From an uncultured Flavobacteriales bacterium (lineage in GTDB: Bacteria; Bacteroidota; Bacteroidia; Flavobacteriales_G; JALEGO01): 64,000 nt of DNA. Every line of letters starts with the position of its first letter. Within the stretch, counting starts at the first letter, position 1. Both the position numbers and the translations under genes were made by a program. The notes below the pieces were generated by a model, which made no database searches, was not told where the DNA came from, and saw nothing but the letters and a program-made list of their open reading frames with translations. Of this stretch, positions 1-64,000 are shown one piece after another. The stretch covers positions 44,553 through 108,552 of the forward strand of contig CAYOHR010000004.1 of assembly GCA_964403835.1 (NCBI GenBank). Reading direction: 5' to 3'.

Positions 1-417
1 GGGTAAAAAAGCCTGATTTTCAGTAAAACTTGAAAAAATGAATATTTTTTGTCCTAATCCGGCCTGAATATTAATTCCGCGCGTATTTCTGCTTAACGAA
101 CCGGCCGCTTGCGGTGTTGAAGCCTTCATTTTTTCAAAATAGATGATCGGGTTTACCTTTACATAAAAAGTAGCTGAATCGCTCGCAGAAATAAAATCTT
201 TATTCATTAACCAGTGCATGAATTTTGATTTATTGCTTTTTTGAATAGGGGCAGAGGGGAGGTATATTGGAAATACTGATTCTGGAAGGAACGTATCGGA
301 TTCTAATGTTTGAAATTGATATCCGTGAATGGTCGTGTTATTATAGGGAATGAGCTCCGTTTGAGCTAAACCTCTATAAAATATAAGTAGAAAGAGGTAT
401 GTAAACGCTTTTTTCAA
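1..417 (-). CDS. Partial secreted/outer-membrane protein (RemB/Wzi-like beta-barrel family candidate); runs off the window start and is not in the ORF track
   Basis: Stop-free minus frame from TTG at 417-415, directly abutting the fcl stop. Translation MKKAFTYLFLLIFYRGLAQ (signal-peptide-like) ... NTRGINIQAGLGQKIFIFSSFTENQAFLP. Family assignment is from memory of similar Bacteroidota proteins. Confidence 0.6.
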   Translation of the reverse strand, partial: MKKAFTYLFLLIFYRGLAQTELIPYNNTTIHGYQFQTLESDTFLPESVFPIYLPSAPIQKSNKSKFMHWLMNKDFISASDSATFYVKVNPIIYFEKMKASTPQAAGSLSRNTRGINIQAGLGQKIFIFSSFTENQAFLP

Positions 418-1362
418 TTATGAAACCTTTTCTAACACTTCCTTCAAAAAATTTTGATAGGTCATTTTAATGCCTTCTTCTAAAGATATTTTTGGGCTCC
501 AACCTAGTTTTTTTGCCTTGCTGATATCTAATACTTTGCGCATGGTTCCGTCGGGTTTAGAAGTATTAAAAACCAAAATACCTTCAAATCCAATAATACG
601 TGCAATAAGTTCGGCCAGTTCTTGTATGCTTAAATCTTCTCCGGTACCAATGTTTATAATATCCGGGGTGTTATGGTGTTGCATAAAATAGAAACAGGCA
701 TCGGCCAAATCTTGGGTATGTAAAAATTCTCGTTTAGGCTTTCCTGTCCCCCAAATTTCTACTTCATTTTTTTGATTTGTTTTGGCTTCGTGAATTTTTC
801 TGATTAATGCTGGTAAAACGTGCGAATTATTTAAATCATAATTATCTTTTGGGCCATACATGTTGGTGGGCATTAAAGAGATAAAATTGCAGCCGTATTG
901 TAAATGAAACGATTCGCATAATTTTAGCCCTGCTATTTTGGCTAAAGCATAGGGTTCATTTGTTTTTTCTAAAGGGCCGGATAATAAATATTCTTCTTTA
1001 ATAGGTTGAGGGCAATCTTTAGGGTAAATGCAAGATGAGCCTAAAAACAAAAGTTTTTTTACTTCATATTTATATGCAGCATAAATAACATTATTCTCAA
1101 TCTGTAAATTATCATAAATAAAATCGGCTCGGTATATGTTATTAGCTTGTATTCCGCCCACTTTAGCTGCAGCTAAAAAAACAAATTCAGGTTTTTCTTT
1201 TTCAAAAAAATCTAATACAGCTTGTTGGTTTCTCAGGTCTAATTCTTTCGATGATTTACATACAAAATTAGTATACCCTTCTTTTTTTAATTTTCGGAGA
1301 ATAGCAGAACCAACCATTCCGTTATGTCCGGCTATGTATATCTTACTTTGAATATTCATCAT
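418..1362 (-). CDS. fcl: GDP-L-fucose synthase
   Basis: IYIAGHNGMVGSA, FLAAAKVGGI, LFLGSSCIYPK, NEPYALAKIAG, WGTGKPKREFLH, KPDG motifs; directly downstream of gmd. Confidence 0.97.
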   Translation of the reverse strand: MMNIQSKIYIAGHNGMVGSAILRKLKKEGYTNFVCKSSKELDLRNQQAVLDFFEKEKPEFVFLAAAKVGGIQANNIYRADFIYDNLQIENNVIYAAYKYEVKKLLFLGSSCIYPKDCPQPIKEEYLLSGPLEKTNEPYALAKIAGLKLCESFHLQYGCNFISLMPTNMYGPKDNYDLNNSHVLPALIRKIHEAKTNQKNEVEIWGTGKPKREFLHTQDLADACFYFMQHHNTPDIINIGTGEDLSIQELAELIARIIGFEGILVFNTSKPDGTMRKVLDISKAKKLGWSPKISLEEGIKMTYQNFLKEVLEKVS

Positions 1363-1376
1363 GAGCGAAAAAGTTA

Positions 1377-2457
1377 TTATTCGTTAAACATATAAATACT
1401 ATGTCCTTTTTCTAGTAAATATTTATCGCGATTAAATAAATCGATATCGCCTGCAATCATTTCTTTTACTAAGTCCTGTACAGTATATTTAGGAGTCCAG
1501 CCTAACTCATTTTTTGCTTTTGTAGCATCACCAATTAATAACTCAACCTCTGTTGGTCTGAAATATTTTTTATCTATTTCAATCAAAACTGAATTATCTT
1601 TTGCGTTTAAGCCTTTTTCATCTATCCCTTTACCTACCCAATTAATGGTAATTCCTACTTCCCGAAAAGCCATATTAATAAATTCGCGTACAGAAGTGGT
1701 TACACCGGTGGCCAATACATAATCATCGGCTTCTTTTTGCTGCAACATTCTCCACATACCTTCTACATAGTCTTTAGCGTGTCCCCAATCTCTTTCAGCA
1801 TCTAAATTACCAACATATAATTTTGTTTGTAAGCCCAGTTTTATTTTAGCAACTGCCCGGGTTATTTTTCGTGTTACAAAAGTTTCTCCGCGCAAAGGAC
1901 TTTCATGATTGAATAAAATACCGTTGCAAGCATACATTCCATAAGCTTCGCGATAGTTTTTTACAATCCAAAAGTTTTGCAACCGCATAAGGACTTCTGG
2001 GGTAAAAAGGTGTTTTTTCGGTTTGAGGAATTTCTTGCACTTTCCCGTATAGCTCAGAAGTAGACGCTTGATAGAACTTGGTTTTGGCTTCCAATTTTAA
2101 AATCCGGATGGCTTCTAAAATCCTTAAAGAACCAATAGCATCGGCATTTGCAGTATATTCAGGGGTTTCAAAAGAAACCTGAACATGCGATTGTGCTGCT
2201 AAATTGTATATTTCATCGGGTTGAACATCTTGAATTATGCGAATAAGATTGGTAGAATCAGTCATATCGCCATAATGCAAATGAAAATTTACATGATCTT
2301 CATGTGGATCTTTGTATAAATGGTCAATTCTTTGTGTATTAAAAAGAGAACTTCTTCTTTTAATACCATGAACGGTATATCCTTTTCCAAGCAATAGTTC
2401 TGCTAAATACGCTCCATCCTGGCCCGTTATTCCTGTAATTAACGCGATTTTACTCAT
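1377..2457 (-). pseudogene. gmd: GDP-mannose 4,6-dehydratase split by a frameshift near 1968-1974
   Basis: N-half ([46 protein letters not shown]) and C-half ([40 protein letters not shown]) are in different frames. The junction reads AAA CTT T TGG ATT, about 8 nt short of the usual AKL-YxY/F-WI. Confidence 0.88.
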
Positions 2458-2478
2458 AGGTCTAAATCAATTGATGTG

Positions 2479-2486
2479 CAAAGGTA
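2479..2486 (-). promoter_or_regulatory. Bacteroidota -7 promoter box (TACCTTTG) upstream of gmd
   Basis: Exact TAnnTTTG match about 21 nt upstream of the gmd ATG. Confidence 0.6.
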
Positions 2487-2535
2487 CTTAAACTAAATAA
2501 TTTAACACAAAGTTTTAGTAAGATATGTGACTAAA

Positions 2536-3294
2536 TCAGAATTTTGATTTGTTTTTTAGTTCCTTTAAAAAAGACGAGGCGTAAATAAAATCGGAAAGAT
2601 CTTGATCTTTTGTTTCTAAAATCTCATTTTTTGTGCCCTCCCATTTTTTTCTGCCTTCCAAAAAGAAAAAAATCTTTTCTCCAATGGCCAAAACCGAATT
2701 CATATCATGTGTAATAACGATGGTGGTCATATTAAATTCGTGCGTAATTTCATTTATTAATTCGTCAATTACTACCGAAGTTTGAGGATCGAGGCCCGAA
2801 TTAGGTTCATCGCAAAATAAATATTTGGGGTTTCCGGCAATGGCCCGGGCAATACCCACTCTTTTTTTCATTCCTCCACTTAGTTCAGATGGGAATAGTT
2901 TATTGGTGTTTTTTAGGTTTACGCGTTCTAAACAAAAATTAGCGCGATCTTGCATTTCGCTTTTTGACATTTCCGAAAACATTTGCAAGGGAAATATAAT
3001 ATTTTGCTCTACATTCATAGAGTCGAACAAGGCACTCCCCTGAAATAAGTAGCCAATTTGTTTTCGAAGTGTTTTTTGGTCGTTAAAAGAGAGGTTTAAA
3101 AAGTTATCTCTATCATAAAAAATGTCTCCGGTATCTGGCTTTTCAAGTCCCACAATGCATTTAACAATGGTTGTTTTGCCTGATCCGCTAGCTCCAATTA
3201 TTAAGTTTGTTTTGCCCGCATCAAACTTTAATGAAATATCTTTTAAGACTTCCCGGTCACCAAATTTTTTGCTAATATTTTTTACCTCAATCAT
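2536..3294 (-). CDS. mlaF: ABC transporter ATP-binding protein, MlaF/Mkl family
   Basis: Walker A GASGSGKT, signature LSGGMKKRVGIARA, Walker B LFCDEPNSGLDP, H-loop VITHD; adjacent to an MlaE-type permease. Confidence 0.85.
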   Translation of the reverse strand: MIEVKNISKKFGDREVLKDISLKFDAGKTNLIIGASGSGKTTIVKCIVGLEKPDTGDIFYDRDNFLNLSFNDQKTLRKQIGYLFQGSALFDSMNVEQNIIFPLQMFSEMSKSEMQDRANFCLERVNLKNTNKLFPSELSGGMKKRVGIARAIAGNPKYLFCDEPNSGLDPQTSVVIDELINEITHEFNMTTIVITHDMNSVLAIGEKIFFFLEGRKKWEGTKNEILETKDQDLSDFIYASSFLKELKNKSKF

Positions 3295-3303
3295 ACCAGG
3301 AAA

Positions 3304-4044
3304 TTATAATAACATAGTTTGAGTTAACACCAAATTTAAAATTAAAATAATAATACTAGTATATACGACCGCATCGGTGCTAGCTTTTCCTACATCTACC
3401 GCCCCGCCTTTTACATAATACCCAAAATAAGCAGGCACTGAGGCAATGGCAAATCCGAAAAAGATGGCTTTAGTAGTAGCATATACAATATTAAACGGTT
3501 TAAAATCGATAGTAATTCCCAATAAAAAATCATGAATGGCTATTAAGCCTGTAAAATGACCAACAATCATACCTGATACAATGCCGATAAAAGCGCTATA
3601 TACCATTAAAATAGGGTTAATAAAAAGCAGGGCTAATATTTTGGGCAAAATTAAATAAGAGCAAGAATTAACCCCCATAATTTCTAAGGCATCGATTTGT
3701 TCAGTTATTCGCATGGTGCCTAACTCGGTAGAGATGCTGGACCCTATTTTTCCGGCCATGATTAAGCCTAAAATAGTAGTTGAGAATTCTAAAATCATGG
3801 AATTAGATGCGGTATATCCAATGATATAATCCGGAACAAGTGGGCTAGAGATATTGGTTGCCGTTTGGATAACAATAACGGCACCCATAAAAAAAGAAAT
3901 AATGGCAACTAAAGGCAAAGAGCCAATTCCTAAAACGTAAATTTCAGAAATAGTCTTTTTCCAATAGAGCATGAACCGTTCAGGCTTAAAAAAAACCTTT
4001 TGAATCATTAAAAAATACTTTCCTGCATGAAAAAACAACTGCAT
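3304..4044 (-). CDS. mlaE: ABC transporter permease, MlaE family
   Basis: GKIGSSISTELGTMRITEQIDALEIMGV and GGAVDVGKAST motifs. Confidence 0.88.
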   Translation of the reverse strand: MQLFFHAGKYFLMIQKVFFKPERFMLYWKKTISEIYVLGIGSLPLVAIISFFMGAVIVIQTATNISSPLVPDYIIGYTASNSMILEFSTTILGLIMAGKIGSSISTELGTMRITEQIDALEIMGVNSCSYLILPKILALLFINPILMVYSAFIGIVSGMIVGHFTGLIAIHDFLLGITIDFKPFNIVYATTKAIFFGFAIASVPAYFGYYVKGGAVDVGKASTDAVVYTSIIILILNLVLTQTMLL

Positions 4045-4090
4045 GTTTTACATTTTAAAGTAAAATTAGTATTTTTAAGATTCTCTTGCT

Positions 4091-4219
4091 ATGAAAAAAA
4101 CTTATTTAATACTTTTATTATTGGGTATTTTTGCCTTTGTTTCCTGTCGGCCCTTGCCAAGTGGAAAAAAATATAATAATAAAAAGGATAAAAAATGTAA
4201 TTGCTCTAGCTTAGGTTAA
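4091..4219 (+). CDS. Small (42 aa) putative lipoprotein, not in the ORF track
   Basis: MKKTYLILLLLGIFAFVSCRPLPSGKKYNNKKDKKCNCSSLG*: basic N-terminus, hydrophobic core, lipobox-like FVS-C, C-terminal CxC. Confidence 0.6.
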   Translation: MKKTYLILLLLGIFAFVSCRPLPSGKKYNNKKDKKCNCSSLG

Positions 4220-4250
4220 CTCATTTCATTATTATTGTAAAAAAAATACA

Positions 4251-4706
4251 ATGTCTGAAGAGTCTCCAAAAAAATTATACGATAAAATTGATAAAAACCT
4301 TTTAAAAGCGATTCCAAATCCATCGAAAGGTGCTTATGAAATAAAAATAAAAATTCCTGAATTTACTTTCTTAGGAGTTCATAATCAGCCTGATTTTGCA
4401 ACGGTTTACCTCACTTTTTATCCGAAAAATAAAATTATTGAGTTAAAAGCACTCAAATATTATGTTTATCAAATGCGTGACATTATTGTATCGTATGAAC
4501 GATTAATCAATATTTTTTACGATCATTTGATGGAAGTATATGAGCCTGAAAGATTAAGGATTGTTTTAGTGTGTAATGCTCGCGGAGGAATTACCTCGCA
4601 ATTAACAATAGATTCTGACTGGAAAGTTCGTGGTGGTCAAGAAAGATTTAAAGATTGGTTTGGGAAAGAACAAGAAGGTGAAGGCCATTTTGAAGTGTTA
4701 AGATAG
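4251..4706 (+). CDS. QueF-like T-fold protein lacking the catalytic Cys
   Basis: PEFTFLG-VHNQPDFA, QueF motif ELKALKYY, SYE and ARGGI align with type I QueF (EFTSLCPKTGQPDFA, ESKSLKLY, FHE, RGGI), but Cys is replaced by Gly and His by Tyr. Confidence 0.85.
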   Translation: MSEESPKKLYDKIDKNLLKAIPNPSKGAYEIKIKIPEFTFLGVHNQPDFATVYLTFYPKNKIIELKALKYYVYQMRDIIVSYERLINIFYDHLMEVYEPERLRIVLVCNARGGITSQLTIDSDWKVRGGQERFKDWFGKEQEGEGHFEVLR

Positions 4707-4761
4707 GCTTCAAGACCATCATTTTTTTTAGGATTGACGTTTTTTAAATTATCTTTAAATT

Positions 4762-7269
4762 TTGAAACTATCCGCCCCTTTTAAATATTTTGTTCTCATT
4801 CTGCTGAGTATTTGTGATTTTGTCCTGTTGGGCCAAAACACTTTAATCAAAGGGAAAGTGGTAGATGGTATAACCTCCGAGCCCCTAGCTTATGTAAATA
4901 TCCTATTCTTAAAAACAAACATGGGAACTGTTTCTGATGAAAACGGTGAATATGTACTTGAATCAACAACACCTTCCGATTCTATTTTGATATCTTTAAT
5001 TGGGTATGAAACCCAAAAAATTAAGATAAAGAAAAATATTTCTCAAATCCTTAATATTAAATTAAAACCATCTCAAATTAATTTGCGAGGAGCGGAAGTA
5101 ATTGGCAGTAAAAAGGATGAAAATCCGGCGCATCGAATTTTAGAACAAATTATTGAGCATAAAGAGCTGAATAATAAAAAAGAATTGGCTTCGTATGAAT
5201 ATGAAATGTACAATAAAATACAATTTGACATCAGTAACATAAAAGCAGATCTTTTTGATAAGGCTCCTATGAAGTCATTTGGCTTTGTTAAAAATTATAT
5301 CGATTCCAGCTCAGAAAAACCTTCTTTGCCCATATTTATCACAGAATCCATGTCAGATTTTTATTATCGAAAAAATCCAACATCTAAAAAAGAATTTATT
5401 AAAGCAGCAAAAATCTCGGGTATTCAAAACGAAAGTGTATCGCAGTTTTTAGGAGACATGTATCAGGATATTAATATTTACGAAGATTATTGGATCCTTT
5501 TTAATCAAAGTTTTACAAGCCCCATTTCTAAATACGCCCTTTTTTCATATAAAATATATTTAACAGATAGCGCTATTATTGATAACCATAAGTGCTATAA
5601 ATTAGATTTTTATCCTAAACGAAAACAAGAAAAAACATTTAAGGGTTATTTGTGGGTGGTTGACTCATCGTATTCTATTCAATATATTGAGGCTCAACTG
5701 GCTTCAGATGCAAATGTGAATTGGGTAAGCAAATTTTTTATTTCTCAAAAATTTAAACAAGTAAATACAAATAAATGGATGATTGAAAAAGAAGAATTAT
5801 TCGTTGATTTTCAATTGTCGAAAAAGATGACAGGCGTTTCCGGAAAAAAAACGAGTACCTATCGAAACATTAAAGTAAACCAAGAAAAACCCAATGAGTT
5901 TTATGACGGCATGCAGGATATAACCGTAGTAGACCAAGTTTATAATAAAGATAAGGCTTATTGGGATCAGGCCAGGCATGAAAAATTGACCGAAAGGGAG
6001 AAGAGCATTTATATTATGATTGATTCTATACAGGATGTTCCTATGTATAAATCGGCCGTAGATATAATTAACATGTTTGTTTTAGGCTATAAGGTCATAG
6101 GGCCGGTAGAAATAGGGCCTTATTATACCCTTTATAGTTATAATGCCATAGAAGGAAATCGTTTTAAAATTGGAGGCCGAACCAGTAATTCGTTTAGCAG
6201 CAATATTATGTTGGACGGCTATTTGGCTTATGGTACAAAAGATCATAAATTTAAATACGGAATTGGAGGCATTGGGTTTATTTCAAAATTACCTCGCCGA
6301 TTGCTTTCTATGCATTATTTTAAAGATGTAGAGCAATTAGGGCAGGGCTTAAATTCTTGGAAGCAAGACAATATTTTGGCCTCATTTTTGAGAAGAAACC
6401 CTGCAAACCGCTTAAATGGGTATGAATTATGGCATTTTTCGATAGAAAACGAATGGTTTAATGGCTTATCAAGTACGCTCCATCTCCGAAAAAAAACAAT
6501 TTGGCCTTTGGGTCAATTACAGTTTTATTCTCTTTCATCATCCGGAGAAAAAATATTTACTCAACAAATTAATACCTCTGAAATTGCTATAGAAACTAGG
6601 TTTGCATTTAAAGAGAAATATTATTTAGGCCAATTTGATCGGGTAAGTTTAGGCACAAAATGGCCTATAATTAAATTTAATTATACATTGGGAATAAAAG
6701 GTTTGTTAAATGGACAATACAATTACCAAAGAATTTCACTAACCCTTTCTGATGATATTCATTTACCGCCCTTTGGATATACAAAAGTTATGCTTGAAGG
6801 AGGGAAAATATTGGGGCAAATTCCATACCCTTTGCTTAAATTGCATAATGGAAATGAGACCTATTCTTATGACAATACTGCCTTTAATTTAATGAACTTT
6901 TACGAATTTGTAAGCGATCAATACTTGAATTTATCGGTAGCCCATCATTTTAATGGAATATTTTTAAATAAAATTCCTTTCCTGCGAAAATTGAAATGGC
7001 GCGAAATAGCGCAAGCACGCGCTGCATACGGAAGTTTAACTTCACACAATCATTTATTAACCCTGCCCGCAACTTTATCCTCATTACAAAAGAGGCCGTA
7101 TTTAGAAGCTGGCCTTGGAATTGAAAATCTTTTTAAAGTATTGCGGATTGATGTTATTTGGCGAATGACTTATATAGATAAAGATTATATTCAACAATAT
7201 GAATCTAATTTAAATGCTACTAAAATTGCTAAGTGGGGACTCCGAGGTACCCTTCAAATTTTGTTTTAG
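4762..7269 (+). CDS. Outer-membrane protein with N-terminal carboxypeptidase-regulatory-like domain and DUF5686-type body
   Basis: TTG start, signal peptide, IKGKVVDGITSEPLAYVNI and LISLIGYETQ (CarbopepD_reg-like), YEYEMYNKIQFD, alternating beta-strands, C-terminal Phe. Confidence 0.75.
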   Translation: MKLSAPFKYFVLILLSICDFVLLGQNTLIKGKVVDGITSEPLAYVNILFLKTNMGTVSDENGEYVLESTTPSDSILISLIGYETQKIKIKKNISQILNIKLKPSQINLRGAEVIGSKKDENPAHRILEQIIEHKELNNKKELASYEYEMYNKIQFDISNIKADLFDKAPMKSFGFVKNYIDSSSEKPSLPIFITESMSDFYYRKNPTSKKEFIKAAKISGIQNESVSQFLGDMYQDINIYEDYWILFNQSFTSPISKYALFSYKIYLTDSAIIDNHKCYKLDFYPKRKQEKTFKGYLWVVDSSYSIQYIEAQLASDANVNWVSKFFISQKFKQVNTNKWMIEKEELFVDFQLSKKMTGVSGKKTSTYRNIKVNQEKPNEFYDGMQDITVVDQVYNKDKAYWDQARHEKLTEREKSIYIMIDSIQDVPMYKSAVDIINMFVLGYKVIGPVEIGPYYTLYSYNAIEGNRFKIGGRTSNSFSSNIMLDGYLAYGTKDHKFKYGIGGIGFISKLPRRLLSMHYFKDVEQLGQGLNSWKQDNILASFLRRNPANRLNGYELWHFSIENEWFNGLSSTLHLRKKTIWPLGQLQFYSLSSSGEKIFTQQINTSEIAIETRFAFKEKYYLGQFDRVSLGTKWPIIKFNYTLGIKGLLNGQYNYQRISLTLSDDIHLPPFGYTKVMLEGGKILGQIPYPLLKLHNGNETYSYDNTAFNLMNFYEFVSDQYLNLSVAHHFNGIFLNKIPFLRKLKWREIAQARAAYGSLTSHNHLLTLPATLSSLQKRPYLEAGLGIENLFKVLRIDVIWRMTYIDKDYIQQYESNLNATKIAKWGLRGTLQILF

Positions 7270-7359
7270 AAAATCTTCTTTAAGTCGCTCTGGTGGCTAT
7301 AATTGTATTTTGTACACGTGATAACGGTAGGAGTGAGGTATATAAGAAAAATCTTATTC

Positions 7360-9720
7360 TCATACAGGGTCTTCTTCCACCTCAATGAGCGGTTTTTGTG
7401 TTAATTCCTTCCTTAATTTTCTATTGTGTATAGAAAGTAAAATAGAAGGAAGTAGTAATAAATTAGTCGCTAATGAAATAATTAAAGTAAGCGAAACTAA
7501 AACCCCTAAAGCAACCGTACCGCCAAAATCAGAGGCGGCAAAAATACCAAAGCCTAAAAAGAGAATAACTGTGGTATATACCATGCTTAAGCCGGTTTCT
7601 TTAATAGCTATAGAAATAGCCTCCGTCACCTTTCTTTTTTGTTTTTTTAATTCGTGCCGATATTTGGTTAAAAAATAAACGGTTCCATCCGATGAAATAC
7701 CAAAAGCAACGCTAAAAATAAGAATGGTTGATGGTTTAAGGCGAATATCTAAAAACCCCATGATACCTGCTGTTATAATTAAAGGAATTAAACAAGGAAT
7801 TTTAGAAAAAACGATAATTCGGACCGATCTAAATAAGGCTAAACCAATTAAAGCAATTAAAATAATTTCTATAATTAAACTTTCAAAAAGGTTAGATAAA
7901 AGGTAATCGTTATTTTTTAAGAACATAAGGCTGTGGCCTGTTAGCGTTACTTCATAATCAGTATTTCTAAAAACAGAATCAATGCGCGGCCTGATTTCAC
8001 TCATTAAAACATTCATTTTTTGGGATCCAATATCCAGCATTTGATAACTAATTCTGGTTAAACTGCGCGCAGTATCCATAAAAGAGTTCAATTTATTGTC
8101 TGTTTCTTTTAAATTTCCTCTAAATGACGCTATTTTATTGAGTTCAAGCGCATTGGGTAGTTTGTAAAATTTAGGATCGCCGTATTTATACCCTTGGTAC
8201 GAAAACTTTAATCCTTCCACAATGGATAAAGGCTTTGAAAACTCATCATATTGGGCAAATATTTTTTGTAGCGCTCTAATTTTATAAATAGCCGATGCCG
8301 AATTTTCAAATAATCCATTTGGTTTTTTAGTATCAACCACAATTTCAAAGGCTAAAATCCCATGAAAGTTTTTTTCGAAAAACCGAATGTTTTCAAACAC
8401 CGGGTCTTTTTTCGGAAGATCATCAATGACAAAACCAACCACTTTTACTTCATACAAACCAATCAAAGAAATAATAGTAGCAATAGCAGTCGTGTAATAA
8501 ATACGCTTTCTTTTGTGTTGCACCATTTCATCAACCCAAGCTAATAAAGAATTAATTCTTTTTCCGCTTAAATGTTGGGTCTGTTTTGAAGTCGGATTTG
8601 GTAAGTAAAATAAAATAACAGGAATAAGAATAAGCGTAATTAAATAAGTGGCCATAACATTAATGGCGGCTATCACTCCAAACTCTACCAGCATCTCACT
8701 ATTTGTAAAATAGAGCACGCCAAAGCCAATAGATGTGGTAATATTTGCTAAAAACAGCGTAATGCCTATGGTTTCAATCATAGTTGATAAGGCTTGTGTT
8801 TTATTGCCATGTATAGCAAATTCACTTTGATACTTGTTAATTAAAAACACACAATTGGGCACGCCAATAACCATCATAAGAGGGGCTAATAAGCCAGTTA
8901 AAACAGTTATTTTGTAATGAAATAGTTGTAGGCTGCCGAGCGACCATAAAACGCCAATGATAACAACCAACAGCGAAAAAAATACTACCGAAAAATTTCT
9001 GAAAAATGCCCATAAAATAATGCCCATGACAATAACAGCTAAAGCAAGAAATAAAATTGCTTCGCCGGCAACTTTTTTCATCATTTGGCTTCGGATGTAT
9101 GGCAACCCCGAGTAATACATTTTGATATTATTATTTTTTGAGAAAATCTCCCCTTCTTTGGTAATGTCTTCTGCCATTTGCAGTCTTCTCTTGGTGTTTA
9201 ATGCTTGGGTTTCAAAGGTAACAGCAATAAGGGTACTGTGTGTTTCTTTGTTGTAAATATACCCATCATAAAAGGGCATATTTTCAATGGCCGTTCGAAT
9301 GCTATCAGAAGTATAATTTTGGTTTAAAGGGAAATTAAAAACTTTTACAAAATCAAACTTTTGTAAACTATCGTTTCTAAGTATGTTATAGGTCTGAGGC
9401 AGCGAAATAACTTCCTTAACACCTTCAATTTTTTCGATTTTTTTTCCTAAATCATTCCAGCGACTAAATATTTTGGTGTCAAACAAATTACTATCCTGAA
9501 ACCCTAGCACCATTACATTTCCATCTTGCCCAAATCTTTTTTTGAAATTTTCATACGCAATAAAGGTGCTGTCATTAGCAGGCAATACTTTTGGGTATTC
9601 ATACGATAGCTCTAATTTCGATGCCTCAAAAGCCATAAAAGCAGTAATGAGGAGGCAGCCGAATAAAAAGGCTTTTTTGTTTTTTAAAAGTAATTCAGCA
9701 AACGATTTCCACATAATCAT
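7360..9720 (-). CDS. MMPL/RND-family transporter
   Basis: Two halves of one TM, a large periplasmic loop and five TMs; VIGVPNCVFL, ANITTSIGFG and FGISSDGTVYF motifs. Confidence 0.85.
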   Translation of the reverse strand: MIMWKSFAELLLKNKKAFLFGCLLITAFMAFEASKLELSYEYPKVLPANDSTFIAYENFKKRFGQDGNVMVLGFQDSNLFDTKIFSRWNDLGKKIEKIEGVKEVISLPQTYNILRNDSLQKFDFVKVFNFPLNQNYTSDSIRTAIENMPFYDGYIYNKETHSTLIAVTFETQALNTKRRLQMAEDITKEGEIFSKNNNIKMYYSGLPYIRSQMMKKVAGEAILFLALAVIVMGIILWAFFRNFSVVFFSLLVVIIGVLWSLGSLQLFHYKITVLTGLLAPLMMVIGVPNCVFLINKYQSEFAIHGNKTQALSTMIETIGITLFLANITTSIGFGVLYFTNSEMLVEFGVIAAINVMATYLITLILIPVILFYLPNPTSKQTQHLSGKRINSLLAWVDEMVQHKRKRIYYTTAIATIISLIGLYEVKVVGFVIDDLPKKDPVFENIRFFEKNFHGILAFEIVVDTKKPNGLFENSASAIYKIRALQKIFAQYDEFSKPLSIVEGLKFSYQGYKYGDPKFYKLPNALELNKIASFRGNLKETDNKLNSFMDTARSLTRISYQMLDIGSQKMNVLMSEIRPRIDSVFRNTDYEVTLTGHSLMFLKNNDYLLSNLFESLIIEIILIALIGLALFRSVRIIVFSKIPCLIPLIITAGIMGFLDIRLKPSTILIFSVAFGISSDGTVYFLTKYRHELKKQKRKVTEAISIAIKETGLSMVYTTVILFLGFGIFAASDFGGTVALGVLVSLTLIISLATNLLLLPSILLSIHNRKLRKELTQKPLIEVEEDPV

Positions 9721-9910
9721 ATCTAAACAAGTACAATACTAGTTATTTTATATTAAATTTAGGTAAATAGGGCTTCTTTTATGATATTTTAGGAAGCATT
9801 ATTGCTTGTAAATCTCACTTTAACAACTGATTATAGGTATTTTCTTTTGAAAATAACATTTACGGAAGGGGATAAGTTTTTGAATGCTAGCAGTATTCAA
9901 AGATCTTCGA

Positions 9911-9918
9911 TATATTTG
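9911..9918 (+). promoter_or_regulatory. -7 promoter box (TATATTTG) for the PTPS-folE operon
   Basis: Exact TAnnTTTG match 17 nt upstream of the ATG. Confidence 0.6.
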
Positions 9919-9935
9919 CATCGAAAAAAAATGGC

Positions 9936-10349
9936 ATGGTATATATAACTAGAAGAGAACGTTTTAATGCGGCCCATAAATTATGGAATGAAAAATGGGA
10001 TCAAAAAACGAATGATGATATTTTTGGTAAATGCGCTAACCCTAACTGGCACGGGCATAATTATGATATGTATGTGACAGTAAAAGGCGAAATTAATCCG
10101 GATCGCGGATGGGTAATTGATTTAAAAGAACTAAGCCATTTGCTTAAAATAAAAATTGTAGATGTGCTGGATCATAAAAACCTGAATTTGGATGTTGATT
10201 TTATGAAAGATAAATGGGCTTCTACAGAGGTTTTAGCCATCGAAATTTGGAAACAAATTGAAACCGATATTAAAAAAATGGGAGCCACGTTACATTGTGT
10301 AAAATTGATGGAAACCGAAAATAATTACGCAGAATATTATGGGGAATAA
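9936..10349 (+). CDS. 6-pyruvoyl-tetrahydropterin synthase family protein (PTPS-II-type motif)
   Basis: [16 protein letters not shown] (C-x5-HGH), LDHKNLN, ASTEVLA, ETENN; overlaps the folE start. Confidence 0.9.
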
Positions 10350-10989
10350 GAAAAAGGCAAAAGTAATTACTCGTTTGTCACAAGATGATGATGAAAATTA
10401 TTCGGTAGAACATCGCTATAATGAAGCGGCAACAAAAAAACTGACCACCCATTTTCAAGGAATTATTAGTTTGATTGGGGAGGATGTAAAACGAGAAGGA
10501 TTAATAAAAACACCCGAAAGAGCGGCAAAGGCTATGCAGTTTTTAACACAGGGCTATCATCAGGACCCTGCCGAAATTCTTAAATCGGCTATGTTTAAAG
10601 AAGATTATAGTCAAATGGTTATTGTGAAAGACATTGAAGTATATTCTATGTGTGAACATCATCTTTTACCCTTTTTTGGAAAGGCGCACATTGCCTACAT
10701 ACCTAACGGTTATATTGTTGGTTTAAGTAAAATTCCACGTATTGTTGATGCTTTTTCGCGTCGATTGCAGGTGCAGGAGCGCTTAACCAACGAAATTCGC
10801 GATTGTATTCATGAAACATTAAAGCCCTTGGGAGTGGCTGTGGTTATAGAAGCAAAACATATGTGTATGCAAATACGGGGTGTTCAAAAACAAAATTCAG
10901 TAACCACTACTTCTGCTTTTAAAGGCGAATTTTTAAAAGAAGCAACACGGAAGGAGTTTATTTCATTAATTTCATCCAAATTGTCTTAG
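10339..10989 (+). CDS. folE: GTP cyclohydrolase I
   Basis: [51 protein letters not shown]. Confidence 0.97.
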
Positions 10990-11195
10990 ATGTTAGATGT
11001 TAGATGATTAGATATTAGACTATTAGATGTTAGATTTTTAGACTCATAGATGTTAGATAACTAGAAATTCGAAACTATAAAACTCGAAACCCAAAACTCG
11101 AAACCCAAAACTCTAAACTCTAAACTCTAAACTCTAAACTCCAAACTCCAAACTCATAAACCAAAACTCCAAACTCATTAAACTCGAAACTCAAA
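10985..11195. repeat. Degenerate heptamer tandem repeat tract: (GATGTTA-like)n followed by (AAACTCN-like)n
   Basis: Fills the whole folE-fabD intergenic space, e.g. ttagatgttagatgttagatg... then aaactctaaactctaaactctaaactcc.... Confidence 0.9.
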
Positions 11196-12068
11196 ATGAA
11201 AGCATATATTTTTCCAGGACAAGGAGCTCAATTCCCAGGTATGGGTAAAGACTTATATCAGGCGAATAATCAAATTAAAAGTTTAATTGACCAGGCCGAT
11301 CAAATTTTGGGGTTTGAGTTATCTAAAATTATGTTTGAAGGATCTGAAGAGGAGCTAAAACAAACCAAAGTAACACAACCCGCTATTTTTTTGCACAGCA
11401 TTGCGGTTATTAAGTCTCTTACAAGCTTTAAACCCGATATGGTGGCAGGTCATTCTTTAGGAGAGTTTTCAGCCTTAGTTGCCAATGAATGTTTACGTTT
11501 TGAAGATGCTTTACAATTAGTTTTTCAACGGGCTTTAGCCATGCAAAAAGCATGTGAGCTACAACCCTCCACCATGGCTGCTATACTAGGTTTGGAAGAT
11601 GATGTAGTGGAGAAAATATGTAGTCAAATGCCGGGTGTCGTAATCCCTGCTAATTATAACAGCCCGGGTCAGTTAGTTATTTCGGGTGAAATAGCCGCTG
11701 TTACAGAGGCCTGTGAAAAATTGAAAGAAGCCGGAGCCAAAAGAGCGCTTTTACTGCCTGTGGGCGGAGCTTTCCACTCTCCGTTAATGGATTCGGCCAA
11801 ACTTCAATTGCAAGCCGCCATCGAAAAAACTTCTTTTCATACTCCTATTTGCCCAATTTACCAAAATGTGGATGCAAAACCATACACCGATTCGGTACGT
11901 ATTAAAGAAAATTTAATTAAGCAATTAACGGCTCCGGTACGTTGGACACAAACCGTTCAAAATATGATTGGAGATGGAGCCACGGAATTTATAGAAGCAG
12001 GTCCGGGCAAAGTATTACAAGGCTTGGTAAAAAAAATTAACCGAGAAATGGTGGCGGAAAGCGCCTAA
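11196..12068 (+). CDS. fabD: Malonyl CoA-ACP transacylase
   Basis: FPGQGAQ, TQPAIF, GHSLGE (catalytic Ser), ANYNSPGQLVISG, GAFHS, EAGPGKVL. Confidence 0.97.
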   Translation: MKAYIFPGQGAQFPGMGKDLYQANNQIKSLIDQADQILGFELSKIMFEGSEEELKQTKVTQPAIFLHSIAVIKSLTSFKPDMVAGHSLGEFSALVANECLRFEDALQLVFQRALAMQKACELQPSTMAAILGLEDDVVEKICSQMPGVVIPANYNSPGQLVISGEIAAVTEACEKLKEAGAKRALLLPVGGAFHSPLMDSAKLQLQAAIEKTSFHTPICPIYQNVDAKPYTDSVRIKENLIKQLTAPVRWTQTVQNMIGDGATEFIEAGPGKVLQGLVKKINREMVAESA

Positions 12069-12073
12069 AAAAA

Positions 12074-12823
12074 TTATAACGTATTATTCAATAATTTTCC
12101 ACCGGTAATCAACTTATGCAAACCCTCATGTTTTCTAGCATGTTGCGTTAATTCAATATGACCCATGTGATGACAATCGCTGCCAATAAATTGGTACATA
12201 TTGTTCTCGATCAAGTATTCAGCGGCTTTTTGTGTTTGTTGATTGTAATGTCCGGTTAAAGAATTGATATTTAACTGCAAAAATATGCCCTTATCAAACC
12301 ATTCATGAAATTTATCATAATTGTGGTGCCAGTATCCGTAGCGCTCAGGATGTGCCATAATTGGCTTGTAACCGTTCATTTGCAGCTCGAAAAGGGCTTC
12401 GGGTAGTAAACGGCCTTCCGAAACAAAAGAAAGCTCAAATAACACGTATTTATCACCAAAGGTGAGAATGTTTTTTTTCTCTAACTCTTCCATGAAATGT
12501 TGATCGAGAAAATATTCCGAAGCAGCCTCAATTTCAATGTTCATATTTCTTTTTACCAGCTCTTCCCGCACTTTATCTAAGCCCGCTCGAATAATATCTG
12601 GCGTATTCTTATAATAATCAATCATCGTATGGGGCGTGGTAATCACTTTTTTATATCCCAGTTTTATAAACTCCTCTATAAGGAACATACTATCATCCAT
12701 GGTTTGTGCTCCATCATCAATTCCGGGAATTAAATGAGAATGCATATCTACCTGAACAACGGATAAATCAATGGGTGGATTAGTAAATTTATTTTTTTTG
12801 AATAATTTTTCAAAGAATGACAT
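12074..12823 (-). CDS. PHP-family tyrosine-protein phosphatase (CpsB/CapC type)
   Basis: DMHSHLIPGIDDG, TTPH, AHPERY, GSDCH metal-binding motifs. Confidence 0.88.
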   Translation of the reverse strand: MSFFEKLFKKNKFTNPPIDLSVVQVDMHSHLIPGIDDGAQTMDDSMFLIEEFIKLGYKKVITTPHTMIDYYKNTPDIIRAGLDKVREELVKRNMNIEIEAASEYFLDQHFMEELEKKNILTFGDKYVLFELSFVSEGRLLPEALFELQMNGYKPIMAHPERYGYWHHNYDKFHEWFDKGIFLQLNINSLTGHYNQQTQKAAEYLIENNMYQFIGSDCHHMGHIELTQHARKHEGLHKLITGGKLLNNTL

Positions 12824-12873
12824 ACTGTAAAGTTAATAATCTTTTTATATCAAGCCCAATCGGGCTAAAGAAA

Positions 12874-13416
12874 TTACTTTTTGGGAGTCCTAAAAAATGA
12901 AAATTTTATACCTCCGTATTTACGCTCTTCAAAATAACCGGGCGTGTTCAAAAAACTCTTTTTTGCTTCGTGTTCCAGAATAAAAATTCCATCTTCTTTT
13001 AGTGTTTCTAACTCAAAAATGGTATTTATTAATTTTTCATATTCTTCAAATGCAAACGGGGGATCGGCAAAAATCAGATCATACTTTTGACTATCTCGTT
13101 TTAAAAATTGAAAAACATCTGATTTATAAGCTTTTATGGCGTTAAAATTAGATTTCTCAACCGTTTTTTGAATAAACTTAATGCATTCATAAGATTCATC
13201 TACCGCATATACTAAATGGGCTCCGCGCGAAGCAAATTCGTAACTGATATTTCCGGTGCCTGCAAACAAATCCAAAACAGTACATTCTTCAAAATCAACC
13301 CAATTATTCAAGATATTGAATAGCCCTTCTTTCGCAAAATCAGTAGTAGGTCTGGATGGAAGGCTTGCCGGCGCATCAATTCTTTTGCCTCTGTATTTTC
13401 CTGATATTATTCTCAC
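12874..13416 (-). CDS. rsmD: 16S rRNA (guanine966-N2)-methyltransferase
   Basis: MRIISGKYRG, RPTTD, VLDLFAGTGNIS, IFADPPF. Confidence 0.92.
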   Translation of the reverse strand: MRIISGKYRGKRIDAPASLPSRPTTDFAKEGLFNILNNWVDFEECTVLDLFAGTGNISYEFASRGAHLVYAVDESYECIKFIQKTVEKSNFNAIKAYKSDVFQFLKRDSQKYDLIFADPPFAFEEYEKLINTIFELETLKEDGIFILEHEAKKSFLNTPGYFEERKYGGIKFSFFRTPKK

Positions 13417-14219
13417 AAAGTATGGGTTAAAAGAGCTACAGCACTGGTTGTGTGAGATGGAATATGGATAAATTTATCCCATTTTTCAATTTTTGCAATA
13501 TAATGATTTAATATTTCTGTTTCTTCTGCCTCATTTTCTGTATAACCCGCCAAAAGTAAAGAAATTTCATTTTTATCTAAATTAAATTCATTATATACCA
13601 ATAAGGTATAGTAGGCAATATCAGCGCCTGTTGCATACTCAAACTGATTACAGAAATGGAGTTTTAAATCTTCACAATACATTAAAGTAATGTGTGTTGA
13701 ATCTTTTACCAGCAAAACGCCCTTTTTAAATTTATTAAAAATAAATGGCAGATTTTTTAAGATAAAATATAAATCGTTTCCTAAAACGGCAGAAGGTAAG
13801 GTGCTTTGTAAAAAACGATGCAATTCCTGGTCGATCGAAAAGATCAATTTACAGTCTAACCAATCAATATTTTGAGGCACTAATTTTTTATGGGTAATGT
13901 CGGCAATGGGCTTAAAATAATCTTCTAGATGATCCTCAGAATATAGCGGATTTGGAATTAATACAAAAGGTGTTTTTCCTCTATTTATTTCAATAAAGGT
14001 TTGATGAAAAGCCTTTTTAAAAATAGATCTTTTTTCAAGCATGTCTTTCATTTCTTCTATCATCAAAGTAGATTGTAGCGAATTAAAAACAAGCTCTTCA
14101 AAAACAAGCAATTCTTTTTCTTTTGAATGAATAAAGCAATAAAGCGATTTTTGATTGATTACAAAAGAAAGCTTCGAAACAGAGGGATCTATGTTAGAAA
14201 ATGAAACTATACTCATCAA
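13413..14219 (-). CDS. DUF3822 family protein
   Basis: FVLIPNPLY, HFCNQFEY and DIAYYTL motifs, plus the 4-nt overlap with rsmD typical of Bacteroidota. Confidence 0.7.
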   Translation of the reverse strand: MMSIVSFSNIDPSVSKLSFVINQKSLYCFIHSKEKELLVFEELVFNSLQSTLMIEEMKDMLEKRSIFKKAFHQTFIEINRGKTPFVLIPNPLYSEDHLEDYFKPIADITHKKLVPQNIDWLDCKLIFSIDQELHRFLQSTLPSAVLGNDLYFILKNLPFIFNKFKKGVLLVKDSTHITLMYCEDLKLHFCNQFEYATGADIAYYTLLVYNEFNLDKNEISLLLAGYTENEAEETEILNHYIAKIEKWDKFIHIPSHTTSAVALLTHTL

Positions 14220-14318
14220 TAAAAGGGTTCCTCTTTAAATAATTTAAATAACAGGTTAATTATGCCTCTAAACTTTTCAAAGGCTTTATGTATGCGAAAT
14301 TAATGTTTTTAAGTATTA

Positions 14319-16415
14319 TTACCGAATTAATAGAAAAGAACCTCTTCGTTGTAAAACATCTCCCGCCGAATTTTTAAATTGTAAAAAATACGAATAGTAT
14401 CCAATGGGTGCATTGTAACCCCCTCCATCCCAACCATCTAAAGGGTTTGTTGTTGAGTAAATAGAAGTGCCCCATCGATCATAAATGGTAAATTCGTATT
14501 CTCTTTTATCTACAAAACTAATGATGGGTTTAAATACATCGTTAATATCGTCGAAGTCAGGAGTAAACGCTGTCGGAACCCATACTATTTCTTCCAGTCC
14601 TAAACATACTTTATTGGAGTTACATGATTCTTTAAATCCGTAAACATTATTGGTTTTACTCTCTTGTGCGTTTATGTAGTAACAAAATTTCCCGTTATTT
14701 TCCAGTAATTTCTCCACTTCATCTTTAAATTTAGAAGTGGTATTTACAAAACTATCTAGTTCAACAAAATTTTGATTATTGTTTAAACTTCTATATAAAA
14801 CATATTGATTTACTCTGCTTCCAGCATGTTCAAAGCCTCCATAGCCGTTCCATTTTAGAGATGTGTAAAATTCCAAATCATTTTTTTCACCGGTTATTCT
14901 TACCGTATTGGAGGTATCAGAAAAATAATATTCATTTTTACAGCTATCTAGGGCACTAATCATATAGTAATAAATATTAGTATCTGCTTGTACATTGCGG
15001 TCTTTAAATTTATAAAGGGTATCTGTTTTTGTAGGTAAGATGGTATCTACCGGTTCAAATAAAGAATCGGGGTGAATGGACTTTTTTATTAAATAACCCG
15101 TAGCCTCACTTTTTTTAGGAACATAAAATTTGATCACAACTTGATCTGAGTCTTCCACATGTAAACATGTGATATAAATATCCTTTGGAAGCTCTATTGA
15201 AGAGGTTTTTAAACATACTTGGTTCGATGAAGAGGTTGTAGAAAATCCCACTTGTTTTGCTCTTATGGTATAACAATATTGCGTGCCGGGCTTCACATTT
15301 TGATGAGTATATTCATTCACATTTCCATCCACAGTGCCAACCCTTTTCCATGGGCCGCCATTTTCTTGAGCCTCAATATAATAATCTTGCACAGCATTCC
15401 ATCCAACATAAGGAGTCCAGGTTAAATCAATTTTCTTTTCACAATTATTAGGAACTGCTTTTACAAATATGGTGGAGTGTAAAATACCTGTTGAACTGGT
15501 GTTATAAGAGAGTGGATTTCCGTTAGCACAGGTATCTATGGCTGCTACCCCGTATTTTACCGAATGTGTATTTGGATTTCCATTGGGATCTATGAAAGAA
15601 ATGCTGTTTTTTCCTATCACGGTTGCAATAATTACTTGGTCACGCACTATCACGTATCCTCTAATATCTCCGGAGCCGTCCGGTGTCCATTTTAAGAAAA
15701 CCTCATTGCTGGCCGGATTAACACTAATGGAATCAATTAAGGGTGTGCCGGGTGCCCGTTTATCAAAGATTAATTTTTTAGCTAAAGAAGAAACAGATTT
15801 ACAACCTGAAACATCGGTTTGTTCAACCGTAAAATATAAAGTATCGTTACATACTTTTTTTGTATCAGCGTAGGTTTCAGTGCCAAAAAATGTATTTCCA
15901 ACGTTTGCCCAAACGCCATTAAATGCTTTCCGACGATGAATATCATACGAATTACTTGTCGAGGCTAATTTTGGAGTTTTTATGGGATTCCAATCAATGC
16001 TTGCAAATCCATCCGCAACAGGCAGGTTATTATTTACTGTCAAAAACATGGTTTGAAGTGTGTCGGAAGCAGGAGTATACAAGGGGTTTGCACCTGAAGT
16101 ATACTCAACAATTAACATGTAGTATCTTATACCTAAATGAGCATTGGCTCCTGTGTGCGTAAATGAAGTGGTTGCTATATTGGGTATAAAGTCGGGCAGT
16201 AAAGTAAAATTAACGTTGTCGGTTGAATACCAAATTTGATATTGATCAAATGCATTTCCGGGGGCAGGAACATATTGCATCCAAGTAATGGTTACATCAC
16301 CATTTGGAGCCACAGCCAAACATCGAATGTCGGGCTTGGATTGTGAGAATAAAAATTTGCTAGATAATGTAAGTAAAAAGCAAATTGTAATAACCTTGAT
16401 ATGAAGATTCATCAA
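14319..16415 (-). CDS. T9SS cargo with FN3-like repeats and type B (gliding-motility-associated) CTD
   Basis: Signal peptide, repeated W...Y.I...F...D..A....YY.I.A.D.C modules, C-terminal VPTAFTPDFDDINDVF..IYDRWG..GWDG..Y. Confidence 0.85.
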   Translation of the reverse strand: MMNLHIKVITICFLLTLSSKFLFSQSKPDIRCLAVAPNGDVTITWMQYVPAPGNAFDQYQIWYSTDNVNFTLLPDFIPNIATTSFTHTGANAHLGIRYYMLIVEYTSGANPLYTPASDTLQTMFLTVNNNLPVADGFASIDWNPIKTPKLASTSNSYDIHRRKAFNGVWANVGNTFFGTETYADTKKVCNDTLYFTVEQTDVSGCKSVSSLAKKLIFDKRAPGTPLIDSISVNPASNEVFLKWTPDGSGDIRGYVIVRDQVIIATVIGKNSISFIDPNGNPNTHSVKYGVAAIDTCANGNPLSYNTSSTGILHSTIFVKAVPNNCEKKIDLTWTPYVGWNAVQDYYIEAQENGGPWKRVGTVDGNVNEYTHQNVKPGTQYCYTIRAKQVGFSTTSSSNQVCLKTSSIELPKDIYITCLHVEDSDQVVIKFYVPKKSEATGYLIKKSIHPDSLFEPVDTILPTKTDTLYKFKDRNVQADTNIYYYMISALDSCKNEYYFSDTSNTVRITGEKNDLEFYTSLKWNGYGGFEHAGSRVNQYVLYRSLNNNQNFVELDSFVNTTSKFKDEVEKLLENNGKFCYYINAQESKTNNVYGFKESCNSNKVCLGLEEIVWVPTAFTPDFDDINDVFKPIISFVDKREYEFTIYDRWGTSIYSTTNPLDGWDGGGYNAPIGYYSYFLQFKNSAGDVLQRRGSFLLIR

Positions 16416-16526
16416 TATTAACTAATAACCTTATAACGAAAAAAAAGTAAAAAGGATGCCTCGTTAGTTATTAAATTTTAATTTTATTAAATTGTTAACA
16501 AATTGAGAAAATACTTTAAAAGCGTT

Positions 16527-19301
16527 TTATAGCTTTTGCATTACCTCTGTTTCTTCGTATCCTTCAATAATATCGCCTACTTTAATATCATTAAATTTTT
16601 CGATATTTAAACCACATTCGTATCCGGCGGCTACTTCTTTTACATCATCTTTAAATCGTTTTAAAGAGCCTAACATTCCTGTGTATAAAACAATACCATC
16701 TCGTATTAAACGAATTTTAGTTTTTCTGGTTACTTTTCCGTCTAAAACATAACATCCGGCAACGGTTCCTACATTTGTAATTTTAAATACATCGCGTACT
16801 TCAATATTACAAACTATTTTTTCTTCAATTTTAGGAGCCAACATACCTTCCATGGCTGCTTTTACTTCTTCAATGGCATCGTAAATAACAGAATATAAAC
16901 GCACATCAATTTCTTCTTTTTCAGCTAATTTTCGAGCGCTATTAGAAGGTCTAACCTGGAAACCTAAAATAATAGCATCCGAAGCAGAAGCTAACAATAC
17001 ATCCGATTCAGAAATTTGTCCGACAGATTTATGAATAACATTTACTTGAATTTTTTCGGTCGATAATTTTAGTAAAGAGTCTGCCAAAGCTTCTATCGAA
17101 CCATCTACGTCTCCTTTTACGATCACGTTTAATTCTCTGAAGTCTCCAATGGCTAATCTTCGGCCAATTTCATCTAAGGTGATATGTTTTTGAGAGCGGA
17201 TGCCCTGCTCACGAACTAATTGTTGGCGTTTAAAGGCAATACTTTTAGCTTCTTTTTCATCTTCCATTACATTAAAGCGATCGCCTGCACTAGGTGCTCC
17301 ATCTAAACCTAAAACAGAAACCGGACTAGAAGGACCTGCTTGCATAACCTTTTCGCCTTTTTCGTTAAACATAGCTTTTATCTTTCCCCAATGACTTCCT
17401 GCAACTACGGCATCGCCAATTTTTAAGGTTCCGGATTGAACTAATAAGGTCGATACATATCCTCTTCCTTTATCCAAAGAAGATTCGATAACAGAGCCTA
17501 TGGCTAATTTATTTGGGTTTGCTTTTAAATCTAAAAGTTCAGCCTCCAGTAATACTTTTTCTAATAATAAATCGATGTGTAAGCCTTTTTTAGCTGATAT
17601 TTCCTGGCTTTGATATTTTCCACCCCAGTCTTCTACTAAAATGTTCATCGTAGAAAGCTCTTCTTTTATTTTATCAGTATTAGCGCCTGGTTTATCAATT
17701 TTATTGAAAGCAAATATCATAGGGACACCCGCTGCCTGAGCGTGATTAATGGCTTCACGTGTTTGAGGCATTACGCTATCATCTGCTGCTATTACAATAA
17801 TTGCAATATCTGTAATTTGAGCTCCACGAGCACGCATAGCGGTAAATGCTTCGTGACCAGGAGTATCTAAAAATGTAATTTTTCCATCGCCAACTTGCAC
17901 GCTGTAAGCACCAATATGCTGGGTAATTCCACCCGCTTCGCCACTTATAACATTCGTTTTTCTAATATAATCTAGTAAGGATGTTTTACCATGATCTACG
18001 TGTCCCATTACGGTTACAATAGGAGGTCTGCTCATTAAATCTTCAGGTTTATCAACAACTTGTTGAATAGATTCCTGAACTTCAGCAGTGGTAAACTCAA
18101 CTTTAAAACCAAATTCTTCGGCAACAATTGAAAGTGTTTCGGCATCTAATCGTTGATTGATAGATACAAACATTCCCAATGACATACATGCGGAAATAAT
18201 TTCAGTAACAGGTACGCTCATCATATTGGCCAGTTGATTAGCTGTAACAAATTCGGTAACCTGTAAAGTACTTTTATCTATTTCTTTTTGTTTCTCGCTT
18301 TCTTCTAATTGTTGATTGATCGATTCACGTTTCGCTTTTCTGTGTTTAGAAGACTTAGATTTACCTTTAGAGCTTAATCTTGCTAAGGTTTCTCTTATTT
18401 CTTTCTGAATTTTATCAGGATCAACAACTGTGGGAGTAGGAGCAACATAAACTCTTCTGGATGCAGGGTCTCCCGGTGCAAATTCTTTTTTCTTGTTTTG
18501 AGTTATTTCTTTGCTGGCTTTATCTAAATCGATCTTATTTGGACCGGTTTTAATGATTCGTTTTCGTTTTTTACGTTCTAAATCATCTTTTGCTTTTTGT
18601 TCTGCGCTAACAAAACCAGGGGTTCTTTTCTTTTCAGCAGGTAAATCAATTCTGCTCAAAATTTTTGGGCCTTCTAATCGATCAACTTTAACCCGAATGG
18701 TGGTATCAATTGCTTCTGCGGGACTAGCGGGCTTTGCTTCCGGCTCAATCACCTCTTCCTTTTTTTCTTCTACCTTAACTTTTTCTTCTACAATAGCTTG
18801 TACCGGTGGCTCTGGAGTTACTACTACTTCTTCTTTAACTTTAGCAACTGGAGCTTCCTTTTCTTTTTCTTTTTTAGGTTTTTTTGCAAATTTATCAAGA
18901 TCAATTTTACCAACAATGGTTACGTTTTTCTCTTCCACTTGTTTCTCTTCCACTTGTTGAACAACGGTCGGTGTTTTAAACTCAGAAACAGCGTTTTCTA
19001 AATTTTTTATAACAATGTCTTCCTGTTCTTCCTCAACTTTTCTTGAAGGCTGCGGTTGAGCAGGAGTATCCTCTACCGTTTCTTTTTTTGCATTTAAACC
19101 CAATGTGTTAGATTCTTCTCTAACTATTTTATCTGCCTGAAATGAGCCTGATAATAAATCATACATTTCAGGGGTTATTTTTGCATTGGGATTAGGTTCA
19201 ACCTCATGTCCTTTGTCGAATAAAAAATCAACAATAGTACCTACAGAGAGGTTGAATTCTCTAGCAACTTTACTTAATCGTTTTACGGAGACCTCAGTCA
19301 T
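16527..19301 (-). CDS. infB: Translation initiation factor IF-2
   Basis: RPPIVTVMGHVDHGKTSLLD, DTPGHEAF, NKID, KGDVDGS, SLKRFKDDVKEV. Confidence 0.99.
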   Translation of the reverse strand: MTEVSVKRLSKVAREFNLSVGTIVDFLFDKGHEVEPNPNAKITPEMYDLLSGSFQADKIVREESNTLGLNAKKETVEDTPAQPQPSRKVEEEQEDIVIKNLENAVSEFKTPTVVQQVEEKQVEEKNVTIVGKIDLDKFAKKPKKEKEKEAPVAKVKEEVVVTPEPPVQAIVEEKVKVEEKKEEVIEPEAKPASPAEAIDTTIRVKVDRLEGPKILSRIDLPAEKKRTPGFVSAEQKAKDDLERKKRKRIIKTGPNKIDLDKASKEITQNKKKEFAPGDPASRRVYVAPTPTVVDPDKIQKEIRETLARLSSKGKSKSSKHRKAKRESINQQLEESEKQKEIDKSTLQVTEFVTANQLANMMSVPVTEIISACMSLGMFVSINQRLDAETLSIVAEEFGFKVEFTTAEVQESIQQVVDKPEDLMSRPPIVTVMGHVDHGKTSLLDYIRKTNVISGEAGGITQHIGAYSVQVGDGKITFLDTPGHEAFTAMRARGAQITDIAIIVIAADDSVMPQTREAINHAQAAGVPMIFAFNKIDKPGANTDKIKEELSTMNILVEDWGGKYQSQEISAKKGLHIDLLLEKVLLEAELLDLKANPNKLAIGSVIESSLDKGRGYVSTLLVQSGTLKIGDAVVAGSHWGKIKAMFNEKGEKVMQAGPSSPVSVLGLDGAPSAGDRFNVMEDEKEAKSIAFKRQQLVREQGIRSQKHITLDEIGRRLAIGDFRELNVIVKGDVDGSIEALADSLLKLSTEKIQVNVIHKSVGQISESDVLLASASDAIILGFQVRPSNSARKLAEKEEIDVRLYSVIYDAIEEVKAAMEGMLAPKIEEKIVCNIEVRDVFKITNVGTVAGCYVLDGKVTRKTKIRLIRDGIVLYTGMLGSLKRFKDDVKEVAAGYECGLNIEKFNDIKVGDIIEGYEETEVMQKL

Positions 19302-19323
19302 TATTATATTTTAATTTTAAACC

Positions 19324-20559
19324 TTATTCAAATTCTGATTTCAAGATAGAAATTACTTCTTTTACAGTTTCTTCTTCTAAATCAGTTCGTTTTACTAAAT
19401 CTTCTAGGCCAAGTTCTAGAACACTTCTTGCTGAGTCACAGCCAATTGCTTTTAACTCATCAATAATCCAGTGATCAATTTCATCTGCAAATTCATCTAA
19501 ATCCACATCTTCAAATTCTTCAACCGATTCTCTAAACACATCTAATTCATACCCGGTTAATTTACCGGCTAATTTAATGTTATGCCCACCTTTTCCAATA
19601 GCCAGAGATACTTGATCGGGTTTTAAAAATACGTTTGCTCTTTTATTTACATCATCTATTTCAATGGAAGTGATTTTTGCAGGGCTTAAAGCACGGCTAA
19701 TGTATAAAAGTGTATTGTTTGTATAGTTAATGACATCAATGTTTTCATTTCTCAACTCACGAACAATGCCATGGATACGAGATCCTTTCATCCCAACACA
19801 TGCTCCAACAGGGTCAATTCTATCATCATAAGATTCAACCGCTACTTTTGCTCTTTCACCGGGCTCTCTCACAATATTTTTGATGGTAATTAATCCATCA
19901 AAAACTTCCGGAACTTCCCGCTCAAATAATCTTTCTAAGAACAATGGAGAAGTTCTGGAAAGGATAACAATAGGAGTATTGTTCCGCATTTCCACGCGAG
20001 CAACCACTGCTGTTAGCGAATCTCCCTTTTTGTAAAAATCACTTGGGATTTGCTCTGATTTTGGTAATACTAACTCATTACCATCCTCATCTAAAATGAG
20101 TAATTCTTTTTTCCAAACCTGGTGAACCTCACCTGAAATAATCTCTCCAACACGATCTTTATATTTCTTATAAATCCCTTCTTTTTCTAATTCGCTAATG
20201 CGGGCAGCCAAATTTTGACGCATTGCTAAGATAGCTCGTCTTCCAAAATCGTTAATTTGAATTTGTTCTGCAAAGTCTTCACCTACTTCAATATCAGGTA
20301 TTTGCTTTACTGCTTCAGAATATTCAATTTCATTCCATTCAAAATCAATATCTCCATCGGCAACAACTATTCGGTATCTAAATAGTTCCAAATGGCCTTT
20401 GTCGACGTTCATAATAACATCAAATTTTCCTTCTTCACCAAATTTCCGTTTCATCATTCCAGAAAACACATCAATCAAAATACTGGTCATCGTCTCTCGA
20501 TCGATATTTTTTATGTCTTTAAAGTCTGAAAATGAATCAATTAAATCTTCGCTGTTCAT
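19324..20559 (-). CDS. nusA: Transcription termination/antitermination factor NusA
   Basis: VREPGERAKVAV, DPVGACVGMKGSRI, SLAIGKGGHNIKLA. Confidence 0.99.
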   Translation of the reverse strand: MNSEDLIDSFSDFKDIKNIDRETMTSILIDVFSGMMKRKFGEEGKFDVIMNVDKGHLELFRYRIVVADGDIDFEWNEIEYSEAVKQIPDIEVGEDFAEQIQINDFGRRAILAMRQNLAARISELEKEGIYKKYKDRVGEIISGEVHQVWKKELLILDEDGNELVLPKSEQIPSDFYKKGDSLTAVVARVEMRNNTPIVILSRTSPLFLERLFEREVPEVFDGLITIKNIVREPGERAKVAVESYDDRIDPVGACVGMKGSRIHGIVRELRNENIDVINYTNNTLLYISRALSPAKITSIEIDDVNKRANVFLKPDQVSLAIGKGGHNIKLAGKLTGYELDVFRESVEEFEDVDLDEFADEIDHWIIDELKAIGCDSARSVLELGLEDLVKRTDLEEETVKEVISILKSEFE

Positions 20560-20565
20560 GATTAA

Positions 20566-21030
20566 TTATTTAAATTTTAAAATGATTTTTGCCTCTTTAA
20601 TATTGGGAAATTCTACTGTTTCTGTTTTTATTATTTCAATTTTTTTATTTTTTTCGTTTCTAAGTTTCTCGGTGTATTCCAAGACTATATTTTTTTCGGT
20701 TACTTCTTTTAATAGCCCCCTTACTTTCTTTTCATCAGAAGTTAAAACTTCAATCTCTTTCCCTACGTTTTTTTTATATTGATCAAATACTTTAAAGGGT
20801 TTTTCCAAGCCTGGAGAACTCACTTGCAAAGAAAAATCTTCTTCCTCCCGATTCATTCTTTTTTCGATAAATCGATTTAACTCAATGCAATCTGCAATTG
20901 AAAATCCGGAATATTTATCCACCTCAACCTGAATATTATTGGATAAATCAACTTTTATATCAACAATAAAAAAATCTGAACCTTTAAATTTTTCAGAAAC
21001 TATATCTCTTATTTGTTCTTTTGTTATCAT
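20566..21030 (-). CDS. rimP: Ribosome maturation factor RimP
   Basis: LQVSSPGLEKPF, KNVGKEIEV; first gene of rimP-nusA-infB. Confidence 0.93.
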   Translation of the reverse strand: MITKEQIRDIVSEKFKGSDFFIVDIKVDLSNNIQVEVDKYSGFSIADCIELNRFIEKRMNREEEDFSLQVSSPGLEKPFKVFDQYKKNVGKEIEVLTSDEKKVRGLLKEVTEKNIVLEYTEKLRNEKNKKIEIIKTETVEFPNIKEAKIILKFK

Positions 21031-21083
21031 AAATAAAAAGAGGGGCTTTTGACCCCTCTTTCAAATTTCACAATGCAAAAATA
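21031..21083 (-). promoter_or_regulatory. rimP leader: -7 box TATTTTTG (21076-21083), then a GC hairpin with U-tract before the ATG
   Basis: Minus strand reads TATTTTTG ... AAAGAGGGG-TCAAAAG-CCCCTCTTT-TTATTT-ATG. Confidence 0.6.
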
Positions 21084-21125
21084 TATAAATTTCTTTATTC
21101 TACAAAAGAATATTCCTAAATGTGA

Positions 21126-24100
21126 TTATTGAGCAACCAATTTTACTTGCGAAAGAACTTCTTTAGTTGAAGTATTAATCAGCTTTCCAATATAAGTTCC
21201 TGCACTTAAGCGATCATTCATATTTACTCTATTACTTAATACAGGGTATGACTGAATAGAACGTCCTTGTAAATCATACACTACAAAAGAAATGGTTTCA
21301 AAATTTGTTAAATTTTTGAACTCAACAAAGGTATTTTTTACAAATGGATTTGGATAGGCCACCATATAAATATTGGACTGCAAATCAGATTTTATCTGTG
21401 TTGTTAAACTATCCTCTACAAACACAACTAAGGTGTCTGATTTAACGCAGCCATGATCGTTAGATACATTCACCAAATAATAATTGTACCCTCCATTAAC
21501 CACCGTAGCTATTGGATTTGCAATAGTATCGTTATTCAATGTAGCTCCTGTCCAAGCATAGTGATATGTTCCTGAAGGCGTAACCGAAGTTGTAAATTGA
21601 ACTTGATCATTTAATAAAACAGTATCTTCTGCTTGAGTAACACTCAAAGTAAACCCGGGAACAACATGAACTGTAAAGGAAGATGTTCCTTGGCAATTAC
21701 CAATAACATCTGTTGTTGTTAAAGTGTAAGTAACGTCTGAAGATGGCCAAACATAAGTGCTAGCTCCATGTGGGTCAGATAAGTTTGTTGTAGGATTCCA
21801 TTGATATAAAATATTGCTATCTACACAATGCATGGTGTAATTCCATATACTCTGACCATTTAGAGGGTCAGGACCATCATTATACAAAATGTTTCCAGAA
21901 TATCCCGAAATAGAGAAACTCTCTTCGCTAGGGTAGGCTCCGCTAGTGTAAGATAAAGAAACCTGATCTCCATCATTTAAATAAACATATTCGGCACTTT
22001 GGAATCCGTTAGGCAATGTGAATGTATTGTGTAACACTCCATTTACAAATATTTCGAGCGAAGCTCCATTCCATCCATCACCATAGCTATCATACAGATC
22101 TATCGCTAATTGGCAAGAATTGAAAAAGTCAGTAGCTTGTAATAAAGCACTATCTCCTGAACATAATATAGAGTCTCCTGTAATAATATAATTTCTAGCA
22201 TGGCCATTAGATACCATCACTTTTAAGCTAGTGTCTGTTTTAGTGCAACCCTCGTTAGTTATTTCAAGGGAAATAGTATTTAAACCGGGATGATTAAATA
22301 CACCTACCGGATTAGTGATAGTATCAGCATTAAATAACCCTAAAGAACTCCATTGATAAGAATAAGATCCAGCAGGGCTTACAGACACATTAAATTGAAC
22401 ACTATCATGCAAACAAATGCTGTCATCGCTAGCAGTAATTTGATACGTGAAATTTGAACCTATATGCACTAATATAGTAGTTGAATCAACACAATTTCCC
22501 ACCGTTTCAGTAGCAACAATCGTATATAAGGTGCTTGAAGTTGGAGATACCCAAACACTATCAGAAGTACTAGAACTTAATCCGTTGCTTGGAGTCCATA
22601 AATAACTAATTTGTGAGCTACACATCCATGTATGTTGCCAAACCTGCAATCCATTTAAAGGAGTAGGTCCATCCGAAAATAAGATGCTGCCTTGCGCGTC
22701 TAAAACTTGGTAGCTTTCTTCTGTAGGATACAAGCCACTAGTGAAATCAATACTTACTACATCACCTAAGTTTAAATGAATTGTATCTAGTAATTCAAAA
22801 CCGGTTGCTATAGTGTACGATTGATATAAGGATCCATTAATGTTTAAATTAAGATTAGCACCGTTCCATCCATCACCATAATTATCACTTAATACTAAAA
22901 CCATATAACAACCGATATTGCCATTGTTCACAACTAATAAAGTAGAATCGCCTGTACATATATTAGTATCTCCAACAATAGAAATATCCGGTGAAATATT
23001 ATTAGAAACTAAAACAGAAACACTGTCTTTTTTGTTACAACCCCCTGCGCTTGCAACATCCACATAGAACGTATTTACACCAGATTGAGATAAATAAGCA
23101 ATTGGGTTGTGAGTAATATCATTATTTAATAAAAAGGAAGGGGTCCATTGATATGAATAGCTCCCGGCAGGACTAACCGATACATTTAACTGGTTTTCAC
23201 TATACAAACAAGAACTTAAATCGGCAGCGCTCGCGTTAATGGTGAAATTAGGTACTACTGAAACGTGATACTGAACTGTATCTGCACATCCATTTAAAGA
23301 AGATGCAATGACCGTATATGTTGTGCTTACAGTTGGAGAAACTATTACCGTATCATTTGTAGTGGTATTTAAACCTATAGCAGGAGACCATGCATAAGAT
23401 ACATCTGCTCCGGTTAAAGCGATATTCACATTGTCAATCGCCCAGTTATCAAATCCAATACCCGAAAAAAGTGGTTGTGACCATCTAAATCTGGTAGAAG
23501 TAGTTTGGGCAGCCAAGGGAATGTTTTCTGAAATGGGAGTAAAATTAGGATAATTTGCAACTGCATACTGATTAATATTAAACCAATTGACACCGCCATC
23601 ATAAGAATATTGAAGAATAACATCTTCACCTACTTCTGCTGCGTCGCAGGAATCATTTCCTTGTGCTATATATAAAGAAAAATTAATAGTTCCACCTAAT
23701 GATGCATTTAAATCAATGGTTTCAGCAAGTCGGCTAAAATCATCATTAAAATATAAAGCATTACCCGAAACCGAACCACAAGTAGAAGCCGTAATTCCTG
23801 TGGTAGAATACCAATTGGAAAGATGAATGGGATCAAACTGATCAACCAATTGAGCATTACCATATTGTGAATTCACCACAATCATTGAACTGTCACCTTG
23901 ACAAAGTGTACTATCCCCATGAAAAGTTAAAAGTGGGATTGAATTAGTCGAAACAGTTACAACAACACTATCATTTTTGCTACAACCATTGTGACTGGTT
24001 ATATTAAAATACAGGGGCGTTGTTCCTGAACTTGTAAAGGTAGCCCTCGGGTGAAATGAAGCGTGATTATCTATCAGTGCGTTTCCTGTCCAATCAATAG

Positions 24101-25643
24101 TGTAACTTCCTGAAGGATTGGGTGTAACATTAAAAACTACATCATCATTTAAGCAAATAGATGCATTGCTTGGTTGAACTGCATATGTAAAGTCAGCTAC
24201 TACAACAACTTGAACAGTATCTACGTTAGCACATCCACCTTGTAAATTGCTTGTTACTACATAAGTGGTTGTTGCAGAAGGGGTTGCAATTGGGTCGGCG
24301 CATGTGTCACAAGAAAAATTAGTGCCTATCACGATGGGTGAACCGGATATAGATTGCCATGTAAATACAGTACCTCCCGCAGCATGCAAATGAGCTTCGC
24401 TCGAGCTGCCTGAAGTTCCACAGATAAAACGATCAGGACCGGCATTCGTAGATTTTACAATTTGAATGTGATAAACAAATGTATTGGATCCTGAAATAGG
24501 ACATACATTATCAGAAACCAGAACACTAAAAGAAGCATTGTTTGTATGGGATTGTGCTGGTAATTGAATGTTGTATTGAACAGTTAATGGATTTACACCA
24601 GTAATGTTAAAGGAAGATCCTGGAAAAACCTGTGCTAGATTAGTCATGATGCTTAAGCTATCTAGGCTATTAGCATCAACATACGTACTATTAAAAGAAA
24701 TCATTGAGCCTTCACATGCTTCTATTGTGTTATTATTAATTAATATAGCATTACTTACATTTTGAATAACTCCTGAGCTTGCCGAAGGATTTGAGTTAGA
24801 ACAATTTACCGCATAAATTTCTATATCTCGCATCACGGTTCCGATCAAGTTTCCTTGATGATCATATTCTGTAACCTGGTAAACTAAAACATAATTACCA
24901 ATAGTATTAGCAGTAAAGCTAATGTTCCCATTCGCATGATCAATGGTTATTCCGTCGATAGGATTAACACATGAATAAGGAGAAACATAAGTTATTGGAT
25001 TTCCCCATTCATCGCGGGCACAAATCAATTCATAATACAAAGAATCTCCATCCGCTTCTGATACACCGCCGTTGATGGTTATATTCTGACCAATGCACGC
25101 ATAAGGAATAGGAGGTGAATTAAATATGGGTGAGTTATTACATGTTTGTATAGAATTATTTAAAAAGGCATCAACAAGTAATCCCCAGTTTGCGCCATCT
25201 ATGTTTACTGAAGTATTTCTGGCGTAAGTAGTTAGGCTTATATACCAATCAGAACAAGGAGTTAAATTTACCTGAGCTTGATAAATAGACTCGATAAGGC
25301 CGGGTTGAGTTCCACCGTTACAAATCGAATTGTTTATTTCAGAAGCACATAGAGGTGCTACTTCTTTTGCATGAAAAAAAGAAAGAGGAACATGTAAAGT
25401 TCCGCATGAGCTAATTATATCTACTAATTGTTCGGTTGAATCGATATAGGAACTGACCGAACAATCTTGAAAAATTTTTAATTGTATAGTATAGTTGTTC
25501 CCGCCTGTGCAGATATACGTAATTTCGCCGCCAGCATAATGGCTAGCATTCATCTTGGTAATAAATACCAAAGAGAATAGAAAGGAAAAAAGGAAAAATG
25601 ATTTTTTCATAGTAGATCTAAAAATGTTTGTGCAAATGTACAA
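21126..25643 (-). CDS. Large T9SS cargo (type A CTD) with Ig/PKD-like repeats, a reelin-subrepeat-like domain and two DxYGDGWNG modules
   Basis: N-terminal ASHYAGGEITY, repeated GSY.Y.W....L modules, SYDGGVNW Asp-box, C-terminal YPNPF..VYDLQGR..G.Y. Confidence 0.85.
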   Translation of the reverse strand: MYICTNIFRSTMKKSFFLFSFLFSLVFITKMNASHYAGGEITYICTGGNNYTIQLKIFQDCSVSSYIDSTEQLVDIISSCGTLHVPLSFFHAKEVAPLCASEINNSICNGGTQPGLIESIYQAQVNLTPCSDWYISLTTYARNTSVNIDGANWGLLVDAFLNNSIQTCNNSPIFNSPPIPYACIGQNITINGGVSEADGDSLYYELICARDEWGNPITYVSPYSCVNPIDGITIDHANGNISFTANTIGNYVLVYQVTEYDHQGNLIGTVMRDIEIYAVNCSNSNPSASSGVIQNVSNAILINNNTIEACEGSMISFNSTYVDANSLDSLSIMTNLAQVFPGSSFNITGVNPLTVQYNIQLPAQSHTNNASFSVLVSDNVCPISGSNTFVYHIQIVKSTNAGPDRFICGTSGSSSEAHLHAAGGTVFTWQSISGSPIVIGTNFSCDTCADPIATPSATTTYVVTSNLQGGCANVDTVQVVVVADFTYAVQPSNASICLNDDVVFNVTPNPSGSYTIDWTGNALIDNHASFHPRATFTSSGTTPLYFNITSHNGCSKNDSVVVTVSTNSIPLLTFHGDSTLCQGDSSMIVVNSQYGNAQLVDQFDPIHLSNWYSTTGITASTCGSVSGNALYFNDDFSRLAETIDLNASLGGTINFSLYIAQGNDSCDAAEVGEDVILQYSYDGGVNWFNINQYAVANYPNFTPISENIPLAAQTTSTRFRWSQPLFSGIGFDNWAIDNVNIALTGADVSYAWSPAIGLNTTTNDTVIVSPTVSTTYTVIASSLNGCADTVQYHVSVVPNFTINASAADLSSCLYSENQLNVSVSPAGSYSYQWTPSFLLNNDITHNPIAYLSQSGVNTFYVDVASAGGCNKKDSVSVLVSNNISPDISIVGDTNICTGDSTLLVVNNGNIGCYMVLVLSDNYGDGWNGANLNLNINGSLYQSYTIATGFELLDTIHLNLGDVVSIDFTSGLYPTEESYQVLDAQGSILFSDGPTPLNGLQVWQHTWMCSSQISYLWTPSNGLSSSTSDSVWVSPTSSTLYTIVATETVGNCVDSTTILVHIGSNFTYQITASDDSICLHDSVQFNVSVSPAGSYSYQWSSLGLFNADTITNPVGVFNHPGLNTISLEITNEGCTKTDTSLKVMVSNGHARNYIITGDSILCSGDSALLQATDFFNSCQLAIDLYDSYGDGWNGASLEIFVNGVLHNTFTLPNGFQSAEYVYLNDGDQVSLSYTSGAYPSEESFSISGYSGNILYNDGPDPLNGQSIWNYTMHCVDSNILYQWNPTTNLSDPHGASTYVWPSSDVTYTLTTTDVIGNCQGTSSFTVHVVPGFTLSVTQAEDTVLLNDQVQFTTSVTPSGTYHYAWTGATLNNDTIANPIATVVNGGYNYYLVNVSNDHGCVKSDTLVVFVEDSLTTQIKSDLQSNIYMVAYPNPFVKNTFVEFKNLTNFETISFVVYDLQGRSIQSYPVLSNRVNMNDRLSAGTYIGKLINTSTKEVLSQVKLVAQ

Positions 25644-25704
25644 GGAATGATAAATTAATAAAACAAATTGTTAAAAAATATTTAATTTTTGTAAAAAAGC
25701 ATCC

Positions 25705-26676
25705 TTATTTTGTAAATATGGATGCGTAATCTTTTGCTAAATAACTAATGATTACGTTGGCTCCTGCCCGTTTTATGGAATAAAATGTTTCTGCCAAACA
25801 GGTAGGGTAATCTAACCAGCCATTTTTTGAAGCAGCTAATAACATGGCACATTCTCCACTTACATGATATGCAGCAACTGGCAAATTGAATTTTTTGTGT
25901 AATTGATGGATGATATCTAAATAATGTAATGCCGGCTTAACCATAATAAAATCAGCTCCTTCTTGTACATCAAGGCTAGCTTCTAACATAGCTTCTCGGG
26001 CATTTCTAAAATCCATCTGATAGGTCTTTTTGTTTCCTTTTTTAGGGGCCGAATCCAAAGCATCTCTAAAAGGGCCATAAAAAGCGCTGGCATATTTGGC
26101 GGTATACGCCATAATAGAGGTTTCGTAAAATCCTTTGTTATCTAAGTGTTCTCTCAAATATCTTACCCTTCCGTCCATCATGTCTGATGGGCCTATCATA
26201 TCTATTCCTGCTTCCGCCTGGGCCAAAGCCATTTTAGCAAGAATGGGCAGGGTTTCGTCATTTAAAATACGATCTCCTTCCACTAAACCATCATGCCCAT
26301 CTGAACTATATGGATCCATGGCTACATCAGAAATAAGACATGCTTCCGGAAACTTCTTTTTCGCCTCTTGAATAAATTTTAGATAGAAGTTTTTTGAATT
26401 ATAACTATAGGTCGCTTTTGTATCTTTTAAATGATCTTCAATGGCAGGAAACAAAATAAATGAACGGATTCCTAACTTTAAACACTGCTCCATTTCTTGT
26501 AATGCAGTATCCATAGAAAACCGGAAAGTGCCGGGCAAAGAAAGTACTTCTTTTTTTATGCCTTTTCCATCTACCAAAAAAAGGGGCATCACTAAATTAT
26601 TTGCAGAAAAGGAGGTTTCGGCAACCATTTCTCGAATGGCACCTGATTTCCTGTTTCTTCGGGGTCTGATATTCAT
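25705..26676 (-). CDS. hemB: Delta-aminolevulinic acid dehydratase
   Basis: DVAMDPYSSDGHDG, PSDMMDGRV, AKYASAFYGPFRDA, TYQMD, MVKPA. Confidence 0.97.
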   Translation of the reverse strand: MNIRPRRNRKSGAIREMVAETSFSANNLVMPLFLVDGKGIKKEVLSLPGTFRFSMDTALQEMEQCLKLGIRSFILFPAIEDHLKDTKATYSYNSKNFYLKFIQEAKKKFPEACLISDVAMDPYSSDGHDGLVEGDRILNDETLPILAKMALAQAEAGIDMIGPSDMMDGRVRYLREHLDNKGFYETSIMAYTAKYASAFYGPFRDALDSAPKKGNKKTYQMDFRNAREAMLEASLDVQEGADFIMVKPALHYLDIIHQLHKKFNLPVAAYHVSGECAMLLAASKNGWLDYPTCLAETFYSIKRAGANVIISYLAKDYASIFTK

Positions 26677-26692
26677 TATATGGATGTATTAA

Positions 26693-27475
26693 TTATAAAG
26701 AACCTGTTCTGCCACCATCCACCGGAAAATTAATTCCCGTTACATAAGAAGCTGCCGGAGAGCTTAAGAAAGCAACCACATTTGCAATTTCTATAGGTAA
26801 CCCAAAACGGCTCATGGGTATTTCTTTCAACATTTCCCCTTCAACTTCTTCTTTATTTAAACCTTCTTTTTTCGACTTATTTTCAACAATGTGCGACAAG
26901 CGTTCTGTTCTGGTAGCGCCAGGTAAAACATTATTTACAGTAATTTGATGTTTGGCCAGCTCATTGGCCATTGTTTTTGACCAATTGGCAACCGCTCCAC
27001 GAATAGTATTGGAAACCCCTAAATTTTTTAAAGGAATTTTTACTGAAGTTGAAATTATATTAATAATTCTTCCATATTTTTCCTGAATCATACCCTCCAT
27101 CAATTCCTGAACTAGAATATGACTGCATAAAAGATGGGCATTAAAGGCTTGCTGAAAAGATTCTATGGAAGCTTTTGTAATCATTCCTGGATCTGGTCCG
27201 CCGCTGTTGTTTACCAAAATGTGAATGGGTTGATCCAGTATTTTTTTTATCTCCAATTGCAGCGATTCAGGGTCAGAAAAGTCTGCCACCAAATATCCAT
27301 GCTTTTGGTTTTTTGTATTATCTAATTCTTTCAAACTTTCTATCAACTTTTCTTCTTTTCTCGAACATAAAATAACCGAGGCTCCTAGCTTAGAAAGCTC
27401 AATAGCACAGGCTTTACCAATTCCTTGGCTGCTGCCACATACTAAAGCGCGTTTACCTTGTAAATTAAGATCCAT
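26693..27475 (-). CDS. SDR family oxidoreductase (3-oxoacyl-ACP reductase-like, atypical active site)
   Basis: ALVCGSSQGIG, ILVNNSGGP, SNTIR in place of YxxxK, NNVLPG, PVDGG. Confidence 0.85.
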   Translation of the reverse strand: MDLNLQGKRALVCGSSQGIGKACAIELSKLGASVILCSRKEEKLIESLKELDNTKNQKHGYLVADFSDPESLQLEIKKILDQPIHILVNNSGGPDPGMITKASIESFQQAFNAHLLCSHILVQELMEGMIQEKYGRIINIISTSVKIPLKNLGVSNTIRGAVANWSKTMANELAKHQITVNNVLPGATRTERLSHIVENKSKKEGLNKEEVEGEMLKEIPMSRFGLPIEIANVVAFLSSPAASYVTGINFPVDGGRTGSL

Positions 27476-27615
27476 GCAATAAAAATTTATACAAATTTAA
27501 TAAGTAAAATGGTTTTTCTTCATTTATTTTAAATTTAAAGCAACCATGTTTGGCAATAAACGTTGATACTTTATAGTTATCAGTAAAACATGGAAGGTGA
27601 ATTTTTTGAGAAAAA

Positions 27616-27645
27616 ACCGTTCACATTCAAAAAACAACCGTTCAA
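27616..27645 (+). promoter_or_regulatory. Putative LytTR-type operator: ACCGTTCAC-N12-ACCGTTCAA
   Basis: Two 9-bp direct repeats with a 12-bp spacer in the SDR/fabH divergent intergenic region. Confidence 0.5.
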
Positions 27646-27728
27646 TAAAAATATTGACTCTTGAATATTTGGCATTGCATTTGCAGATCAAAAAAACATA
27701 CTTTTAATAGAAAGCGAGTAATCGAGTA

Positions 27729-27896
27729 ATGAAAATGAAAAAAAATATCTTTCAAAAATTATTAACTATGAAATCAAGAAAATCAATTAAATTCGATGTA
27801 AGCGATAGCTTATCGGTTAAGAAAGAAGCTTTTTTAAATGAATTTCAAAACATTTTACCAGGTAATAAAGTAGTTATTACTATCTATTTAAACTAG
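27729..27896 (+). CDS. Possible small ORF (55 aa; alternative starts at 27735 and 27768)
   Basis: MKMKKNIFQKLLTMKSRKSIKFDVSDSLSVKKEAFLNEFQNILPGNKVVITIYLN*; stop-free frame with A-rich upstream sequence and no recognisable motif. Confidence 0.3.
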   Translation: MKMKKNIFQKLLTMKSRKSIKFDVSDSLSVKKEAFLNEFQNILPGNKVVITIYLN

Positions 27897-27935
27897 TTTT
27901 TGAAAATTTCTTTATAAATTTCCAAAAAAATAGTT

Positions 27936-28931
27936 TTGAATACTGCTAAAATTAAAGCTGCCATTACCGGCGTTTCTGGATATGTCCCTGATTTCGTATT
28001 AAGCAATCAGAAATTAGAAAAGATTGTAGATACCTCTGCAGATTGGATTTTAGAAAGAACCGGTATACAAGAGCGACGCATTTTACAAGAAAAAGGAAAA
28101 GGATCTTCAGATATGGCTGTGGAAGCCATTCAAAAACTTTTGAAGAAAAAAAATATAAATGCACAAGAAATAGATCTTATTTTATGTGCCACCACAACTC
28201 CGGATATGGTTTTTCCGGCTACCGCAAACATTATCGCTGATAAAATTGGTTGTACCAATGCATTTGGTTTTGATATACAAGCTGCCTGTTCGGGCTTTTT
28301 ATACGCTTTAGTTACAGGATCTAAATACATCGAATCAGGAACACATAAAAAAGTGCTGGTGGTAGGGGTTGATAAAATGTCTTCTATTATTGATTATACC
28401 GATAGAAGCACCTGTATTATTTTTGGAGATGGGGCAGGCGTTGTTTTATTAGAGCCTACATTAGAAGAAACCGGCGTGATGGATTCTGTTTTACATAGCA
28501 ACGGAATCGGACGAATACATCTAAATCAGAAAGCAGGGGGCTCTGTTTTACCCCCCAATAAAAATACGGTTGACGAACGTTTGCATTACGTATATCAAGA
28601 AGGACAAGCTGTTTTTAAATGGGCAGTGGCCAAAATGGCTGATGTTTCGGAAGAAATTATGCTCAGAAATAATTTAAAAAGTGAAGATGTTCAATGGTTG
28701 GTTGCCCATCAGGCCAATAAAAGAATTATTGATGCAACGGCAAAACGAGTTGGACTACCAGATGATAAAGTAATGTTAAATATTCAGAAATACGGAAATA
28801 CCACCAGTGCCACTATTCCTCTTTGTTTGAATGATTGGGAAAGCCAGTTAAAGAAGGGAGATAACTTAATTTTATGCTCTTTTGGAGGAGGCTTTACCTG
28901 GGGAGCTATTTATTTAAAATGGGCATATTAA
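27936..28931 (+). CDS. fabH: Beta-ketoacyl-ACP synthase III
   Basis: TTG start, QAACSGF (catalytic Cys), [29 protein letters not shown]. Confidence 0.97.
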
Positions 28932-28989
28932 TTTACTTTTACACTTAGCCCGTTTCTTTAACCAAAGAAAATTAGTGTGAAATATTCTT

Positions 28990-28997
28990 TATATTTG
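28990..28997 (+). promoter_or_regulatory. -7 promoter box (TATATTTG)
   Basis: Exact TAnnTTTG match 16 nt upstream of the hydrolase ATG. Confidence 0.55.
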
Positions 28998-29013
28998 ATT
29001 AAATTATCTTTTT

Positions 29014-30231
29014 ATGAAAAAAGTATTGGTTTTTATTGCTATTGCAATCTATTCTTTCTCTTCTTATTCTCAATATGACTGCAGTTATGGCCGTTTTGTA
29101 ACCCGAAATTTTTTCACTACCGATGTGGTTACTACAAACATTTTGTATGGATCAAATGTGATTGTAGGTGGAGTTAATCAGCAACAATTAAAATTAGATT
29201 TTTTTGAACCCAGCAATGATACTTTAAGCACACGTCCTTTAATTATTTTGGCTTTTCCGGGGTCTTTTGTTTCTGGGTCACGCACAGATATGCATCCGAT
29301 TTGTCATGAATATACTAAAATGGGCTATACTTGCGCAACCATTGATTATAGAACAGGCTTTTTTTTACCGGATTCTGTAAATACGGCAAAAGCAGTGGTT
29401 CGGGCAATGCATGATATGAGAGCTGCGGTTCGTTTTTTCTACAAACAGGCTCAAAATGGAAATCCATATAAAATTGATACTAATAAAATTATTGTAGGTG
29501 GAATATCTGCCGGAGCTATAACTGCTTTACACGTGGCGTTTTTAGATCAGTCATATGAAACAGTACCGGCTATTAATTTAAATAATTTAGGCGGAATAGA
29601 AGGAATTAGCGGAAATCAGGGATATTCATCTCGGGTACACGCAGTTATAAATTTAAGTGGAGCAATAGGCGATACCAGCTGGATTGAACCCCAGGATTAT
29701 AAACCTGTTTTTAGTGTACACGATATTGGAGATGATGTAGTTCCTTATGGAACGGAGGAAGTTTATTTTGGAGGGACTATTCCAACAGGACTTACTGCCA
29801 GCGGAAGTCATGATATAAATGAGCGATTGCTTGATATATCAGCGCCTACCCAATTATTATCGATTAATTCAAACACACATATTTCTTACCAAAACAATGT
29901 TCCCATGTTTGATTCAATCTTTAATTTGAGTATGAATTTTTTGGCAACGTATGTTATTTGTAATAATATTACCGCAATTTCTTCTCAAGAAATAAAGGAA
30001 GAAAAAGTGGTCATGTATCCTAATCCTAGCTCTGGTAATATTTCTATTACCAGTAAGGATAAAATAAAGAAAATTGAGCTTTATTCCCTGAACGGAAAAA
30101 AGGTATTGGAAAAAACTTTTGCGTTCAATCAAATGAATATTTCTCATTTGCCAGAAGGCGTTTACTTCAATAAAGTTTATTTTGAAAACGGATCTTCAAA
30201 AACCTTCAAAATACAGAAGTTAAACAACTAA
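29014..30231 (+). CDS. Secreted alpha/beta-hydrolase (esterase) with T9SS type A CTD
   Basis: PGSFVSG oxyanion region, IDYR, GISAG nucleophile elbow, NLSGA, GSH; C-terminal YPNPS..LYSLNG..GVY. Confidence 0.87.
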   Translation: MKKVLVFIAIAIYSFSSYSQYDCSYGRFVTRNFFTTDVVTTNILYGSNVIVGGVNQQQLKLDFFEPSNDTLSTRPLIILAFPGSFVSGSRTDMHPICHEYTKMGYTCATIDYRTGFFLPDSVNTAKAVVRAMHDMRAAVRFFYKQAQNGNPYKIDTNKIIVGGISAGAITALHVAFLDQSYETVPAINLNNLGGIEGISGNQGYSSRVHAVINLSGAIGDTSWIEPQDYKPVFSVHDIGDDVVPYGTEEVYFGGTIPTGLTASGSHDINERLLDISAPTQLLSINSNTHISYQNNVPMFDSIFNLSMNFLATYVICNNITAISSQEIKEEKVVMYPNPSSGNISITSKDKIKKIELYSLNGKKVLEKTFAFNQMNISHLPEGVYFNKVYFENGSSKTFKIQKLNN

Positions 30232-30319
30232 TTTTCTTCCCTTTTGAAAAATTGATTTTGAAGCCGTTTTGCCGAAAATGATCCTTTTTTAACATTTTGA
30301 AGATCAATTTTCATATCCT

Positions 30320-30660
30320 GAAAATTAGTAGTTACTTCACCCAATGGATGTTCTTCAGAGGTATTAAAATGGGTGAATTTTGAAGAAATCTTTCATGTGT
30401 TTATTTCCGGCTCTTTTACTCCGAATGGAGATGGATTAAACGATGTGTTTTTTCCAAAGGGAGTGGGAATTAATCCAAAGGAGGAGTATGAATTTAGAAT
30501 TTTTGATCGGGATGGAGAAAAAATATTTGAAAGCTTTGATTTGGAGAATGGGTGGGATGGAAGATACAAGAACACAAGTACAATTGTTTTGAAGGGAAAT
30601 TATGTTTAGGAATTATCATATATAGACATTCATAATAAATTTCATTCGTAAATAGAGCAA
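30320..30660 (+). pseudogene. Remnant of a PKD + T9SS type B CTD gene
   Basis: Frame reads KLVVTSPNGCSSEVLKWVNFEE..FTPNGDGLNDVF..IFDRDG..GWDG..GNYV*ELSYIDIHNKFHS*. It has an upstream in-frame stop, a stop at the usual Trp position, and no start or signal peptide. Confidence 0.75.
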
Positions 30661-30719
30661 AATTTTATTGAAAAATTAATTTTTCTTTTTATATTCGTTT
30701 TCACATTATTTTAACATTT

Positions 30720-31196
30720 ATGAAACATTTATTTTTGTCTTTTCTTTTTTGTTTTTTTGGAGCAGGTTTGAGAGAGAAGTATTTTATCGATTTATATGTG
30801 GGTGGATTATATGTGAAAACAAAAAGCAGCGATGCCGGTAAATTAATTTCAGCCGATGAACCTATGGCTATGAGGTTAAAAATTGTTTCTGGGATGGTAA
30901 CTAGTGAAAAAATGGCTGAAACTGTGAAAGAAGGATTTCAGAAATCGATGAATGGGAATACAAAGCCTTTGCAAAAAGAAATTGATCAGTTCATTAAAGC
31001 ATTTTCTACCTTTAAAATGAAAGTGGGAGATCAGTGTGATTTGGTATATATCCCCAATGAAGGACTTCATATGATCATCAACGAGAAAGAAATGATTCTG
31101 GTAAAAGGGATCGAATTTAAAAAAGCTTTATTTGGCATTTGGTTAGGAACTAATCCTGCGGACGAAGATTTTAAAGCAAGCATATTAAAATTATAA
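30720..31196 (+). CDS. Chalcone-isomerase-like protein, apparently with an N-terminal internal deletion
   Basis: GAGLREKYFIDLYVGGLY, FKKALFGIWLG..PADEDFK; only 13 residues precede GAG. Confidence 0.75.
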   Translation: MKHLFLSFLFCFFGAGLREKYFIDLYVGGLYVKTKSSDAGKLISADEPMAMRLKIVSGMVTSEKMAETVKEGFQKSMNGNTKPLQKEIDQFIKAFSTFKMKVGDQCDLVYIPNEGLHMIINEKEMILVKGIEFKKALFGIWLGTNPADEDFKASILKL

Positions 31197-31248
31197 ATAT
31201 CGGAAACGATCAAAAAAAACTGTTTAAACAACTAATACTAAGTTACTT

Positions 31249-34200
31249 ATGAATAAATATTTCCTTACTCTATCAAGCTTATTTTTAATATCTATAAAAA
31301 TATTTTCTGCTTCTTTTACAGCTACACAATCAGGCAATTGGAACATTGGAACAACTTGGGGGGGCTTATGTGCTGCGGGTTGTACAGCAGGAGTTGATTT
31401 TCCCGGAACCGGAGATGATGTTATCATTGACGCCTTTGATATTAGTGTAACGGCCGATGCAACTTGCCTAACTATCACTGTAAATCCCGATAATACAAGC
31501 TTAAGTATAAATTCTACGTTTTTGCTTACAGTAGAAGATTTTATTGAAATTTATTCTGCAGCTGACGCCAGTGCATTTGACTTTAATATAGATGGTTACC
31601 TTTATGTAGAAAATTATATCCTGATGGACGTTGGTAACAGTGGAACGTATAATATGAATATTAATTCAGGAGGTAAACTAAATATTAATTCAGCCACTGG
31701 TACCAGTCTTTTTAAATCAAGAAAGTCAGGCGGCGGGGCTATTATTAATATCAATGTCAATGATACCTTTATTACGAATGGAAATTTAACTTTACAAGGA
31801 CAAACGCATACCGATGATTCGGTAAATATGTTTGTGAATGCGCGCACAGAAATTTTGGGTACAACAGGGCTAAAGTTGACTTCAACGAGTGCAAATGCAG
31901 ATGTTCTTTTGGAGTTAAATGACACCTTAGTTTGTTTCGGAGCCTTAACATTAAATACTTCTTCTAACCAAAATGATGTAAGGCTAGATATGACAAATAC
32001 AAATAATGCATTTCTTGATTTGCAAGGTCAATTATCTATCACAAACCAAGGTGGTTTAATTGATGCTAGTGCTGCAACAAATACCTTTTTTCGTTTTTCC
32101 GGGTCAGCTGGTCAAAATGTAAAAATGGGATCGGGGTATGAATATGATAATTTGATTATTGCCAATACGAGCGTTTCAGGCGCTGCTTTAACAAGTGGAG
32201 TTACTACTTCGGGGGTATTAGGAAATATTACCATTGAAAATAACTCTAAGCTGGTTGCCGGCTCTAATGATATTACTTTTGGAGGAGATTTAACCATTAA
32301 TGGTAATGGAACCATTACACAAACAAGCACAAACAAAATAAGTTTTGCAGGTTCTGCTCAGCAAACTATATACGGAACCTTTGTGTTTCCGGGAATTGCA
32401 GAAGTTGATAATTCATCCATGAATGGACTTACTTTAGATGGCTCTTCTGCCGTAACTTTTAATGACTTGAATATTTTAGCTGCCCGAAAATTTAATAGTG
32501 CAGGTGCTAATTATATAATCAAAGAAGATATAACAAATAATGGAGGAACATATACCGCAAATGTAGGTGATACCACTACTTTTAGTGGAACCAGTCTTCA
32601 GACCGTAACAGGTACTATCCCTTTTGATCATACCATTATTGCCAATTCATCAGGTGTAAATTTAGCCACAGGAGGTGATGCTATTTCTTTTAATAATTTA
32701 ACAATTAATAGTGGTTGTTTTTTAGACCCAGATGCGAATGATTTTTCCGTAAGAGGAAATTGGATCAATAATAATGCAGAAGCAGGTTTTACCCCTGATG
32801 CAGGTTGTCGAGTTCGATTTAATGGAAGTACAGCACAAACTATTACTGGTTCGGACACTACTGATTTTCAAGATATTAGTGTTGAAAATACTTCAACTGG
32901 ACTTACCGCAACAAACCCCATAGATATTATTGGAGTTTTAGATGTACAAGATGGCGCTTTTAATGGGAATTCTGTTGCACGCTTGGTATCCAATTCTTCG
33001 GCTACCGCAGTTATAGCAGATTTATCGGATGGTACCCCGGATAACCCTGCGGTTACTAACATCATTGTAGAAAGATATATGAATGAGCATGCTGGCTCTC
33101 CAGGATGGAACTTTGTTGCATCCCCTTTAACCAATACAGTATTAGATGATTGGGATGATGATTTGTATACTACCGGAAATGTTGGTAGCGATGATCCTCA
33201 ATGGTTTTTTTCAATACAAGGATGGGACGAAGCGGCATGTGCGTCTACTACTCCTGATTTAACTACACAAAATACAAATAATGGATCAGATCAATCAGGT
33301 TGGTTCATTTATGAAAATAGCGGGGTGACAATAGATGCCACAGGAAGTATTAATCAGGGTATTGTAAGTATAGCCGGATTAACATGTGGAGTAGGTTGTG
33401 CTTTTGGAGATGGATGGCATGTTTTAGGAAATCCGTATGCTGCGCATGTGACTTGGGATAATGTAACATTGACCAATATAAGTGGTGCAGGCGGAGGATC
33501 TGCCTATGTTTTACAAAATGACAATAGTGGAAATTTTATAGAATATGACCACAGCACTCCAACAGACATCTTAGCGTCTGGCGAAGGTTTTTATGTGCAG
33601 GTTGCTGCTGGTATGGTAGGAGAAGTACGATTTGACGAAAATGATAAAACCAATTCAAATACTCCGGATAATTTTAACAGTGTAAAACTGGTAGGAAACA
33701 TAGAGCCGGTCTTAAAAATTAATATGTTGGCTGATGGTACGCGTTCTGATTTTACCAAAATTGGTTTGCGAGATAACGCTGCTAAAGGATATGAGTGGTT
33801 TAACGAAACAACTAAAATGGGCAATGCAAATAACCTGTTAAACATAGCAACCGTTGTGGATGATATCAAAGTTTCAAGAAATTCTATTCCTTCGGATGTT
33901 GATAGTATCGTTATTCCTATTGTTTTATACAGACAAAATAATGCTTTAAGTACTACTAATCAATATGATTTGACTTTTAATGATGTAGATGCTTTTTTAG
34001 ATCAAAATAAATGTATGACCTTGATTGATTCAACTGATTTAAGCTCAACAATTATTGATACCGAAGGTCAAACGCATTCAACCACCATGATGGATGATGG
34101 TGTGGCTCGATTATTCTTACATGTTAGCTCACCTTTAACTATTTCTTCAACCAATCCTACCTGTTTTGATTTGCCAAACGCAACTGCACGGGTAACAGGC

Positions 34201-35565
34201 AAAGGAAACGGACCTTTTAACTATACTTGGCAAAATGCAAACGGAAATACTGTTCGAACTACAACAGGTGTTTTCGGAGCTGATTCATTAAGTAATGTTA
34301 CGGAGGGTATTTATACTGTAATTGTAACAAACAATGAAGGTTGTGGAACAGTACGTGCTAAAATTGAGCTAATGGCGCCTGTTTCGCCGAACTATACTAC
34401 TTTAACTTCTGAAGATGTTACTTGTCATGGAGGAAATGATGGAACAGCCTCTGCCCATATTTTTACTGGAAATGCAGGTCGAACATTTTTATGGTCAAAT
34501 GGAAATAGCGATTCGCTAGCAACAAATTTATCGGCAGGAACGTATACAGTTTCTATAACCGATAGTACTGGTTGTTCATTCAGCAAGAGTATTATGATTA
34601 ATGATGCAATATCAAATATTACCCAAAAATCTAAAGCAGATATTACCTGTTTTGGAAGCACCAATGGAGGTATTTTGCTTCAAATGAATGGAGACCTAAG
34701 TAATTATACTTTTGGATGGTCAAATGGAGTTACTACGCATGATGTATATGGTTTAAGCGCCGGAACTTATTATGTTACGGTTTCTCATTCGAATGGTTGT
34801 GTTGAGACAGATTCAGTTACCATAGATCAACCTGAAGAAATTAACAGCAATGCAGTTATACAAAATGCAAGTTGTTTTGGTTTAATGGATGGTACTATTA
34901 CCTTAAATACAACAGGTGGTGTTGCTCCTTATGATATTAATTTGGCGGGATATAACACCAGCTTTTTAGATTCGTTAACTCCTGGTAGTTATACTTTATT
35001 TATCATGGACCAAAATCAATGCCAAAAAAGCCTTGTATTAAATGTGACCGAGCCTCCTTTAGTGGATGCCGCTTTTAGCACTGCTAATGATACTTTTTAT
35101 GTAAATGAACCGGTTATTTTTACAAATACTTCTGCCGGAGCTACCCAATCCGATTGGAATTTTGGTGATGCAAGCACTTCATCTATTACAGATCCAATTC
35201 ACACGTATTTAGCTTCAGGAACCTATTCAGTTCGTTTATTGTCTTCTCAAAATGGGCAATGTGCCGATTCTACCGATCAAATGCTTTATATATTGGATGA
35301 ATTAGTTTCAGTGAATGCTAATGGCGATAAAGATTTTATAAAAATTACCAGAACAGATAATACTTTGATTATTAATACTTCATTTAATAAACCTGAATTT
35401 TTGAAAATTAAAGTTTATAATGCATTAGGACAAGATTTAGTAAGAAGCACCGAAGAAACCGTTTCTATATCTACGATTAAAATAGCCTTGCCAGATACAA
35501 AAGGCATGTATATTTTATCAATTTATAAAAATGATGAGATAATAACGAAGCAAGTAATCAGATAA
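31249..35565 (+). CDS. Large T9SS cargo (type A CTD): G8-like N-terminus, beta-helical repeats, SprB repeats, PKD domain
   Basis: TATQSGNWNIGTTW..PGTGDDVII; repeated F.GSA.QTI.G; VERYM..WNFVASP; GWHVLGNPY; DVTCHGGNDG..YTVSITD.GC; FTNTSAGA..DWNFGD; VYNALGQ..GMY. Confidence 0.85.
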   Translation: MNKYFLTLSSLFLISIKIFSASFTATQSGNWNIGTTWGGLCAAGCTAGVDFPGTGDDVIIDAFDISVTADATCLTITVNPDNTSLSINSTFLLTVEDFIEIYSAADASAFDFNIDGYLYVENYILMDVGNSGTYNMNINSGGKLNINSATGTSLFKSRKSGGGAIININVNDTFITNGNLTLQGQTHTDDSVNMFVNARTEILGTTGLKLTSTSANADVLLELNDTLVCFGALTLNTSSNQNDVRLDMTNTNNAFLDLQGQLSITNQGGLIDASAATNTFFRFSGSAGQNVKMGSGYEYDNLIIANTSVSGAALTSGVTTSGVLGNITIENNSKLVAGSNDITFGGDLTINGNGTITQTSTNKISFAGSAQQTIYGTFVFPGIAEVDNSSMNGLTLDGSSAVTFNDLNILAARKFNSAGANYIIKEDITNNGGTYTANVGDTTTFSGTSLQTVTGTIPFDHTIIANSSGVNLATGGDAISFNNLTINSGCFLDPDANDFSVRGNWINNNAEAGFTPDAGCRVRFNGSTAQTITGSDTTDFQDISVENTSTGLTATNPIDIIGVLDVQDGAFNGNSVARLVSNSSATAVIADLSDGTPDNPAVTNIIVERYMNEHAGSPGWNFVASPLTNTVLDDWDDDLYTTGNVGSDDPQWFFSIQGWDEAACASTTPDLTTQNTNNGSDQSGWFIYENSGVTIDATGSINQGIVSIAGLTCGVGCAFGDGWHVLGNPYAAHVTWDNVTLTNISGAGGGSAYVLQNDNSGNFIEYDHSTPTDILASGEGFYVQVAAGMVGEVRFDENDKTNSNTPDNFNSVKLVGNIEPVLKINMLADGTRSDFTKIGLRDNAAKGYEWFNETTKMGNANNLLNIATVVDDIKVSRNSIPSDVDSIVIPIVLYRQNNALSTTNQYDLTFNDVDAFLDQNKCMTLIDSTDLSSTIIDTEGQTHSTTMMDDGVARLFLHVSSPLTISSTNPTCFDLPNATARVTGKGNGPFNYTWQNANGNTVRTTTGVFGADSLSNVTEGIYTVIVTNNEGCGTVRAKIELMAPVSPNYTTLTSEDVTCHGGNDGTASAHIFTGNAGRTFLWSNGNSDSLATNLSAGTYTVSITDSTGCSFSKSIMINDAISNITQKSKADITCFGSTNGGILLQMNGDLSNYTFGWSNGVTTHDVYGLSAGTYYVTVSHSNGCVETDSVTIDQPEEINSNAVIQNASCFGLMDGTITLNTTGGVAPYDINLAGYNTSFLDSLTPGSYTLFIMDQNQCQKSLVLNVTEPPLVDAAFSTANDTFYVNEPVIFTNTSAGATQSDWNFGDASTSSITDPIHTYLASGTYSVRLLSSQNGQCADSTDQMLYILDELVSVNANGDKDFIKITRTDNTLIINTSFNKPEFLKIKVYNALGQDLVRSTEETVSISTIKIALPDTKGMYILSIYKNDEIITKQVIR

Positions 35566-35597
35566 TTTATAAATTTGTATTGTAAAAACACAAGAAA

Positions 35598-35813
35598 TTG
35601 AAAAAAATCCTAGTTATATCATTTGTCTTTTTAGGGATTAACTTATTACAAGCAGCTCCACCACCACCACCTGCTGGTGGCGGTGATCCTGCATGTTGGC
35701 CTCCTCCGTGCGTGCCTATTGATGGTGGTGTTGTATTTTTGCTTGCAGCAGGCATTGGGTTAGGAGCAAAAAAATCGATCTCTCTTCTTAAAAAAGAAAA
35801 GACTACCGCTTAG
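35598..35813 (+). CDS. PID-CTERM sorting-signal protein with a very short Pro/Cys-rich mature region
   Basis: TTG start, signal peptide, APPPPPAGGGDPACWPPPC, VPIDGG motif (35712-35729), TM segment, basic tail; immediately upstream of an exosortase. Confidence 0.85.
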   Translation: MKKILVISFVFLGINLLQAAPPPPPAGGGDPACWPPPCVPIDGGVVFLLAAGIGLGAKKSISLLKKEKTTA

Positions 35814-35819
35814 TCTTTT

Positions 35820-36365
35820 ATGAGCACTTCGGTATTTAAGCAGCCTATTTTCCTTTTTTTTATAAAATTTTTCCTTTTATACTTTTCTTGGTATTTTATT
35901 TATAAATATTGGATTCATCCTGGGCATAATATTGATTTATGGATTGCCAATAACCTGGTTGATGGAGTTAAAGTTATTTTAAAAGCATTTCATTATCCAT
36001 TAATTAATTTTAGCCAATACGATCGAGAGTATAGAGCGGTTGGTATTGATGGAAGCAATGGAGTTTATATTGGCGATAGCTGCAATGGATTAACCTTATT
36101 TAGCATTTATGTGTTTTTTTTAATATCCTTCCCCGGAAGAGTATTATCAAAAATTTATTTTTCTGTTATTGGAGTAGTGGTTATTCATATTTGTAACATT
36201 CTACGAATATTCGCCCTTTGCCTAGTGGCATTACATTATCCGCAATACCTCGATTTTAATCATACCTATACTTTTACTATTATTATGTATGCCATTATAT
36301 TTTTAATGTGGTATATCTGGTTAAATAAATTTTCAAAATCCAAAAAAACAGTCCTTGAAAAATAA
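35820..36365 (+). CDS. Exosortase-family protein (XrtF/XrtX-like)
   Basis: IGDSCNGL (Cys), NILRI (Arg), FNHTYTF (His) in a polytopic membrane protein. Confidence 0.88.
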   Translation: MSTSVFKQPIFLFFIKFFLLYFSWYFIYKYWIHPGHNIDLWIANNLVDGVKVILKAFHYPLINFSQYDREYRAVGIDGSNGVYIGDSCNGLTLFSIYVFFLISFPGRVLSKIYFSVIGVVVIHICNILRIFALCLVALHYPQYLDFNHTYTFTIIMYAIIFLMWYIWLNKFSKSKKTVLEK

Positions 36366-36834
36366 AAATTTGCTCTTATTCAAGCTAAGTATTTTGGTTA
36401 TCCTTTTTGTTTTGGTTGGATTTTTACGTGAACATATTTTTGTTCAAATTAATTACAGATTGGGCTATTTGAGGACTCTTGATCCTTCGTATGACCCCTA
36501 TATGACCCTGCCATTTATCAGGGATTTATCTTTTTCTACCTTATACTATGGCAAGTTTGTACTTACCCTTCTATTTTCTTTAATATACATGCTTTTAGGG
36601 TATACTTTAATAAATATGTTATTTCATAACAGTGTATTCAACAAATACACCATTGCTCTTTTTCTACTTGTAATTTTTATATCGTTTATTTTGTATTTAA
36701 CAGGGTATTTATACAACGATATTTATTCTTCGTATGAGATAGCTAGGTATTTAGCAGGATTGGTTCAGTCTCCTATTATTCCAATGGTTTTGGTTTTGGT
36801 TTTTAAATTCGGAAAGACAGAAGTTGAATCTTGA
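36355..36834 (+). CDS. Exosortase-associated membrane protein
   Basis: TTG start overlapping the exosortase stop, four TM segments, LREHIF N-terminal motif, LVQSPI near the C-terminus. Confidence 0.7.
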   Translation: MKNKNLLLFKLSILVILFVLVGFLREHIFVQINYRLGYLRTLDPSYDPYMTLPFIRDLSFSTLYYGKFVLTLLFSLIYMLLGYTLINMLFHNSVFNKYTIALFLLVIFISFILYLTGYLYNDIYSSYEIARYLAGLVQSPIIPMVLVLVFKFGKTEVES

Positions 36835-37646
36835 TTTAAGAAAATAGTATAGGAAGCAATGCAAAATATGGCAAAATCAGCCACGCCAGCCATCCACAAA
36901 ATAAATACATGGAAAACAATACCAAGGACTAAAAGCCCCTTTTTTACCTTCTTAAACCATACTAAAAAGGGAAAAACCGCTTGGTAGCCCAATGCAAAAT
37001 AATTGGCTATTACGGCAATCCATTGTATTTTAAATATATACGAGAAAAAAGGGGTTGAATAGCCTTCGGTTTTCGCTAATAAGTATAAGGCGTTCCCTTG
37101 TATCCATTCGGTACCCTGCAACTTATACCAGGCTGAAAAAAAGTACATCAGCGCGATTTGAATTTGGCAAGCATATACACTTATATTGCTTAACATATTA
37201 AACAGCTTATTCTTATGCTGTTTGCTTTCAGATAAAAAGACATTAAAAAACAAGAGCATATTTAATAAATGATGCCCTCCGTTTGTTATTTCAGGGGCCT
37301 TAAAACAAAGGGTTTTAAAAATAAAATAAACCCCAAGGGCTGCTATTTTGGGGTATTTTCCAAATAAACCTAATAAAAGAAGGAGGATGTATATCCAAAT
37401 TACAACCAAATAGAAATTTGCAAAAGGAGGAATGGTTAATAACGTAAAAAAGCCGCTTATAAAACCCGTTGGAACCTGTACTAAATGGGTTAGCGCATCG
37501 GGTGCGTAAAAAGTCGACCAGTGATTGATAGTGGTTAAAATATCAAATAACAAAGCGAAATAAATACATCGTCGGAACCATTGTATAGCAAATACAAAGT
37601 GATTTTCTTGTAATAGACAGGTCGGTATTTTTAATAATTTATTCAA
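36765..37646 (-). CDS. HTTM-domain membrane protein (SdpB-like)
   Basis: NGGHHL, QIALMYFFSAWYKL...W..GNAL, LGIVFHVFI, F....IASY motifs. Confidence 0.8.
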   Translation of the reverse strand: MNKLLKIPTCLLQENHFVFAIQWFRRCIYFALLFDILTTINHWSTFYAPDALTHLVQVPTGFISGFFTLLTIPPFANFYLVVIWIYILLLLLGLFGKYPKIAALGVYFIFKTLCFKAPEITNGGHHLLNMLLFFNVFLSESKQHKNKLFNMLSNISVYACQIQIALMYFFSAWYKLQGTEWIQGNALYLLAKTEGYSTPFFSYIFKIQWIAVIANYFALGYQAVFPFLVWFKKVKKGLLVLGIVFHVFILWMAGVADFAIFCIASYTIFLNQDSTSVFPNLKTKTKTIGIIGD

Positions 37647-38205
37647 AAGAAGGTCTTATTGGTTCAATAGGCATAAATAAAGTGTCATTTTTGCAATTGC
37701 GAGCAGCATTCAGGCAAACACACGTAAAAGCTACTTGTATGGCAGAGGGATGCACGTTTTGCGAATCTATCTTTTTTTTAGCTTCTGTGAGCGCTCCATA
37801 ATAAGATTTGGTTCTTCTTAAACGGGCATAATCAATGGTTTTTCCCATGGTTTCCTGCATCGAAATTAAATTACGGGCATAATACTCATGCATGCGCAAC
37901 ATTTTTCCGTGCCAGCTAATTCGGTATGTATGATGTTTTTTGATGAAATCTTCACTTAAATAATTCCATGTACTTGTTTCATTTTCAATATGATATCTAT
38001 ATAAAACTTTGAGTTCGCAGGGTGGAGGATCGGGGGCAAATAGTTTCCAGTTTTGATGAAAAAGCGGAAGCATATACTTAGCTGTTACCTTATTTATCGG
38101 AGCCGATGTATATTTTCCATCCGTTGCATAAATAAGGGTAAATAAAAAATGAACGAAAAATATGAAAATTAAAATCCAGGTTAAATAAATTTGGTATTTT
38201 TTCAT
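37639..38205 (-). CDS. DUF5819/SdpA-like protein
   Basis: N-terminal TM followed by YMLPLFHQNWKLFAPDPP; 8-nt overlap with the HTTM gene. Confidence 0.75.
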   Translation of the reverse strand: MKKYQIYLTWILIFIFFVHFLFTLIYATDGKYTSAPINKVTAKYMLPLFHQNWKLFAPDPPPCELKVLYRYHIENETSTWNYLSEDFIKKHHTYRISWHGKMLRMHEYYARNLISMQETMGKTIDYARLRRTKSYYGALTEAKKKIDSQNVHPSAIQVAFTCVCLNAARNCKNDTLFMPIEPIRPSFE

Positions 38206-38264
38206 ACTTAATTGCGACAGCTAAAACGAACTTAAAACTAATTTTTGAAAGTATACATCACTTT

Positions 38265-39737
38265 ATGCAGGTTTTTGCTATTATGAGAAAGAACTTTTTT
38301 TACTTTTTAACAATATTGCTGGTTAATGCAGTCATTATGTCGCTTGAGTTAGTTGGGCCACGTATTATTGCACCCTTTTTTGGGAGCACGGCCATTGTAT
38401 GGACCGGTATTATTTCAACCATTTTAGTATCTCTATGCATAGGGTATTATGTAGGTGCCTATGTAGTTCGGAAATACCCAAATATTGAAATAAGCCTTTC
38501 TTATACTATTCTTTTAGGGGCTTTTTTTATTCTTTTAACCCATTATTTAAGCCCTAAAATTCTAATTCACATATCGTCTTATCCTATTTCTTTATTAGCT
38601 AAATCATTTTTGGCAAGTATTTTCATTTTTAGTCTGCCAACCAGTACACTTTCCATTATTCCAATTTTAATTAGTAAGGCAATATTGGTGGGACCATCTG
38701 AAAAAATGCCCCAAAGGGTGAGTATTTTATTTAGTTTAGGTACATTAGGGGCTTTGCTTGGTGTTTGTGTGACCACCTTTATTTTAATACCCACTTTTGG
38801 AAGCAGTAAAATATTTTATTTGCTATCTATCTTATTGATTATCAATAGTTTTTGTTTTAATGCATCTCTTTATAAATTTTTTATAGCTGTTTTGCTGCTT
38901 GTTTCAAGTGTATTGTTTTATTCGAAAAGTTCTTTTGGGAATAATACTATTGAAGTTGATTCTTTATATAACCATATTTTTATTTACAATACATTAAATT
39001 TTTCCAATCAAGAACCTATAAAAGTGCTTCAGTTAAATGAACATATCAATTCTGCCATTTATACAAAATACCCCGATAGTTTGGTTTTTCCGTACCTTGA
39101 AAAAACCTATCAAATTATAAAAAATAAAAAACCTTTAAAAGATATACTCATGGTGGGTGGGGGAGCGTATACTTTGCCCAATAAGGTTTTGGAAACGTTG
39201 TTAAATGTAGACATAGATGTGGTAGAAATAGACCCCATATTGCATGAAATGGCAGTAAAATATTTTACTCTCAACCAAAGCTCCAGGCTGCACATATATG
39301 ATGAAGATGGACGTACCTTTTTTAAGAAAAGAAAAAAGCAGTATGATGTTGTTTTTTTAGATGTATTATCTTCTTTATCCAATGTACCCGATCACCTAAC
39401 CACGCAAGAAGCTTTTTCAGAAATTAAATCGATTTTAAAAGAAGATGGGGTGGTTGTTTTTGCTATGATGGGGGCTTTGGAGGGCAAGTATTCTCATTTT
39501 CCGAAAGATGAATATAAAACGCTTGCATTTGTTTTTCCACATGTACAATGGGTGTCCGTTTCAAGTACTAAAAAGGATGTTTTGCAAAATATTTTACTGG
39601 TAGCAAGCAATAGCAGTATTGATAATTTGCTTGGAGATACCAATAAATTAGATATTTTTAATTTAAATCAATTAAATCGAAATATAATTTTGAAAGATGA
39701 TTTTTCTTGCTACTCTTACCTGAATAGTTTTAAATAA
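38265..39737 (+). CDS. Fused membrane/spermidine-synthase-like SAM-dependent methyltransferase
   Basis: N-terminal TMs (MSLELVGPRIIAPFFGST, GTLGALLG) followed by LMVGGGAY, VEIDP, DGRTF, YDVVFLD. Confidence 0.85.
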   Translation: MQVFAIMRKNFFYFLTILLVNAVIMSLELVGPRIIAPFFGSTAIVWTGIISTILVSLCIGYYVGAYVVRKYPNIEISLSYTILLGAFFILLTHYLSPKILIHISSYPISLLAKSFLASIFIFSLPTSTLSIIPILISKAILVGPSEKMPQRVSILFSLGTLGALLGVCVTTFILIPTFGSSKIFYLLSILLIINSFCFNASLYKFFIAVLLLVSSVLFYSKSSFGNNTIEVDSLYNHIFIYNTLNFSNQEPIKVLQLNEHINSAIYTKYPDSLVFPYLEKTYQIIKNKKPLKDILMVGGGAYTLPNKVLETLLNVDIDVVEIDPILHEMAVKYFTLNQSSRLHIYDEDGRTFFKKRKKQYDVVFLDVLSSLSNVPDHLTTQEAFSEIKSILKEDGVVVFAMMGALEGKYSHFPKDEYKTLAFVFPHVQWVSVSSTKKDVLQNILLVASNSSIDNLLGDTNKLDIFNLNQLNRNIILKDDFSCYSYLNSFK

Positions 39738-39793
39738 AATTGAAATTATTAAAATAAAGTTTTTTGCCACAGGGCTTTGTTTTTTAAAAAAAA

Positions 39794-40327
39794 ATGATAT
39801 GTTTGTTGGTAATTAAAGTGAATATGAAGAAAATTTTTGCACTATTTATTTTCCTTTTTGGATACATAGGATTATTCTCTCAGAAGATAACTCCTTTTGT
39901 TATTGCTAGTGGGGGGCATCATTATAAAGGGGCACAGTATAATGTTTCTTGGACCGTTGGAGAGATTTTTACACCAACCATTCATAATGATCAAAATTAT
40001 ATCACACAGGGATTTCAGCAACCTACAGGTAATGCCTATATTTCGGTGCCTGAAGTGTTTGAAAAACTAAACAACTTTAGTTTTTATCCCAATCCTTTCA
40101 GTGATCATTTAAACGTTCGCGTAAATAATGCAGAACCTCATAATTATGAGGTTTATGTATTTAATATTAGTGGGCAATTAGTTGAAAAGCCTTTGGTTAT
40201 CAATTCATTCTCTGATTCGCAAGTATATTCCTTTAAAACAACCTCTCTTAAAACAGGGGTATATCTTATTAAAATTATTGAAATAGGTACGAATAATACG
40301 GCCGATTTTAAATTAACTAAAATATAA
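39794..40327 (+). CDS. Small T9SS type A CTD protein (probable start 39822)
   Basis: SQKITPFVIASGG..SWTVGE..TQGFQQP followed by YPNPF..FNISGQ..GVY. Confidence 0.8.
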   Translation: MICLLVIKVNMKKIFALFIFLFGYIGLFSQKITPFVIASGGHHYKGAQYNVSWTVGEIFTPTIHNDQNYITQGFQQPTGNAYISVPEVFEKLNNFSFYPNPFSDHLNVRVNNAEPHNYEVYVFNISGQLVEKPLVINSFSDSQVYSFKTTSLKTGVYLIKIIEIGTNNTADFKLTKI

Positions 40328-40329
40328 GA

Positions 40330-41601
40330 ATGAGGATATTTTACCTTTTTACACTCTTTTATTTATTTTTTATCGGTCTCGCTCAGACTCAAATTCTTGT
40401 AAGCATACAAGCAGATACAGCTTGTCCCGGAGCGCTTACAAATCTTATGTCTACTTCTACCACAACCAATGGAAATATTATTGATTATGCTTGGGATTTA
40501 GATCATGACGGACAATTTGACGATGAAATAAACCCCACTATTTTGCATAATTTTAATAGTGCTGTTGATGTAACTATTGGGTTAAAGGTTACCACGGATG
40601 TTCCACAGTCCGATTCGGCATATTTTACCATTCATTTTAGAAATAAGCCTGTTGCTAGTTTTAATATACAAAACATTTGTTTAGGGAATATTTCTCAGTT
40701 TAATAATCTTTCTACCATAGAAGGAAGTGATGTGCTAGATTATTTTTGGGACTTTGGAGATGGGAATACTTCTACCCTTAAATTTCCTTCTAATACGTAT
40801 GCAACTATTGGAAATTACTCCCCCTCTTTAATTGTTCGAAGTCAGCATAATTGCCAAGACACCTTAGTGAAAAATATTACAATCCGCGAATTACCAGAAG
40901 TAAAAATACATGTGGTGGGCGATTTAATCATTTGTGACAATAATGTAACAACCTTAGAGGCTCAAACCAATGTAAGTTATTTTTGGTCAACAGGAGAGAA
41001 CTCAAACAGCATTATTATTTCTACTCCCGGCACGTATTATTTGGTAGGAACAGACTCTTTATCCTGTGTTAATCGGGATAGTGTTCAAATTACACTTTCT
41101 CAAAATCCGGCTTTAACTGTTTCTAAGGATACCTTTATTGTGCGGGGTGAAAATGCACAGATTTCAGTAAATGGAGCCGATTCTTATGTTTGGAGTCCTT
41201 CTGAAGGTCTTTCTTCTACAACAAGCGATAACATATTAGCTTCTCCTCAAAATACAACAACGTATGAAGTAACGGGGCAAAATTTATTTGGATGCAGCTC
41301 AACAAAATCAGTCACCATAGAGGTATTAGATAGTTATTATATAGATTATACCAATTCAATCACACCCAATGGAGATGGCTTGAATGATTTTTTTATTATT
41401 CGAAATAAATTTATGTTTAAAGAGTGTCCGTTAACCATTTACAATCAAGCTGGGGATGAGGTATACTCTAATAATAATTACAACAACGAATGGAATGGGA
41501 CTTTTAGTGGAAAAGCATTACCACCCGACACTTACTATTTTACCATTAAGTGTGAAAAAGAAGAAAATTCATTTACCGGAGCTATAACTCTTATTCGATG
41601 A
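40330..41601 (+). CDS. PKD-domain T9SS cargo with type B CTD
   Basis: YAWDLD, YFWDFGDG (PKD); TPNGDGLNDFF..IYNQAG..WNG..TYYF..GAITLIR. Confidence 0.87.
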   Translation: MRIFYLFTLFYLFFIGLAQTQILVSIQADTACPGALTNLMSTSTTTNGNIIDYAWDLDHDGQFDDEINPTILHNFNSAVDVTIGLKVTTDVPQSDSAYFTIHFRNKPVASFNIQNICLGNISQFNNLSTIEGSDVLDYFWDFGDGNTSTLKFPSNTYATIGNYSPSLIVRSQHNCQDTLVKNITIRELPEVKIHVVGDLIICDNNVTTLEAQTNVSYFWSTGENSNSIIISTPGTYYLVGTDSLSCVNRDSVQITLSQNPALTVSKDTFIVRGENAQISVNGADSYVWSPSEGLSSTTSDNILASPQNTTTYEVTGQNLFGCSSTKSVTIEVLDSYYIDYTNSITPNGDGLNDFFIIRNKFMFKECPLTIYNQAGDEVYSNNNYNNEWNGTFSGKALPPDTYYFTIKCEKEENSFTGAITLIR

Positions 41602-43007
41602 GCATTTGCGGAGAGAAAATATTATTTTTTTTCTTACTCTTTTTTGGGGTAAAGGCTTTGTATGCACAACAAAATGGCTTATCTAATCAATATTTATTAA
41701 ATGGCTATTATTTTAATCCGGCTTTTGCAGGAAAATCAAATGAAATAAACGGTCTTTTAGGATATAGAAAACAATGGGTGGGTTTTAAAGGAGCCCCCAC
41801 AACTAAATATTTTTCAATTAATAGCAGTGTGAAAGAAAACATGGGAATAGGTGCTGCAGCAAATATTGAAGAATTTAACATTATTGAAAAATTTAGTGCC
41901 CGAATTTCGTATGCTTATAAAGCAAAACTATCTGATAATCATTTAATTGCATTTGGTTTAGACGGGACGTATCAAGAAAATAGGTTAAAAGCTGCCGATA
42001 TTGATGTAGATTTTGGAAATGACCCGCTTTTATTGAGCAGTACTTTTTATAGAGGTTCCACTTTTGACGCCAATTTTGGTATTCGGTATCAATTTAAAAA
42101 GTTTGAACTGGGTATGGCCGGCATAAATATATTTCAACAAAAAAGTGTATTGAAGTCAGAAAATAACAATAATCAAAGTCAATATTTAAACATACGGCAC
42201 TATAATATATCTGCCTCTTATGAATTGAATGTATTAGAAAATGCTTTACAATTGACCCCTTTTGTATTTGGCCGATATGCGGAAAAAACTCCATTTTCGA
42301 TAGATGGAGGAGTAAAAGCAGCATGGAAAAATGCAGTTTGGTTAGCCATGGCTTATCGCACCAATCATACCTTAATAGGGAGTTTGGGGGTAAACATTGC
42401 TGATTATGTTCAAATAGGATATTCTTACGATGCTGGTTTTGGAACAGATATTTCTACCTTTTATAAAAACACACATGAAGTGTATGTTGGGTTTAAAATA
42501 GGGTATAAGTCTGAAACAAAGAGCGCTGCTGATTTTAAGCAAACCTTGGCCTTAGAAATGAGGGCAGATAGTTTAGCCAATGAATTAAATAAAAAGGACC
42601 TGGAAGTGAAGCAAATGAATGAGAATTTGGCCAATAAAGAATTGGAATATAAAAACAAGCTTAAATCCATCGAGGACGAAAGGAAAGATGATGTTTTAAT
42701 AAATAGCGAATCAAAAGATCAAGTAAATGACACTACTAAAGAAATAGGTGCTGACTTTGTCACCATGGATCAATTACACAAAGGGCATTACATTGTTGTT
42801 AAATCCTTTTTAAATAAGGAATTTGCCCTAAATGCCATGACTGAAATAAAAACAAAAGGATACCAACCTTTATTAGTTTATAATAAAAGTAGGGGATATT
42901 ATTATGTTTATATAGAAAAATTAGATAATTTGCAGTCGGCTTTAAAAGAATTAGAAAATATTAAAAATGCAGGCTTTAAAGATGCCTGGCTCTATTTGCA
43001 CCAATAA
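41598..43007 (+). CDS. PorP/SprF-family T9SS membrane protein fused to a coiled coil and C-terminal SPOR-like domain
   Basis: QYLLNGYYFNPAFAG, YRKQWVGFKGAP, IGYSYD, THEV; then an ELNKKDLE coil and YIVVKSF...YYYVY...GFKDAW. Confidence 0.85.
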   Translation: MSICGEKILFFFLLFFGVKALYAQQNGLSNQYLLNGYYFNPAFAGKSNEINGLLGYRKQWVGFKGAPTTKYFSINSSVKENMGIGAAANIEEFNIIEKFSARISYAYKAKLSDNHLIAFGLDGTYQENRLKAADIDVDFGNDPLLLSSTFYRGSTFDANFGIRYQFKKFELGMAGINIFQQKSVLKSENNNNQSQYLNIRHYNISASYELNVLENALQLTPFVFGRYAEKTPFSIDGGVKAAWKNAVWLAMAYRTNHTLIGSLGVNIADYVQIGYSYDAGFGTDISTFYKNTHEVYVGFKIGYKSETKSAADFKQTLALEMRADSLANELNKKDLEVKQMNENLANKELEYKNKLKSIEDERKDDVLINSESKDQVNDTTKEIGADFVTMDQLHKGHYIVVKSFLNKEFALNAMTEIKTKGYQPLLVYNKSRGYYYVYIEKLDNLQSALKELENIKNAGFKDAWLYLHQ

Positions 43008-43035
43008 ATGAATTGTTAATTAAATTATTATTAGT

Positions 43036-45639
43036 ATGAGAATGAATTACTTAAAAAATGGCGTGTTGACGGGATTAATCTTGTTAGGGTTGAATGCTGC
43101 AAATGTATTTGCAACATTACCAAAAGGGTTTAGCTACCAAGGTATTGTAAGAGATATCGCAGGAGATGTTCAACCCAATAAAACTTTGTTGGCTCGGATG
43201 AGTATTAGAGAAGGATCAGCAACAGGCCTTGTAGTATGGCAAGAACAACATACTAAAACAACCAACGAGTTTGGTTTACTAAACGTAATAGTTGGAACAG
43301 GTATCAACACTGGAGGTGGTACTTTGAATAATTTTGATGAAGTTAATTGGGCATCGGATATTTACTTTTTGGAAGTAGAAATTGATTTTGGAAGTGGCAT
43401 GAAAAGTGTTGGAACAACGCAATTATTAACCGTACCTTATTCGATGGTAGCTGACACTGTTTTAAGAAGTGGTATACAATATTTAAAGTTAGTTGACTTA
43501 AAAGATGTGGATGCATCTAGCGTTACTAATGGAAATGTATTGGTATGGAGCGGAACAAAATGGGTAAAAGGAGATTCTATTAAAACTGATTATATTCAAG
43601 TATCTCAATCAATTAATACCCCGCTTTTAGTTTCTGATTCTATTTCAGCCGTTAGCATTAATGCAGATAATATTCAATCTAATATTGGTAATATCGCACT
43701 TTTTAGCGCTCAAGACGGGTATATTAATAATTTAGGTGGTAATGTTGCCATTTTTGATACCATCAATTCATATCAAATAACAAGTAATATTGGTCAAATA
43801 GAAAATCTTTCTGGTGATAATTTAACATTCAATAGTGGTAATATTTCAAGTATTACCTCAAATTCTCTCTCAACAAATAGTTTTTCAACCAACTTATTTT
43901 CGGCTGATAGCATTTCAACAAATCATATTTCTTCTGTATCTATCGCAAGTAATTCATTAACAAGTACTTCTGGAAGTATTAATCATTTAAATACCATGGC
44001 AATTACTACAGATTCGTTAAACGTGAATTTGCTTACTGCAGATAGTATAGATGCTAATTATGCTAATATTCATTACATTGTTACCGACACAGTAAGTACT
44101 AATCTTTTATTATCGAACGCAATAATTTCTTCGACTGCTGAGATAGATTTAGCACATATTACAACAGGCAATATTGATTACTTGAACGTAACCAATTTAA
44201 ATGCTTTAAATATGAATGAAAAAGATGGTGATACAACAAATGAGGTTATTACAAGCATTATTTTAGATGTAAATAATCATCTTCAAATATATGAAGGCGA
44301 TGATCATAGCAGTGTTGATTTAAGCTCTTTAGCAGATGCCGATGGAGATTCTACCAATGAAGCTATAGATACACTTATCTTATCAGGAACTACCTTAACA
44401 ATTAATGAAGGAACTAATACTCAAACCGTGAATTTATCTTCACTAGCTATTGATAATAGTGTTTCAAATGAGTTAATTGATTCGGTTTATATGATCGGAA
44501 ATACTTTATTTGTGGCAGAAAACGGAAATCTTAAATCAGTAGATATTACTACACTTTTAGGAGATTTAGATTCTACCAATGAGTTAATTACAGACGTTCA
44601 ATTACATGGAGATACCTTGATTATTTCTGAAGGAGTTCATGTTAAGCAATTAATTTTACAAGGCTTATCAGGAAATGATAGTATACATCCTTCGTATGCT
44701 GATATCAATGATGCTGATATCAATCACTTGGATGTAAATTTGGCTACTTTCGATTCAACGACTACTAATTATGGCGTAGTAAATAGTTTACATACAACGG
44801 CTATATATACTGATTACATGCAATCTGCTCAAGTAGAGATTATTTCCGCATTAATTAATCAAATAGATGTGGATAGTATTGATAATACGTATTTCCGTGG
44901 ACAACAAGTCCATGCTCATATGGGAACTTTCGATTCTTTAAATATCAACCAATTGATGGTTGATTCTGTTTCTACCATGTATGTACAAAGTACGTATGCA
45001 AGCATAGATACCTTAGTTAATCATCAAATAACTACTTCTAATGTAGTGGCAGATGCAGTAAATGCGGTTAACTTAAATATTTATGATAACACAACATTAG
45101 GGGATGATGCAAATTCTGACTTTGTAAATGTAAATGCAAATGCTGTTTTTTCAGGCAATGTTGTGAATTTTGGACAAATGGATAATTTTGGTTCGGTAAT
45201 AAATTACGCAAATGTTACTAATAATGGAATTTTAGAGCAAAATGATTCTCTTAATATGCATGCTCCATTAAAAACTAATAGCAACATTATCGTGAGTGAT
45301 ACTATGCTTACCATTGATGGAAGCAATGGTAATTTAGTAACCTTAGGTACGTTAACAGTGGGTACTGGCGGAAGTGCTGTAACAAAAATTATTAAAACAA
45401 CTGTTGCTGTGGATATCAGCAATGTTACTCCAGGTTTAATGACTACAGTAAATATCCCGGTTGTAGGCGCTAATTTAGGATCGGTAGTATCTGTTTCTAC
45501 GCAAGAAGATTTAGGATATTTAATTATTTCATCTAGCAGAGTTTCTTCCGTTGATTTAGTGACTGTAAAAATATTTAATCCTTCTGGATCGGCTATTAAT
45601 CCAGCAGAAATGGAATTTTACATCACGGTTGTAGAATAA
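43036..45639 (+). CDS. Secreted repeat-rich fibre-like protein of unknown function
   Basis: Signal peptide; FSYQGIVRD..WQEQH..TNEFGL..NW..YFLEVEID..TQLLTVPY head; ~10-aa periodic repeats; four DxTNE repeats; no T9SS CTD. Confidence 0.75.
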   Translation: MRMNYLKNGVLTGLILLGLNAANVFATLPKGFSYQGIVRDIAGDVQPNKTLLARMSIREGSATGLVVWQEQHTKTTNEFGLLNVIVGTGINTGGGTLNNFDEVNWASDIYFLEVEIDFGSGMKSVGTTQLLTVPYSMVADTVLRSGIQYLKLVDLKDVDASSVTNGNVLVWSGTKWVKGDSIKTDYIQVSQSINTPLLVSDSISAVSINADNIQSNIGNIALFSAQDGYINNLGGNVAIFDTINSYQITSNIGQIENLSGDNLTFNSGNISSITSNSLSTNSFSTNLFSADSISTNHISSVSIASNSLTSTSGSINHLNTMAITTDSLNVNLLTADSIDANYANIHYIVTDTVSTNLLLSNAIISSTAEIDLAHITTGNIDYLNVTNLNALNMNEKDGDTTNEVITSIILDVNNHLQIYEGDDHSSVDLSSLADADGDSTNEAIDTLILSGTTLTINEGTNTQTVNLSSLAIDNSVSNELIDSVYMIGNTLFVAENGNLKSVDITTLLGDLDSTNELITDVQLHGDTLIISEGVHVKQLILQGLSGNDSIHPSYADINDADINHLDVNLATFDSTTTNYGVVNSLHTTAIYTDYMQSAQVEIISALINQIDVDSIDNTYFRGQQVHAHMGTFDSLNINQLMVDSVSTMYVQSTYASIDTLVNHQITTSNVVADAVNAVNLNIYDNTTLGDDANSDFVNVNANAVFSGNVVNFGQMDNFGSVINYANVTNNGILEQNDSLNMHAPLKTNSNIIVSDTMLTIDGSNGNLVTLGTLTVGTGGSAVTKIIKTTVAVDISNVTPGLMTTVNIPVVGANLGSVVSVSTQEDLGYLIISSSRVSSVDLVTVKIFNPSGSAINPAEMEFYITVVE

Positions 45640-45657
45640 CCTTATAAATATTTAATT

Positions 45658-45688
45658 AAAAAGGCGGTGAATTTTCACCGCCTTTTTT
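45658..45688. terminator. Bidirectional intrinsic terminator
   Basis: AAAAAGGCGGTGAA-TT-TTCACCGCCTTTTTT between convergent genes. Confidence 0.88.
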
Positions 45689-45816
45689 GTTACATACCGC
45701 TGGCTAATTAAGTTATAGATTAAAACATACGGCAGCGCTGCTAAATATTTGCAGATACATTAACGCGCATTAATTATTTAAATAAAAGGGTATGTCGGAA
45801 GAAAATTAATTCTGAT

Positions 45817-47121
45817 TTACACTTTCACCGCCTCAATTTGATCATTAATAAGCAATATACTGCAAACCATGCCCATGCTTAAAGCGCCCACAATATACAA
45901 GTAATGCGGCCATACTAAAACGCCGGGCAGTAAGTAAAATAAAATGGCAAATAGAAACGGAAGCAATATTTTAATACTTCTTTTTTTGAAAAACAAGAGC
46001 ACAATGCCCACATTAAAAAACAATAAAAATTTCTTCAAACAACTTAAAAATTTAGCCCAATAGGTTTTAAAAGCGAATGAAAAATCATGCATCACAATAT
46101 CTGTATATTTCTTTTTTAATATGCCTTCATACTCTTTTGGCATGCTTAAAGGATTAAATTTTGGGATATTTTCTTGCGGATTTTCTTTGGCATATTGTCG
46201 GGCGGTTTGGTAGCCATAATCATCGGCCCAAACAATTCCATATTTATTATCTTTTTCATACCCCAGGCCTAAGTATAAAGAGTGCCATACAATATGCGAA
46301 AACATAAAACCCTGAAACATACGTTCATCAAAACCTTTTTGAATTAATTGTTCGTTCCTGTTCTCAATAATCCTGTGAAACATCCATTTTGGGATGAAAA
46401 AGCTAGCCAGCAAGGCAATGAGAATCAATTTTTTAGGTGTGGTTAATTTATGCAAGGCGAATATAATTCCGGTTAATAAGAATATAATAATGCCTGTTCC
46501 CGCATGATTCCTCATAATATTGAGCCACCCGGCTATAAAACAGACCACTAAAATGGCGGTAATTTGAACCGCATACATTTTGTGTTTAGCTGCCCAAATA
46601 ATCATGGGAATAAAAGAACAAGCGACAAAAGAAAAGATGTATACATCTTGCACATAAAAACAAAAAAACGTTAAAATGCCATATAAAACTGAAGCTAGTA
46701 TAAAAGGTGTTTTTTTCTTAAACAGTAAATGAAAGCCCAAAATGGCAATAAAATAACTGCCAAATAAAGCAATATAACAAAATACGTTATAGGCTTCTAT
46801 AGAAGTCAGATTAAACCAAACACTTATTTTTGGAATAAAATAATAAATACCTAAATCGTCTCCGGCGGTTTCCATAGGGAAAATAGCTTTTTTTACCGAT
46901 TGATCCTGATCTACAAAATCAACATACCGTATTAAATCGGTTTTTTCGGCCTTATAAGCCTCTACAGCATCATAAAGGTGCCCTTGGCGGTTTCCTTTGT
47001 TCATGAATATCAAAAATTCGTCTGGGGCGTCTAGTTGATGTAGTAAGGATGGGAATACATTGCAAAGAATGATAATAACCACAAAAATAAACCCTGCGAT
47101 AATAAACCTGAATTTTTGCAT
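45817..47121 (-). CDS. Polytopic membrane protein of unknown function (GT-C-like topology); probable start MQKF at 47121
   Basis: About 10-11 hydrophobic segments with two periplasmic loops; HIVWHSLYLGLG motif. Confidence 0.6.
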   Translation of the reverse strand: MQKFRFIIAGFIFVVIIILCNVFPSLLHQLDAPDEFLIFMNKGNRQGHLYDAVEAYKAEKTDLIRYVDFVDQDQSVKKAIFPMETAGDDLGIYYFIPKISVWFNLTSIEAYNVFCYIALFGSYFIAILGFHLLFKKKTPFILASVLYGILTFFCFYVQDVYIFSFVACSFIPMIIWAAKHKMYAVQITAILVVCFIAGWLNIMRNHAGTGIIIFLLTGIIFALHKLTTPKKLILIALLASFFIPKWMFHRIIENRNEQLIQKGFDERMFQGFMFSHIVWHSLYLGLGYEKDNKYGIVWADDYGYQTARQYAKENPQENIPKFNPLSMPKEYEGILKKKYTDIVMHDFSFAFKTYWAKFLSCLKKFLLFFNVGIVLLFFKKRSIKILLPFLFAILFYLLPGVLVWPHYLYIVGALSMGMVCSILLINDQIEAVKV

Positions 47122-47218
47122 AGAATAATAGAAAATAATTTTACAATAATAAGAATTACTCTTGTACCCGAAACATTTCTGCAGAACCAACGTTAAAGTC
47201 CTTCTGAAAAGATTTGAA

Positions 47219-48397
47219 ATGAGAAAAGCGATAAAATTATTTGGGGTACTTCTTTTGTTTTTTGTTCATGCTGTTTATAGTCAATCCGTTAAAGTAGGTG
47301 CCGAGCGTTTAAGCCAGTATCTCCCTCTCTTAAAAGATAAAAGAGTAGCCATTGTTGCCAACCAAACCTCTATGGTTGGTAAATCACATTTGGTAGATAC
47401 GCTGCTTGCACACAATATTAAAGTAATGAAAATATTATCTCCCGAACACGGTTTCCGGGGCATAGCAGATGCAGGAGAGCACATTAAAAATGGTGTAGAC
47501 TCTAAAACCGGCATTCCCATTGTTTCTTTATACGGAGATCATAAAAAGCCTTACCCCGGCGATTTACAAAATATTGATGTCGTTGTTTTTGATATCCAAG
47601 ATGTAGGAGTGCGCTTTTACACCTACATTTCTACCTTGCATTATGTAATGGAAGCCTGTGCAGAAAACAAAGTTTCTTTGCTTTTGCTCGATCGTCCGAA
47701 TCCCAATGGTTTTTATGTCGATGGACCTATGTTAGAAGAAAAATACAAATCTTTTGTGGGCATGGATCCTATTCCTTTGGTACACGGATTAACTCTGGGC
47801 GAATTTGCTCAAATGCTCAATGGTGAAAAATGGTTAAGCAATAAAGTTACCTGTGCTTTAACGGTTATTAAGTGTGAAAATTACACACATTCAACATTGT
47901 ATCATCTTCCTATAAAACCATCACCCAATTTAAAAAATATGTGTGCTGTTTATTTGTATCCATCGCTTGGTTTTTTTGAAGGAACGGTAGTAAGTGTTGG
48001 CCGCGGAACCGACAATCCCTTTTGTATGATAGGGTATCCTAAATTGGAAAATGCCGAGTATGCATTTACTCCAAAAAGTATGGATGGAGCCAAAAAACCA
48101 CCTTATGAAGGCATAGATTGTGGTGGGTTTAATTTAGAAAAATTTGCTAATGAAGATTCTCCTAAACAACAAGGCATTTATTTGCACTGGTTGCTGGGCT
48201 TATACCGAAGCTATCCGGATAAAGAAAAATTCTTTAGCAACGAAAAATTCTTTGATTTGCTTGCCGGAGGTAAAGATTTAAGAACTCAGATTAAACAAAA
48301 CTGGAGCGAATCTCAGATAAAAGAAACCTGGAAAGAAGGTTTAGATAAATATAAAGTCATGCGAAAAAAGTATTTGCTTTATGATGATTTTGAATAG
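47219..48397 (+). CDS. DUF1343 / exo-beta-N-acetylmuramidase NamZ-like protein (probable start 47219)
   Basis: VAIVANQTS, SPEHGFRG, FDIQDVGVRFYTY, LDRPNP, HGLTLGE, PSPNL, SVGRGT, YLLY. Confidence 0.88.
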   Translation: MRKAIKLFGVLLLFFVHAVYSQSVKVGAERLSQYLPLLKDKRVAIVANQTSMVGKSHLVDTLLAHNIKVMKILSPEHGFRGIADAGEHIKNGVDSKTGIPIVSLYGDHKKPYPGDLQNIDVVVFDIQDVGVRFYTYISTLHYVMEACAENKVSLLLLDRPNPNGFYVDGPMLEEKYKSFVGMDPIPLVHGLTLGEFAQMLNGEKWLSNKVTCALTVIKCENYTHSTLYHLPIKPSPNLKNMCAVYLYPSLGFFEGTVVSVGRGTDNPFCMIGYPKLENAEYAFTPKSMDGAKKPPYEGIDCGGFNLEKFANEDSPKQQGIYLHWLLGLYRSYPDKEKFFSNEKFFDLLAGGKDLRTQIKQNWSESQIKETWKEGLDKYKVMRKKYLLYDDFE

Positions 48398-48620
48398 ATA
48401 GTGGGCAAGCATTTACTTACGTTCAAAAAGGATTCTTGATTTAGAAGAAAAAGACCAAAAAGCGGTTCGTTTTTATATAGAAAAGGCTTTGGGTGTTCTA
48501 CCCAAGAATCTACCTATTTTATAAACCTACCTCAAAAGGTTAAAATTTCATTTTTTAGCTCATAAGTCCCTAATCCTGAAAAATTTATGATTTTTTAGAA
48601 AACATTCTTATCTTAGTTTT

Positions 48621-49160
48621 ATGGGATTAGTAAGTTTTTTACAAAAATACTTTACCAAAAAGTGGTTATTTAAGCAAGAAGAAAAGCCAAATACCCGCTC
48701 TTTACCTCCGATTATTAAAAATATTGGTTTCCTTATTTCCCTTCAAAAACCTGAGGATGAAAAGAGATTCAAAGAAATTGAAAAAATTCTGAAAGACTTT
48801 TTTAACGAAGCCGAAGAAATCAAGTGGATTGGTATTGTAAAAGCCAAAAAACAAAAAGTCAATTTGTTTAAAAGCACTGAAATTTTATTCAAAGATGACC
48901 TGAATATTTGGGGACAAATTAAAAATTTTACGGTTAAAAAATTTATCAACCAACCCTTTGATGTTTTATTTAATTTAACGGAGGATGAACTGCCTGTGGT
49001 TCAGATAATTATATCACAATCAAAAGCAAAATATAAAGTGGGCCGGGGTGGAAAAAAAATACAACTATATCAAGATTTTATGGTGAATCCGAGTATAAAA
49101 GGCAATTCAGTAGAATTGTTGCATGCTATTTTAGATTATTTAAAGATTGTAAAGTCGTAA
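48621..49160 (+). CDS. Conserved hypothetical protein (DUF6913-like)
   Basis: DLNIWGQIK..FINQPFDVLFN..SKAKYKVG motifs typical of Bacteroidota. Confidence 0.6.
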   Translation: MGLVSFLQKYFTKKWLFKQEEKPNTRSLPPIIKNIGFLISLQKPEDEKRFKEIEKILKDFFNEAEEIKWIGIVKAKKQKVNLFKSTEILFKDDLNIWGQIKNFTVKKFINQPFDVLFNLTEDELPVVQIIISQSKAKYKVGRGGKKIQLYQDFMVNPSIKGNSVELLHAILDYLKIVKS

Positions 49161-49170
49161 AATTATCAGA

Positions 49171-50181
49171 ATGGCTAAAATAAAAATTGGGATTGTAGGT
49201 TGCGGAAATATTGGGAAACGCCATGCTGCTGTTATTCAAAGCGAAGAAAGAGCCGTTTTGCAAGGTGTTTGTGATTGCAATGCGGAAGAAGCAAAAAACC
49301 TGGCAGAACTTTATGAAATGCCGTATTGGAAAGAATACAATGCATTTTTAAATGAAATTGATGCCGATATTATCAGTATTTGTACCCCGCACGATTTACA
49401 TGCCAAAATGGCCATCCAGGCTTTAGATAAAGGCTTTCATGTGATTGTTGAAAAACCCATGTGTTTATCCACGGCTGATGGAATAAGCATGATTGAAGCC
49501 GCCAACAGAAATAAAAAGAAATTATATGTCGTTAAACAAAATCGTTTTAATGTCCCCGTGCAGCTAACTACTGAAGCACTCACACAAGGCAAGTTGGGCC
49601 AAATATTTATGGTCAAATGTGATGTTTTGTGGAACCGTTTCGAGGGGTATTATAAAGATTCAGATTGGCGCGGTAAGCTAAAAAGAGAAGGAGGAGCCCT
49701 ATTTACACAAGGGAGCCATTTTATTGATTTGCTTATTTGGTGGTTTGGCGATGTGGTAAATGCTAAAACGCTCATTGATACCCAACACCATCAAATAGAA
49801 ACCGACGATTGTGGCATGAGCATTCTCCAGTTTAAATCGGGCGTAATGGGCTCGGTAAATTGGACCACCAATGTGTACAACAAAAATTATGAGGGAAGCA
49901 TTACCATTATTGGCGAAAACGGAACCATTAAAATTGGCGGCCAATACTTAAACAAAATAGAATATTGGGATGTAAAATCCTTTCCTTTGCAAGAAGGCAT
50001 TGAGTTTGTTGATAAACCCAATAGCTATGGTAAATACCAGGGTACCAGCTCCAACCACGATAAAGTTTTTAAAAATATTATTGCTAATTTAAAAAAGGAA
50101 AACGATCAAATTGTGGAAGGACCCGAAGGCATTAAATCCATTCAAGTCATTGAAATGATTTACGCCGGCGTTAAATCTTAA
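49171..50181 (+). CDS. Gfo/Idh/MocA oxidoreductase (WbpB/WlbA-like)
   Basis: GIVGCGNIG, ICTPHDLH, VEKP, VKQNRFN, WRG..GGALFTQGSHFIDL. Confidence 0.85.
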   Translation: MAKIKIGIVGCGNIGKRHAAVIQSEERAVLQGVCDCNAEEAKNLAELYEMPYWKEYNAFLNEIDADIISICTPHDLHAKMAIQALDKGFHVIVEKPMCLSTADGISMIEAANRNKKKLYVVKQNRFNVPVQLTTEALTQGKLGQIFMVKCDVLWNRFEGYYKDSDWRGKLKREGGALFTQGSHFIDLLIWWFGDVVNAKTLIDTQHHQIETDDCGMSILQFKSGVMGSVNWTTNVYNKNYEGSITIIGENGTIKIGGQYLNKIEYWDVKSFPLQEGIEFVDKPNSYGKYQGTSSNHDKVFKNIIANLKKENDQIVEGPEGIKSIQVIEMIYAGVKS

Positions 50182-51925
50182 AGCTGATTTTGTATTCTTT
50201 CGAATTTCCTACTTTATCATTCACAATCAGCTTAAAATCATAATATCCGTGCTCTTTGGGCATGTTTTCATCAAAATGATAAGTCAACGTATTGTTTTTA
50301 TACTCGTATTCCATTAAAACCCAAGTGTCATTAATGCTTGCATGATAGGTGCCTATACCCGATAAATCATCCTTCACTTTAAAAATAATAGTGTTTTGTT
50401 TCGAAATATTTTTTCCTTGCGAGATATTAACGGGATAAACCGTGGGTGCATTAACATCAACCGCAATGGCATAATCCCCAAAGTTTTTTACAGTACCTGT
50501 TACATAACCATCTTGGTATTTTCCTCCTTCATAGGCCACATAATTGCCTACATTGGCAATAAAACATTTGTTTTCATATTCTACAGGTAAATTCATTGCT
50601 TTAATAGAAACAGAAATCGCTTTATGAAGGGGTGTATTCACGTCGTGTATCTGATGAATGTTAGAGTACAAGCCTTTGCTCCCTTTTTTTAGCGAGTATT
50701 TAAAATCAATGTTATCATACAAGCTTCCTTCTGGTATTTCTATTTTACATTCCTCATTTTCAAATGCGTTGGGCTGGTTATAAAGAAAAAGATGTTTTAT
50801 AAAGGTAGAATCTACAATTTTTGCTATTTTTTCAGAAGCCAGGTACGTAGGTTTAACACTTTTAACCGTAAAAGAAAGCTCAGAAGTGTTGAAATGCGAG
50901 TCTTTTACAATGATTTTAATCGCATGATTTAACGAATCGTCGAAAAAGAAGATGCCTTCATTGACCAAATTTGAATAGGTTTTTAGATGATTTCCGGGCT
51001 CCACATAACAGCGTTGAATTTTCATTCCATATCTTCTCATAATTTCAAAATGAACCAAAGAATTAATATATCGGGTGTCATCAAATGCTACCTGATCTAA
51101 GGTATGTTTAAAATACGTCACTGAATCAATCAGTAATTCAATCGAATAAATACCACATTGATTGCTCGAATTGCATAAAAAATCCAAAGAAGAAATACCA
51201 AAGCCAACTTGTCCCGAAACTTCGATGGGTTTATAACTTGGGATAAAATATTTGCCATTGCTTCCGTTTGTTTTTAATAACAAATGCGTACTCTTTTTAT
51301 TAATAGTGGCCTCTTTATTGATTGGAAAAACGCCTAACATATAAATAGAAGGTTTAATATCATCTTTTATATCAAATCCAAATAATAATGGATTATAGGT
51401 TTCGTCGTCTTTATCCCTAATTTCGAAATGTAAATGCGGGGCAGAAGAGCTTCCGGTATTTCCGGAAATGGCAATAACCTGCCCTTTTTTTACCGGTAAA
51501 TCTGTCGAATCCGGAAATAATTCGATTTCGTAGGTCTTTTTTAGGTATTGATATTTTTTTAAATAATTTTCAAGGGTATCACTCAGTTTTTGCAAATGCG
51601 CATACACACTTACATACCCATTAGGATGCTGAACAGAAATAGATTTTCCATATCCCTTATGCGAAATTTTAATGCGAGATACGTATCCATCATAAATGCT
51701 GTATACATTTTTGCCTTCTACACCCCCTGTTTTAATATCTATTCCGCCATGAAAATGGTTGGGTCGAAGTTCAGCAAAATTGCCCGCCAGCAATATAGGT
51801 GTATCAACAGGAGGGGTAAAAACGCCCTTTGGAAATTTATCTTGCGCAAAACTCACATTTAAAAAAATGTTTATTGTGAGTATATATAGCAAACAAATCG
51901 GATATTTGTAGTTTCGTGTAAACAT
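50171..51925 (-). CDS. M23-family metallopeptidase (probable start 51925)
   Basis: FAELRPNHFHGGID, YAHL, GNTGSSSAPHLHFEIR. Confidence 0.88.
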   Translation of the reverse strand: MFTRNYKYPICLLYILTINIFLNVSFAQDKFPKGVFTPPVDTPILLAGNFAELRPNHFHGGIDIKTGGVEGKNVYSIYDGYVSRIKISHKGYGKSISVQHPNGYVSVYAHLQKLSDTLENYLKKYQYLKKTYEIELFPDSTDLPVKKGQVIAISGNTGSSSAPHLHFEIRDKDDETYNPLLFGFDIKDDIKPSIYMLGVFPINKEATINKKSTHLLLKTNGSNGKYFIPSYKPIEVSGQVGFGISSLDFLCNSSNQCGIYSIELLIDSVTYFKHTLDQVAFDDTRYINSLVHFEIMRRYGMKIQRCYVEPGNHLKTYSNLVNEGIFFFDDSLNHAIKIIVKDSHFNTSELSFTVKSVKPTYLASEKIAKIVDSTFIKHLFLYNQPNAFENEECKIEIPEGSLYDNIDFKYSLKKGSKGLYSNIHQIHDVNTPLHKAISVSIKAMNLPVEYENKCFIANVGNYVAYEGGKYQDGYVTGTVKNFGDYAIAVDVNAPTVYPVNISQGKNISKQNTIIFKVKDDLSGIGTYHASINDTWVLMEYEYKNNTLTYHFDENMPKEHGYYDFKLIVNDKVGNSKEYKISFKI

Positions 51926-51947
51926 TGTATTAAAGTATAACAAAAGA

Positions 51948-53174
51948 ATGAAAAAATTCGATATCCCCGAAGAATATCAGAGTAGTTTTATCAAAAAAAT
52001 AAAACAAATAAGAAAAGAAAAAGATCCAAAAAAGAAAGATTTTTCTCCTACTAGGCTCAATTTTGGGGCTTTAGAAATTATTATGGCTCGGCATTTTGGC
52101 TTTTGTTATGGCGTAGAAAATGCCATAGAAATTTCTTACAAAGCGGTGCGTGAAAATCCGGAAAAAAACATTTATTTGTTAAGTCAAATGATTCATAATC
52201 CGCATGTTAATGCCGATTTATTAAGTAAAGGAATTACCTTTATTATGGATACTGAAGGGAAACAGCTTATTCCCTGGGACCAAATTAAATCCGAAGATGT
52301 AGTGATTATTCCTGCTTTTGGAACCACCGTTGAAATTGAAAAGAACTTAGTAGCCAAAGGCGTAAATATCGAAAAGTATAATACCACTTGCCCTTTTGTT
52401 GAAAAAGTATGGAAAACATCCGATAAATTGGGAGATAAGGACTATACCATCATCATTCACGGCAAGCATAATCACGAAGAAACACGGGCAACGTTTTCCC
52501 ATGCAAAAGAAAAATCACCCAGCATTATTGTGAAAGATTTGTCGGAAGCAAAATTTTTAGCTGAATTTATGTTGGGAAACCTTTCGTTAGTAGAGTTTCA
52601 GATCAAATTTCAAGATAAATTTTCATCCAATTTCGATCCTTTAAAAGACTTGGTTCGTGTGGGAGTAGTCAACCAAACCACCATGTTAGCCACGGAAACA
52701 CAGGCCATTGCTGATATGATGAAAGAAACCATGAAACAAAAATATGGCGAAGATCAATTTTTAGATCATTTTGCCGATACACGCGATACCCTTTGTTACG
52801 CAACCAATGATAACCAGGACTCTACCTATGTTTTATTGCAAGAAAAAGCAGATTTAGCCATGGTAGTTGGGGGGTATAACAGTTCTAACACCCAACATAT
52901 TGTGGAGCTTTGCGAAGAAAAATTACCAACGTATTTTATTTCTTCTGCGGCAGAAATTATTTCGAAAGATATTATTCAGCATTTTGATTTGCATCAGAAT
53001 AAAGTGATAGAAACACAGAATTATTTTAAAAATCAAGATAAAATTACTCTTTTGCTAACTAGCGGAGCCTCTTGCCCCGATAGTATTTTAGAAGAAATTA
53101 TTCATAAATTACTGGGCTTTTTTGAAGTGCAGTTTGATGAAGATGTTTTGAATAAAAGTTTGCAAGCTATTTAA
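51948..53174 (+). CDS. ispH: 4-hydroxy-3-methylbut-2-enyl diphosphate reductase (Bacteroidota long form)
   Basis: FGFCYGV, MIHNP, TTCPFV, HEET, NQTT, DTLCYAT, GGYNSSNT, TSGASCP. Confidence 0.95.
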   Translation: MKKFDIPEEYQSSFIKKIKQIRKEKDPKKKDFSPTRLNFGALEIIMARHFGFCYGVENAIEISYKAVRENPEKNIYLLSQMIHNPHVNADLLSKGITFIMDTEGKQLIPWDQIKSEDVVIIPAFGTTVEIEKNLVAKGVNIEKYNTTCPFVEKVWKTSDKLGDKDYTIIIHGKHNHEETRATFSHAKEKSPSIIVKDLSEAKFLAEFMLGNLSLVEFQIKFQDKFSSNFDPLKDLVRVGVVNQTTMLATETQAIADMMKETMKQKYGEDQFLDHFADTRDTLCYATNDNQDSTYVLLQEKADLAMVVGGYNSSNTQHIVELCEEKLPTYFISSAAEIISKDIIQHFDLHQNKVIETQNYFKNQDKITLLLTSGASCPDSILEEIIHKLLGFFEVQFDEDVLNKSLQAI

Positions 53175-53194
53175 ATACGAGGTTTGTTGGGTTG

Positions 53195-53228
53195 AATCCA
53201 TCGCCGAAAGGGGCGAAAGATTTTTTTT
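53195..53228 (+). terminator. Probable intrinsic terminator after ispH
   Basis: AATC-CA-TCGCC-GAAAGG-GGCGA-AA-GATT followed by a T run. Confidence 0.55.
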
Positions 53229-53272
53229 AATAATTTACCTCATTTAAAATTCGGAAAATCCTATTGTTTTAG

Positions 53273-53280
53273 TATATTTG
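53273..53280 (+). promoter_or_regulatory. -7 promoter box (TATATTTG) for the SRP RNA
   Basis: Exact TAnnTTTG match 3 nt before the SRP RNA terminal stem. Confidence 0.75.
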
Positions 53281-53283
53281 CAC

Positions 53284-53383
53284 GGGGTAAGTCCTGTACG
53301 ACCAGCTCCTGCTGAACTCCCCCAGGCTGGGAACGGAGCAAGGGTAGGTGGTTGTAGCGGTGCGATGCAGGTCAGCTTACCCC
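53284..53383 (+). ncRNA. ffs: Small bacterial SRP RNA (4.5S)
   Basis: Terminal stem GGGGTAAG/CTTACCCC; conserved helix-8 core CAGG-CTG-GGAA-CGG-AGCA; GC-rich 100-nt hairpin with its own promoter. Confidence 0.9.
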
Positions 53384-53403
53384 TTCTTTAAATTATAAGT
53401 ACT

Positions 53404-54270
53404 ATGCGATCATTAAAATATCTTTTTTTAGGCAATATTTTTATTTTGTTTTTATTTTCTTGTCAAACAGAAGAAACTACTAAGGTTGATCCTGAAAAGG
53501 AAAAACTTTTTCAAGATGTGCAGTCGCTGCGACTAGAAAGCGCCGATAAAGATTCTTCTCTAAACCAGGTGTTAAAATATTTTAATGATATTGAAAGCAA
53601 TTTAGAAGAAATTAAGAAAAGAGAAGGTTTAATTTCTATGGCTTCTAATAACAAAGCCGAAATGACCAACGATAAAAAAAGCCGAATTATTGAAGATATT
53701 CAAATGATTAATGCTTTATTAGCAAAAAACAAAGCTAAAATTTCTGAACTACGAGGTTTATTGAAAAATAAAGGTCTTGAAATGGAAGAATTAAATAAGA
53801 TGATTGAGCGCTTAAACGCTGATGTAACCACTAAAAATGGTGAAATAGCTGTTTTAAAAGATGAATTATCTAATTTGAAAATTTCATACGAACTTCTTTC
53901 GATGGAAAATTTAGAGAAGTCTGAATTAATTAGCATTCAAAAACAAGAATTAAACACTGCTTTTTATTGTTTTGGAACATCTAAAGAATTGAGAACCAAA
54001 GGAGTATTAACTAAAGAAGGTGGGTTTATTGGCTTAGGAAAATCTGATAAAGTATCAGAAACCATTAATCAAGAGTATTTCACAAAAATTAATGTTACCG
54101 AAACCAAGCAAATTGATGTTTTTGCAAAAGAAGCTAAACTAATCACCACGCATCCTGCCGGAAGTTATGAGTGGCAAGGAAGTGCTAACAAAAAAGATCG
54201 TTTAATTATAAAAGATATAGCCAAATTTTGGAGTGTTTCTAAGTATTTGGTGATTGTTGTTGAGCAATAA
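53404..54270 (+). CDS. Coiled-coil lipoprotein (Cbp1-like family candidate)
   Basis: Lipobox LFS-C, long heptad coil, C-terminal YCFGTSKEL..GGF.G..YFTKI..LITTHP..SY..FWSVSKYLVI. Confidence 0.6.
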   Translation: MRSLKYLFLGNIFILFLFSCQTEETTKVDPEKEKLFQDVQSLRLESADKDSSLNQVLKYFNDIESNLEEIKKREGLISMASNNKAEMTNDKKSRIIEDIQMINALLAKNKAKISELRGLLKNKGLEMEELNKMIERLNADVTTKNGEIAVLKDELSNLKISYELLSMENLEKSELISIQKQELNTAFYCFGTSKELRTKGVLTKEGGFIGLGKSDKVSETINQEYFTKINVTETKQIDVFAKEAKLITTHPAGSYEWQGSANKKDRLIIKDIAKFWSVSKYLVIVVEQ

Positions 54271-54336
54271 ATTGGTCTTAATCTGCAAGCAAAAGGGTCT
54301 TCTATCTTACCGCCTTTGTCTTACTACTTTTAATAT

Positions 54337-56838
54337 TTGATCCCTGACTCGGTGACCCCCAACTTGCCACTTGCCACTTGCGACTTTATATACATAGAAG
54401 TTATTCTCCCGCTTTCTATTCCTAAAACCCTTACGTTTAAAGTTCCTGTTGCACAAAAAAATCAGCTCGAACTGGGGAAAAGAGTGGTTGTTTCCATCAA
54501 AAAGAGTAAGCTGTATACGGGCATTATCTGGAAAATTTACGACGAGTTTACACCCGAATACGAAATTAAAGAAATTGAATATATTTTTGATGAAATAGCT
54601 ATTGTTAATGCCAAACAAAGAACCCTTTGGCAATGGATGGCCGATTATTATTTAGCATCCCTAGGTGAGGTTATGATTTCTGCCTTACCTGCTTATTTAA
54701 AACTAAGCAGCGAAACCACCGTTATTCTTCCTAATGAGTTGGTGGCAGCGGATTTGTCCGATAAAGAGCGCATGATTTATGCCTTTGTTAAAGACAAAAA
54801 AAGCGCTTCGACTTCTGATATTCAAAAATACCTTCAACAAAAAAATGTGTTGCCCATTTTAAAAGGACTGTTCGAAAAAGGTGTCTTATTGATTGAAGAG
54901 CAGTTAAAAGACCGCTATAAAATAAAGCAAACGGCCTATGTAGGCTTTCATCCCTCTATTTTGGATGATGCCGATTTAGAGAAAATATTTCAGCAATTGG
55001 AGAAAAAAGCTCCAAAACAAGTACAGATTCTCTTGTTTTTTGTACAACAAATAAAAGAAGGAAAATGGAACGAAATTGAAATAAAAAAGTCGCTTTTACT
55101 AAAATCTACCGAAACTTCGGAGGCCGCTTTACAAGGCTTAGTGCAAAAAAATATTCTCCAAATCAATTATCATCGCGAATCGCGCTTAGTTATTTCAAAG
55201 GTTTCTAACCATGTGTTTCCGGTGTTAAGCAGTGATCAAAATGAAGCCCTGAAAAAGGTGCAAGAAAACTGGAAAAAGACGGATACCGTTTTATTGCATG
55301 GGATCACCTCTTCCGGAAAAACAGAAGTTTATATTCATTTGATTCAGAAGGAATTAGATGCCGGAAAGCAAGTTTTATTCTTATTGCCCGAAATTGGTCT
55401 GACCACACAAATGATTGAGCGGTTAACACGCTATTTTGGAGCAGACGTAGGTGTTTATCACTCACGCTTTAGCGATGCTGAACGCACCGAAATTTGGGAG
55501 AAACAAATGAGTTTAAAGCCCTATAAAATTATTTTGGGTACTCGTTCTTCACTTTTTTTGCCCTTTCAGGATTTGGGACTTATTATTGTGGATGAGGAGC
55601 AAGAATATTCCTATAAGCAGATGTCTCCTTCTCCGCGCTACCACGGGCGAGATTCGTCCGTCATGCTGGGGCAAATTCACCAGGCAAAGGTTTTATTGGG
55701 ATCGGCCACTCCCTCTTTTGAAAGTTTTTACAATGTACAAAAGGGCAAATATGGCATGGCTAACCTTTCGGTGCGGTTTAGTCAGACAAAACTTCCCAAA
55801 ATTGAAATTATTGATATCAAACAGGCGACCCGTAAAAAGCAGATGAGGTCTCATTTTTCTGATGTTTTATTAAATCAAATTAAAAGCACCTTAGAACAAA
55901 AACAAAAAGTGATTCTTTTTCAAAACCGAAGAGGTTTTTCCCTGTTTTTACAATGCGATTCGTGTGACCACATCGAAAAATGCAAAAATTGCGATGTTCA
56001 TTTAACGTATCATAAAAGTGAGCGAAAATTAAAATGCCATTATTGCGGATACTTTTTACCGGCTGATATTGCTTGCCGTTCGTGCGGCAGCGTAGATATT
56101 AAAGTACGGGGTTTTGGAACCGAAAAAGTAGAAGAAGATTTGCAAATATTTTTTCCCGAAGCTAAAATTCAGCGCATGGATTTAGATACCACCCGGGGTA
56201 AAAATGCTTTTCAACAAATTATTTCTGATTTTGAGTCGGGAGAGATTGATGTATTGGTAGGCACGCAAATGGTCACCAAAGGGCTCGATTTTAAAGAAGT
56301 GGGTTTGGTGGGGATATTAAATGCAGATAACCTCCTGAATTTCCCCGATTTTAGGACAAATGAGCGATGTTTTCAATTAATGACACAAGTAGCAGGTCGG
56401 GCAGGAAGAAATGGTGAGGAGGCCTGTGTAATGATCCAGACTTTTACTCCGCATCACCCTGTTTTTTCAAAAGTGATTGAAAACGATTACCTCGGAATTT
56501 ACGAAAAAGAGATGGAAGAGCGCTTTCAATATGGTTATTCGCCTTATGTACGCATGATTTCCCTTTCTTTGCGGTGCAAAAGTAAAGATGTGTTAGAAAA
56601 AGGGGCAGATGCCTTTGCTTCTCTGCTTCGGCAACATTTAAAATCATTGGTTCTGGGACCCGAATTCCCTTATATTGAGCGCATTAAGAACCTATATCAA
56701 AAAAATATTTTAATAAAGGTGATCGATAAAAACGCAGTGATGCAGGAAAAACAGACCATTAAAAATATTGCTTTATCCTTTTCCATAGACCCTAAATACC
56801 GGTCTATCTTTATTTCAAAGGATGTTGATCCGCTATAA
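54337..56838 (+). CDS. priA: Primosomal protein N' (start uncertain: TTG at 54337 or 54364)
   Basis: LLHGITSSGKTEVY, LLPEIGLT, IVDEEQE, Zn-finger CDSC..CKNC..CHYC..CRSC, VGTQMVTKGLDF, QVAGRAGR. Confidence 0.95.
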   Translation: MIPDSVTPNLPLATCDFIYIEVILPLSIPKTLTFKVPVAQKNQLELGKRVVVSIKKSKLYTGIIWKIYDEFTPEYEIKEIEYIFDEIAIVNAKQRTLWQWMADYYLASLGEVMISALPAYLKLSSETTVILPNELVAADLSDKERMIYAFVKDKKSASTSDIQKYLQQKNVLPILKGLFEKGVLLIEEQLKDRYKIKQTAYVGFHPSILDDADLEKIFQQLEKKAPKQVQILLFFVQQIKEGKWNEIEIKKSLLLKSTETSEAALQGLVQKNILQINYHRESRLVISKVSNHVFPVLSSDQNEALKKVQENWKKTDTVLLHGITSSGKTEVYIHLIQKELDAGKQVLFLLPEIGLTTQMIERLTRYFGADVGVYHSRFSDAERTEIWEKQMSLKPYKIILGTRSSLFLPFQDLGLIIVDEEQEYSYKQMSPSPRYHGRDSSVMLGQIHQAKVLLGSATPSFESFYNVQKGKYGMANLSVRFSQTKLPKIEIIDIKQATRKKQMRSHFSDVLLNQIKSTLEQKQKVILFQNRRGFSLFLQCDSCDHIEKCKNCDVHLTYHKSERKLKCHYCGYFLPADIACRSCGSVDIKVRGFGTEKVEEDLQIFFPEAKIQRMDLDTTRGKNAFQQIISDFESGEIDVLVGTQMVTKGLDFKEVGLVGILNADNLLNFPDFRTNERCFQLMTQVAGRAGRNGEEACVMIQTFTPHHPVFSKVIENDYLGIYEKEMEERFQYGYSPYVRMISLSLRCKSKDVLEKGADAFASLLRQHLKSLVLGPEFPYIERIKNLYQKNILIKVIDKNAVMQEKQTIKNIALSFSIDPKYRSIFISKDVDPL

Positions 56839-56859
56839 ATGACAGGAAGAAAGTGTGAA

Positions 56860-57333
56860 TTAATCTAATCTTTCGATTTTTACCTTGGCTTTGCCGGACG
56901 AAATAATATCTAATTCTTTGGCCGCTAAATACGATAAGTCAACGACTCTTCCTTTTACAAAAGGACCCCGATCGGTTACTGTAACAATAACAGAATCGCC
57001 ATTTTCGAGCTTAGTAATTAATAATTTAGTGCCAAAAGGCAATGTTTTGTGTGCGCAGGTTAAGGCGTTTTGATTAAAGATTTCGCCACTGGCTGTTTTT
57101 CTTCCATGAAATTTTTTTGCGTAAAAAGAGGCAATTCCTTCTTCTACAAACGTTTTTTTAATTTCATTCGCAGCGAGCTTCGAAAATACTTCCAAATCCT
57201 TATACCCTCCCACTAAGGTATTGGCGGTTATAATGTACTCTCCCATTAAATAATTCTGAAGTTTTTCGCAGGTTTGTGCATACATCACTCCATTCAAAAA
57301 AAGGGCACATATCAATATTAAAAATGTTTTCAT
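56860..57333 (-). CDS. rlpA: RlpA-family (DPBB) lytic transglycosylase-like protein
   Basis: [40 protein letters not shown]. Confidence 0.85.
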
Positions 57334-57350
57334 TTTAATAAAATATGATG

Positions 57351-57358
57351 CAAATATA
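57351..57358 (-). promoter_or_regulatory. -7 promoter box (TATATTTG) for rlpA
   Basis: Exact match 17 nt upstream of the ATG. Confidence 0.55.
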
Positions 57359-57652
57359 CAAAAAAATATTTAACGACACACTAATAAAATCTGTTAATGG
57401 CTAATAATACAGAATTATATGTTGAAAAATAAAACATATTTAAAACATTAAATTAAAAACAGCTCATTTGTCTTATAAAAACGATGCCGACCCTTGCTCC
57501 CTTGTACTGGTGTTAATAAAAGTTAAAAGAAGTCGGTAAAAGCCCGATTTGATCCTGTAAAACATGGAAAAAATCTTTTCATAAATGGGAAAATCTATTC
57601 GTTAAAAGCGATGAATCTTTTGTATATGTTTATTTTCTATTTTACAATTCAG

Positions 57653-57660
57653 TACTTTTG
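57653..57660 (+). promoter_or_regulatory. -7 promoter box (TACTTTTG) for the radical SAM gene
   Basis: Exact match followed by an A-rich 11-nt leader and the ATG. Confidence 0.55.
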
Positions 57661-57671
57661 TAAAAAAAAGA

Positions 57672-58964
57672 ATGAGCAAGCCCAAACAAGTGCCCTTTAT
57701 GTTATTTGCAGATGCAGAAGGTAACATTATAGAAAGCCCTAAACATTTATGCGTTGGAAGGATAGGGGACAGAACGGTTACTCTAAAACCCGATGATTTT
57801 ATAGAGTTGCCCTATGGCAGCGAATTGTTTTTTCTTCCGAAAAGAAATCCGTTTGGATTAAATATTAAAACCAATACCATCGAATTATTTGAGGAAGGAA
57901 CGGCTGTTTCTACCTTTGCTTCTCCTGCTTATACACAAACGTATTTATCGGCCTACGAAACCAAAGAAAAAGCACCAATTTTGCCTTTGTATGCATACAC
58001 CGCAGTAGGTTGGTTAGATGATAAGTTTTATACTACGGCGGTTCGTATCGACCCGGATATTCGGCAAGATAATGTTCAGTTTGAACCGCATATCATTAAA
58101 AAACAGGTTAAACGAATTCAGAAAAAATACCCGGGAAATAAACTGGTTGATCATTTGACCAATAATTGCGCCTTAAATTATAGTTGCCGGGCCGCTCAAA
58201 ACTTTGTGTTGGGTCGCTGGGAATGCCCTATTCCGTCTTCTCCGGCGTGTAATGCCGAGTGTTTAGGATGTATCTCCCTTCAACCGGAAGATCATAAAAT
58301 ATCTTCCTCTCATTTTCGATTAAAATTTACCCCCGATCCGAAGGAAATTGCTGAAATTGCGATTGATCACTTAGAAACCGCGCCTACTCCCATTGTCAGC
58401 TTTGGACAAGGGTGCGAAGGCGAGCCTCTTTTGGTTTGGGAAACCATACAGGAGGCAATTATTCTCATTCGTGAAAAAACAAAAAAAGGAATCATCAATA
58501 TGAATACCAACGGAAGTAAACCCGAAACCGTTGAAAAACTATGCAAGGTAGGTTTACAAAGCATCCGGGTGAGTATGAACAGCGCTCAAAAAGAGTGGTA
58601 TACTCCATACTATTTACCTCGCAATTACCAGTTTGAAGATATTAAAGAATCCATTAAAAGAATCCGAAAATATGGAGGTTGGGCATCCATTAATTACTTT
58701 ACTTTTCCGGGTTTAACCGATACAGAAGTAGAGTACCAGGCATTGCGTAACTTCATCAAAGAAACGGATTTAACCATGATTCAGTGGCGAAATTTTAATA
58801 TTGACCCCGATTGGTACATCAAAAAAGCAAAAATGGAAGTGCCGCAAGAGAGCATGGGTGTAGCCAATTTGATGAAAAAAATTAAAGAAGAATTTCCACA
58901 CATTGCATATGGATATTTTAATCCGATTGAAGAAACGCAGCAGAAGTATTTGGCAATGAGGTAA
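57672..58964 (+). CDS. Radical SAM protein of uncharacterised family
   Basis: CNAECLGC (CxxxCxxC), SFGQGCEGEP, NTNG, SIRVSMNS; extra Cys residues upstream. Confidence 0.88.
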   Translation: MSKPKQVPFMLFADAEGNIIESPKHLCVGRIGDRTVTLKPDDFIELPYGSELFFLPKRNPFGLNIKTNTIELFEEGTAVSTFASPAYTQTYLSAYETKEKAPILPLYAYTAVGWLDDKFYTTAVRIDPDIRQDNVQFEPHIIKKQVKRIQKKYPGNKLVDHLTNNCALNYSCRAAQNFVLGRWECPIPSSPACNAECLGCISLQPEDHKISSSHFRLKFTPDPKEIAEIAIDHLETAPTPIVSFGQGCEGEPLLVWETIQEAIILIREKTKKGIINMNTNGSKPETVEKLCKVGLQSIRVSMNSAQKEWYTPYYLPRNYQFEDIKESIKRIRKYGGWASINYFTFPGLTDTEVEYQALRNFIKETDLTMIQWRNFNIDPDWYIKKAKMEVPQESMGVANLMKKIKEEFPHIAYGYFNPIEETQQKYLAMR

Positions 58965-58970
58965 TTACAA

Positions 58971-59035
58971 TAGATTCTTCCTTCGTCAGAATGACACCGT
59001 TTGTTATCATGTTATCCTGACGGAGAAAGGATCTA
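58971..59035. repeat. REP-like imperfect palindrome
   Basis: TAGATTCTTCCTTCGTCAGAATGACA ... TGTTATCCTGACGGAGAAAGGATCTA; the arms are near reverse complements. Confidence 0.75.
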
Positions 59036-59050
59036 ATAAAACAACAACAC

Positions 59051-61177
59051 ATGTCCGAAATCATCATTCAACATATAAGCCAGGTTCTTTCTATTGCAAA
59101 ATCGCAAGTTAAGGCCACGGTTCAATTATTAGATACAGGGGCCACCATTCCCTTCATTTCGCGCTATAGAAAGGAAGCAACCGGGAGTTTAGATGAGGTT
59201 CAAATTGCGGCCATTGAAAACGAGTTAAAAAAGTACCAGGAGCTCGTTAAACGGCGAGAAGCCATTCTGAAAAGCATGACCGAGCAAAATTTGTTGACCA
59301 AAGAATTGGCCCAAAAAATTAATGAATGCTGGAATTTAGCCGAGTTAGAAGATATTTACCTTCCCTATAAACCAAAAAGAAAAACAAGAGCTACCGCAGC
59401 CCGTGAAAAGGGCTTAGAACCATTGGCAAAACTCATTTTTGATCAGTTTGAACATCACATCGATCAAAAAATACCCCAGTTTATCAATGAGCAGGTACCT
59501 GATGTGGAAGCGGCCTTAGAAGGAGCCAGAGATATTATGGCCGAATGGATCAATGAAAGCCAAAAAGCCAGAACCCTGATTCGGAATTTATTTGAACAAG
59601 AAGCCGTAATCAGTTCCAAAGTTATTGCTAAAAAGGAGGTTGAAGCCGTTAAATACCAAGATTATTTCGAATACAGCGAGCCTTTGAAGAAATGCCCCAG
59701 TCACCGGTTGTTAGCGGTTCGTAGGGCTGAGGAAGAAGGATTTTTACGTGTATCGATCTCCATCGACGAAGAAAAAGCGGTGGAGCGATTAAAAAATATT
59801 TTTGTTCGGGGTCAAAACGCCTGTGCTCCTCATATCATTTTAGCCATTAAAGATTCGTATAAGCGATTATTGGGGCCATCTATTGAAACCGAATTTGCCA
59901 ATCTTTCCAAAGAAAAGGCTGATGAGGAAGCCATACAGGTATTTGCTGAAAATTTGCGGCAATTATTAATGGCAGCGCCTTTGGGCTCTAAAAGTGTATT
60001 GGCCATGGATCCCGGATTTAGAACCGGTTGTAAAATTGTTTGTTTGAACGAACAGGGAAATTTGCTCGATCATACAGCTATTTATCCGCATCCGCCTCAA
60101 AATCAATACCAAGAATCGAAAGAAATCATTCAAAAATGGGTTCAGAAATACAATGTAAAGGCCATTGCGATTGGCAATGGAACAGCGGGACGAGAAACAG
60201 AACGGTTTGTTAAATCGGTTTTGGAGCCACAAAAAGAAGTAGAGGTTTTTATGGTGAATGAGGCAGGAGCTTCTATTTATTCGGCTTCAGAAATTGCGCG
60301 TGAAGAGTTTGCAGACCTGGATTTAACCGTTCGGGGTGCCATTTCTATCGGGCGAAGATTAATGGACCCTTTAGCTGAATTAGTAAAAATTGATGCTAAA
60401 TCCATTGGTGTGGGCCAATATCAGCATGATGTAAATCAAGAAAAATTAAAAAATAATTTAGATCAGGTGGTCAGTTCGGCTGTAAATCAGGTGGGGGTGA
60501 ATTTGAATACTTCCAGTCAGCATTTATTGCGCTATGTTTCGGGTATTGGTCCGGCTTTGGCAAAATCTATTGTGGCTCATCGGGCGGCAAACGGGGCATT
60601 TAAAAGCCGGAAAGAACTATTAAAAGTGGCTGGTTTAGGGGCAAAAGCCTTTGAACAATCGGCCGGATTTTTACGAATAAAATCGGGGGAACATCCTTTA
60701 GATAATAGTGCGGTACACCCCGAGGCGTACCCGGTGGTGCAAAAAATGGTAAAAGATATTGGGGTACCCATGCAGGAAGTGGTTGGAAATACTTCCCAGG
60801 TTCAGAAAATAGATATCAAAAAATATGTGAACGAGCAGTTTGGATTGCCCACTTTAAAGGATATTTTAAAAGAATTAGAAAAACCCGGTTTAGATCCGCG
60901 TGGAAGCGCTGAAACCTTTTCGTTTTCGGAGCAAATTTACGATATAAAAGATTTGCAATTAGATATGCGTTTACCCGGCGTAGTTACTAACTTAGCTAAG
61001 TTTGGAGCCTTTGTAGATATTGGTATTAAAGAGAATGGTTTGTTGCATATTTCGCAAATAGCCAATCATTTTATAAAAGATCCGTCGGAGGTATTAAAGC
61101 TCGATCAAAAAGTAATGGTAAAAGTGGTGGGGATAGACCTGGATCGGAAAAGGATACAACTGAGTATGAAGGATTAA
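59051..61177 (+). CDS. tex: Tex-family RNA-binding protein
   Basis: GATIPFISRYRKEATG, DPGFRTGCK, IGNGTAGRE, EAGASIYSAS, IGVGQYQHD, C-terminal S1 domain. Confidence 0.95.
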   Translation: MSEIIIQHISQVLSIAKSQVKATVQLLDTGATIPFISRYRKEATGSLDEVQIAAIENELKKYQELVKRREAILKSMTEQNLLTKELAQKINECWNLAELEDIYLPYKPKRKTRATAAREKGLEPLAKLIFDQFEHHIDQKIPQFINEQVPDVEAALEGARDIMAEWINESQKARTLIRNLFEQEAVISSKVIAKKEVEAVKYQDYFEYSEPLKKCPSHRLLAVRRAEEEGFLRVSISIDEEKAVERLKNIFVRGQNACAPHIILAIKDSYKRLLGPSIETEFANLSKEKADEEAIQVFAENLRQLLMAAPLGSKSVLAMDPGFRTGCKIVCLNEQGNLLDHTAIYPHPPQNQYQESKEIIQKWVQKYNVKAIAIGNGTAGRETERFVKSVLEPQKEVEVFMVNEAGASIYSASEIAREEFADLDLTVRGAISIGRRLMDPLAELVKIDAKSIGVGQYQHDVNQEKLKNNLDQVVSSAVNQVGVNLNTSSQHLLRYVSGIGPALAKSIVAHRAANGAFKSRKELLKVAGLGAKAFEQSAGFLRIKSGEHPLDNSAVHPEAYPVVQKMVKDIGVPMQEVVGNTSQVQKIDIKKYVNEQFGLPTLKDILKELEKPGLDPRGSAETFSFSEQIYDIKDLQLDMRLPGVVTNLAKFGAFVDIGIKENGLLHISQIANHFIKDPSEVLKLDQKVMVKVVGIDLDRKRIQLSMKD

Positions 61178-62541
61178 ATGTTTTGCTCATCTTTTATTTG
61201 TTTTTGAAACCAAACTAAATAGGGCTCTAGTTGACTAACTAAATAATAAGGCAGATTTAATAATTGATATTTTTTTCCGGAGGGGAGTGTAATTTTTGAA
61301 ATAGAAATTTCACCTGCATAAAACCGAATAGCCATATGGTGTGGGGCACTATCCATAAAAAGCTGTAGTGATTTTAATTTACCTTCAGTACCTGATTTTA
61401 CTTCTATTGGAATTAATCTTCCATCATACCTATAAACAAAATCTACTTCTGCCGAGGAACCTTTTTTTTCTCGTACCCAAAAATGAAGTTTACTTAATGA
61501 GTTGAACTGAAAAGCGAGTAATTCTTGACCTATAAGATGTTCTATCATAATACCCTGATAAATGTTGCTCAAGTCTTGTGTTCCTATTATTTCTTTTTGG
61601 ATACCTATAAAATAGTTAAGCATACCGCTGTCCAATACCTGTAAACGAGGTGATTTTTTTATATCTGGGAGTATAGGTAAATTTGTAGTTGAAATTGGAT
61701 AAATTAATTGAAGTAAAAGAGCATTTTCTAATATACGTAGTGATTCTCCCATTTCTCGGGATCGATATACGGAATTTCCAAAACCTTCGAATTTAATTCG
61801 TTTACCTGCTTGTGAAAAGGAAGTGCGTATGGCATGCCTTATATGCAAAATTTGAGAAGAGTTGGTAGCGTATTTTTCAACATCTTCAAGGTAAGATGTA
61901 ATGAGTGAATCATAAATGGGAGTTAGGGCTGAAAGATCCCTGTTTTCGCTATAATGTTTCACTATTTCTGGCATTCCTCCAATGAGGGCGAATGTATGAA
62001 ACAGTTGAAGTAATTTATTATGAGTAAATGATGCCGCTGGGATTTGCTGTAATTTTTGTAATGCAGCAGTTTCCCCCATGGCTTCTAAAAATTCAGGGAA
62101 AGAAATGGGCCTTAATACCTTATATTCTACCCGACCTACAGGAAAACGAATGTTTTTATCAAACAAGGTTTCTAGCATGCTTCCGGCTGCAATGACTGCA
62201 ATATTTGGTTCCGTTTCATAAAAATATCGCAATATATTTAAAGCATTTGGTACCTCTTGTATTTCATCAATAAACACGAGGGTTTTATTTTTAATTTCCA
62301 GCGATTTGTTTTTAATAAAAAAAATTGACTCAAGTAAAGACCCTATAGTTTTAAAGTTTTCAAAAGGAGCTTTATCTTCCGGAATTTCAAGATTTAAATA
62401 AATATATTGCTCAAATTGGTTGGCAAATTCATTTACTAAAGTAGTTTTTCCTACTTGTCTCGCGCCTCTTATAATTAAAGGTTTACGATTAGGTTTTATA
62501 ACCCATTTCTCTAATTCGTTAAGTAGTTGTCGTTTAATCAT
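61174..62541 (-). CDS. AAA-family ATPase with DUF4143 / PD-(D/E)xK-like C-terminus
   Basis: GARQVGKT, VFIDEIQ, AAGS, FPVGRV, GGMPE, EVDFV..IPIEVKSG. Confidence 0.88.
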   Translation of the reverse strand: MIKRQLLNELEKWVIKPNRKPLIIRGARQVGKTTLVNEFANQFEQYIYLNLEIPEDKAPFENFKTIGSLLESIFFIKNKSLEIKNKTLVFIDEIQEVPNALNILRYFYETEPNIAVIAAGSMLETLFDKNIRFPVGRVEYKVLRPISFPEFLEAMGETAALQKLQQIPAASFTHNKLLQLFHTFALIGGMPEIVKHYSENRDLSALTPIYDSLITSYLEDVEKYATNSSQILHIRHAIRTSFSQAGKRIKFEGFGNSVYRSREMGESLRILENALLLQLIYPISTTNLPILPDIKKSPRLQVLDSGMLNYFIGIQKEIIGTQDLSNIYQGIMIEHLIGQELLAFQFNSLSKLHFWVREKKGSSAEVDFVYRYDGRLIPIEVKSGTEGKLKSLQLFMDSAPHHMAIRFYAGEISISKITLPSGKKYQLLNLPYYLVSQLEPYLVWFQKQIKDEQNI

Positions 62542-62646
62542 GTAACAAAGATAGGGTAAATTATGTTATTTTTTGTAACAAAGATAGGGTAAATATTGCT
62601 TTTATTTGTAATAAAGATAGGGTGTTTTTTGTGATAAAATAGGAGT
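62541..62646 (-). repeat. Direct-repeat array (20-bp unit, 33-bp period) containing -7 promoter boxes and overlapping the ATPase start codon
   Basis: TGTAACAAAGATAGGGTAAA at 62541 and 62574, TGTAATAAAGATAGGGT at 62607, degenerate copy at 62630. Confidence 0.85.
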
Positions 62647-62809
62647 TATTATAATCAAGGCAATATAATTTAGCCTAATTAGCCAAGAATAGTTGCGTTT
62701 GCAAAACATACATCTTTTTTATAATATTTAAGTTGTTTTGACGTTCATAAGAAGAACTATTTTCAAAAAATGACATGATCAATTCAACAAAGGTTCAAAT
62801 TATTTCCAT

Positions 62810-62817
62810 TACTTTTG
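62810..62817 (+). promoter_or_regulatory. -7 promoter box (TACTTTTG) for the TonB-dependent receptor
   Basis: Exact match 7 nt before the ATG at 62825. Confidence 0.5.
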
Positions 62818-62824
62818 AAATCCA

Positions 62825-64000
62825 ATGAAATTGAGTGTCCAAATAAGGTATATACTTTTATTGATAATTCTGGGCAAATTTTCTGCTGCTTACTCGCAAA
62901 CCTGTATAGTTACAGGAAAAATTACGGATGTAAACCAAGAGCCTATTCCGGCTGTTTTTATCTCTTTAAAAGAGGATAAAAAGGTGTTTGTATTAACGGA
63001 CAAAGAAGGAAATTTTTCGTTTTCTATCCCGGATGATCAAAATCAGCACTCTTTAACCATTAGTCACTCAACATTTAAAGAAAAAAAAGAAAATGTACAA
63101 TGCGGTCAACGGATTAAATTATCCATCATTTTAGAGTTAAAAGCAAATACCTTAACCGGAGTGGAAATTAGCGGAAAAGAAGAAAAACCGGCTAATATGG
63201 AGAAAATTAATATTAAAAATTTCCAGGCCCTCAGCAGTGCATCGGGCAGCGTGGAATCGATGTTATATTCGCAAGGAGCTACTTCGCGGAATGAGTTAAG
63301 CAGCCAGTATTCAGTACGTGGAGGTAATTTTGATGAAAACTTAATTTATGTAAACGATGTTGAAATATATCGCCCTTTTTTGGTGCGCTCAGGTCAACAA
63401 GAGGGTTTAAGCTTTTTAAATGCGAATTTGGTTCAAGACTTATATTTTTCGGCCGGCGGTTTTGAATCGCGGTATGGCGATAAAATGTCATCGGTGTTGG
63501 ATGTTACCTATAAAACACCCAAAGATTATGCAGCTACCATAGAAGCCAGTTTATTAGGCGGAGCGGTTACGTTTGAAGGGGCATCAAAAGATTATCGTTT
63601 TACTCAAATTCACGGGTTTCGATACAGAACAAACCAGTATTTATTAGGCGCTTTAGAAACGCAAGGCGCATACAAACCCGTTTTTTTAGATTATCAAACC
63701 TTTCTTAAATATGAAATAAACGATGAATTGGATATTAGTTTTTTAGGGCATATTTCATCCAATAGATACAATTTTACGCCTGAAAGTCGCCAAACGGATT
63801 TTGGCACCATTCAACAAGCCATCCGTTTATCCGTTTTCTTCGAAGGACAAGAAAAGAACGCTTTTGATACCTATTTAGGCGCGTTTACCTTTCATTATAA
63901 ACCTAATCTTAAAAACGATTTTAAGTGGATCAGTTCTTGTTTTTTATCGAACGAACGTGAATATTTTGATGTATTAGGGCAATATCGCTTAAGTGAACTG
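62825..64000 (+). CDS. TonB-dependent receptor with carboxypeptidase-regulatory-like N-domain (partial, runs off the window end; not in the ORF track)
   Basis: MKLSVQIRYILLLIIL.., VTGKITD..EPI, RNELSSQYSVRGGNFDENLIYVNDVEIYRPFLVRSGQQEGLSF, YGDKMSSVLD plug motifs. Confidence 0.88.
   Translation, partial: MKLSVQIRYILLLIILGKFSAAYSQTCIVTGKITDVNQEPIPAVFISLKEDKKVFVLTDKEGNFSFSIPDDQNQHSLTISHSTFKEKKENVQCGQRIKLSIILELKANTLTGVEISGKEEKPANMEKINIKNFQALSSASGSVESMLYSQGATSRNELSSQYSVRGGNFDENLIYVNDVEIYRPFLVRSGQQEGLSFLNANLVQDLYFSAGGFESRYGDKMSSVLDVTYKTPKDYAATIEASLLGGAVTFEGASKDYRFTQIHGFRYRTNQYLLGALETQGAYKPVFLDYQTFLKYEINDELDISFLGHISSNRYNFTPESRQTDFGTIQQAIRLSVFFEGQEKNAFDTYLGAFTFHYKPNLKNDFKWISSCFLSNEREYFDVLGQYRLSEL

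Follow-up and report, generated by a model that had tools for sequence, protein, structure and literature searches.

The question raised by this locus is what a protein of the QueF family does when the catalytic cysteine of that family is absent. In QueF this residue (Cys55 in B. subtilis, Cys194 in V. cholerae) forms a thioimide, and the residues responsible for thioimide formation, substrate anchoring and NADPH binding have been assigned (PMC5372742). The published definition of QueF requires Cys55, Asp62, Glu97 and the QueF motif, and sequences without any one of these were excluded as "non-QueF" (PMC5372742). The window analyzed here, which is the whole stretch of 64,000 nucleotides from an uncultured Flavobacteriales bacterium, contains an ORF for a Cys-less QueF-like protein, referred to below as G-type. 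An earlier note, made from the sequence alone, had suggested that this protein still binds a guanine, pterin or 7-deazaguanine ring but serves another purpose, for example a different reduction, sensing or sequestration. The features of the ORF and its surroundings are as follows.

4251 to 4706, + strand: Cys-less QueF-like (G-type) T-fold ORF, intact, with an ATG start and 151 amino acids plus stop
4359 to 4397, + strand: substrate loop E37-F-T-F-L-G42-V-H-N-Q-P-D48-F49, from the alignment to 4f8b/4fgc
4374 to 4376, + strand: Gly42 codon gga, at the site of the QueF catalytic Cys55, from the alignment
4440 to 4463, + strand: QueF motif E64-L-K-A-L-K-Y-Y71, including the Glu78 equivalent, which is the NADPH-binding helix in QueF; from the sequence
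4491 to 4502, + strand: S81-Y82-E83-R84, in which E83 is the T-fold ring-anchoring Glu (QueF Glu97), from the alignment
4581 to 4589, + strand: R111-G112-G113, common to QueF, from the alignment
4611 to 4637, + strand: G-type C-terminal motif D121-S-D-W124 ... R127-G-G129, from 40 homologues
4045 to 4250, no strand assigned: intergenic region 5' of the G-type ORF, common to the divergent mlaE-mlaF; Rfam search negative

The window copy is flanked by the divergent mlaEF genes on one side and by a DUF5686 gene on the other. An Rfam search of the upstream region (4045 to 4250) detected neither a riboswitch nor any other family, and the window copy was therefore regarded as a stand-alone gene; likewise, no riboswitch was found upstream of seven stand-alone G-type copies. 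A neighboring gmd gene in the window carries a frameshift.

The only Pfam match of the window ORF is QueF (PF14489, E=1.3e-16), and neither PF01227 (GTP_cyclohydroI) nor PF02219 (the MetF TIM barrel) was matched. The top PDB sequence matches are the B. subtilis QueF entries 4f8b, 4fgc and 5udg (E about 1e-13). In the alignment, EFTFLGV-HNQPDF of the window protein faces EFTSLCPKTGQPDF of B. subtilis QueF, so that Gly42 stands opposite Cys55 in a loop that is one residue shorter, and SYE stands opposite FHE. The general acid of QueF (Asp62/201) is present as D48 in QPDF and the substrate-anchoring Glu (Glu97/234) as E83 in SYER, both of which are 100% conserved, and E64-L-K-A-L-K-Y-Y71 fits the QueF motif E(S/L)K(S/A)hK(L/Y)(Y/F/W), Glu78/94 included. 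Both substitutions reported in the earlier note, the loop without the catalytic Cys and SYE in place of FHE, are thus confirmed, and ELKALKYY, the acidic Asp, both Glu residues and RGG are all present as it had quoted them. Like unimodular QueF, to which its identity is ~31%, the G-type protein is a single T-fold domain of ~150 amino acids with the E-x-T ... QPDF frame, the acid Asp, the anchoring Glu, the NADPH motif with its Glu, and RGG. It differs in having an invariant Gly and the shortened loop instead of Cys55-Pro, S-Y-E-R instead of F-H-E-x, no counterpart of QueF Cys99, and, in the G-type only, an additional invariant DSDW..RGG motif at the C-terminus, beyond the region that can be aligned to QueF. 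On the NCBIfam model TIGR03139 (preQ1 synthase, unimodular) the window ORF scores 83.2 bits, under the cut-off of 86.9. Since the defining Cys is absent and the score lies below that cut-off, the G-type protein is, as judged by its sequence, a homologue of QueF but not a member of it in the functional sense.

The AF2 model of the window protein, built from 40 homologues, has a pLDDT of 73 and a pTM of 0.72, with strands at residues 31-39, 49-57, 101-109 and 115-121 and helices at 65-75 and 82-97. According to this model the protein is a unimodular beta-beta-alpha-alpha-beta-beta T-fold. The DSDW..RGG block is of low confidence in the monomer (pLDDT 58-66). Foldseek placed B. subtilis QueF first among the matches of the model (TM 0.67-0.73), with GTP cyclohydrolase I (TM about 0.5) and archaeal QueF-L (TMq 0.53-0.59) next. 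GTP cyclohydrolase I (FolE) is a T-fold protein of the sister family of QueF, and a weak sequence match to 1wm9 (E=0.15) was obtained; however, the G-type has the QueF motif, by which QueF and FolE are distinguished.

A word-index search yielded 2140 homologues. The best 120 of these 2140 matches are 70-82% identical to the window protein, their named sources are Bacteroidota (e.g. Flavobacteriales, Crocinitomix and Reichenbachiella), and SYER is found in 119 of them; when orthologues were sought in model Bacteroidota with mutant libraries, such as Echinicola, the 120 best Cyclobacteriaceae-type matches came almost throughout from uncultured MAGs. Invariant positions in an alignment of 40 sequences are T39, F40, L41, G42, V43, Q46-P-D-F49, E64, K69, S81-Y-E-R84, R111-G-G, D121-S-D-W124 and R127-G-G. 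A HMMER scan of 1.84 billion cluster representatives (50% clustering) detected 1199 relatives, and the 115 sufficiently long sequences among the 150 best-scoring of these were classified: at least 45 have the Gly signature and 42 the canonical Cys-Pro, the rest being mostly fragments or chimeras. In a simple neighbor-joining distance tree of 43 G-type and 41 Cys-type representatives, all 43 usable Gly-type sequences fall in one clade with no Cys-type sequence inside it; G42 is present in 100% of the former and Cys-Pro in the 41 latter. Sequences of the Gly-type share a mean identity of 42% with one another and those of the Cys-type 46%, against 33% across the two types. F40, G42, S81, Y82 and R84 are specific to the Gly-type in this representative alignment, whereas E64, K69 and Y71 are at least 95% conserved in both types, and what the G-type has in common with QueF are the positions for ring binding, the acid and the NADPH motif. 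No informative domain fusion of the G-type was found; those encountered were a Lar-like zinc ribbon and probable MsrA and FliM chimeras, and msrA is joined to the G-type in one chimeric read.

The purifying selection for which the earlier note had proposed a check is strong. A codon analysis of 77 gap-free orthologues gave an overall pN of 0.14 versus a pS of 0.88, and the median dN/dS was 0.075 for the 35 pairs unsaturated at synonymous sites. These values bear on the simplest alternative, namely that the window copy is a decaying queF pseudogene or contains a base-call error at the Cys codon. The missing catalytic residue and the frameshift in the neighboring gmd would fit such an explanation, but the Gly is carried without exception by thousands of sequences, of phage origin as well as from several phyla, the branch forms a single clade with a dN/dS of about 0.08, and the one-residue-shorter loop is accompanied by correlated S-Y-R changes. 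We consider the probability of decay or error to be practically nil, and the earlier note's view that an ORF otherwise intact argues against decay holds for the ATG-initiated frame of 151 amino acids. Lineage-specific decay and sequencing error, which would leave Cys in all close homologues, are ruled out by the invariant Gly, the monophyly and the low dN/dS: the Gly signature is family-wide. A substitute Cys elsewhere in the protein is ruled out as well. Cys is absent altogether from twelve of the 43 G-type representatives and from 36 of 80 viral copies, and the G-type sequences have no column in which it is conserved; therefore, no alternative Cys can rescue the thioimide chemistry.

The G-type forms an ancient branch of its own within the QueF/T-fold family, apparently a large and conserved one without prior description. 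Neither a QueF subfamily lacking the Cys nor a QueF-like gene within a metH operon was found described in the full-text literature consulted, which included few subscription journals; among it were reviews of QueF, QueF-L, paralog annotation and deazaguanines, GapMind 2026 and an MTHFR review of 2026. The suggestion that the protein does something other than thioimide chemistry, on a guanine- or pterin-like ring, is supported by these sequence comparisons and by the absence of queuosine genes around the other copies (see below), and it withstood each of the refuting checks that were run.

It could still be asked whether the G-type remains an enzyme of 7-deazaguanine metabolism, either reducing preQ0 independently of Cys or acting on another queuosine or DNA-deazaguanine intermediate, e.g. 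a 7-formyl or 7-imine compound. QueF is its closest relative in sequence and fold, several homologues are named preQ(1) synthase or 7-cyano-7-deazaguanine reductase in public records, and phages, in which the G-type also occurs (see below), are known to carry deazaguanine pathways (PMC10516641, PMC7198788). Nevertheless, the published mechanism depends on the Cys thioimide and sequences without it were set apart as non-QueF (PMC5372742), and the TIGR03139 score falls short of the cut-off. Furthermore, a tblastn search of the 10 kb flanks around the 248 other G-type copies, phage copies included (3.1 Mb of flanks), detected no QueC, QueE, PTPS/QueD or FolE; the QueC and QueE probes had been validated on PDB 3bl5 and 5tgs. 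Among the 249 copies, only the one in the window has a PTPS-FolE pair, about 5 kb downstream. A functional link to this pair was rejected and its proximity was considered a coincidence, because it recurs at no other locus. The conserved neighbors of the G-type are methionine and folate genes and not queCDE, as described below. A role in 7-deazaguanine metabolism is therefore very improbable, and the G-type protein is most probably not a preQ0 (nitrile) reductase.

The genomic context of the bacterial copies was examined at 82 genome loci in all; 80 loci were fetched from species-representative genomes. The G-type gene adjoins metH at 45 of the 82 loci, and at 39 of the 82 it lies inside a split metH, between a gene for the Hcy domain and a gene for the pterin-B12-activation part. 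Median gaps of 3 nt and 46 nt separate the genes in the split-metH loci, many of which show start/stop overlaps. A SAM-I riboswitch is located just upstream of the first metH gene at 11 of 12 loci tested; therefore, the G-type gene there belongs to a SAM-repressed methionine operon. Across several Bacteroidota orders, the G-type gene is a fixed part of this SAM-riboswitch-controlled methionine-synthase operon. In Reichenbachiella and Marinoscillum the G-type/metH operon runs on into a canonical metF (PF02219), and MetF is encoded on the same contigs as the G-type gene widely in Cytophagales. In one 3-Mb genome an unsplit metH is divergent from the G-type gene, and in a Marinimicrobia genome a lone MetH-type Pterin_bind gene lies 15 nt upstream of it. 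A separate scan of metagenome contigs showed the same pattern and added nine split metH loci, six thyX loci and two metK loci, as well as two distant metH-like genes immediately upstream of the G-type.

Other linkages also involve folate and sulfur genes. In two MAGs (L037 and L083) thyX is located 33 nt upstream of the G-type gene, a 48%-identical member is divergent from thyA-folA, and at locus L078 the gene lies between cysD and cysN. FolD was found beside the G-type gene at none of 249 loci. At some loci the G-type gene is downstream of a globin gene and a tpx-like gene, and at some it is divergent from a ferritin-like gene, the tpx-like and ferritin-like genes having been recognized by eye. 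In a high-GC soil clade, in which ORF calling is noisy, the gene stands alone beside uninformative neighbors (guaA, uvrD and cysC), and the closest relatives of the window copy are also stand-alone genes with uninformative neighbors.

The position of the gene exactly at the MetH domain boundary, with gaps resembling those of translational coupling, suggests an alternative in which the protein assists methionine synthase without catalysis of its own: by binding or delivering folate or NADPH, as a scaffold that bridges the Hcy-binding and the folate-binding half of a split MetH, or as a sensor. The loss of a catalytic nucleophile is typical of pseudo-enzymes, and a partner of this kind agrees with the sensing or sequestration that the earlier note had listed among its options. 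On the other hand, the G-type also occurs with an unsplit metH (L001), with metE, with thyX and alone, and QueF-type proteins are homodecamers (PMC5699537), which would be an odd scaffold for a 1:1 bridge. Moreover, the Asp and the full NADPH motif are invariant across a mean identity of about 40%, which argues for retained catalysis. We regard a non-catalytic role as improbable.

The G-type protein is also encoded on 110 IMG/VR viral contigs, with 53-76% identity and the same signature, and 78 of 80 viral copies have the DSDW..RGG motif. The viral status of these contigs rests on the IMG/VR classification and on the neighboring genes, which include those for a DnaE-like polymerase, ClpP, a T4-type clamp-loader subunit, RNR, PhoH and DNA methyltransferases, together with ORFs matching only PHROG families, in long co-directional arrays. 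The PHROG family that matches the G-type is labelled "GTP cyclohydrolase". No close G-type homologue was found among the INPHARED cultured phages, in which only Cys-type QueF at about 34% identity was detected. The following methyl-cycle genes lie within 1.5 kb of the viral G-type gene.

ahcY (S-adenosylhomocysteine hydrolase): 15 loci
metK (SAM synthetase): 9 loci
metE (full-length, cobalamin-independent methionine synthase): 3 loci
pfs (Pfs-type nucleosidase): 3 loci
apt (adenine phosphoribosyltransferase): 2 loci

The order G-type-MetK-AhcY is found at two of the viral loci (L119 and L124), and Apt-Pfs-...-MetK-DUF2452-G-type-MetE at a third (L129).

The neighbors of the G-type gene converge on the folate-bound one-carbon unit, from which methionine synthase makes the methyl group of methionine and SAM. 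Since the G-type pairs with MetH and MetE alike, it is their common folate substrate, and not cobalamin, that is implicated. The gene is also paired with the B12-independent MetE and with thyX, which makes a role in the reactivation of B12 or MetH unlikely. The G-type protein probably has a new role in folate one-carbon metabolism. As the main reading, to which we assign a probability of about 40%, we propose that it may be an NADPH-dependent, Cys-independent reductase of N5-linked folate one-carbon units that serves the methyl cycle. We infer the folate ligand and the use of NADPH, as well as the reaction, from the conserved motifs and the gene neighbors.

QueF carries out two successive hydride transfers on one carbon. 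In the G-type protein, Glu83 and Glu64 would hold the 2-amino-4-oxo heterocycle and Asp48 would act as the general acid; the only part lost would be the nucleophile that QueF uses on an unreactive nitrile. The pterin N5 would take the place in the ring that is held by C7 in 7-deazaguanine, the atom that bears the nitrile carbon in preQ0, and because N7/C7 of the purine/deazapurine corresponds to pterin N5, the carbon reduced by QueF would sit at the place of the N5-linked carbon of the folate. Hydride could then be transferred directly from NADPH to an electrophilic one-carbon unit on N5 of tetrahydrofolate (THF). Candidate steps are 5,10-methenyl-THF to 5,10-methylene-THF, methylene-THF to 5-methyl-THF, or both, and since the methenyl- and methylene-THF carbons are already cationic electrophiles, a thiol would be unnecessary. 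Methionine synthase, and with it the SAM methyl cycle, would be supplied by the product of either step.

There are precedents for parts of this scheme. The QueF-L archaeosine synthase of Crenarchaeota (5jyx, 5k0p) is likewise a QueF-derived T-fold recruited to another reaction, but it has kept the Cys thioimide and lost the NADPH site, whereas the G-type has lost the Cys and kept the NADPH motif. Flavin-independent MTHFRs transfer hydride directly from NADH to CH2-THF with neither a flavin nor a covalent intermediate (PMC13001107). For the mycobacterial flavin-independent MTHFRs (MSMEG_6649 type) we propose a functional analogy to the G-type only, and no homology. Genes for MetF in general cluster with methionine synthase, as the G-type gene does; however, MetF is a TIM barrel (PF02219) that shares no common descent with the G-type, and FolD is likewise unrelated.

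Several observations limit this proposal. A simple non-orthologous replacement of MetF was rejected for Cytophagales, because a canonical metF lies there within the operon of the G-type gene or shares its contigs. A methylene-to-methyl reductase would be redundant with MetF in those Cytophagales, and at the methenyl-to-methylene step the enzyme would double the function of FolD, which is nearly universal; for this reason we made no choice between the methenyl and the methylene steps. The pairing with thyX and with thyA-folA points to the methylene-THF branch point, and this linkage suggests a better fit to methylene-THF supply than to an MTHFR-like step. The uninformative neighbors of the window copy, of its close relatives and of the high-GC soil clade count against the one-carbon reductase reading, and the tpx, globin and ferritin neighbors speak against it as hints of a role in oxidative stress or repair.

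The latter hints belong to a further alternative, in which the G-type would be a reductase or repair enzyme of the folate or pterin ring itself, using NADPH to re-reduce oxidized folate (quinonoid dihydrofolate, 5-methyl-dihydrofolate or dihydrofolate) and so guarding the methyl-THF/THF pool that serves the methionine and thymidylate synthases. It would rest on the same ring-binding and NADPH motifs and would duplicate neither MetF nor FolD, and it is consistent with the linkage to thyA-folA and thyX, with the globin, tpx-like and ferritin-like neighbors at some loci, and with the chimeric read containing msrA. However, those oxidative-stress neighbors are few and lineage-restricted, a canonical folA already lies beside one G-type member, and the hydride of QueF goes to an exocyclic carbon on position 7, which would favor the N5-linked carbon as its target. 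Reduction of the ring is thus possible but unlikely. The reading as a reductase of N5-linked one-carbon units can also be put in a more specific form, which we offer tentatively and regard as rather doubtful: the G-type would be an unrecognized T-fold NADPH-dependent reductase of folate-bound one-carbon units, which, by analogy with the two hydride transfers of QueF, might convert 5,10-methenyl-THF completely to 5-methyl-THF and need neither flavin nor metal nor covalent catalysis for it, used in Bacteroidota methionine-synthase operons and carried by marine and freshwater phages to sustain the SAM cycle of the host.

The presence of the G-type has consequences for annotation and for the biology of the family. 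The preQ(1) synthase labels on Cys-less members inflate the queuosine capacity inferred for Bacteroidota and for viromes. Since the methyl cycle is textbook biochemistry and is regarded as completely understood, a further conserved component suggests that a step is missing from it, that another route exists, or that repair is involved. The phage copies that occur with metK, ahcY, pfs and metE constitute a viral "methyl-cycle module", which is relevant to phage DNA methylation and host takeover. As the mirror image of QueF-L, the G-type provides a clean natural experiment on the re-tooling of the T-fold, and if it proved to be a small, cofactor-free reductase of folate one-carbon units, it would also be of interest to biocatalysis.

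Further features were located in the window:

418..1362, GDP-fucose synthase-like gene, unbroken, adjoining the next feature
1377..2457, minus strand, GDP-mannose 4,6-dehydratase, in two overlapping open reading frames
9936..10989, plus strand, genes for PTPS and FolE, overlapping by 11 nt
53278..53386, plus strand, Bacteroidales-type small SRP RNA, Rfam match of 97.9 bits

The GDP-mannose 4,6-dehydratase gene is split by a frameshift, as the reading frame at 1906..2457 (minus strand) covers positions 1-159 of the Pfam profile and that at 1380..1988 (minus strand) covers positions 160-332; the frameshift marks a pseudogene or, alternatively, a fault in the assembly. The window PTPS carries a C-x5-HGH motif, the animal-type PTPS pattern, and the PTPS and FolE genes, with their 11-nt overlap, form a small pterin operon. 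This pair was absent near every other copy of the QueF-like gene, and it is therefore probably unconnected with the QueF-like gene finding. The SRP RNA supports a Bacteroidota origin; no other Rfam family was detected in the 64,000-nt window.

In a group of Flavobacteriales MAGs, a riboflavin synthase alpha chain-like gene, recognised by eye, is convergent with the QueF-like gene. It lies approximately 430-530 nt downstream at loci L008-L012, L016, L021 and L071, and 811 nt downstream at L014; this pairing may be synteny only. Many Cytophagales and Crocinitomicaceae have a metH that is divided between its homocysteine-binding and pterin-binding domains, with a SAM-I riboswitch ahead of the split gene (loci L017, L029, L045, L050, L068, L015, L018, L020, L033, L034 and L047; at about 8800..13200 in most). 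Among the loci tested, L026 was the sole exception, with no SAM-I riboswitch at the gathering score.

Copies of the QueF-like gene were also observed in an isolate gammaproteobacterium, Aliikangiella sp. G2MR2-5 (L067), as well as in MAGs that bear the labels Kangiellaceae, Marinimicrobia and Deltaproteobacteria (L031, L081 and L037/L083), with 75-77% identity to the Bacteroidota protein. These copies indicate lateral transfer or, for the MAGs, mis-binning.

Another Cys-less QueF variant was observed in a single representative protein, P0262. Asp occupies its Cys column (ELTFKDPVSGYPDF), and its branch is the one with SHE and RGN motifs. P0122, with a Lar-like zinc ribbon, and P0129, with an N-terminal extension of the CxxC type, look to be of phage origin. 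P0166 (MsrA N-terminal half, C-terminal half of the Gly42-bearing G-type family) and P0149 (G-type N-terminal half joined to FliM) look like chimeras arising from assembly or frameshift.

Methyl-cycle modules (Apt, Pfs or AhcY, MetK, MetE) are present on the uncultivated phage contigs L119, L124, L129, L131, L144 and L157, three of which (L119, L124 and L131) carry DNA methyltransferase genes within approximately 6 kb. A DUF2452-like gene of 130-150 aa neighbours the QueF-like gene at viral (L089-L103, L129, L138, L141, L143) and metagenome (L202, L215) loci. At 14 viral loci and 2 from metagenomes it lies directly 3' of the QueF-like gene; L129 differs in having it on the upstream side, where it separates the QueF-like gene from metK. 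No PHROG family matched it, and the genome loci yielded no bacterial copy. Its product may be a partner protein.

What the first reader, a model, noticed from the sequence alone, without database searches (positions are those of the whole stretch)
23421..23840. Reelin-subrepeat-like domain inside a bacterial T9SS-secreted protein
Seen, in order: TCGSVSGNALYFND, DSCDAAEVGEDVILQYSYDGGVNW (Asp-box), IPLAAQTTSTRFRWSQP, DNWAIDNVNI. Known: animal reelin subrepeats have the same ordered motifs (ALYF, C..P...EGVLLxYSxDGGxxW, LPxxAxTxxTRxRWWQP, WAxDN). Inference: a bacterial member of the reelin-repeat family inserted as a single module among Ig-like repeats, possibly a glycan- or receptor-binding adhesin or a clue to the origin of the fold.
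Basis: partly seen in the sequence, partly recalled or inferred. Interest (0 to 1): 0.65.

Follow-up and report, generated by a model that had tools for sequence, protein, structure and literature searches.

The report
Bacterial stand-alone reelin subrepeat-B domain
A secreted surface protein of a Bacteroidota bacterium carries one true homologue of the "subrepeat B" module of the animal brain protein reelin; this module is common in bacteria and already caught by a Pfam model, so the finding is real but not a new kind of thing.

Summary
All four motifs lie in order on the minus strand at 23421-23840, inside a 1494-aa ORF (21126-25610, minus).

The segment scores 95 bits against Pfam PF21471 (Reelin_subrepeat-B, cutoff 27). 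In a sequence search of the PDB it hits only reelin chains.

It is not a full reelin repeat: there is no EGF module and no subrepeat A. It is one "head" module placed between Ig-like sets in a T9SS cargo protein.

The domain is widespread. An exhaustive search found 1481 representative clusters, in Bacteroidota, Cyanobacteria, Chloroflexota, Patescibacteria and a gammaproteobacterial MAG. Copy number is 1-12 per protein in named bacterial proteins, and 35 in one unnamed metagenome protein. It always sits with adhesin-type modules and never with enzymes. Eukaryotic hits are reelins plus sponge and choanoflagellate proteins.

The most likely role is a calcium-stabilised binding module on a surface adhesin. 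This is inferred, not shown. The direction of transfer between bacteria and eukaryotes is unresolved. I found no paper that discusses bacterial homologues.

The parts
21126..25610 (-). Complete gene for a 1494-aa secreted multidomain protein (ATG at 25610, stop at 21126-21128). An in-frame TTG 11 codons upstream, at 25643, is the mechanical ORF start.
   Evidence: ORF list and translation. The representative P0014 of the exhaustive search is this protein, 1494 aa at 100% identity.
25545..25610 (-). Signal peptide, aa 1-22 (MKKSFFLFSFLFSLVFITKMNA | SHY...).
   Evidence: Read from the translation. The cleavage site is inferred from the positive N-terminus, hydrophobic core and MNA motif; no predictor was run.
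24456..25544 (-). N-terminal region of about 360 aa with no family assignment. It starts with SHYAGGEITYxC.
   Evidence: No Pfam hit at E<=10. The same N-terminal motif is found in P0013, P0037, P0100 and P0116.
23868..24443 (-). Ig-like set 1, aa about 390-581.
   Evidence: jackhmmer self-search gives repeat matches at aa 433-517 and 524-581. Weak Pfam Ig_7 hit at aa 479-554, E=0.019.
23415..23852 (-). Reelin subrepeat-B-like jelly-roll domain, aa 587-732. The Pfam envelope is aa 606-730, window 23421-23795. It has a Cys pair C607/C651 and an Asp-box S665-W672.
   Evidence: PF21471 at 95.4 bits. Only reelin chains are hit in the PDB. AF2 pLDDT 91.4 with 11 strands. Foldseek top 8 hits are reelin, TM 0.80-0.86. 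26 consensus positions are shared with animal B subrepeats.
22899..23396 (-). Ig-like set 2, aa 739-904.
   Evidence: Self-search matches at aa 746-835 (131 bits) and 844-904.
22620..22910 (-). First copy of a Cys-bracketed 'D-x-[YF]-G-D-G-W-N-G' beta-sandwich module, aa 901-997. Unassigned.
   Evidence: No Pfam or PDB sequence hit. AF2 pLDDT 89.8 with 8 strands. No PDB fold match at E below 0.02.
22131..22604 (-). Ig-like set 3, aa 1003-1160.
   Evidence: Self-search matches at aa 1010-1100 (123 bits) and 1104-1160.
21825..22115 (-). Second copy of the YGDGWNG module, aa 1166-1262.
   Evidence: Motif positions. Alignment A3 shows 42% identity to the first copy.
21387..21803 (-). Ig-like set 4, aa 1270-1408.
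   Evidence: Self-search matches at aa 1281-1365 (99 bits) and 1375-1408.
21129..21356 (-). T9SS type A C-terminal sorting domain. The match covers aa 1419-1484 and the part runs to the last residue, 1494.
   Evidence: TIGR04183 at 33.1 bits against a cutoff of 23. Pfam PF18962 scores 23 bits, below its cutoff of 27.
21036..21062 (-). Terminator-like hairpin (11-bp stem followed by a T run) between the stop codon and rimP.
   Evidence: Pattern scan. This is a consensus match only.

Best explanation
Window 23415-23852 (minus strand) encodes a true homologue of the reelin subrepeat-B domain. It is an 11-stranded beta jelly-roll with an Asp-box hairpin and a conserved cysteine pair.

The domain is one of three globular 'head' modules that alternate with Ig-like sets in a 1494-aa protein. 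The other two heads are copies of an unassigned YGDGWNG beta-sandwich. The protein has a Sec signal peptide and a type A T9SS sorting domain. It is therefore exported across the outer membrane of a Bacteroidota cell and, by analogy with other type A cargo, is either anchored on the surface or released.

The most likely role of the reelin-like module is to act as a (probably calcium-stabilised) binding module of a surface adhesin, held away from the cell on the Ig-like stalk. The ligand is unknown; a glycan or a surface polymer is the best guess.

What is shown: the homology, the fold, the domain order, the secretion signals, and the wide bacterial distribution. What is inferred: calcium binding, disulfide formation, surface display, and any binding activity.
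For: Homology: PF21471 at 95.4 bits against a cutoff of 27. phmmer against the PDB returns only five distinct reelin sequences, with alignments to B subrepeats at 58-65 bits.

Fold: AF2 pLDDT 91.4, pTM 0.87, 11 strands. Foldseek top 8 hits are all reelin, with E 6e-13 to 7e-12, TM 0.80-0.86, rmsd 1.8-2.1 A and 30-34% identity. The next hits are CBM4-2, a porphyran CBM and CBM16, with E about 3e-5 to 1e-4, TM 0.49-0.57 and 12-15% identity.

Shared signature: 26 positions have the same consensus residue in bacterial domains and in animal B subrepeats. These include both cysteines, the Asp-box S/G/W and the P..A....T.FRW.Q and W..D motifs.

Secretion: TIGR04183 above cutoff. Three other T9SS cargo genes lie in the window.

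Bacterial chromosome: the flanking genes are rimP-nusA-infB, hemB, fabG and fabH, and a Bacteroidales-type SRP RNA is present.

Adhesin context: in 17 bacterial homologues scanned, the domain sits with CUB, SprB, PKD, fn3, Big, FG-GAP, Kelch, TSP3_bac, PPC, CARDB and T9SS sorting domains, and with no catalytic domain.

Conserved architecture: many Flavobacteriales and Bacteroidota loci carry the domain at about aa 625-800 of a 1400-1700-aa protein.

Binding precedent: the nearest non-reelin folds are ligand-binding jelly-rolls, namely CBMs, the Eph ligand-binding domain and the gingipain K3 adhesin.
Against: No ligand, calcium site or disulfide was tested.

The gene has no informative operon context. 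It is a single gene, followed by a terminator-like hairpin, among housekeeping genes.

In reelin, the B subrepeat is not known as a ligand-binding unit in its own right. Its Asp-box packs against subrepeat A (PMC2716378), and no subrepeat A exists here.

Mean identity among the sampled bacterial copies is high, at 41%. This could reflect structural constraint as much as a conserved ligand.
Confidence: 0.6

Rival explanations
1. The domain is a passive structural module. It would act as a rigid, calcium-stabilised spacer that adds length or stiffness to a surface fibre and has no ligand of its own.
For: Some proteins carry 12 tandem copies (P0003) or 35 (P0002), like beads on a string. In reelin the subrepeats build a rod, and the Asp-boxes serve inter-module packing (PMC2716378; PMC4882317). 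Most positions conserved across both kingdoms look like core or hairpin residues: F, W, C, G and the Asp-box.
Against: In the window protein, the cheaper Ig-like modules already form the stalk. The reelin-like and YGDGW modules are single insertions at regular positions, which is more typical of functional heads. The closest non-reelin folds are binding modules.
Confidence: 0.2
2. The domain mediates protein-protein contacts. These could be self-association of the adhesin, homophilic cell-cell contact, or docking onto a neighbouring module, as subrepeat B docks onto subrepeat A and EGF in reelin.
For: [quoted passage not shown] The Asp-box is kept in 91-95% of the sampled bacterial domains even though no A partner exists. 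Multi-copy bacterial proteins exist.
Against: There is no A-type partner or EGF module in this protein. Retention of the Asp-box is equally explained by an intrinsic hairpin-stabilising role (PMC4882317, citing Copley et al. 2001).
Confidence: 0.15
3. The gene is a recent acquisition from an animal, or the segment is eukaryotic contamination. It would be a host-mimicry module copied from reelin.
For: Identity to animal B subrepeats is unusually high for a bacterium-animal pair, at 30-38%.
Against: The gene lies in a 34.5% GC bacterial chromosome between hemB and rimP-nusA-infB. The bacterial domains are much closer to each other (41%) than to any animal subrepeat (29%), and they sit on the other side of a nearly clean split in the NJ tree. 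The domain occurs in free-living environmental MAGs of at least five phyla. There is no EGF or subrepeat A.
Confidence: 0.03
4. The similarity is only a generic jelly-roll/CBM resemblance plus a chance Asp-box.
For: Reelin subrepeats belong to the broad galactose-binding-like/CBM fold class (PMC4882317), and CBMs do appear in the Foldseek list.
Against: Seven orders of magnitude in E-value separate reelin from the best CBM. No CBM family appears in the Pfam scan at E<=1. 26 consensus positions are shared.
Confidence: 0.01

Closest known systems
Reelin subrepeat B (Pfam PF21471; structures 2DDU, 2E26, 3A7Q, 5B4X, 6A48, 7LYU)
   Same: The sequence family is the same (95 bits). Both have an 11-strand jelly-roll. 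The Asp-box is in the same hairpin and the cysteine pair is at equivalent positions. Both share the DxF...W...CG..SGxxLxF...R..T, (V)xLxYSxDxGxxW, (I/L)PxxAxxxxTxFRWxQ and WAxD motifs.
   Different: Here the domain stands alone between Ig-like sets. In reelin it follows an EGF module and packs against subrepeat A in a horseshoe. The host protein is a bacterial T9SS cargo, not an extracellular matrix glycoprotein, and it lacks the reeler domain and the eight-repeat rod. I did not compare the reelin residues that contact ApoER2/VLDLR.
Reelin subrepeat A and the N-terminal subrepeat-like domains of reelin
   Same: Same fold and a recognisable sequence relationship. The bacterial profile hits them at 13-73 bits.
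   Different: They are clearly more distant than B. Subrepeat A matches are weak and often split in two by an insertion. The window domain scores 1-23 bits against R5A and R6A, versus 58-62 bits against R5B and R6B.
Type B carbohydrate-binding modules with a jelly-roll fold (CBM4-2, CBM16, a porphyran-binding CBM)
   Same: Same general beta-sandwich class. They are the next-best structural matches, and they provide a plausible functional analogy as binding modules appended to secreted proteins.
   Different: Only 12-15% identity, TM 0.49-0.57 and rmsd 4-6 A. No Pfam CBM hit. The bacterial reelin-like domains scanned are never next to a glycoside hydrolase.
Large T9SS-exported adhesins of Bacteroidota (SprB-type and CHU-type multidomain surface proteins)
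   Same: Signal peptide, long arrays of Ig-like/PKD/SprB modules and a C-terminal sorting domain. Such proteins are also encoded elsewhere in this window.
   Different: This protein has a type A, not a type B (CHU_C), sorting domain. It carries the reelin-like head and the YGDGWNG heads. No role in gliding is implied by its context.

Membership tests
Reelin_subrepeat-B domain family (Pfam PF21471) | Score above the curated gathering threshold of the family HMM over nearly its full length | tested here: met
   95.4 bits against a cutoff of 27, model positions 3-126 of 127.
Reelin_subrepeat-B domain family (Pfam PF21471) | 11-stranded two-sheet jelly-roll that superposes on solved reelin subrepeats | tested here: met
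   The AF2 model has 11 strands and pLDDT 91.4. TM 0.80-0.86 and rmsd 1.8-2.1 A to 7LYU, 6A48, 3A7Q, 2E26, 2DDU and 5B4X. The 11-strand description comes from PMC4882317.
Reelin_subrepeat-B domain family (Pfam PF21471) | Asp-box / BNR hairpin (x-x-S/T-x-D/N-x-G-x-x-W) | tested here: met
   Q-Y-S-Y-D-G-G-V-N-W at aa 663-672. S, G and W are conserved in 89-95% of the sampled bacterial domains and in 87-91% of animal B domains. The motif definition comes from PMC4882317.
Reelin_subrepeat-B domain family (Pfam PF21471) | Intradomain disulfide that 'zips' the subrepeat (SS2 type, cysteines about 40 residues apart) | tested here: inconclusive
   C607 and C651 are 44 residues apart. They fall in the columns where bacterial sequences (85% and 83%) and animal B sequences (98% and 66%) have Cys. 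The spacing matches C2544-C2584 and similar pairs listed in PMC6908669. Bond formation was not measured. Some bacterial members have no cysteine at all.
Reelin_subrepeat-B domain family (Pfam PF21471) | Structural calcium site | not testable with these tools
   Acidic residues in DQFD and DNWAIDN are conserved; D722 is at 96% in bacteria and 98% in animal B. No coordinates or metal prediction were available.
Reelin repeat (subrepeat A - EGF - subrepeat B unit) | EGF-like module directly upstream of B, with a subrepeat A before it | tested here: not met
   No EGF or second subrepeat appears in the Pfam scan. The flanks are Ig-like sets. An EGF Cys-pattern search was negative for this protein, while it found 8 EGF modules in each full-length reelin.
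Reelin (the protein; orthologue of RELN) | Reeler domain, eight reelin repeats, about 3400 aa, receptor-binding central fragment | tested here: not met
   The protein is 1494 aa with one subrepeat and no reeler domain, and it has bacterial secretion signals.
T9SS type A cargo | C-terminal sorting domain above the NCBIfam cutoff, plus an N-terminal signal peptide | tested here: met
   TIGR04183 at 33.1 bits against a cutoff of 23, aa 1419-1483. The signal peptide was read by eye. Actual export was not tested.
Carbohydrate-binding modules (CAZy CBM families) | Sequence membership in a CBM family, or demonstrated sugar binding | tested here: not met
   No CBM family in Pfam at E<=1. The only link is a remote fold similarity. 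Sugar binding was not tested.

The most novel reading that the evidence does not exclude
The reelin subrepeat may be a bacterial invention. It is a common head module of bacterial surface proteins in several phyla. It could have been taken up by a bacterivorous ancestor of choanoflagellates and animals, then duplicated around an EGF module to build reelin repeats.

If so, stand-alone bacterial B-type modules such as this one are the closest living stand-ins for the ancestral unit. They would be a simple system in which to find an intrinsic ligand-binding activity of reelin subrepeats.

The evidence does not exclude this. The domain is in at least five bacterial phyla. Among the eukaryotic hits that could be named, it was seen only in Holozoa. 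Subrepeats A and B group together against the bacterial domains. One sponge domain and one choanoflagellate domain fall on the bacterial side of the NJ tree.

The tree is weakly supported, non-holozoan eukaryotes were not searched by name, and the opposite direction of transfer is not ruled out.
Probability: 0.35. Interest if true: 0.6.

Novelty: new member of a known kind. Interest (0 to 1): 0.42.

Why it matters
Reelin is usually treated as an animal extracellular-matrix protein, and a late-evolving one (PMC3308698). This gene and its relatives show that its B-type building block also exists as a stand-alone module in a large family of bacterial surface proteins, at 30-35% identity to the animal copies.

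Three things follow. First, small single-domain bacterial versions could be expressed and used to ask what the fold binds and what the Asp-box, the cysteine pair and the putative calcium site do when no subrepeat A is present. Second, there is now a concrete data set for asking where reelin repeats came from. Third, there is an annotation gap: NCBI names such proteins only 'T9SS type A sorting domain-containing protein' or 'hypothetical protein', and NCBIfam has no model for the domain.

The finding does not reveal a new mechanism.

Tried and rejected
1. Word-index homologue searches, with the single domain and then with the 35-sequence profile, returned only 1 and 9 short metagenomic fragments. 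They were useless for distribution or architecture, so the exhaustive HMMER search was used instead.

2. An exact look-up of the window protein in public assemblies found nothing on record. The source organism is therefore not named. Bacteroidota is inferred from the T9SS cargo genes, SprB/CHU_C domains and the SRP RNA type.

3. A blastp self-comparison for internal repeats printed nothing useful. It was replaced by a jackhmmer self-search.

4. Six full-text literature searches found no paper on bacterial reelin-subrepeat homologues. The original structure paper, PMC1538547, is not held, so the structural features were taken from PMC4882317, PMC2716378 and PMC6908669.

5. The NJ phylogeny was meant to resolve the direction of transfer. 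A nearly clean eukaryote/bacteria split appears in the point estimate. Only 19 of 100 bootstrap replicates kept it under my strict criterion (at least 68 of the 73 eukaryotic domains on one side with at most 5 bacterial ones), so no direction is claimed.

6. Contamination and recent animal-to-bacterium transfer were rejected on gene context and distances.

7. A generic CBM or LamG explanation was rejected.

8. I planned a search for conserved gene neighbours across the 44 related loci, but only catalogued the carrier ORFs. No neighbour clustering was run.
Full report

Yes. Window 21126-25643 on the minus strand is one open reading frame. From the first ATG at 25610 it encodes 1494 residues. 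The plus strand of the span is full of stop codons, so nothing is encoded there.

**2. Is it a reelin-type domain?**

Three independent tests say yes.

- Profile. Pfam PF21471 (Reelin_subrepeat-B) matches aa 606-730 over model positions 3-126 of 127. The score is 95.4 bits against a gathering cutoff of 27, E=2.8e-27. No CBM, LamG or MAM family appears even at E<=1.
- Sequence against solved structures. A phmmer search of all PDB sequences returns only five distinct sequences, all reelin: 3A7Q/5B4X, 2E26, 6A48, 2DDU and 7LYU. The best single-domain i-E-values are 1e-16 to 9e-15, and they fall on the B subrepeats. The A subrepeats of the same chains score only 1-23 bits.
- Fold. An AlphaFold2 model built from a 35-sequence alignment of bacterial homologues has mean pLDDT 91.4, pTM 0.87 and 11 strands. 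This is the strand count described for reelin subrepeats (PMC4882317). The top eight Foldseek hits against the PDB are all reelin, with E 5.6e-13 to 7e-12, TM 0.80-0.86, rmsd 1.8-2.1 A and 30-34% identity. There is then a gap of seven orders of magnitude to CBM4-2, a porphyran-binding CBM and CBM16, which have E 3e-5 to 1e-4, TM 0.49-0.57, rmsd 4-6 A and 12-15% identity.

**3. Which features are shared?**

I aligned 218 bacterial domains and 47 animal or holozoan B subrepeats to one profile. In 26 columns both groups have the same consensus residue. These include both cysteines (C607 and C651 in this protein), the Asp-box S665/G669/W672, R623, P694, A697, the T.FRW.Q motif, and W719 and D722 of WAIDN.

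The cysteine spacing of 44 residues matches the 'zipping' disulfides listed for reelin subrepeats, for example C2544-C2584 (PMC6908669). I could not measure disulfide formation or calcium binding.

The Asp-box is kept in more than 90% of the sampled bacterial domains, although these have no subrepeat A to pack against. This favours an intrinsic, hairpin-stabilising role for the motif. The interdomain contact seen in reelin (PMC2716378) would then be secondary.

**4. What it is not**

It is not a reelin repeat and not a reelin orthologue. There is no EGF module, no subrepeat A and no reeler domain. The flanks are Ig-like sets.

**5. The protein as a whole**

The domain order is as follows.

- Signal peptide, aa 1-22.
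- An unassigned N-terminal region of about 360 aa, with no Pfam hit.
- Four Ig-like sets, each about 140-190 aa.
- Set 1 is followed by the reelin-like domain.
- Sets 2 and 3 are each followed by a copy of a Cys-bracketed module of about 97 aa with an invariant D-x-[YF]-G-D-G-W-N-G motif.
- Set 4 is followed by a type A T9SS sorting domain, TIGR04183 at 33.1 bits against a cutoff of 23.

This looks like a stalk of Ig-like modules displaying three globular heads.

A terminator-like hairpin with an 11-bp stem lies 64 nt after the stop codon. The neighbours are housekeeping genes: hemB and fabG upstream, rimP-nusA-infB downstream. The gene is therefore probably its own transcription unit, and its context says nothing about function.

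Several things place the window in a Bacteroidota chromosome. Its GC content is 34.5%. It encodes three more T9SS cargo genes. It carries a Bacteroidales-type small SRP RNA. This rules out eukaryotic contamination.

**6. Distribution**

An exhaustive HMMER search of 1.84 billion representative proteins found 1481 clusters at E<=1e-3, 661 at E<=1e-10 and 155 at E<=1e-30.

Among the best 150, about 15 carry EGF patterns. Those that have names are reelin or reelin-like proteins of a hemichordate, horseshoe crab, nemertean, crinoid, amphioxus and hagfish. There is also an unnamed krill protein, a sponge (Sycon) protein and a choanoflagellate (Salpingoeca infusionum) protein.

The rest lack EGF and look bacterial. 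They have signal peptides, T9SS tails and 1-5 copies of the domain. One Bacteroidota MAG protein, MBX3100897.1, has 12 copies. One unnamed metagenome protein has 35.

A strict pattern scan of GTDB species genomes gave 44 loci. Most are Flavobacteriales, Chitinophagales or Cytophagales MAGs. The others are three cyanobacteria (Richelia sinica FACHB-800, Pleurocapsa, Okeania), a gammaproteobacterial MAG and a Saccharibacteria MAG. Named cluster members add Anaerolineae and Saccharimonadales.

In 17 homologues scanned with Pfam, every one scored at least 158 bits on PF21471. The partner domains were CUB, SprB, PKD, fn3, Big, FG-GAP, Kelch, TSP3_bac, PPC, CARDB and T9SS tails, and never an enzyme.

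Many Flavobacteriales and Bacteroidota loci carry the domain at about aa 625-800 of a 1400-1700-aa protein. The window protein therefore belongs to a conserved architecture.

**7. Relationship to reelin**

A profile of the bacterial domains scores animal B subrepeats at 80-122 bits. It scores A subrepeats at 13-55 bits, often split in two by an insertion. It scores the N-terminal subrepeat-like domains at 40-73 bits.

Mean identities are 41% among bacterial domains, 29% between bacterial and animal B, 32% among animal B, and 25% between animal A and B.

A neighbour-joining tree puts 71 of 73 eukaryotic domains (A, B and others together) on one side of a single split. Only two sequences lacking my EGF tag sit with them, and one of those looks like a vertebrate reelin fragment. 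One sponge domain and one choanoflagellate domain fall on the bacterial side. Only 19 of 100 bootstrap replicates kept this split under my strict criterion, which was at least 68 of the 73 eukaryotic domains on one side with at most 5 bacterial ones.

I conclude three things. There is no recent animal-to-bacterium transfer. The A/B duplication probably happened after the bacterial and eukaryotic lineages of the domain separated. The direction of the ancient transfer is not resolved.

**8. How it most likely works**

What is shown: the homology, the fold, the architecture and the secretion signals.

What is inferred: after Sec export and T9SS transport the protein is displayed on the cell surface or released. 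The reelin-like jelly-roll, probably stabilised by calcium and a disulfide, then serves as a binding head, with a glycan or surface polymer as the most likely ligand.

I give this combined statement 0.6. Homology alone I put at about 0.97.

The rivals are a passive structural spacer (0.2), a protein-protein or self-association module (0.15), recent acquisition from an animal or host mimicry (0.03), and a chance or generic fold resemblance (0.01).

**9. Novelty**

The domain is a clear member of an existing Pfam family, and precomputed Pfam labels already tag metagenomic homologues. The window protein is therefore a new member of a known kind.

On the other hand, NCBIfam has no model for the domain. 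NCBI names for homologues do not mention it. Six full-text searches found no paper that discusses bacterial reelin-subrepeat homologues. A standard review lists reelin among later-evolving matrix proteins (PMC3308698).

A reelin specialist would probably be mildly to moderately surprised by the size of the bacterial family. A domain-database curator would not be. I set interest at 0.42.

**10. Side observation**

The YGDGWNG module has no Pfam or PDB sequence hit. It models with confidence as an 8-strand sandwich, pLDDT 89.8. It has no PDB fold match better than E=0.028 and TM 0.42. It recurs in five other proteins that also carry the reelin-like domain. It may be the less charted part of this gene.

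Noticed in passing
window 22620-22910 and 21825-22115 (minus strand); aa 901-997 and 1166-1262 of the same protein: Two copies of a Cys-bracketed beta-sandwich module of about 97 aa with an invariant D-x-[YF]-G-D-G-W-N-G motif. It has no Pfam hit at E<=10 beyond noise and no PDB sequence hit. AF2 gives pLDDT 89.8, but the best PDB fold match is only E=0.028 with TM<=0.42. It is also present in P0004, P0090, P0116, P0141 and P0149. It looks like an undescribed domain family.
   Followed up: partly
window 24456-25544 (minus strand); aa 23-385: The N-terminal region of about 360 aa, starting SHYAGGEITYxC, has no Pfam match. The same N-terminal motif opens several other large proteins that carry the reelin-like domain: P0013, P0037, P0100 and P0116.
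   Followed up: no
proteins P0012, P0024, P0026 (representatives): These T9SS cargo proteins combine an N-terminal CUB domain (PF00431, 57-74 bits) with 2-3 reelin-B-like domains. That puts two modules usually thought of as animal extracellular domains in one bacterial protein.
   Followed up: no
proteins P0003 and P0002/P0008: P0003 (MBX3100897.1, Bacteroidota MAG, T9SS type A) has 12 tandem reelin-B-like domains. P0002 (5983 aa) and P0008 (4090 aa), from unnamed ENA metagenome contigs, have 35 and 20 tandem copies in a three-domain super-repeat, with no EGF. Their organism of origin is unknown.
   Followed up: partly
window 14319-16415 (-), 29014-30231 (+), 31249-35565 (+): Three more T9SS cargo genes lie in the same window: an fn3 protein with a type B CHU_C sorting domain, a BD-FAE esterase with a Por_Secre_tail, and a 1438-aa SprB-repeat/PKD protein with a Por_Secre_tail.
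   Followed up: no
window 53278-53386 (+): A Bacteroidales-type small SRP RNA (RF04183, 97.9 bits) is the only Rfam hit in the window. No tRNA genes were found in the 64 kb.
   Followed up: no
loci L010 and protein P0066: The reelin-B-like domain also occurs in MAGs labelled Saccharibacteria/Saccharimonadales, on contigs of 352 kb and 66 kb. These organisms have very small genomes, so a surface protein of 1300-2200 aa there is notable if the binning is right.
   Followed up: no

Follow-up and report, generated by a model that had tools for sequence, protein, structure and literature searches.

A three-gene exosortase X/PID-CTERM cassette of Bacteroidota with a Pro-rich, two-cysteine mini-protein as its candidate substrate

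Three tightly packed genes on the forward strand, at positions 35598-36834 of the 64-kb stretch of DNA that we analysed (the window), code for a mini-protein, the exosortase XrtX and a small membrane partner. They stand close behind a gene encoding a 1438-aa T9SS cargo: the gap between the cargo and peptide genes is 32 nt, that between the peptide gene and xrtX is 6 nt, and xrtX and the accessory gene overlap by 11 nt. Since all three genes match NCBIfam families (NF046080, NF046081 and NF046082, the last two with scores below their curated cutoffs), the system has already been catalogued, and for these families the gene order, the catalytic triad and the Bacteroidota relatives all agree with what is seen in the window, with nothing essential differing. 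The cassette is a typical copy of this catalogued Bacteroidota sorting system. A literature search found no publication describing, testing or mentioning the XrtX/PID-CTERM system, and what is new here is the family-wide body of data on the mini-protein, its Cys residues, the selection acting on it, its promoter box and its synteny.

The mini-protein precursor (35598..35813, +) is 71 aa long, starts at a TTG codon and consists of MKKILVISFVFLGINLLQA, followed by APPPPPAGGGDPACWPPPC VPID and then by GGVVFLLAAGIGLGAKKSISLLKKEKTTA. The NF046080 (PID_CTERM) model matches it with 38.7 bits (cutoff 26; E 6e-10) over aa 39-59, and this matched region is followed by KKSISLLKKEKTTA, with the motif, TM segment and basic tail lying at the extreme C-terminus. 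At the other end of the protein, the signal peptide (aa 1-19; 35598..35654, +), read by eye from the sequence, has a basic n-region (MKK), a hydrophobic core and a small-x-small site, LQA, a layout that is the same in homologues; signal peptidase I likely cuts after LQA. If it does, and if cleavage by the exosortase falls at the PID motif, a mature peptide of ~23 aa would remain, APPPPPAGGGDPACWPPPCVPID (aa 20-42; 35655..35723, +), both ends of which are predicted. This putative mature peptide contains a Cys-bracketed loop, CWPPPC (aa 33-38; 35694..35711, +), which conforms to a two-Cys pattern found across the family. The sorting signal (aa 39-71; 35712..35810, +) is made up of VPIDGG, the TM segment and a Lys-rich tail, and is marked by the NF046080 match and by two residues, P40 and D42, that are invariant among homologues. 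A local Pfam search returned no match for the peptide or for the accessory protein, and the Pfam PF28310 tag on the peptides comes from precomputed annotations only. Within the 64-kb window, no PID-type tail was found besides that of the mini-protein.

The pairing of peptide and enzyme recurs among relatives. In 74 of 80 species-level loci, a mini-protein gene lies directly before xrtX at a distance of 3-90 nt; the other six XrtX loci are without an adjacent peptide gene. Consecutive genes for enzyme and target are likewise the rule in what Haft calls ‘dedicated’ sorting systems (bioRxiv 10.1101/2023.06.07.544157). Among the best 150 of 2784 representative matches, all proteins are 53-130 aa long, as they are among the top 120 database matches, and none of the loci showed a large PID-tailed ORF less than 7 kb from xrtX (~14.5 kb per relative, or ~1.1 Mb of flanks overall). 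Judging from these sequences, the target in almost every relative sampled is a precursor of ~70 residues that should give rise to a Pro-rich, two-Cys peptide of roughly 20-30 residues.

Two Cys residues are present in 71 of 72 peptides, where they enclose a loop of 3-6 residues (CWPPPC in 38 cases, CGGPFPPC in 13 and CIPPPC in 7). The second Cys is invariant and stands 1-2 residues ahead of the P in the P-x-D motif. Across the family, the 22 aa preceding P-x-D are 34% Pro and 22% Gly, and the conserved information sits in the Cys loop, the P-x-D motif, the TM segment and the KK tail; the mature part has no conserved Lys. About 14 of the 72 peptides probably begin with Gln, as judged by a signal-peptidase-site heuristic that is crude and was relied on for clear cases only. 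The mini-protein is under purifying selection, with a median pN/pS of 0.13 over 21 pairs; one close pair, for example, differs by 19 synonymous changes and 1 non-synonymous change.

Between the cargo and the peptide gene lies a promoter box, TAAATTTG (35570..35577, +), 5 nt past the stop codon of the former and 28 nt short of the start of the latter. It matches TAnnTTTG, which we take to be the Bacteroidetes -7 promoter consensus. Of 70 loci, 44 (63%) have such a box no more than 70 nt ahead of the start of the peptide gene, compared with 3.7% of random 70-nt windows, and its positions cluster between -21 and -30 with a mode at -28. This pattern suggests that the cassette is transcribed as a three-gene unit of its own, and we include this in our preferred explanation. 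A terminator scan found none between the cargo and peptide genes, and a sigma-70 scan gave fewer matches than shuffled sequences did, the sigma-70 model being one that does not cover Bacteroidota promoters.

The second gene, xrtX (35820..36365, +), encodes a protein of 181 aa that scores 169.3 bits with NF046081, 0.7 below the cutoff of 170; eight related XrtX loci score 160-202 bits with the same model, and the next family, XrtF, follows at 77.8 bits, 91 bits lower. The TIGR04178 signature is matched at 45.8 bits (cutoff 23), and no XrtA model is among the XrtX matches at E <= 0.01. In an alignment of 30 sequences, C88, N89, R129, N147 and H148 are invariant, three of which (C88, R129 and H148) form the Cys/Arg/His set. 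A PDB sequence search with an XrtX profile returned nothing meaningful, and no solved structure of a relative was found. The third gene, for the XrtX-associated membrane protein (36355..36834, +; 159 aa, TTG start), scores 45 bits with NF046082, 30 below the cutoff of 75, and BLAST detects homologues of its product, with E down to 5e-23, encoded after xrtX in at least 56 related loci. An earlier note, made from the letters of the window, had listed a signal peptide, the stretch APPPPPAGGGDPACWPPPC, VPIDGG, a TM segment and a basic tail, an exosortase with its Cys/Arg/His intact, and tight packing behind a giant T9SS cargo. All of these elements are present where it had placed them. Its view of the mini-protein as the visible substrate holds for the family and not in the window alone, and the Cys pair whose conservation it had proposed to check is kept, CWPPPC itself being one of several forms.

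The T9SS type A cargo upstream (31249..35565, +) carries SprB repeats, a PKD domain and a T9SS CTD, the last of which scores 36.7 bits with TIGR04183 (cutoff 23) and 27.3 with PF18962 (cutoff 27). Its core, aa ~430-930, is common to 36 other upstream neighbours, so that the cargo is a member of a family recurring upstream of the cassette; it may or may not be part of the system. In 39 of 69 loci, the gene immediately before the cassette, on the same strand, encodes a T9SS-CTD protein, as against 21 of 623 other ORFs (3.4%; odds ratio 37), and this arrangement spans 21 of 32 XrtX clades (70% identity). The idea that unrelated T9SS cargos share the upstream slot was rejected, as the neighbours belong to one homologous family. 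In eight loci, a second, convergent cargo gene follows right after xrtX. The adjacency that the earlier note had asked to see across genomes is thus borne out for one cargo family, but not throughout: another gene lies upstream in 30 of 69 loci (~43% without an adjacent cargo), and there is no CTD gene within 7 kb in 34 of 81. A word-prefiltered search for homologues of the cargo core gave four matches, two of which provided gene context, and cargo homologues were found beside glycosyltransferase genes with no XrtX nearby. The cargo matched PDB entries through its PKD part only, and an AlphaFold2 model of the core (aa 420-960, plus four homologues) was unusable (mean pLDDT 37, pTM 0.34).

The cargo is one of several genes linked to the cassette. 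A Wzc-type polysaccharide export gene is linked about as strongly as the T9SS cargo, and the housekeeping gene glyA nearly so; since these are about equally syntenic, the adjacency of the cargo may in part be inherited gene order. Wzc-like genes occur in 33 of the 54 loci with sufficient upstream sequence, often together with ABC-2 transporter and NusG/UpxY-like genes, and none was found near the cassette in the window itself. An HTTM/SdpB-like gene pair adjoins the cassette in the window and in 13-14 loci.

Exosortase targets are usually large, glycosylated and numerous. One comparable system, PEP-CTERM/XrtA (EpsH), shares with the XrtX system a tripartite C-terminal signal, a Cys/Arg/His enzyme and frequent polysaccharide export neighbours. 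In the XrtX system, however, the motif is P-I-D after an invariant Cys rather than P-E-P, there is one adjacent target instead of many, this target is a mini-protein and not a large Ser/Thr-rich protein, and the enzyme is far smaller (about 180 aa); moreover, the link with EPS genes that marks XrtA loci is found in relatives and not in the window. JDVT-CTERM and MYXO-CTERM proteins, like the PID-CTERM peptides, have a sorting signal that opens with an invariant Cys, in many cases accompanied by another Cys close by. JDVT-CTERM, too, is a dedicated system, and its one target is co-operonic. JDVT- and MYXO-CTERM proteins, though, are processed by a CPBP-type myxosortase (a glutamic intramembrane protease), whereas the enzyme next to the PID-CTERM gene is an exosortase and its conserved neighbourhood showed no CPBP protein. 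The Cys of JDVT/MYXO-CTERM proteins is thought to be lipidated, whereas the Cys pair of PID-CTERM peptides flanks a Pro-rich loop upstream of P-x-D.

XrtX is also homologous to the enzyme superfamily of archaeosortase A (ArtA), which acts with PGF-CTERM in Haloferax volcanii. Within the superfamily, biochemical evidence that couples loss of the C-terminal helix to the addition of a lipid exists for ArtA alone (bioRxiv 10.1101/2023.06.07.544157). ArtA differs from XrtX in being archaeal, in having large S-layer glycoprotein targets and in using a prenyl-derived lipid. We know of nothing comparable shown for any bacterial exosortase, and of no demonstration of transpeptidation by an exosortase, XrtA included. 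Closer to hand is the XrtF system of Flavobacterium johnsoniae (TIGR04128 plus the exosortase F-associated protein; Fjoh_1448/1449), which like XrtX combines a small exosortase with a small membrane partner and comes from the same phylum. The two are separate HMM families, and the XrtX target is encoded next door, whereas that of XrtF is not known. Biofilm formation and surface colonisation depend on both xrtF and its partner fjoh_1449 (PMC10936215).

We consider it rather probable that the cassette specifies a dedicated exosortase X/PID-CTERM system, in which XrtX would cut the mini-protein and pass the resulting peptide on to an acceptor in the envelope. The 71-aa precursor would be exported by Sec and then lose its signal peptide; its C-terminal TM segment and Lys tail would retain it in the inner membrane, with its Pro/Gly-rich stalk and its Cys-x4-Cys loop, which may be closed by a disulfide, facing the periplasm. 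XrtX, as a Cys/Arg/His enzyme, would cleave at or beside VPID, just past the invariant second Cys and, by analogy with archaeosortase A and the sortases, would hand the new C-terminus of the ~23-aa peptide to the acceptor. A membrane lipid is one candidate for this acceptor; another is a lipid-linked glycan of the polysaccharide pathway whose genes are the cassette's usual neighbours. The small membrane protein would act as an obligatory partner of XrtX, and the product would be a short, rigid, Pro-rich tag of the surface or envelope, tied to exopolysaccharide and adhesin biology. The Wzc-type linkage in relatives counts in favour of this explanation, as exosortases are known to be associated with EPS loci. 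Weighing against it are the six XrtX loci that lack an adjacent peptide gene, the failure to find a Wzc-type gene near the cassette in the window, and the HMM scores of XrtX and its partner, which lie just below and well below the respective curated cutoffs.

The earlier note had gone further, suggesting that the anchored peptide might be an acceptor or tether for the upstream cargo. In this reading, the peptide processed by XrtX would receive the PorU/PorZ-coupled neighbouring cargo, a role played in Porphyromonas by the linking sugar of A-LPS. The parallel with PorU lies in removal of a C-terminal signal and transfer to an envelope glycolipid, both in Bacteroidota, although the PorU enzyme and signal are unrelated to those of XrtX and PorU acts at the outer membrane surface. 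The tests of adjacency and of Cys conservation came out in its favour: one homologous cargo family precedes the cassette across most clades, and some loci have the second, convergent cargo. In addition, the exact phenotype row of the porU and porZ deletions is shared by deletions of xrtF, fjoh_1449, fjoh_0651 (a tiny gene) and a gene for a DegT-type aminotransferase, but not by the secretion-null mutants of sprA and porV (PMC10936215 Table 2). The natural acceptor of PorU is the amine of an amino acid carried on a sugar, and conjugation by exosortases to similar compounds has been speculated upon (PMC7468200). Against this, the case is circumstantial, the cassette has its own promoter box between cargo and peptide, and many loci have a different upstream gene or no CTD gene in reach. 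Furthermore, Wzc and glyA are about equally syntenic, cargo homologues sit beside glycosyltransferase genes in the absence of XrtX, and the window as a whole is rich in T9SS cargo, its 64 kb containing 7 CTD ORFs. An N-terminal Gln is usually cyclised in Bacteroidetes, which would block the free N-terminal amine of those peptides that probably start with Gln, and the mature part offers no conserved Lys in its place. Finally, an inner-membrane product would still have to get to the cell surface. On balance, we think a tether of this kind improbable. Equally, we would give only slight credence to the proposal that XrtX joins the peptide to a lipid-linked glycan of the Wzc pathway and that the tagged glycolipid is the surface anchor, or part of one, on which the T9SS attachment complex places the neighbouring adhesin-like cargo. 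Were such a peptide-glycolipid anchor real, exosortases of the XrtX/XrtF kind would provide the missing ‘anchor-building’ arm of T9SS attachment in Bacteroidota other than Porphyromonas, and the XrtF target would be a similarly tiny ORF, with fjoh_0651 as a candidate. A true connection with T9SS would join two major surface-protein pathways of the Bacteroidota.

Alternatively, XrtX might be a protease only, freeing the ~23-aa disulfide-looped peptide as a soluble signal or bioactive peptide. The size of the product, its Cys pair and its dedicated processing enzyme recall peptide-maturation cassettes, and the adjacent HTTM/SdpB-like pair points the same way. The conserved neighbourhood, however, contains no exporter, receptor or regulator; the variable part of the peptide is low-complexity Pro/Gly, with the conserved residues all at the end nearest the cleavage site; and the exosortase relatives studied to date anchor their products rather than release them (bioRxiv 10.1101/2023.06.07.544157). 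No evidence was found for the signalling role that the earlier note had also raised, and release of the peptide seems unlikely to us.

We are similarly disinclined to believe that the mini-protein is a cofactor, primer or regulator occupying XrtX rather than an end product, with the relevant targets encoded elsewhere. This has been considered because the conserved part is essentially an extended sorting signal, conservation being limited to the Cys loop and that signal, and the XrtX loci that lack an adjacent peptide gene fit it as well. The NF046080 model covers the tail only and omits the Cys loop, which may mean that its curators met the tail on other proteins. Nevertheless, no larger PID-tailed protein appeared in the ~1.1 Mb of flanks or among the best 150 of 2784 matches, and strict one-to-one adjacency, a hallmark of dedicated systems (bioRxiv 10.1101/2023.06.07.544157), counts against targets encoded elsewhere. 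Lastly, the reading of the small ORF as a chance intergenic frame, which its shortness, TTG start, low complexity and a mirror ORF on the opposite strand might suggest, is refuted by its HMM score, its retention next to xrtX, the near-absence of non-synonymous change in the close pair and a promoter box at a fixed upstream distance.

To our knowledge, twenty years after exosortases were predicted, nobody knows the partner to which their substrates are attached. With its single adjacent substrate and a predicted mature product of ~20-30 residues, the XrtX system is suited to top-down mass spectrometry and to reconstitution, and the family could serve conveniently as a model in the search for the acceptors of exosortase substrates. 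Experimental handles are provided by the invariant Cys by the cleavage motif, the cassette's own putative promoter, and the linkage to Wzc-type export and to one T9SS cargo family. By extension, the target of XrtF, which is needed for biofilms in Flavobacterium, may also be a tiny ORF missed by annotation.

Three minor observations complete the analysis. The published primers for Fjoh_0651 are mutually ambiguous, and its C-terminus is not readable from them. Two of the cargo homologues have weak matches to the G8 domain, which lie below the gathering cutoff and were not relied on. A word search of sequencing runs returned no RNA run and one DNA run, a sludge metagenome, that contained 6% of the words.

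The peptide, exosortase and accessory genes lie closely packed in one direction (window 35598-36834). The peptide gene (35598-35813, +) has a TTG start and encodes a 71-aa precursor in which a signal peptide (MKKILVISFVFLGINLLQA) is followed, in order, by a Pro/Gly-rich stretch running to CWPPPC, a VPIDGG motif, a hydrophobic segment and a Lys-rich tail. Next come the genes for a polytopic, 181-aa exosortase (35820-36365, +) and, overlapping it by 11 nt, a 159-aa accessory membrane protein (36355-36834, +). When compared with NCBIfam models, the peptide matched the PID-CTERM family (NF046080; 38.7 bits, cutoff 26), the exosortase matched exosortase X (NF046081; 169.3 bits, cutoff 170; XrtF second best at 77.8 bits) and the accessory protein matched the XrtX-associated membrane protein (NF046082) at 45 bits against a cutoff of 75. 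Cys88, Arg129 and His148 of the exosortase did not vary among 30 aligned homologues. The gene upstream (31249-35565, +) encodes a T9SS cargo of 1438 aa that combines SprB repeats and a PKD domain with a type A C-terminal domain (CTD). Since gene layout, family matches, catalytic residues and upstream cargo were all found, the description of the locus in the earlier note was accurate throughout. Curated NCBIfam models already cover all three cassette families, every homologue of the peptide in the databases has the precomputed Pfam annotation PF28310, and NCBI titles some peptide records “PID-CTERM protein-sorting domain-containing protein”. A full-text search returned no paper on PID-CTERM or on exosortase X as XrtX, the few matches to these terms being unrelated, and no solved structure was found for any relative. 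The system in the window is a real and typical member of a catalogued but experimentally untouched family.

This descriptive claim is confirmed and extended across the family by a scan with one genome per GTDB species, which found 277 XrtX relatives. Within the best 80 of these loci, all from uncultured Bacteroidota, a peptide gene of the same design lay upstream of xrtX in 74, at a gap of 3-90 nt and occasionally of up to 360 nt; in one locus it was near xrtX but inverted, and the 6 of 80 loci without a peptide gene retain a bona fide XrtX (160-195 bits). When 5.8 billion proteins were searched with a peptide profile, 1248 matched, and the best 120 were 68-103 aa long. HMMER, run exhaustively against 1.84 billion representatives, returned 2784 matches at E ≤ 1e-3, of which 184 reached E ≤ 1e-10; all of the best 150 were 53-130 aa long. 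Large ORFs ending in a PID-type tail were absent within 7 kb of xrtX at all loci and throughout the 64-kb window. The peptide gene is genuine, given that changes between close pairs are mostly synonymous (e.g. 19 synonymous vs 1 non-synonymous), with a median pN/pS of 0.13 over 21 pairs. An antisense ORF of 62 aa (35567-35755, −) mirrors its Pro/Gly codons, and because a simple gene caller chose such mirror ORFs over the peptide gene in several loci, annotation pipelines might also miscall it.

Strong conservation was confined to the Cys loop, the P-x-D-G-G motif, the TM segment and the KK tail. Towards its N-terminus the mature peptide is a stalk of low complexity and variable sequence, and the 22 residues preceding the motif comprise 34% Pro and 22% Gly. 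Two cysteines flank a Pro-rich loop of 3-6 residues, one of them aromatic or aliphatic, in 71 of 72 peptides (CWPPPC in 38, CGGPFPPC in 13, CIPPPC in 7, plus rarer variants), and the second Cys is invariant and stands 1-2 residues ahead of the P of an invariant P-x-D. The single cysteine-free variant, from relative L076 (L076:3353-3517; …GPPPPPPPPIPVPVDGG…), adjoins an XrtX of 160 bits, and therefore the Cys loop is not absolutely required. One clade with the CGGPFPPC loop opens with Gly-Met repeats (GMGMGMG; L028, L054, L065, L069, L070 and similar loci, from MAGs labelled Chitinophaga, Bacteroidetes or Bacteroidia), and its Met-rich repeats and Cys recall Cu(I)-binding motifs, as a likeness only.

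CTDs in the genomic neighbourhood were counted using an NCBIfam scan together with a local CTD HMM. Adjacency to T9SS cargo, set as a test beforehand, was conserved: in 39 of 69 interpretable loci the nearest upstream gene encoded a type A CTD on the same strand at gaps of 0-64 nt, whereas the remaining ORFs of these loci (150 aa or longer) had one in 21 of 623 cases (odds ratio 37, without correction for phylogeny), and 8 of the 21 were the convergent gene that immediately follows xrtX. The arrangement occurred in 21 of 32 XrtX clades (70% identity). These upstream neighbours were homologous even when the CTD is disregarded, forming one family whose common core corresponds to about residues 430-930 of the window cargo, a region that no Pfam model covers. 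Of the 54 loci that had 6 kb or more of sequence upstream, 33 encoded a Wzc-type co-polymerase/tyrosine kinase (Wzz, GNVR and P-loop), frequently together with ABC-2 transporter and NusG/UpxY-like genes. The linkage of the kinase to the cassette was about equal to that of the cargo family; one or other of the two was present in 46 of these 54, and no Wzc gene was found near the cassette in the window. In 36 loci the cassette is followed by the housekeeping gene glyA, so inherited gene order alone can produce such linkage figures. The Wzc-like kinases of L003, L020, L043 and others (e.g. L054:1638-4013) bear unusually long C-terminal Gly-Tyr repeats (GYGYGYGYGYG…).

The Bacteroidetes −7 promoter box has the consensus TAnnTTTG. 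Of 70 loci, 44 had such a box in the 70 nt that precede the peptide start, versus 3.7% of random 70-nt windows, and 33 of these 44 boxes were at −21 to −30; in the window the match (TAAATTTG; 35570-35577, +) lies 5 nt past the cargo stop codon. Because this box recurs, the peptide gene, xrtX and its partner appear to form a unit of their own, for which co-transcription with the cargo would not be necessary.

The separate predicted promoter counts against the proposal of the earlier note that the processed peptide is an acceptor or tether for the neighbouring T9SS cargo, which we consider improbable even though cargo adjacency and the Cys pair are both conserved. Cargo is absent from many loci, cargo homologues exist without XrtX (remote homologues of the core adjoin glycosyltransferase and acyltransferase genes), and Wzc and glyA show linkage of about the same strength. 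Furthermore, by a heuristic site call, Gln is the probable +1 residue of about 14 of the 72 peptides; under the Bacteroidetes “Q-rule” this residue is cyclised to pyroglutamate, and those peptides would therefore offer no amine acceptor. An inner-membrane product would also have to be moved to the cell surface. In favour of a tether, F. johnsoniae deletions of xrtF, its partner gene fjoh_1449 and fjoh_0651 pattern with porU and porZ, all sharing one phenotype row with a DegT-type aminotransferase deletion, while secretion-null sprA and porV mutants occupy a different row (PMC10936215).

The cassette layout matches that of a “dedicated” sorting system, in which an enzyme and its single target are encoded consecutively (bioRxiv 10.1101/2023.06.07.544157). 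Beyond the existence and conservation of the genes, we infer the mechanism throughout. The precursor would be exported by Sec and lose its signal peptide, the TM segment and KK tail would hold it in the inner membrane, and the Cys pair may be oxidised. Cys88 of XrtX would then attack at the VPID motif, passing a peptide of ~23 aa (about 20-30 aa family-wide) to an envelope acceptor, which may be a lipid or a lipid-linked glycan from the flanking polysaccharide pathway; the small membrane protein would be an essential partner of XrtX. Precedents include ArtA-dependent lipid anchoring in Haloferax (bioRxiv 10.1101/2023.06.07.544157), exosortases associated with EPS (PMC7468200; bioRxiv 10.1101/2023.06.07.544157) and the requirement of F. 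johnsoniae for both xrtF and its partner gene (PMC10936215). What makes the finding valuable is its tractability, as so short a peptide should be the simplest exosortase substrate available. The cassette also gives a concrete lead to the target of XrtF. A candidate for that target is fjoh_0651, a tiny hypothetical gene complemented by a 434-bp fragment including its promoter (PMC10936215, Tables 1-2, plasmid list); its deletion phenotype is exactly that of xrtF, fjoh_1449, porU and porZ.

T9SS cargo is unusually abundant in the window, which has seven CTD ORFs. Besides the cassette cargo, these comprise six ORFs with CTDs of type A or type B (CHU_C), and a PorP/SprF gene adjoins the type B cargo. 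T9SS ORFs lie at 14319-16412, 21126-25610, 29014-30231, 30373-30609, 39794-40327, 40330-41601 and 41598-43007. The orphan 78-aa ORF at 30373-30609 (+) consists of a CHU_C (type B) C-terminal domain alone and is probably the leftover of a truncated cargo gene. Among the relatives, L028, L040, L049, L054, L065, L069 and L070 encode a second, convergent T9SS protein of 1300-2300 aa directly after xrtX (about 7500-14500 in each locus; N-terminus YYSRxNGNWNTAxTWS); the accessory gene is located past it in L040, L065, L069 and L070, and the large gene extends to the locus end in L028, L049 and L054. In the window, the accessory gene meets a convergent gene pair, which overlaps its 3′ end by 70 nt and encodes an HTTM/SdpB-like membrane protein (36765-37646, −) and a DUF5819 protein (37639-38205, −); 13-14 of 81 loci have this pair next to XrtX. 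In Bacillus, proteins of the SdpB family are tied to the maturation of a disulfide-containing peptide. After the pair, a fused MFS/spermidine-synthase-like membrane protein is encoded (38265-39737, +; NF037959, 182 bits), with the same placement in the closest relative, L001.

What the first reader, a model, noticed from the sequence alone, without database searches (positions are those of the whole stretch)
36765..38205. Orphan SdpA/SdpB-like maturation pair with no SdpC-like precursor, facing the exosortase operon
Seen: overlapping DUF5819-like (QNWKLFAPDPP) and HTTM genes in sdpA-sdpB order, with no precursor ORF downstream on the same strand. Known: in Bacillus, SdpA and SdpB are needed to mature the secreted, disulfide-containing SdpC peptide, and HTTM is the membrane domain of vitamin-K-dependent carboxylase. 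Inference: an extracytoplasmic peptide-modifying pair with an unknown substrate. The nearest secreted Cys-pair peptide is the PID-CTERM protein about 1 kb away.
Basis: partly seen in the sequence, partly recalled or inferred. Interest (0 to 1): 0.65.

Follow-up and report, generated by a model that had tools for sequence, protein, structure and literature searches.

The report
Split GGCX-like membrane enzyme gene pair
Two overlapping genes encode a two-part membrane enzyme distantly related to the vitamin-K-dependent carboxylase; it sits beside an exosortase operon in many related genomes, but that looks like an old shared gene order rather than proof that it modifies the neighbouring peptide.

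Summary
A 188-aa DUF5819 gene (37639-38205, minus) overlaps a 293-aa HTTM gene (36765-37646, minus) by 8 bp. No precursor ORF lies downstream. The HTTM gene instead converges on, and overlaps by 70 bp, the last gene of a PID-CTERM peptide / XrtX / XrtX-associated operon.

- The HTTM protein belongs to the GGCX/SdpB superfamily. Its fold matches GGCX, and the Q-x4-Y-x6-K motif carrying the GGCX catalytic lysine is invariant.
- It falls far below the SdpB family cut-off, and DUF5819 shows no sequence similarity to SdpA.
- The adjacency to XrtX is not unique: 21 of 80 species-level XrtX loci have the pair, as do 7 metagenome loci.
- Both modules lie in one conserved housekeeping block (LptD-PurA-FUR-RelA-FAA hydrolase | DUF5819-HTTM | SHMT | XrtX operon | T9SS cargo | Wzc-like) and are each present or absent independently of the other.
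- The Cys-x-P-P-P-Cys-x-PID peptide is the same with or without the pair.

Most likely this is a split, periplasm-facing, quinol-dependent HTTM enzyme with an unknown substrate. A dedicated role on the PID-CTERM peptide remains possible (about 0.2). It is a new member of a known, uncharacterised kind, of moderate to low interest.

The parts
37639..38205 (-). DUF5819 subunit gene, 188 aa. It has an N-terminal transmembrane helix, the FHQNWKLFAPDPP motif and a mixed alpha/beta C-terminal domain with 4 Cys.
   Evidence: Pfam PF19136 at 42.3 bits. The AF2 model has pLDDT 78.8, with helices at 3-27 and 35-56 followed by alpha/beta. It is 36-41% identical to relatives in the same arrangement. F49, F56, A57 and P58 are invariant in 18 XrtX-linked homologues.
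36765..37646 (-). HTTM subunit gene, 293 aa, polytopic membrane protein. Q163, Y168, K175, W181, G184 and H246 are conserved.
   Evidence: Pfam HTTM at 27.5 bits and TIGR04033 at 30.7 bits. The top 15 Foldseek PDB hits are all human GGCX, prob 1.00. The motif residues are invariant in 60-62 of 62 homologues and line up with GGCX Q206, Y211, K218, W223 and G226.
37639..37646 (-). 8-nt overlap (TTGAATAA) of the DUF5819 stop codon and the HTTM TTG start codon, which suggests translational coupling.
   Evidence: Read directly from the sequence. Homologous loci show 4-40 nt overlaps of the same kind.
36765..36834 (.). 70-bp tail-to-tail overlap of the HTTM gene with the convergent XrtX-associated gene.
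   Evidence: Overlaps of 8-101 bp occur in 15 of 17 abutting loci. The HTTM tail also overlaps SHMT or MoxR genes where those are the downstream neighbours, so the overlap is not specific to XrtX.
38206..38264 (.). 59-bp divergent intergenic region between DUF5819 and the MFS/spermidine-synthase gene. Any promoter for the pair must lie in or near it.
   Evidence: No convincing promoter motif was found.
35598..35813 (+). Neighbour, not shown to be part of the module: 71-aa PID-CTERM minimal peptide (signal peptide, Pro/Gly-rich linker, CWPPPCVPID, transmembrane helix, KK).
   Evidence: NF046080 at 38.7 bits. The same peptide type is present in 72 of 80 XrtX loci whether or not the pair is there.
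35820..36365 (+). Neighbour: exosortase XrtX.
   Evidence: NF046081 at 169.3 bits against a cut-off of 170. There are 158 relatives in GTDB species genomes.
36355..36834 (+). Neighbour: XrtX-associated membrane protein.
   Evidence: NF046082 at 45 bits. It is conserved next to XrtX in 71 of 80 loci.
38265..39737 (+). Neighbour: fused MFS/spermidine-synthase-like membrane protein, divergent from DUF5819.
   Evidence: NF037959 at 182.3 bits. The same divergent pairing is seen in L010, L016, L029, L037 and L091.
31249..35565 (+). Neighbour: 1438-aa T9SS cargo (SprB repeats, PKD, Por_Secre_tail) upstream of the PID peptide gene.
   Evidence: A homologous large T9SS protein lies upstream of the peptide gene in 43 of 80 XrtX loci.

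Best explanation
The two genes encode the two subunits of one inner-membrane enzyme of the HTTM / vitamin-K-dependent-carboxylase (GGCX) superfamily. One is a polytopic HTTM subunit that keeps the GGCX catalytic-lysine motif. The other is a single-pass DUF5819 subunit, translationally coupled to it, whose FHQNWKLFAP-PP motif and extracytoplasmic domain complete the active site.

By analogy with GGCX and MloH, the enzyme would use reduced menaquinone and O2 at the periplasmic face to make a strong base. That base would deprotonate (and possibly carboxylate) a substrate that is still unknown.

The pair is not an SdpAB orthologue and has no cis-encoded precursor. It belongs to a Bacteroidota lineage of such pairs that is inherited vertically inside a conserved chromosomal block: FAA hydrolase | DUF5819-HTTM | SHMT | XrtX operon | T9SS cargo | Wzc-like. 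Its position against the XrtX operon is best explained by this old synteny, not by a dedicated partnership.

Shown here: gene structure, family and fold assignment, motif conservation, and the synteny pattern. Inferred: the two-subunit complex, quinol chemistry, periplasmic orientation, and independence from XrtX.
For: - Family and fold. DUF5819 scores 42.3 bits and HTTM 27.5 bits. The HTTM model's top 15 PDB hits are all GGCX (prob 1.00, TMq 0.51-0.57, 263-273 columns), and the next hit has prob 0.11.
- Motif. Window Q163-x4-Y168-x6-K175-x5-W181-x2-G184 matches GGCX Q206-x4-Y211-x6-K218-x4-W223-x2-G226. These residues are invariant in 60-62 of 62 homologues. K217/K218 are the residues mutated in PDB entries 9l6r and 9l6s.
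- Two-subunit complex. The genes overlap by 8 nt. DUF5819 and HTTM were found together in every locus that carried either gene and was long enough to hold both. An independent AF3 prediction gives a high-confidence DUF5819+HTTM complex resembling whole GGCX, and MloH is a fused form (bioRxiv 10.64898/2026.08.19.745780).
- Synteny. The conserved housekeeping backbone surrounds both modules.
- Independence in one direction. XrtX loci split into 21 with the pair and 48 without it despite at least 5 kb downstream. Loci such as L070 and L071 keep A>SHMT>FAAh with no pair.
- Independence in the other direction. The pair occurs with no XrtX in L097, L098, L104, L106, L108, L117, L141 and L146, and in L113, L114, L122 and L145 with shorter flanks. 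There are no tblastn remnants of XrtX or XrtX-associated genes, and the HMM scan of ORFs found no PID-CTERM peptide there.
- Phylogeny. Presence and absence are interleaved on both NJ trees.
- Baseline. SHMT is adjacent to XrtX more often than the pair is (43 of 80), and FAA hydrolase is the immediate neighbour of DUF5819 in 17 of 49 loci.
- Peptide. The PID peptide motif is identical with and without the pair.
Against: - The adjacency recurs across deep divergence (XrtX 36-48% identical) and survives local rearrangements: the pair on either side of SHMT, inverted onto the XrtX strand in L020 and L021, and kept when the backbone is broken in the window's own clade. This is what selection for linkage would also produce.
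- I could only see +/-8-10 kb, so 'absent' means 'not adjacent'. Whole-genome co-occurrence was not testable.
- Other HTTM proteins with known roles act on peptides or peptide-like intermediates (SdpB, GGCX, MloH, linaridin clusters), and a second Bacteroidota DUF5819-HTTM subfamily does have a conserved small secreted peptide gene directly upstream. A peptide substrate is therefore plausible a priori, and the PID peptide is the only candidate nearby.
- The HTTM structure model is of low confidence (pLDDT 60.3).
- The DUF5819 monomer gave no GGCX fold match.
- No DCC- or VKOR-type quinone-recycling partner is in the window.
Confidence: 0.55

Rival explanations
1. The pair is an accessory tailoring enzyme of the XrtX sorting system. 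It modifies the PID-CTERM minimal peptide (or other PID-CTERM cargo) in the periplasm before or after exosortase cleavage. Possible reactions are carboxylation of the invariant Asp of the PID motif or chemistry at the CWPPPC loop.
For: - The adjacency is conserved in 21 of 80 species-level XrtX loci, in L001, L007 and L008, and in 7 metagenome loci. It spans several XrtX clades and four different local arrangements.
- Every closest relative of the window's DUF5819 on a contig long enough to judge is XrtX-linked.
- Enzyme and peptide would face the same compartment.
- Other HTTM systems mature peptides (PMC6818787; PMC9927463).
- The sister subfamily has a cis-encoded small peptide.
Against: - 48 of 69 assessable XrtX operons have no adjacent pair, yet carry the same peptide motif.
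- The pair persists in 8-12 loci from which the XrtX operon is missing, including L114-L117 where it abuts the T9SS cargo gene directly.
- The arrangement is convergent rather than co-operonic in most loci.
- Housekeeping genes show equal or higher adjacency.
- No peptide feature varies with the pair.
- The mature peptide has no Glu, and its only invariant acidic residue is the sorting-motif Asp.
Confidence: 0.22
2. SdpAB-like toxin or RiPP maturation in trans. The pair processes a secreted precursor encoded elsewhere in the genome, as SdpAB process SdpC or as the HTTM protein of linaridin clusters may do.
For: - The HTTM protein has weak similarity to the SdpB model (20 of 21 homologues hit TIGR04033, best E 6.7e-18).
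- The gene order, small gene then HTTM, matches sdpA-sdpB.
- The Flavobacteriia subfamily sits in an operon with a conserved ~75-aa Thr-rich signal-peptide ORF, an outer-membrane barrel and a DCC oxidoreductase.
Against: - No SdpA similarity, and far below the SdpB cut-off.
- No homologue of the Thr-rich peptide or of DCC in the 64-kb window or in any backbone-type locus.
- The location in a vertically inherited core-gene block is unlike a mobile toxin or immunity locus, and there are no immunity or export genes.
Confidence: 0.1
3. The pair works with its divergent neighbour, the fused MFS/spermidine-synthase-like membrane protein, on a small-molecule or lipid (polyamine-type) substrate at the membrane.
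For: The divergent DUF5819 / MFS-SpdSyn arrangement with a short shared intergenic region recurs in the window, L010, L016, L029, L037 and L091.
Against: It is restricted to a few of the pair-bearing loci. Most DUF5819-HTTM pairs have FAA hydrolase or other genes there instead. No known chemistry links HTTM enzymes to polyamines.
Confidence: 0.08

Closest known systems
DUF5819 + HTTM(-DCC1) gene pairs, e.g. Melghirimyces thermohalophilus A0A1G6IAS5 / A0A1G6IBF2 (bioRxiv 10.64898/2026.08.19.745780)
   Same: The same two Pfam families in adjacent genes. DUF5819 has an N-terminal transmembrane helix. The K-x5-W spacing in the HTTM subunit (K189/W195 there, K175/W181 here) is the same. That pair is predicted to form a complex resembling whole GGCX.
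   Different: The window's HTTM subunit has no fused or neighbouring DCC1-like domain. The phylum and genomic context differ. No experimental data exist for either pair.
[quoted passage not shown] PDB 9l20, 9bux, 9wfc)
   Same: The transmembrane HTTM fold, and the Q-x4-Y-x6-K...W..G motif containing the catalytic Lys218.
   Different: GGCX is a single 758-aa chain with a large lumenal domain that clamps a propeptide. Here the non-HTTM part is a separate 188-aa protein with no detectable fold match. The position aligned by eye with GGCX His160 is Gly (NGG motif). Sequence profiles do not reach GGCX. No Glu-rich substrate is nearby.
Bacillus subtilis SdpA/SdpB (and YitP/YitO), which mature SdpC/YitM
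   Same: A small gene followed by an HTTM-superfamily membrane protein gene. SdpAB are needed to process a secreted peptide (PMC6818787).
   Different: The HTTM protein scores 30.7 bits against the 178.4 needed for the SdpB family. DUF5819 is not similar to SdpA. There is no sdpC-like gene downstream and no sdpRI-like immunity or regulator genes. The organism is Gram-negative, and the pair lies in a core-genome synteny block.
MloH of malonomycin biosynthesis (Law et al. 2018, as cited in the preprint)
   Same: A bacterial HTTM enzyme with demonstrated carboxylase chemistry on a non-Glu substrate. It is reported to contain a region structurally equivalent to DUF5819.
   Different: MloH is a fused single chain inside a PKS-NRPS cluster. 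There are no biosynthetic genes here. The comparison was not testable with the sequences in hand.
Flavobacteriia operon: Thr-rich peptide - DUF5819 - HTTM - OMP_b-brl_3/TonB-type barrel - DCC1-like (Weeksella virosa, Polaribacter cellanae, and conjugative-element contigs L002-L006)
   Same: The same two families with 20-30% identity, the same order and the same start/stop overlap.
   Different: That subfamily has a cis-encoded candidate precursor, an outer-membrane barrel and a DCC oxidoreductase, and can sit on mobile elements. The window's subfamily has none of these.

Membership tests
DUF5819 (PF19136) | Score above the Pfam gathering threshold | tested here: met
   42.3 bits against 27.1. 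17 of 18 XrtX-linked homologues also match.
HTTM domain (PF05090) | Score above the Pfam gathering threshold | tested here: inconclusive
   27.5 bits against 27.7, E 2.9e-6, covering model positions 15-258 of 259. Precomputed Pfam hits list PF05090 for this protein and its relatives.
HTTM domain / GGCX superfamily | GGCX-like transmembrane fold | tested here: met
   The top 15 Foldseek PDB hits are all GGCX, prob 1.00, TMq 0.51-0.57. The model itself is of low confidence (pLDDT 60.3).
HTTM domain / GGCX superfamily | Catalytic lysine (GGCX Lys218) in its conserved motif | tested here: met
   Window Q163-x4-Y168-x6-K175 matches GGCX Q206-x4-Y211-x6-K218. K175 is present in 62 of 62 homologues. 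The alignment was made by eye on the motif, not by a tool.
Vitamin-K-dependent carboxylase (GGCX) proper | Covalently attached lumenal domain that binds a propeptide, and a Glu-rich substrate | tested here: not met
   The HTTM protein ends after the membrane domain at 293 aa. DUF5819 has no significant fold match to GGCX or to anything else in the PDB. There is no Gla-type substrate nearby.
Vitamin-K-dependent carboxylase (GGCX) proper | Quinol- and O2-dependent epoxidase/carboxylase activity | not testable with these tools
   Needs biochemistry.
SdpAB-SdpC system | SdpB-family protein (TIGR04033 above cut-off) | tested here: not met
   30.7 bits against 178.4.
SdpAB-SdpC system | SdpA-family partner (TIGR04034 / PF17418) | tested here: not met
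   No hit at E<=1 for any of the 18 DUF5819 proteins in either library.
SdpAB-SdpC system | SdpC-like secreted precursor encoded downstream in the operon | tested here: not met
   No same-strand ORF follows; the HTTM 3' end overlaps a convergent gene. The rest of the genome was not available.
XrtX / PID-CTERM sorting system (as an accessory component) | Consistent co-occurrence with XrtX, the XrtX-associated protein and the PID-CTERM peptide | tested here: inconclusive
   Adjacent in 21 of 69 assessable XrtX loci and in 7 of 15-19 assessable DUF5819-HTTM loci. Each occurs without the other in the same backbone. Whole-genome co-occurrence was not testable.
XrtX / PID-CTERM sorting system (as an accessory component) | A substrate feature that varies with presence of the enzyme | tested here: not met
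   The C-x-P-P-P-C-[IV]-P-[IV]-D-G-G peptides are indistinguishable between loci with and without the pair.

The most novel reading that the evidence does not exclude
The DUF5819/HTTM pair is an optional tailoring enzyme of the XrtX system. On this reading it is a bacterial vitamin-K-dependent-carboxylase relative that chemically modifies the tiny PID-CTERM peptide, for instance by carboxylating the invariant Asp of the sorting motif or acting on the CWPPPC loop. That would change what the exosortase attaches to the cell surface. It would be the first substrate assigned to a DUF5819-HTTM enzyme and the first accessory enzyme of an exosortase system in Bacteroidota.
Probability: 0.2. Interest if true: 0.7.

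Novelty: new member of a known kind. Interest (0 to 1): 0.35.

Why it matters
Bacterial HTTM proteins are relatives of the human clotting-factor carboxylase, and very few have a known substrate. XrtX/PID-CTERM is a sorting system that is annotated but has not been studied. A real enzyme-substrate pair here would open both problems. This analysis shows that the adjacency is widespread but sits inside an ancient synteny block and is dispensable in both directions. The locus is therefore a candidate rather than a discovery. The work also defines which genomes would allow a clean test: those with the pair only, with XrtX only, or with both.

Tried and rejected
- Word-indexed homologue search with the DUF5819 protein found only the query itself, so I used the HMMER representative search instead.
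- Sequence-profile searches of the PDB with the HTTM and DUF5819 alignments found nothing relevant.
The 3-sequence alignment gave only pLDDT 60.
- Foldseek on the DUF5819 model found no significant match. The preprint's idea that DUF5819 stands in for the GGCX clamp domain could therefore not be confirmed on the monomer.
- The metagenome scan with the 18-sequence DUF5819 alignment failed for lack of a conserved stretch, so I repeated it with 8 sequences.
- I looked for a peptide feature (acidic residues, Cys spacing, the residue after the first Cys) that correlates with presence of the pair. None was found.
- I looked for the Thr-rich peptide and for DCC1-like genes in the window and in XrtX-type loci. 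None was found.
- Promoter and terminator scans, and the Bacteroidota -7 motif, gave nothing above chance for the pair.
- A search of sequencing runs found one sludge-metagenome DNA run holding 7% of the words and no RNA.
- I considered the 70-bp convergent overlap with the XrtX-associated gene as a sign of coupling. I rejected this because the HTTM tail overlaps whatever convergent gene follows it, SHMT in L097 and MoxR in L106.
Full report
**What is there**

The window carries two intact, overlapping minus-strand genes.
- 37639-38205 encodes a 188-aa protein with one N-terminal transmembrane helix and the motif FHQNWKLFAPDPP.
- 36765-37646 encodes a 293-aa polytopic membrane protein.
- The first matches Pfam DUF5819 (42.3 bits, cut-off 27.1). 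The second matches Pfam HTTM at 27.5 bits, just under the gathering score of 27.7.
- The second also matches the SdpB model TIGR04033, but only at 30.7 bits against a cut-off of 178.4.
- The HTTM TTG start overlaps the DUF5819 stop by 8 nt (TTGAATAA).
- There is no downstream ORF on that strand. The HTTM 3' end overlaps by 70 bp the 3' end of a convergent gene.

That convergent gene is the last gene of a plus-strand operon: a 71-aa PID-CTERM peptide (NF046080), exosortase XrtX (169.3 bits against 170) and the XrtX-associated membrane protein. Upstream of DUF5819, 59 bp away and divergent, lies a fused MFS/spermidine-synthase-like gene. Base composition is uniform across the region.

**What the proteins are**

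The HTTM protein is a true member of the GGCX/HTTM superfamily.
- My AF2 model had to be built from only three sequences and is poor (pLDDT 60.3). Even so, its 15 best PDB matches are all human vitamin-K-dependent carboxylase (prob 1.00, TMq 0.51-0.57, about 265 aligned columns). The next match drops to prob 0.11.
- In 62 homologues collected here, Q163, Y168, K175, W181, G184 and H246 are invariant or nearly so.
- I verified the human GGCX segment against the PDB. Q206-x4-Y211-x6-K218-x4-W223-x2-G226 has the same spacing as window Q163-x4-Y168-x6-K175-x5-W181-x2-G184. K175 therefore corresponds to the GGCX catalytic Lys218, the residue mutated in PDB entries 9l6r and 9l6s.
- Sequence profiles alone do not reach GGCX.

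The DUF5819 protein models moderately well (pLDDT 78.8; transmembrane helix, a second helix carrying the motif, then alpha/beta). It has no significant fold match in the PDB.

DUF5819 shows no similarity to SdpA. None of 18 homologues hits Pfam SdpA or TIGR04034 at E<=1. 'SdpA/SdpB-like' is therefore correct only in the loose sense of a small gene followed by an HTTM-superfamily gene.

A 2026 preprint independently predicts that DUF5819 and an adjacent HTTM protein form a confident complex that resembles whole GGCX. It notes that MloH of malonomycin biosynthesis is a fused version.

**Is the adjacency to the exosortase operon unique?**

No.
- The closest HTTM relative (56% identical, L001) has the same five-gene arrangement.
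- So do the closest DUF5819 relatives found on contigs: L007 at 41% identity, and L008 at 36% identity with an SHMT gene inserted between the two modules.
- A scan of one genome per GTDB species with an XrtX alignment found 158 relatives. I analysed the best 80 loci, all of them MAGs of Flavobacteriales, Salibacteraceae, Crocinitomicaceae, Cryomorphaceae, Chitinophagales and similar groups.
- Nearly all of these loci carry the small PID peptide, XrtX and the associated gene. Twenty-one also carry the DUF5819/HTTM pair within 2 kb. Forty-eight have at least 5 kb of downstream sequence and no pair. Eleven are too short to judge.
- Loci with the pair fall into at least five clades of an XrtX + associated-protein NJ tree, interleaved with loci lacking it. 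They are absent from the Chitinophagales/Sphingobacteriia-like clade.

**Why this does not establish a functional link**

Gene-order analysis shows that both modules live in one conserved block of mostly housekeeping genes:

LptD-like < PurA < FUR < RelA/SpoT < FAA hydrolase < | DUF5819 > HTTM > | SHMT < | associated < XrtX < peptide < | large T9SS cargo < | Wzc-like >

.

- In the 80 XrtX loci, SHMT is present in 43 and the Wzc-like gene in 48. Both are more frequent neighbours than the pair.
- A forward scan of metagenome contigs with the DUF5819 motif gave 62 loci. Seven have XrtX nearby. Eight have at least 5 kb beyond HTTM and no XrtX, and four more have 2.5-5 kb and none.
- Those XrtX-less loci keep the same backbone. 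Examples are L097 (FAAh < D > H > SHMT <), L106 (FAAh ... D > H > MoxR < SurA <) and L114-L117 (UvrA < FAAh < D > H > T9SS cargo <).
- tblastn with 142 XrtX and associated proteins finds no remnant in those loci.
- On an HTTM NJ tree, XrtX-linked and unlinked pairs are interleaved.
- FAA hydrolase is the immediate upstream neighbour of DUF5819 in 17 of 49 loci.

Each module has therefore been lost or retained without the other, many times, in one syntenic frame.

The conserved tail-to-tail overlap is also not specific. The HTTM tail overlaps SHMT in L097 and MoxR in L106.

The peptide's Cys pair is a generic feature. C-x-P-P-P-C-[IV]-P-[IV]-D-G-G is present in essentially every XrtX-linked peptide, with or without the pair, and I found no residue that varies with the pair.

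**What still speaks for a link**

- The adjacency survives several local rearrangements: the pair between the associated gene and SHMT, the pair beyond SHMT, and the pair inverted onto the XrtX strand in L020 and L021.
- It also survives loss of the SHMT/FAAh backbone in the window's own clade, where the peptide-XrtX-associated-HTTM-DUF5819-MFS order is kept.
- HTTM proteins with known or suspected roles act on peptides: SdpB, GGCX, and linaridin clusters.
- A second Bacteroidota DUF5819-HTTM subfamily (Weeksella, Polaribacter and conjugative-element contigs) has a conserved ~75-aa Thr-rich signal-peptide ORF directly upstream, followed by an outer-membrane barrel and a DCC1-like oxidoreductase. 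None of these occurs in the window or in XrtX-type loci.
- I could inspect only +/-8-10 kb per locus, so 'absent' means 'not adjacent'.

**Verdict**

The best-supported reading (confidence about 0.55) is as follows. This is a split, translationally coupled, periplasm-facing HTTM enzyme that keeps the GGCX catalytic lysine. It probably uses menaquinol and O2 to generate a strong base. Its substrate is unknown. It is inherited vertically in a conserved core-gene block, and that block happens also to hold the XrtX operon.

An SdpAB-type maturation of a precursor encoded elsewhere is less likely (about 0.1), as is cooperation with the divergent MFS/spermidine-synthase gene (under 0.1).

The pair is a new member of a known but uncharacterised kind (DUF5819 + HTTM). 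Interest is moderate to low unless the peptide link is demonstrated.

Noticed in passing
L089:7704-7940(+), L090:7718-7942(+), L002:9097-9336(+): A conserved ~75-aa ORF lies directly upstream of DUF5819-HTTM-OMP_b-brl_3-DCC1 operons in Weeksella virosa, Polaribacter cellanae and conjugative-element-like contigs. It has a signal-peptide-like N-terminus, an SG..TAI.D.SRNR motif and a long poly-Thr tract, and it has no Pfam match. It is a candidate cis-encoded precursor for that DUF5819/HTTM subfamily.
   Followed up: partly
window 35598-35813 and 72 of 80 XrtX loci (L009-L088): XrtX operons almost always begin with a minimal ~70-aa PID-CTERM peptide. Its mature part is only about 20 residues: a Pro/Gly-rich stretch followed by the near-invariant C-[WIF]-P-P-P-C-[IV]-P-[IV]-D-G-G. 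In effect the operon's own cargo is the sorting signal plus a Cys-Pro loop.
   Followed up: partly
L008, L012, L019, L022, L039, L070, L071, L097, L106 and others: There is an unusually persistent synteny block across Flavobacteriales-like MAGs: LptD-like, PurA, FUR, RelA/SpoT, FAA hydrolase, (DUF5819-HTTM), SHMT, (XrtX operon), a large T9SS cargo gene and a Wzz/GNVR/AAA_31 Wzc-like gene. The Wzc-like gene next to XrtX (48 of 80 loci) fits the known association of exosortases with exopolysaccharide loci.
   Followed up: partly
L027:12340-14229(+) and L027:14250-16121(+): Two tandem proteins of 629 and 623 aa fuse an HTTM-like N-terminal domain, a DCC1-like CxxC domain and a further C-terminal domain. 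They sit just after SHMT next to an XrtX operon, at the position where other genomes have the DUF5819-HTTM pair.
   Followed up: partly
window 36765-36834; also L097:9294-9352 and L106:9369-9385: The poorly conserved, Lys-rich C-terminal tail of the HTTM gene regularly reads 8-101 bp into whatever convergent gene lies downstream (XrtX-associated, SHMT or MoxR). The convergent transcripts must therefore overlap.
   Followed up: partly
window 38265-39737: A fused MFS/spermidine-synthase-like gene (NF037959, 182 bits) is divergent from DUF5819 with a 59-bp spacer. The same divergent pairing occurs in L010, L016, L029, L037 and L091.
   Followed up: partly
window 37639-38205 (DUF5819 residues C63, C161, C163, C170): The window's DUF5819 clade (window, L007, L010, L016, L037) shares Cys residues at PP-x-C and near residues 161-163 that other clades lack. 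This may indicate a clade-specific disulfide in the extracytoplasmic domain.
   Followed up: no
whole window; No GTDB species-representative genome has an XrtX more than 48% identical to the window's. Only one sludge-metagenome run holds any of this sequence (7% of the words). The source organism appears to be a poorly sampled Bacteroidota lineage.
   Followed up: no
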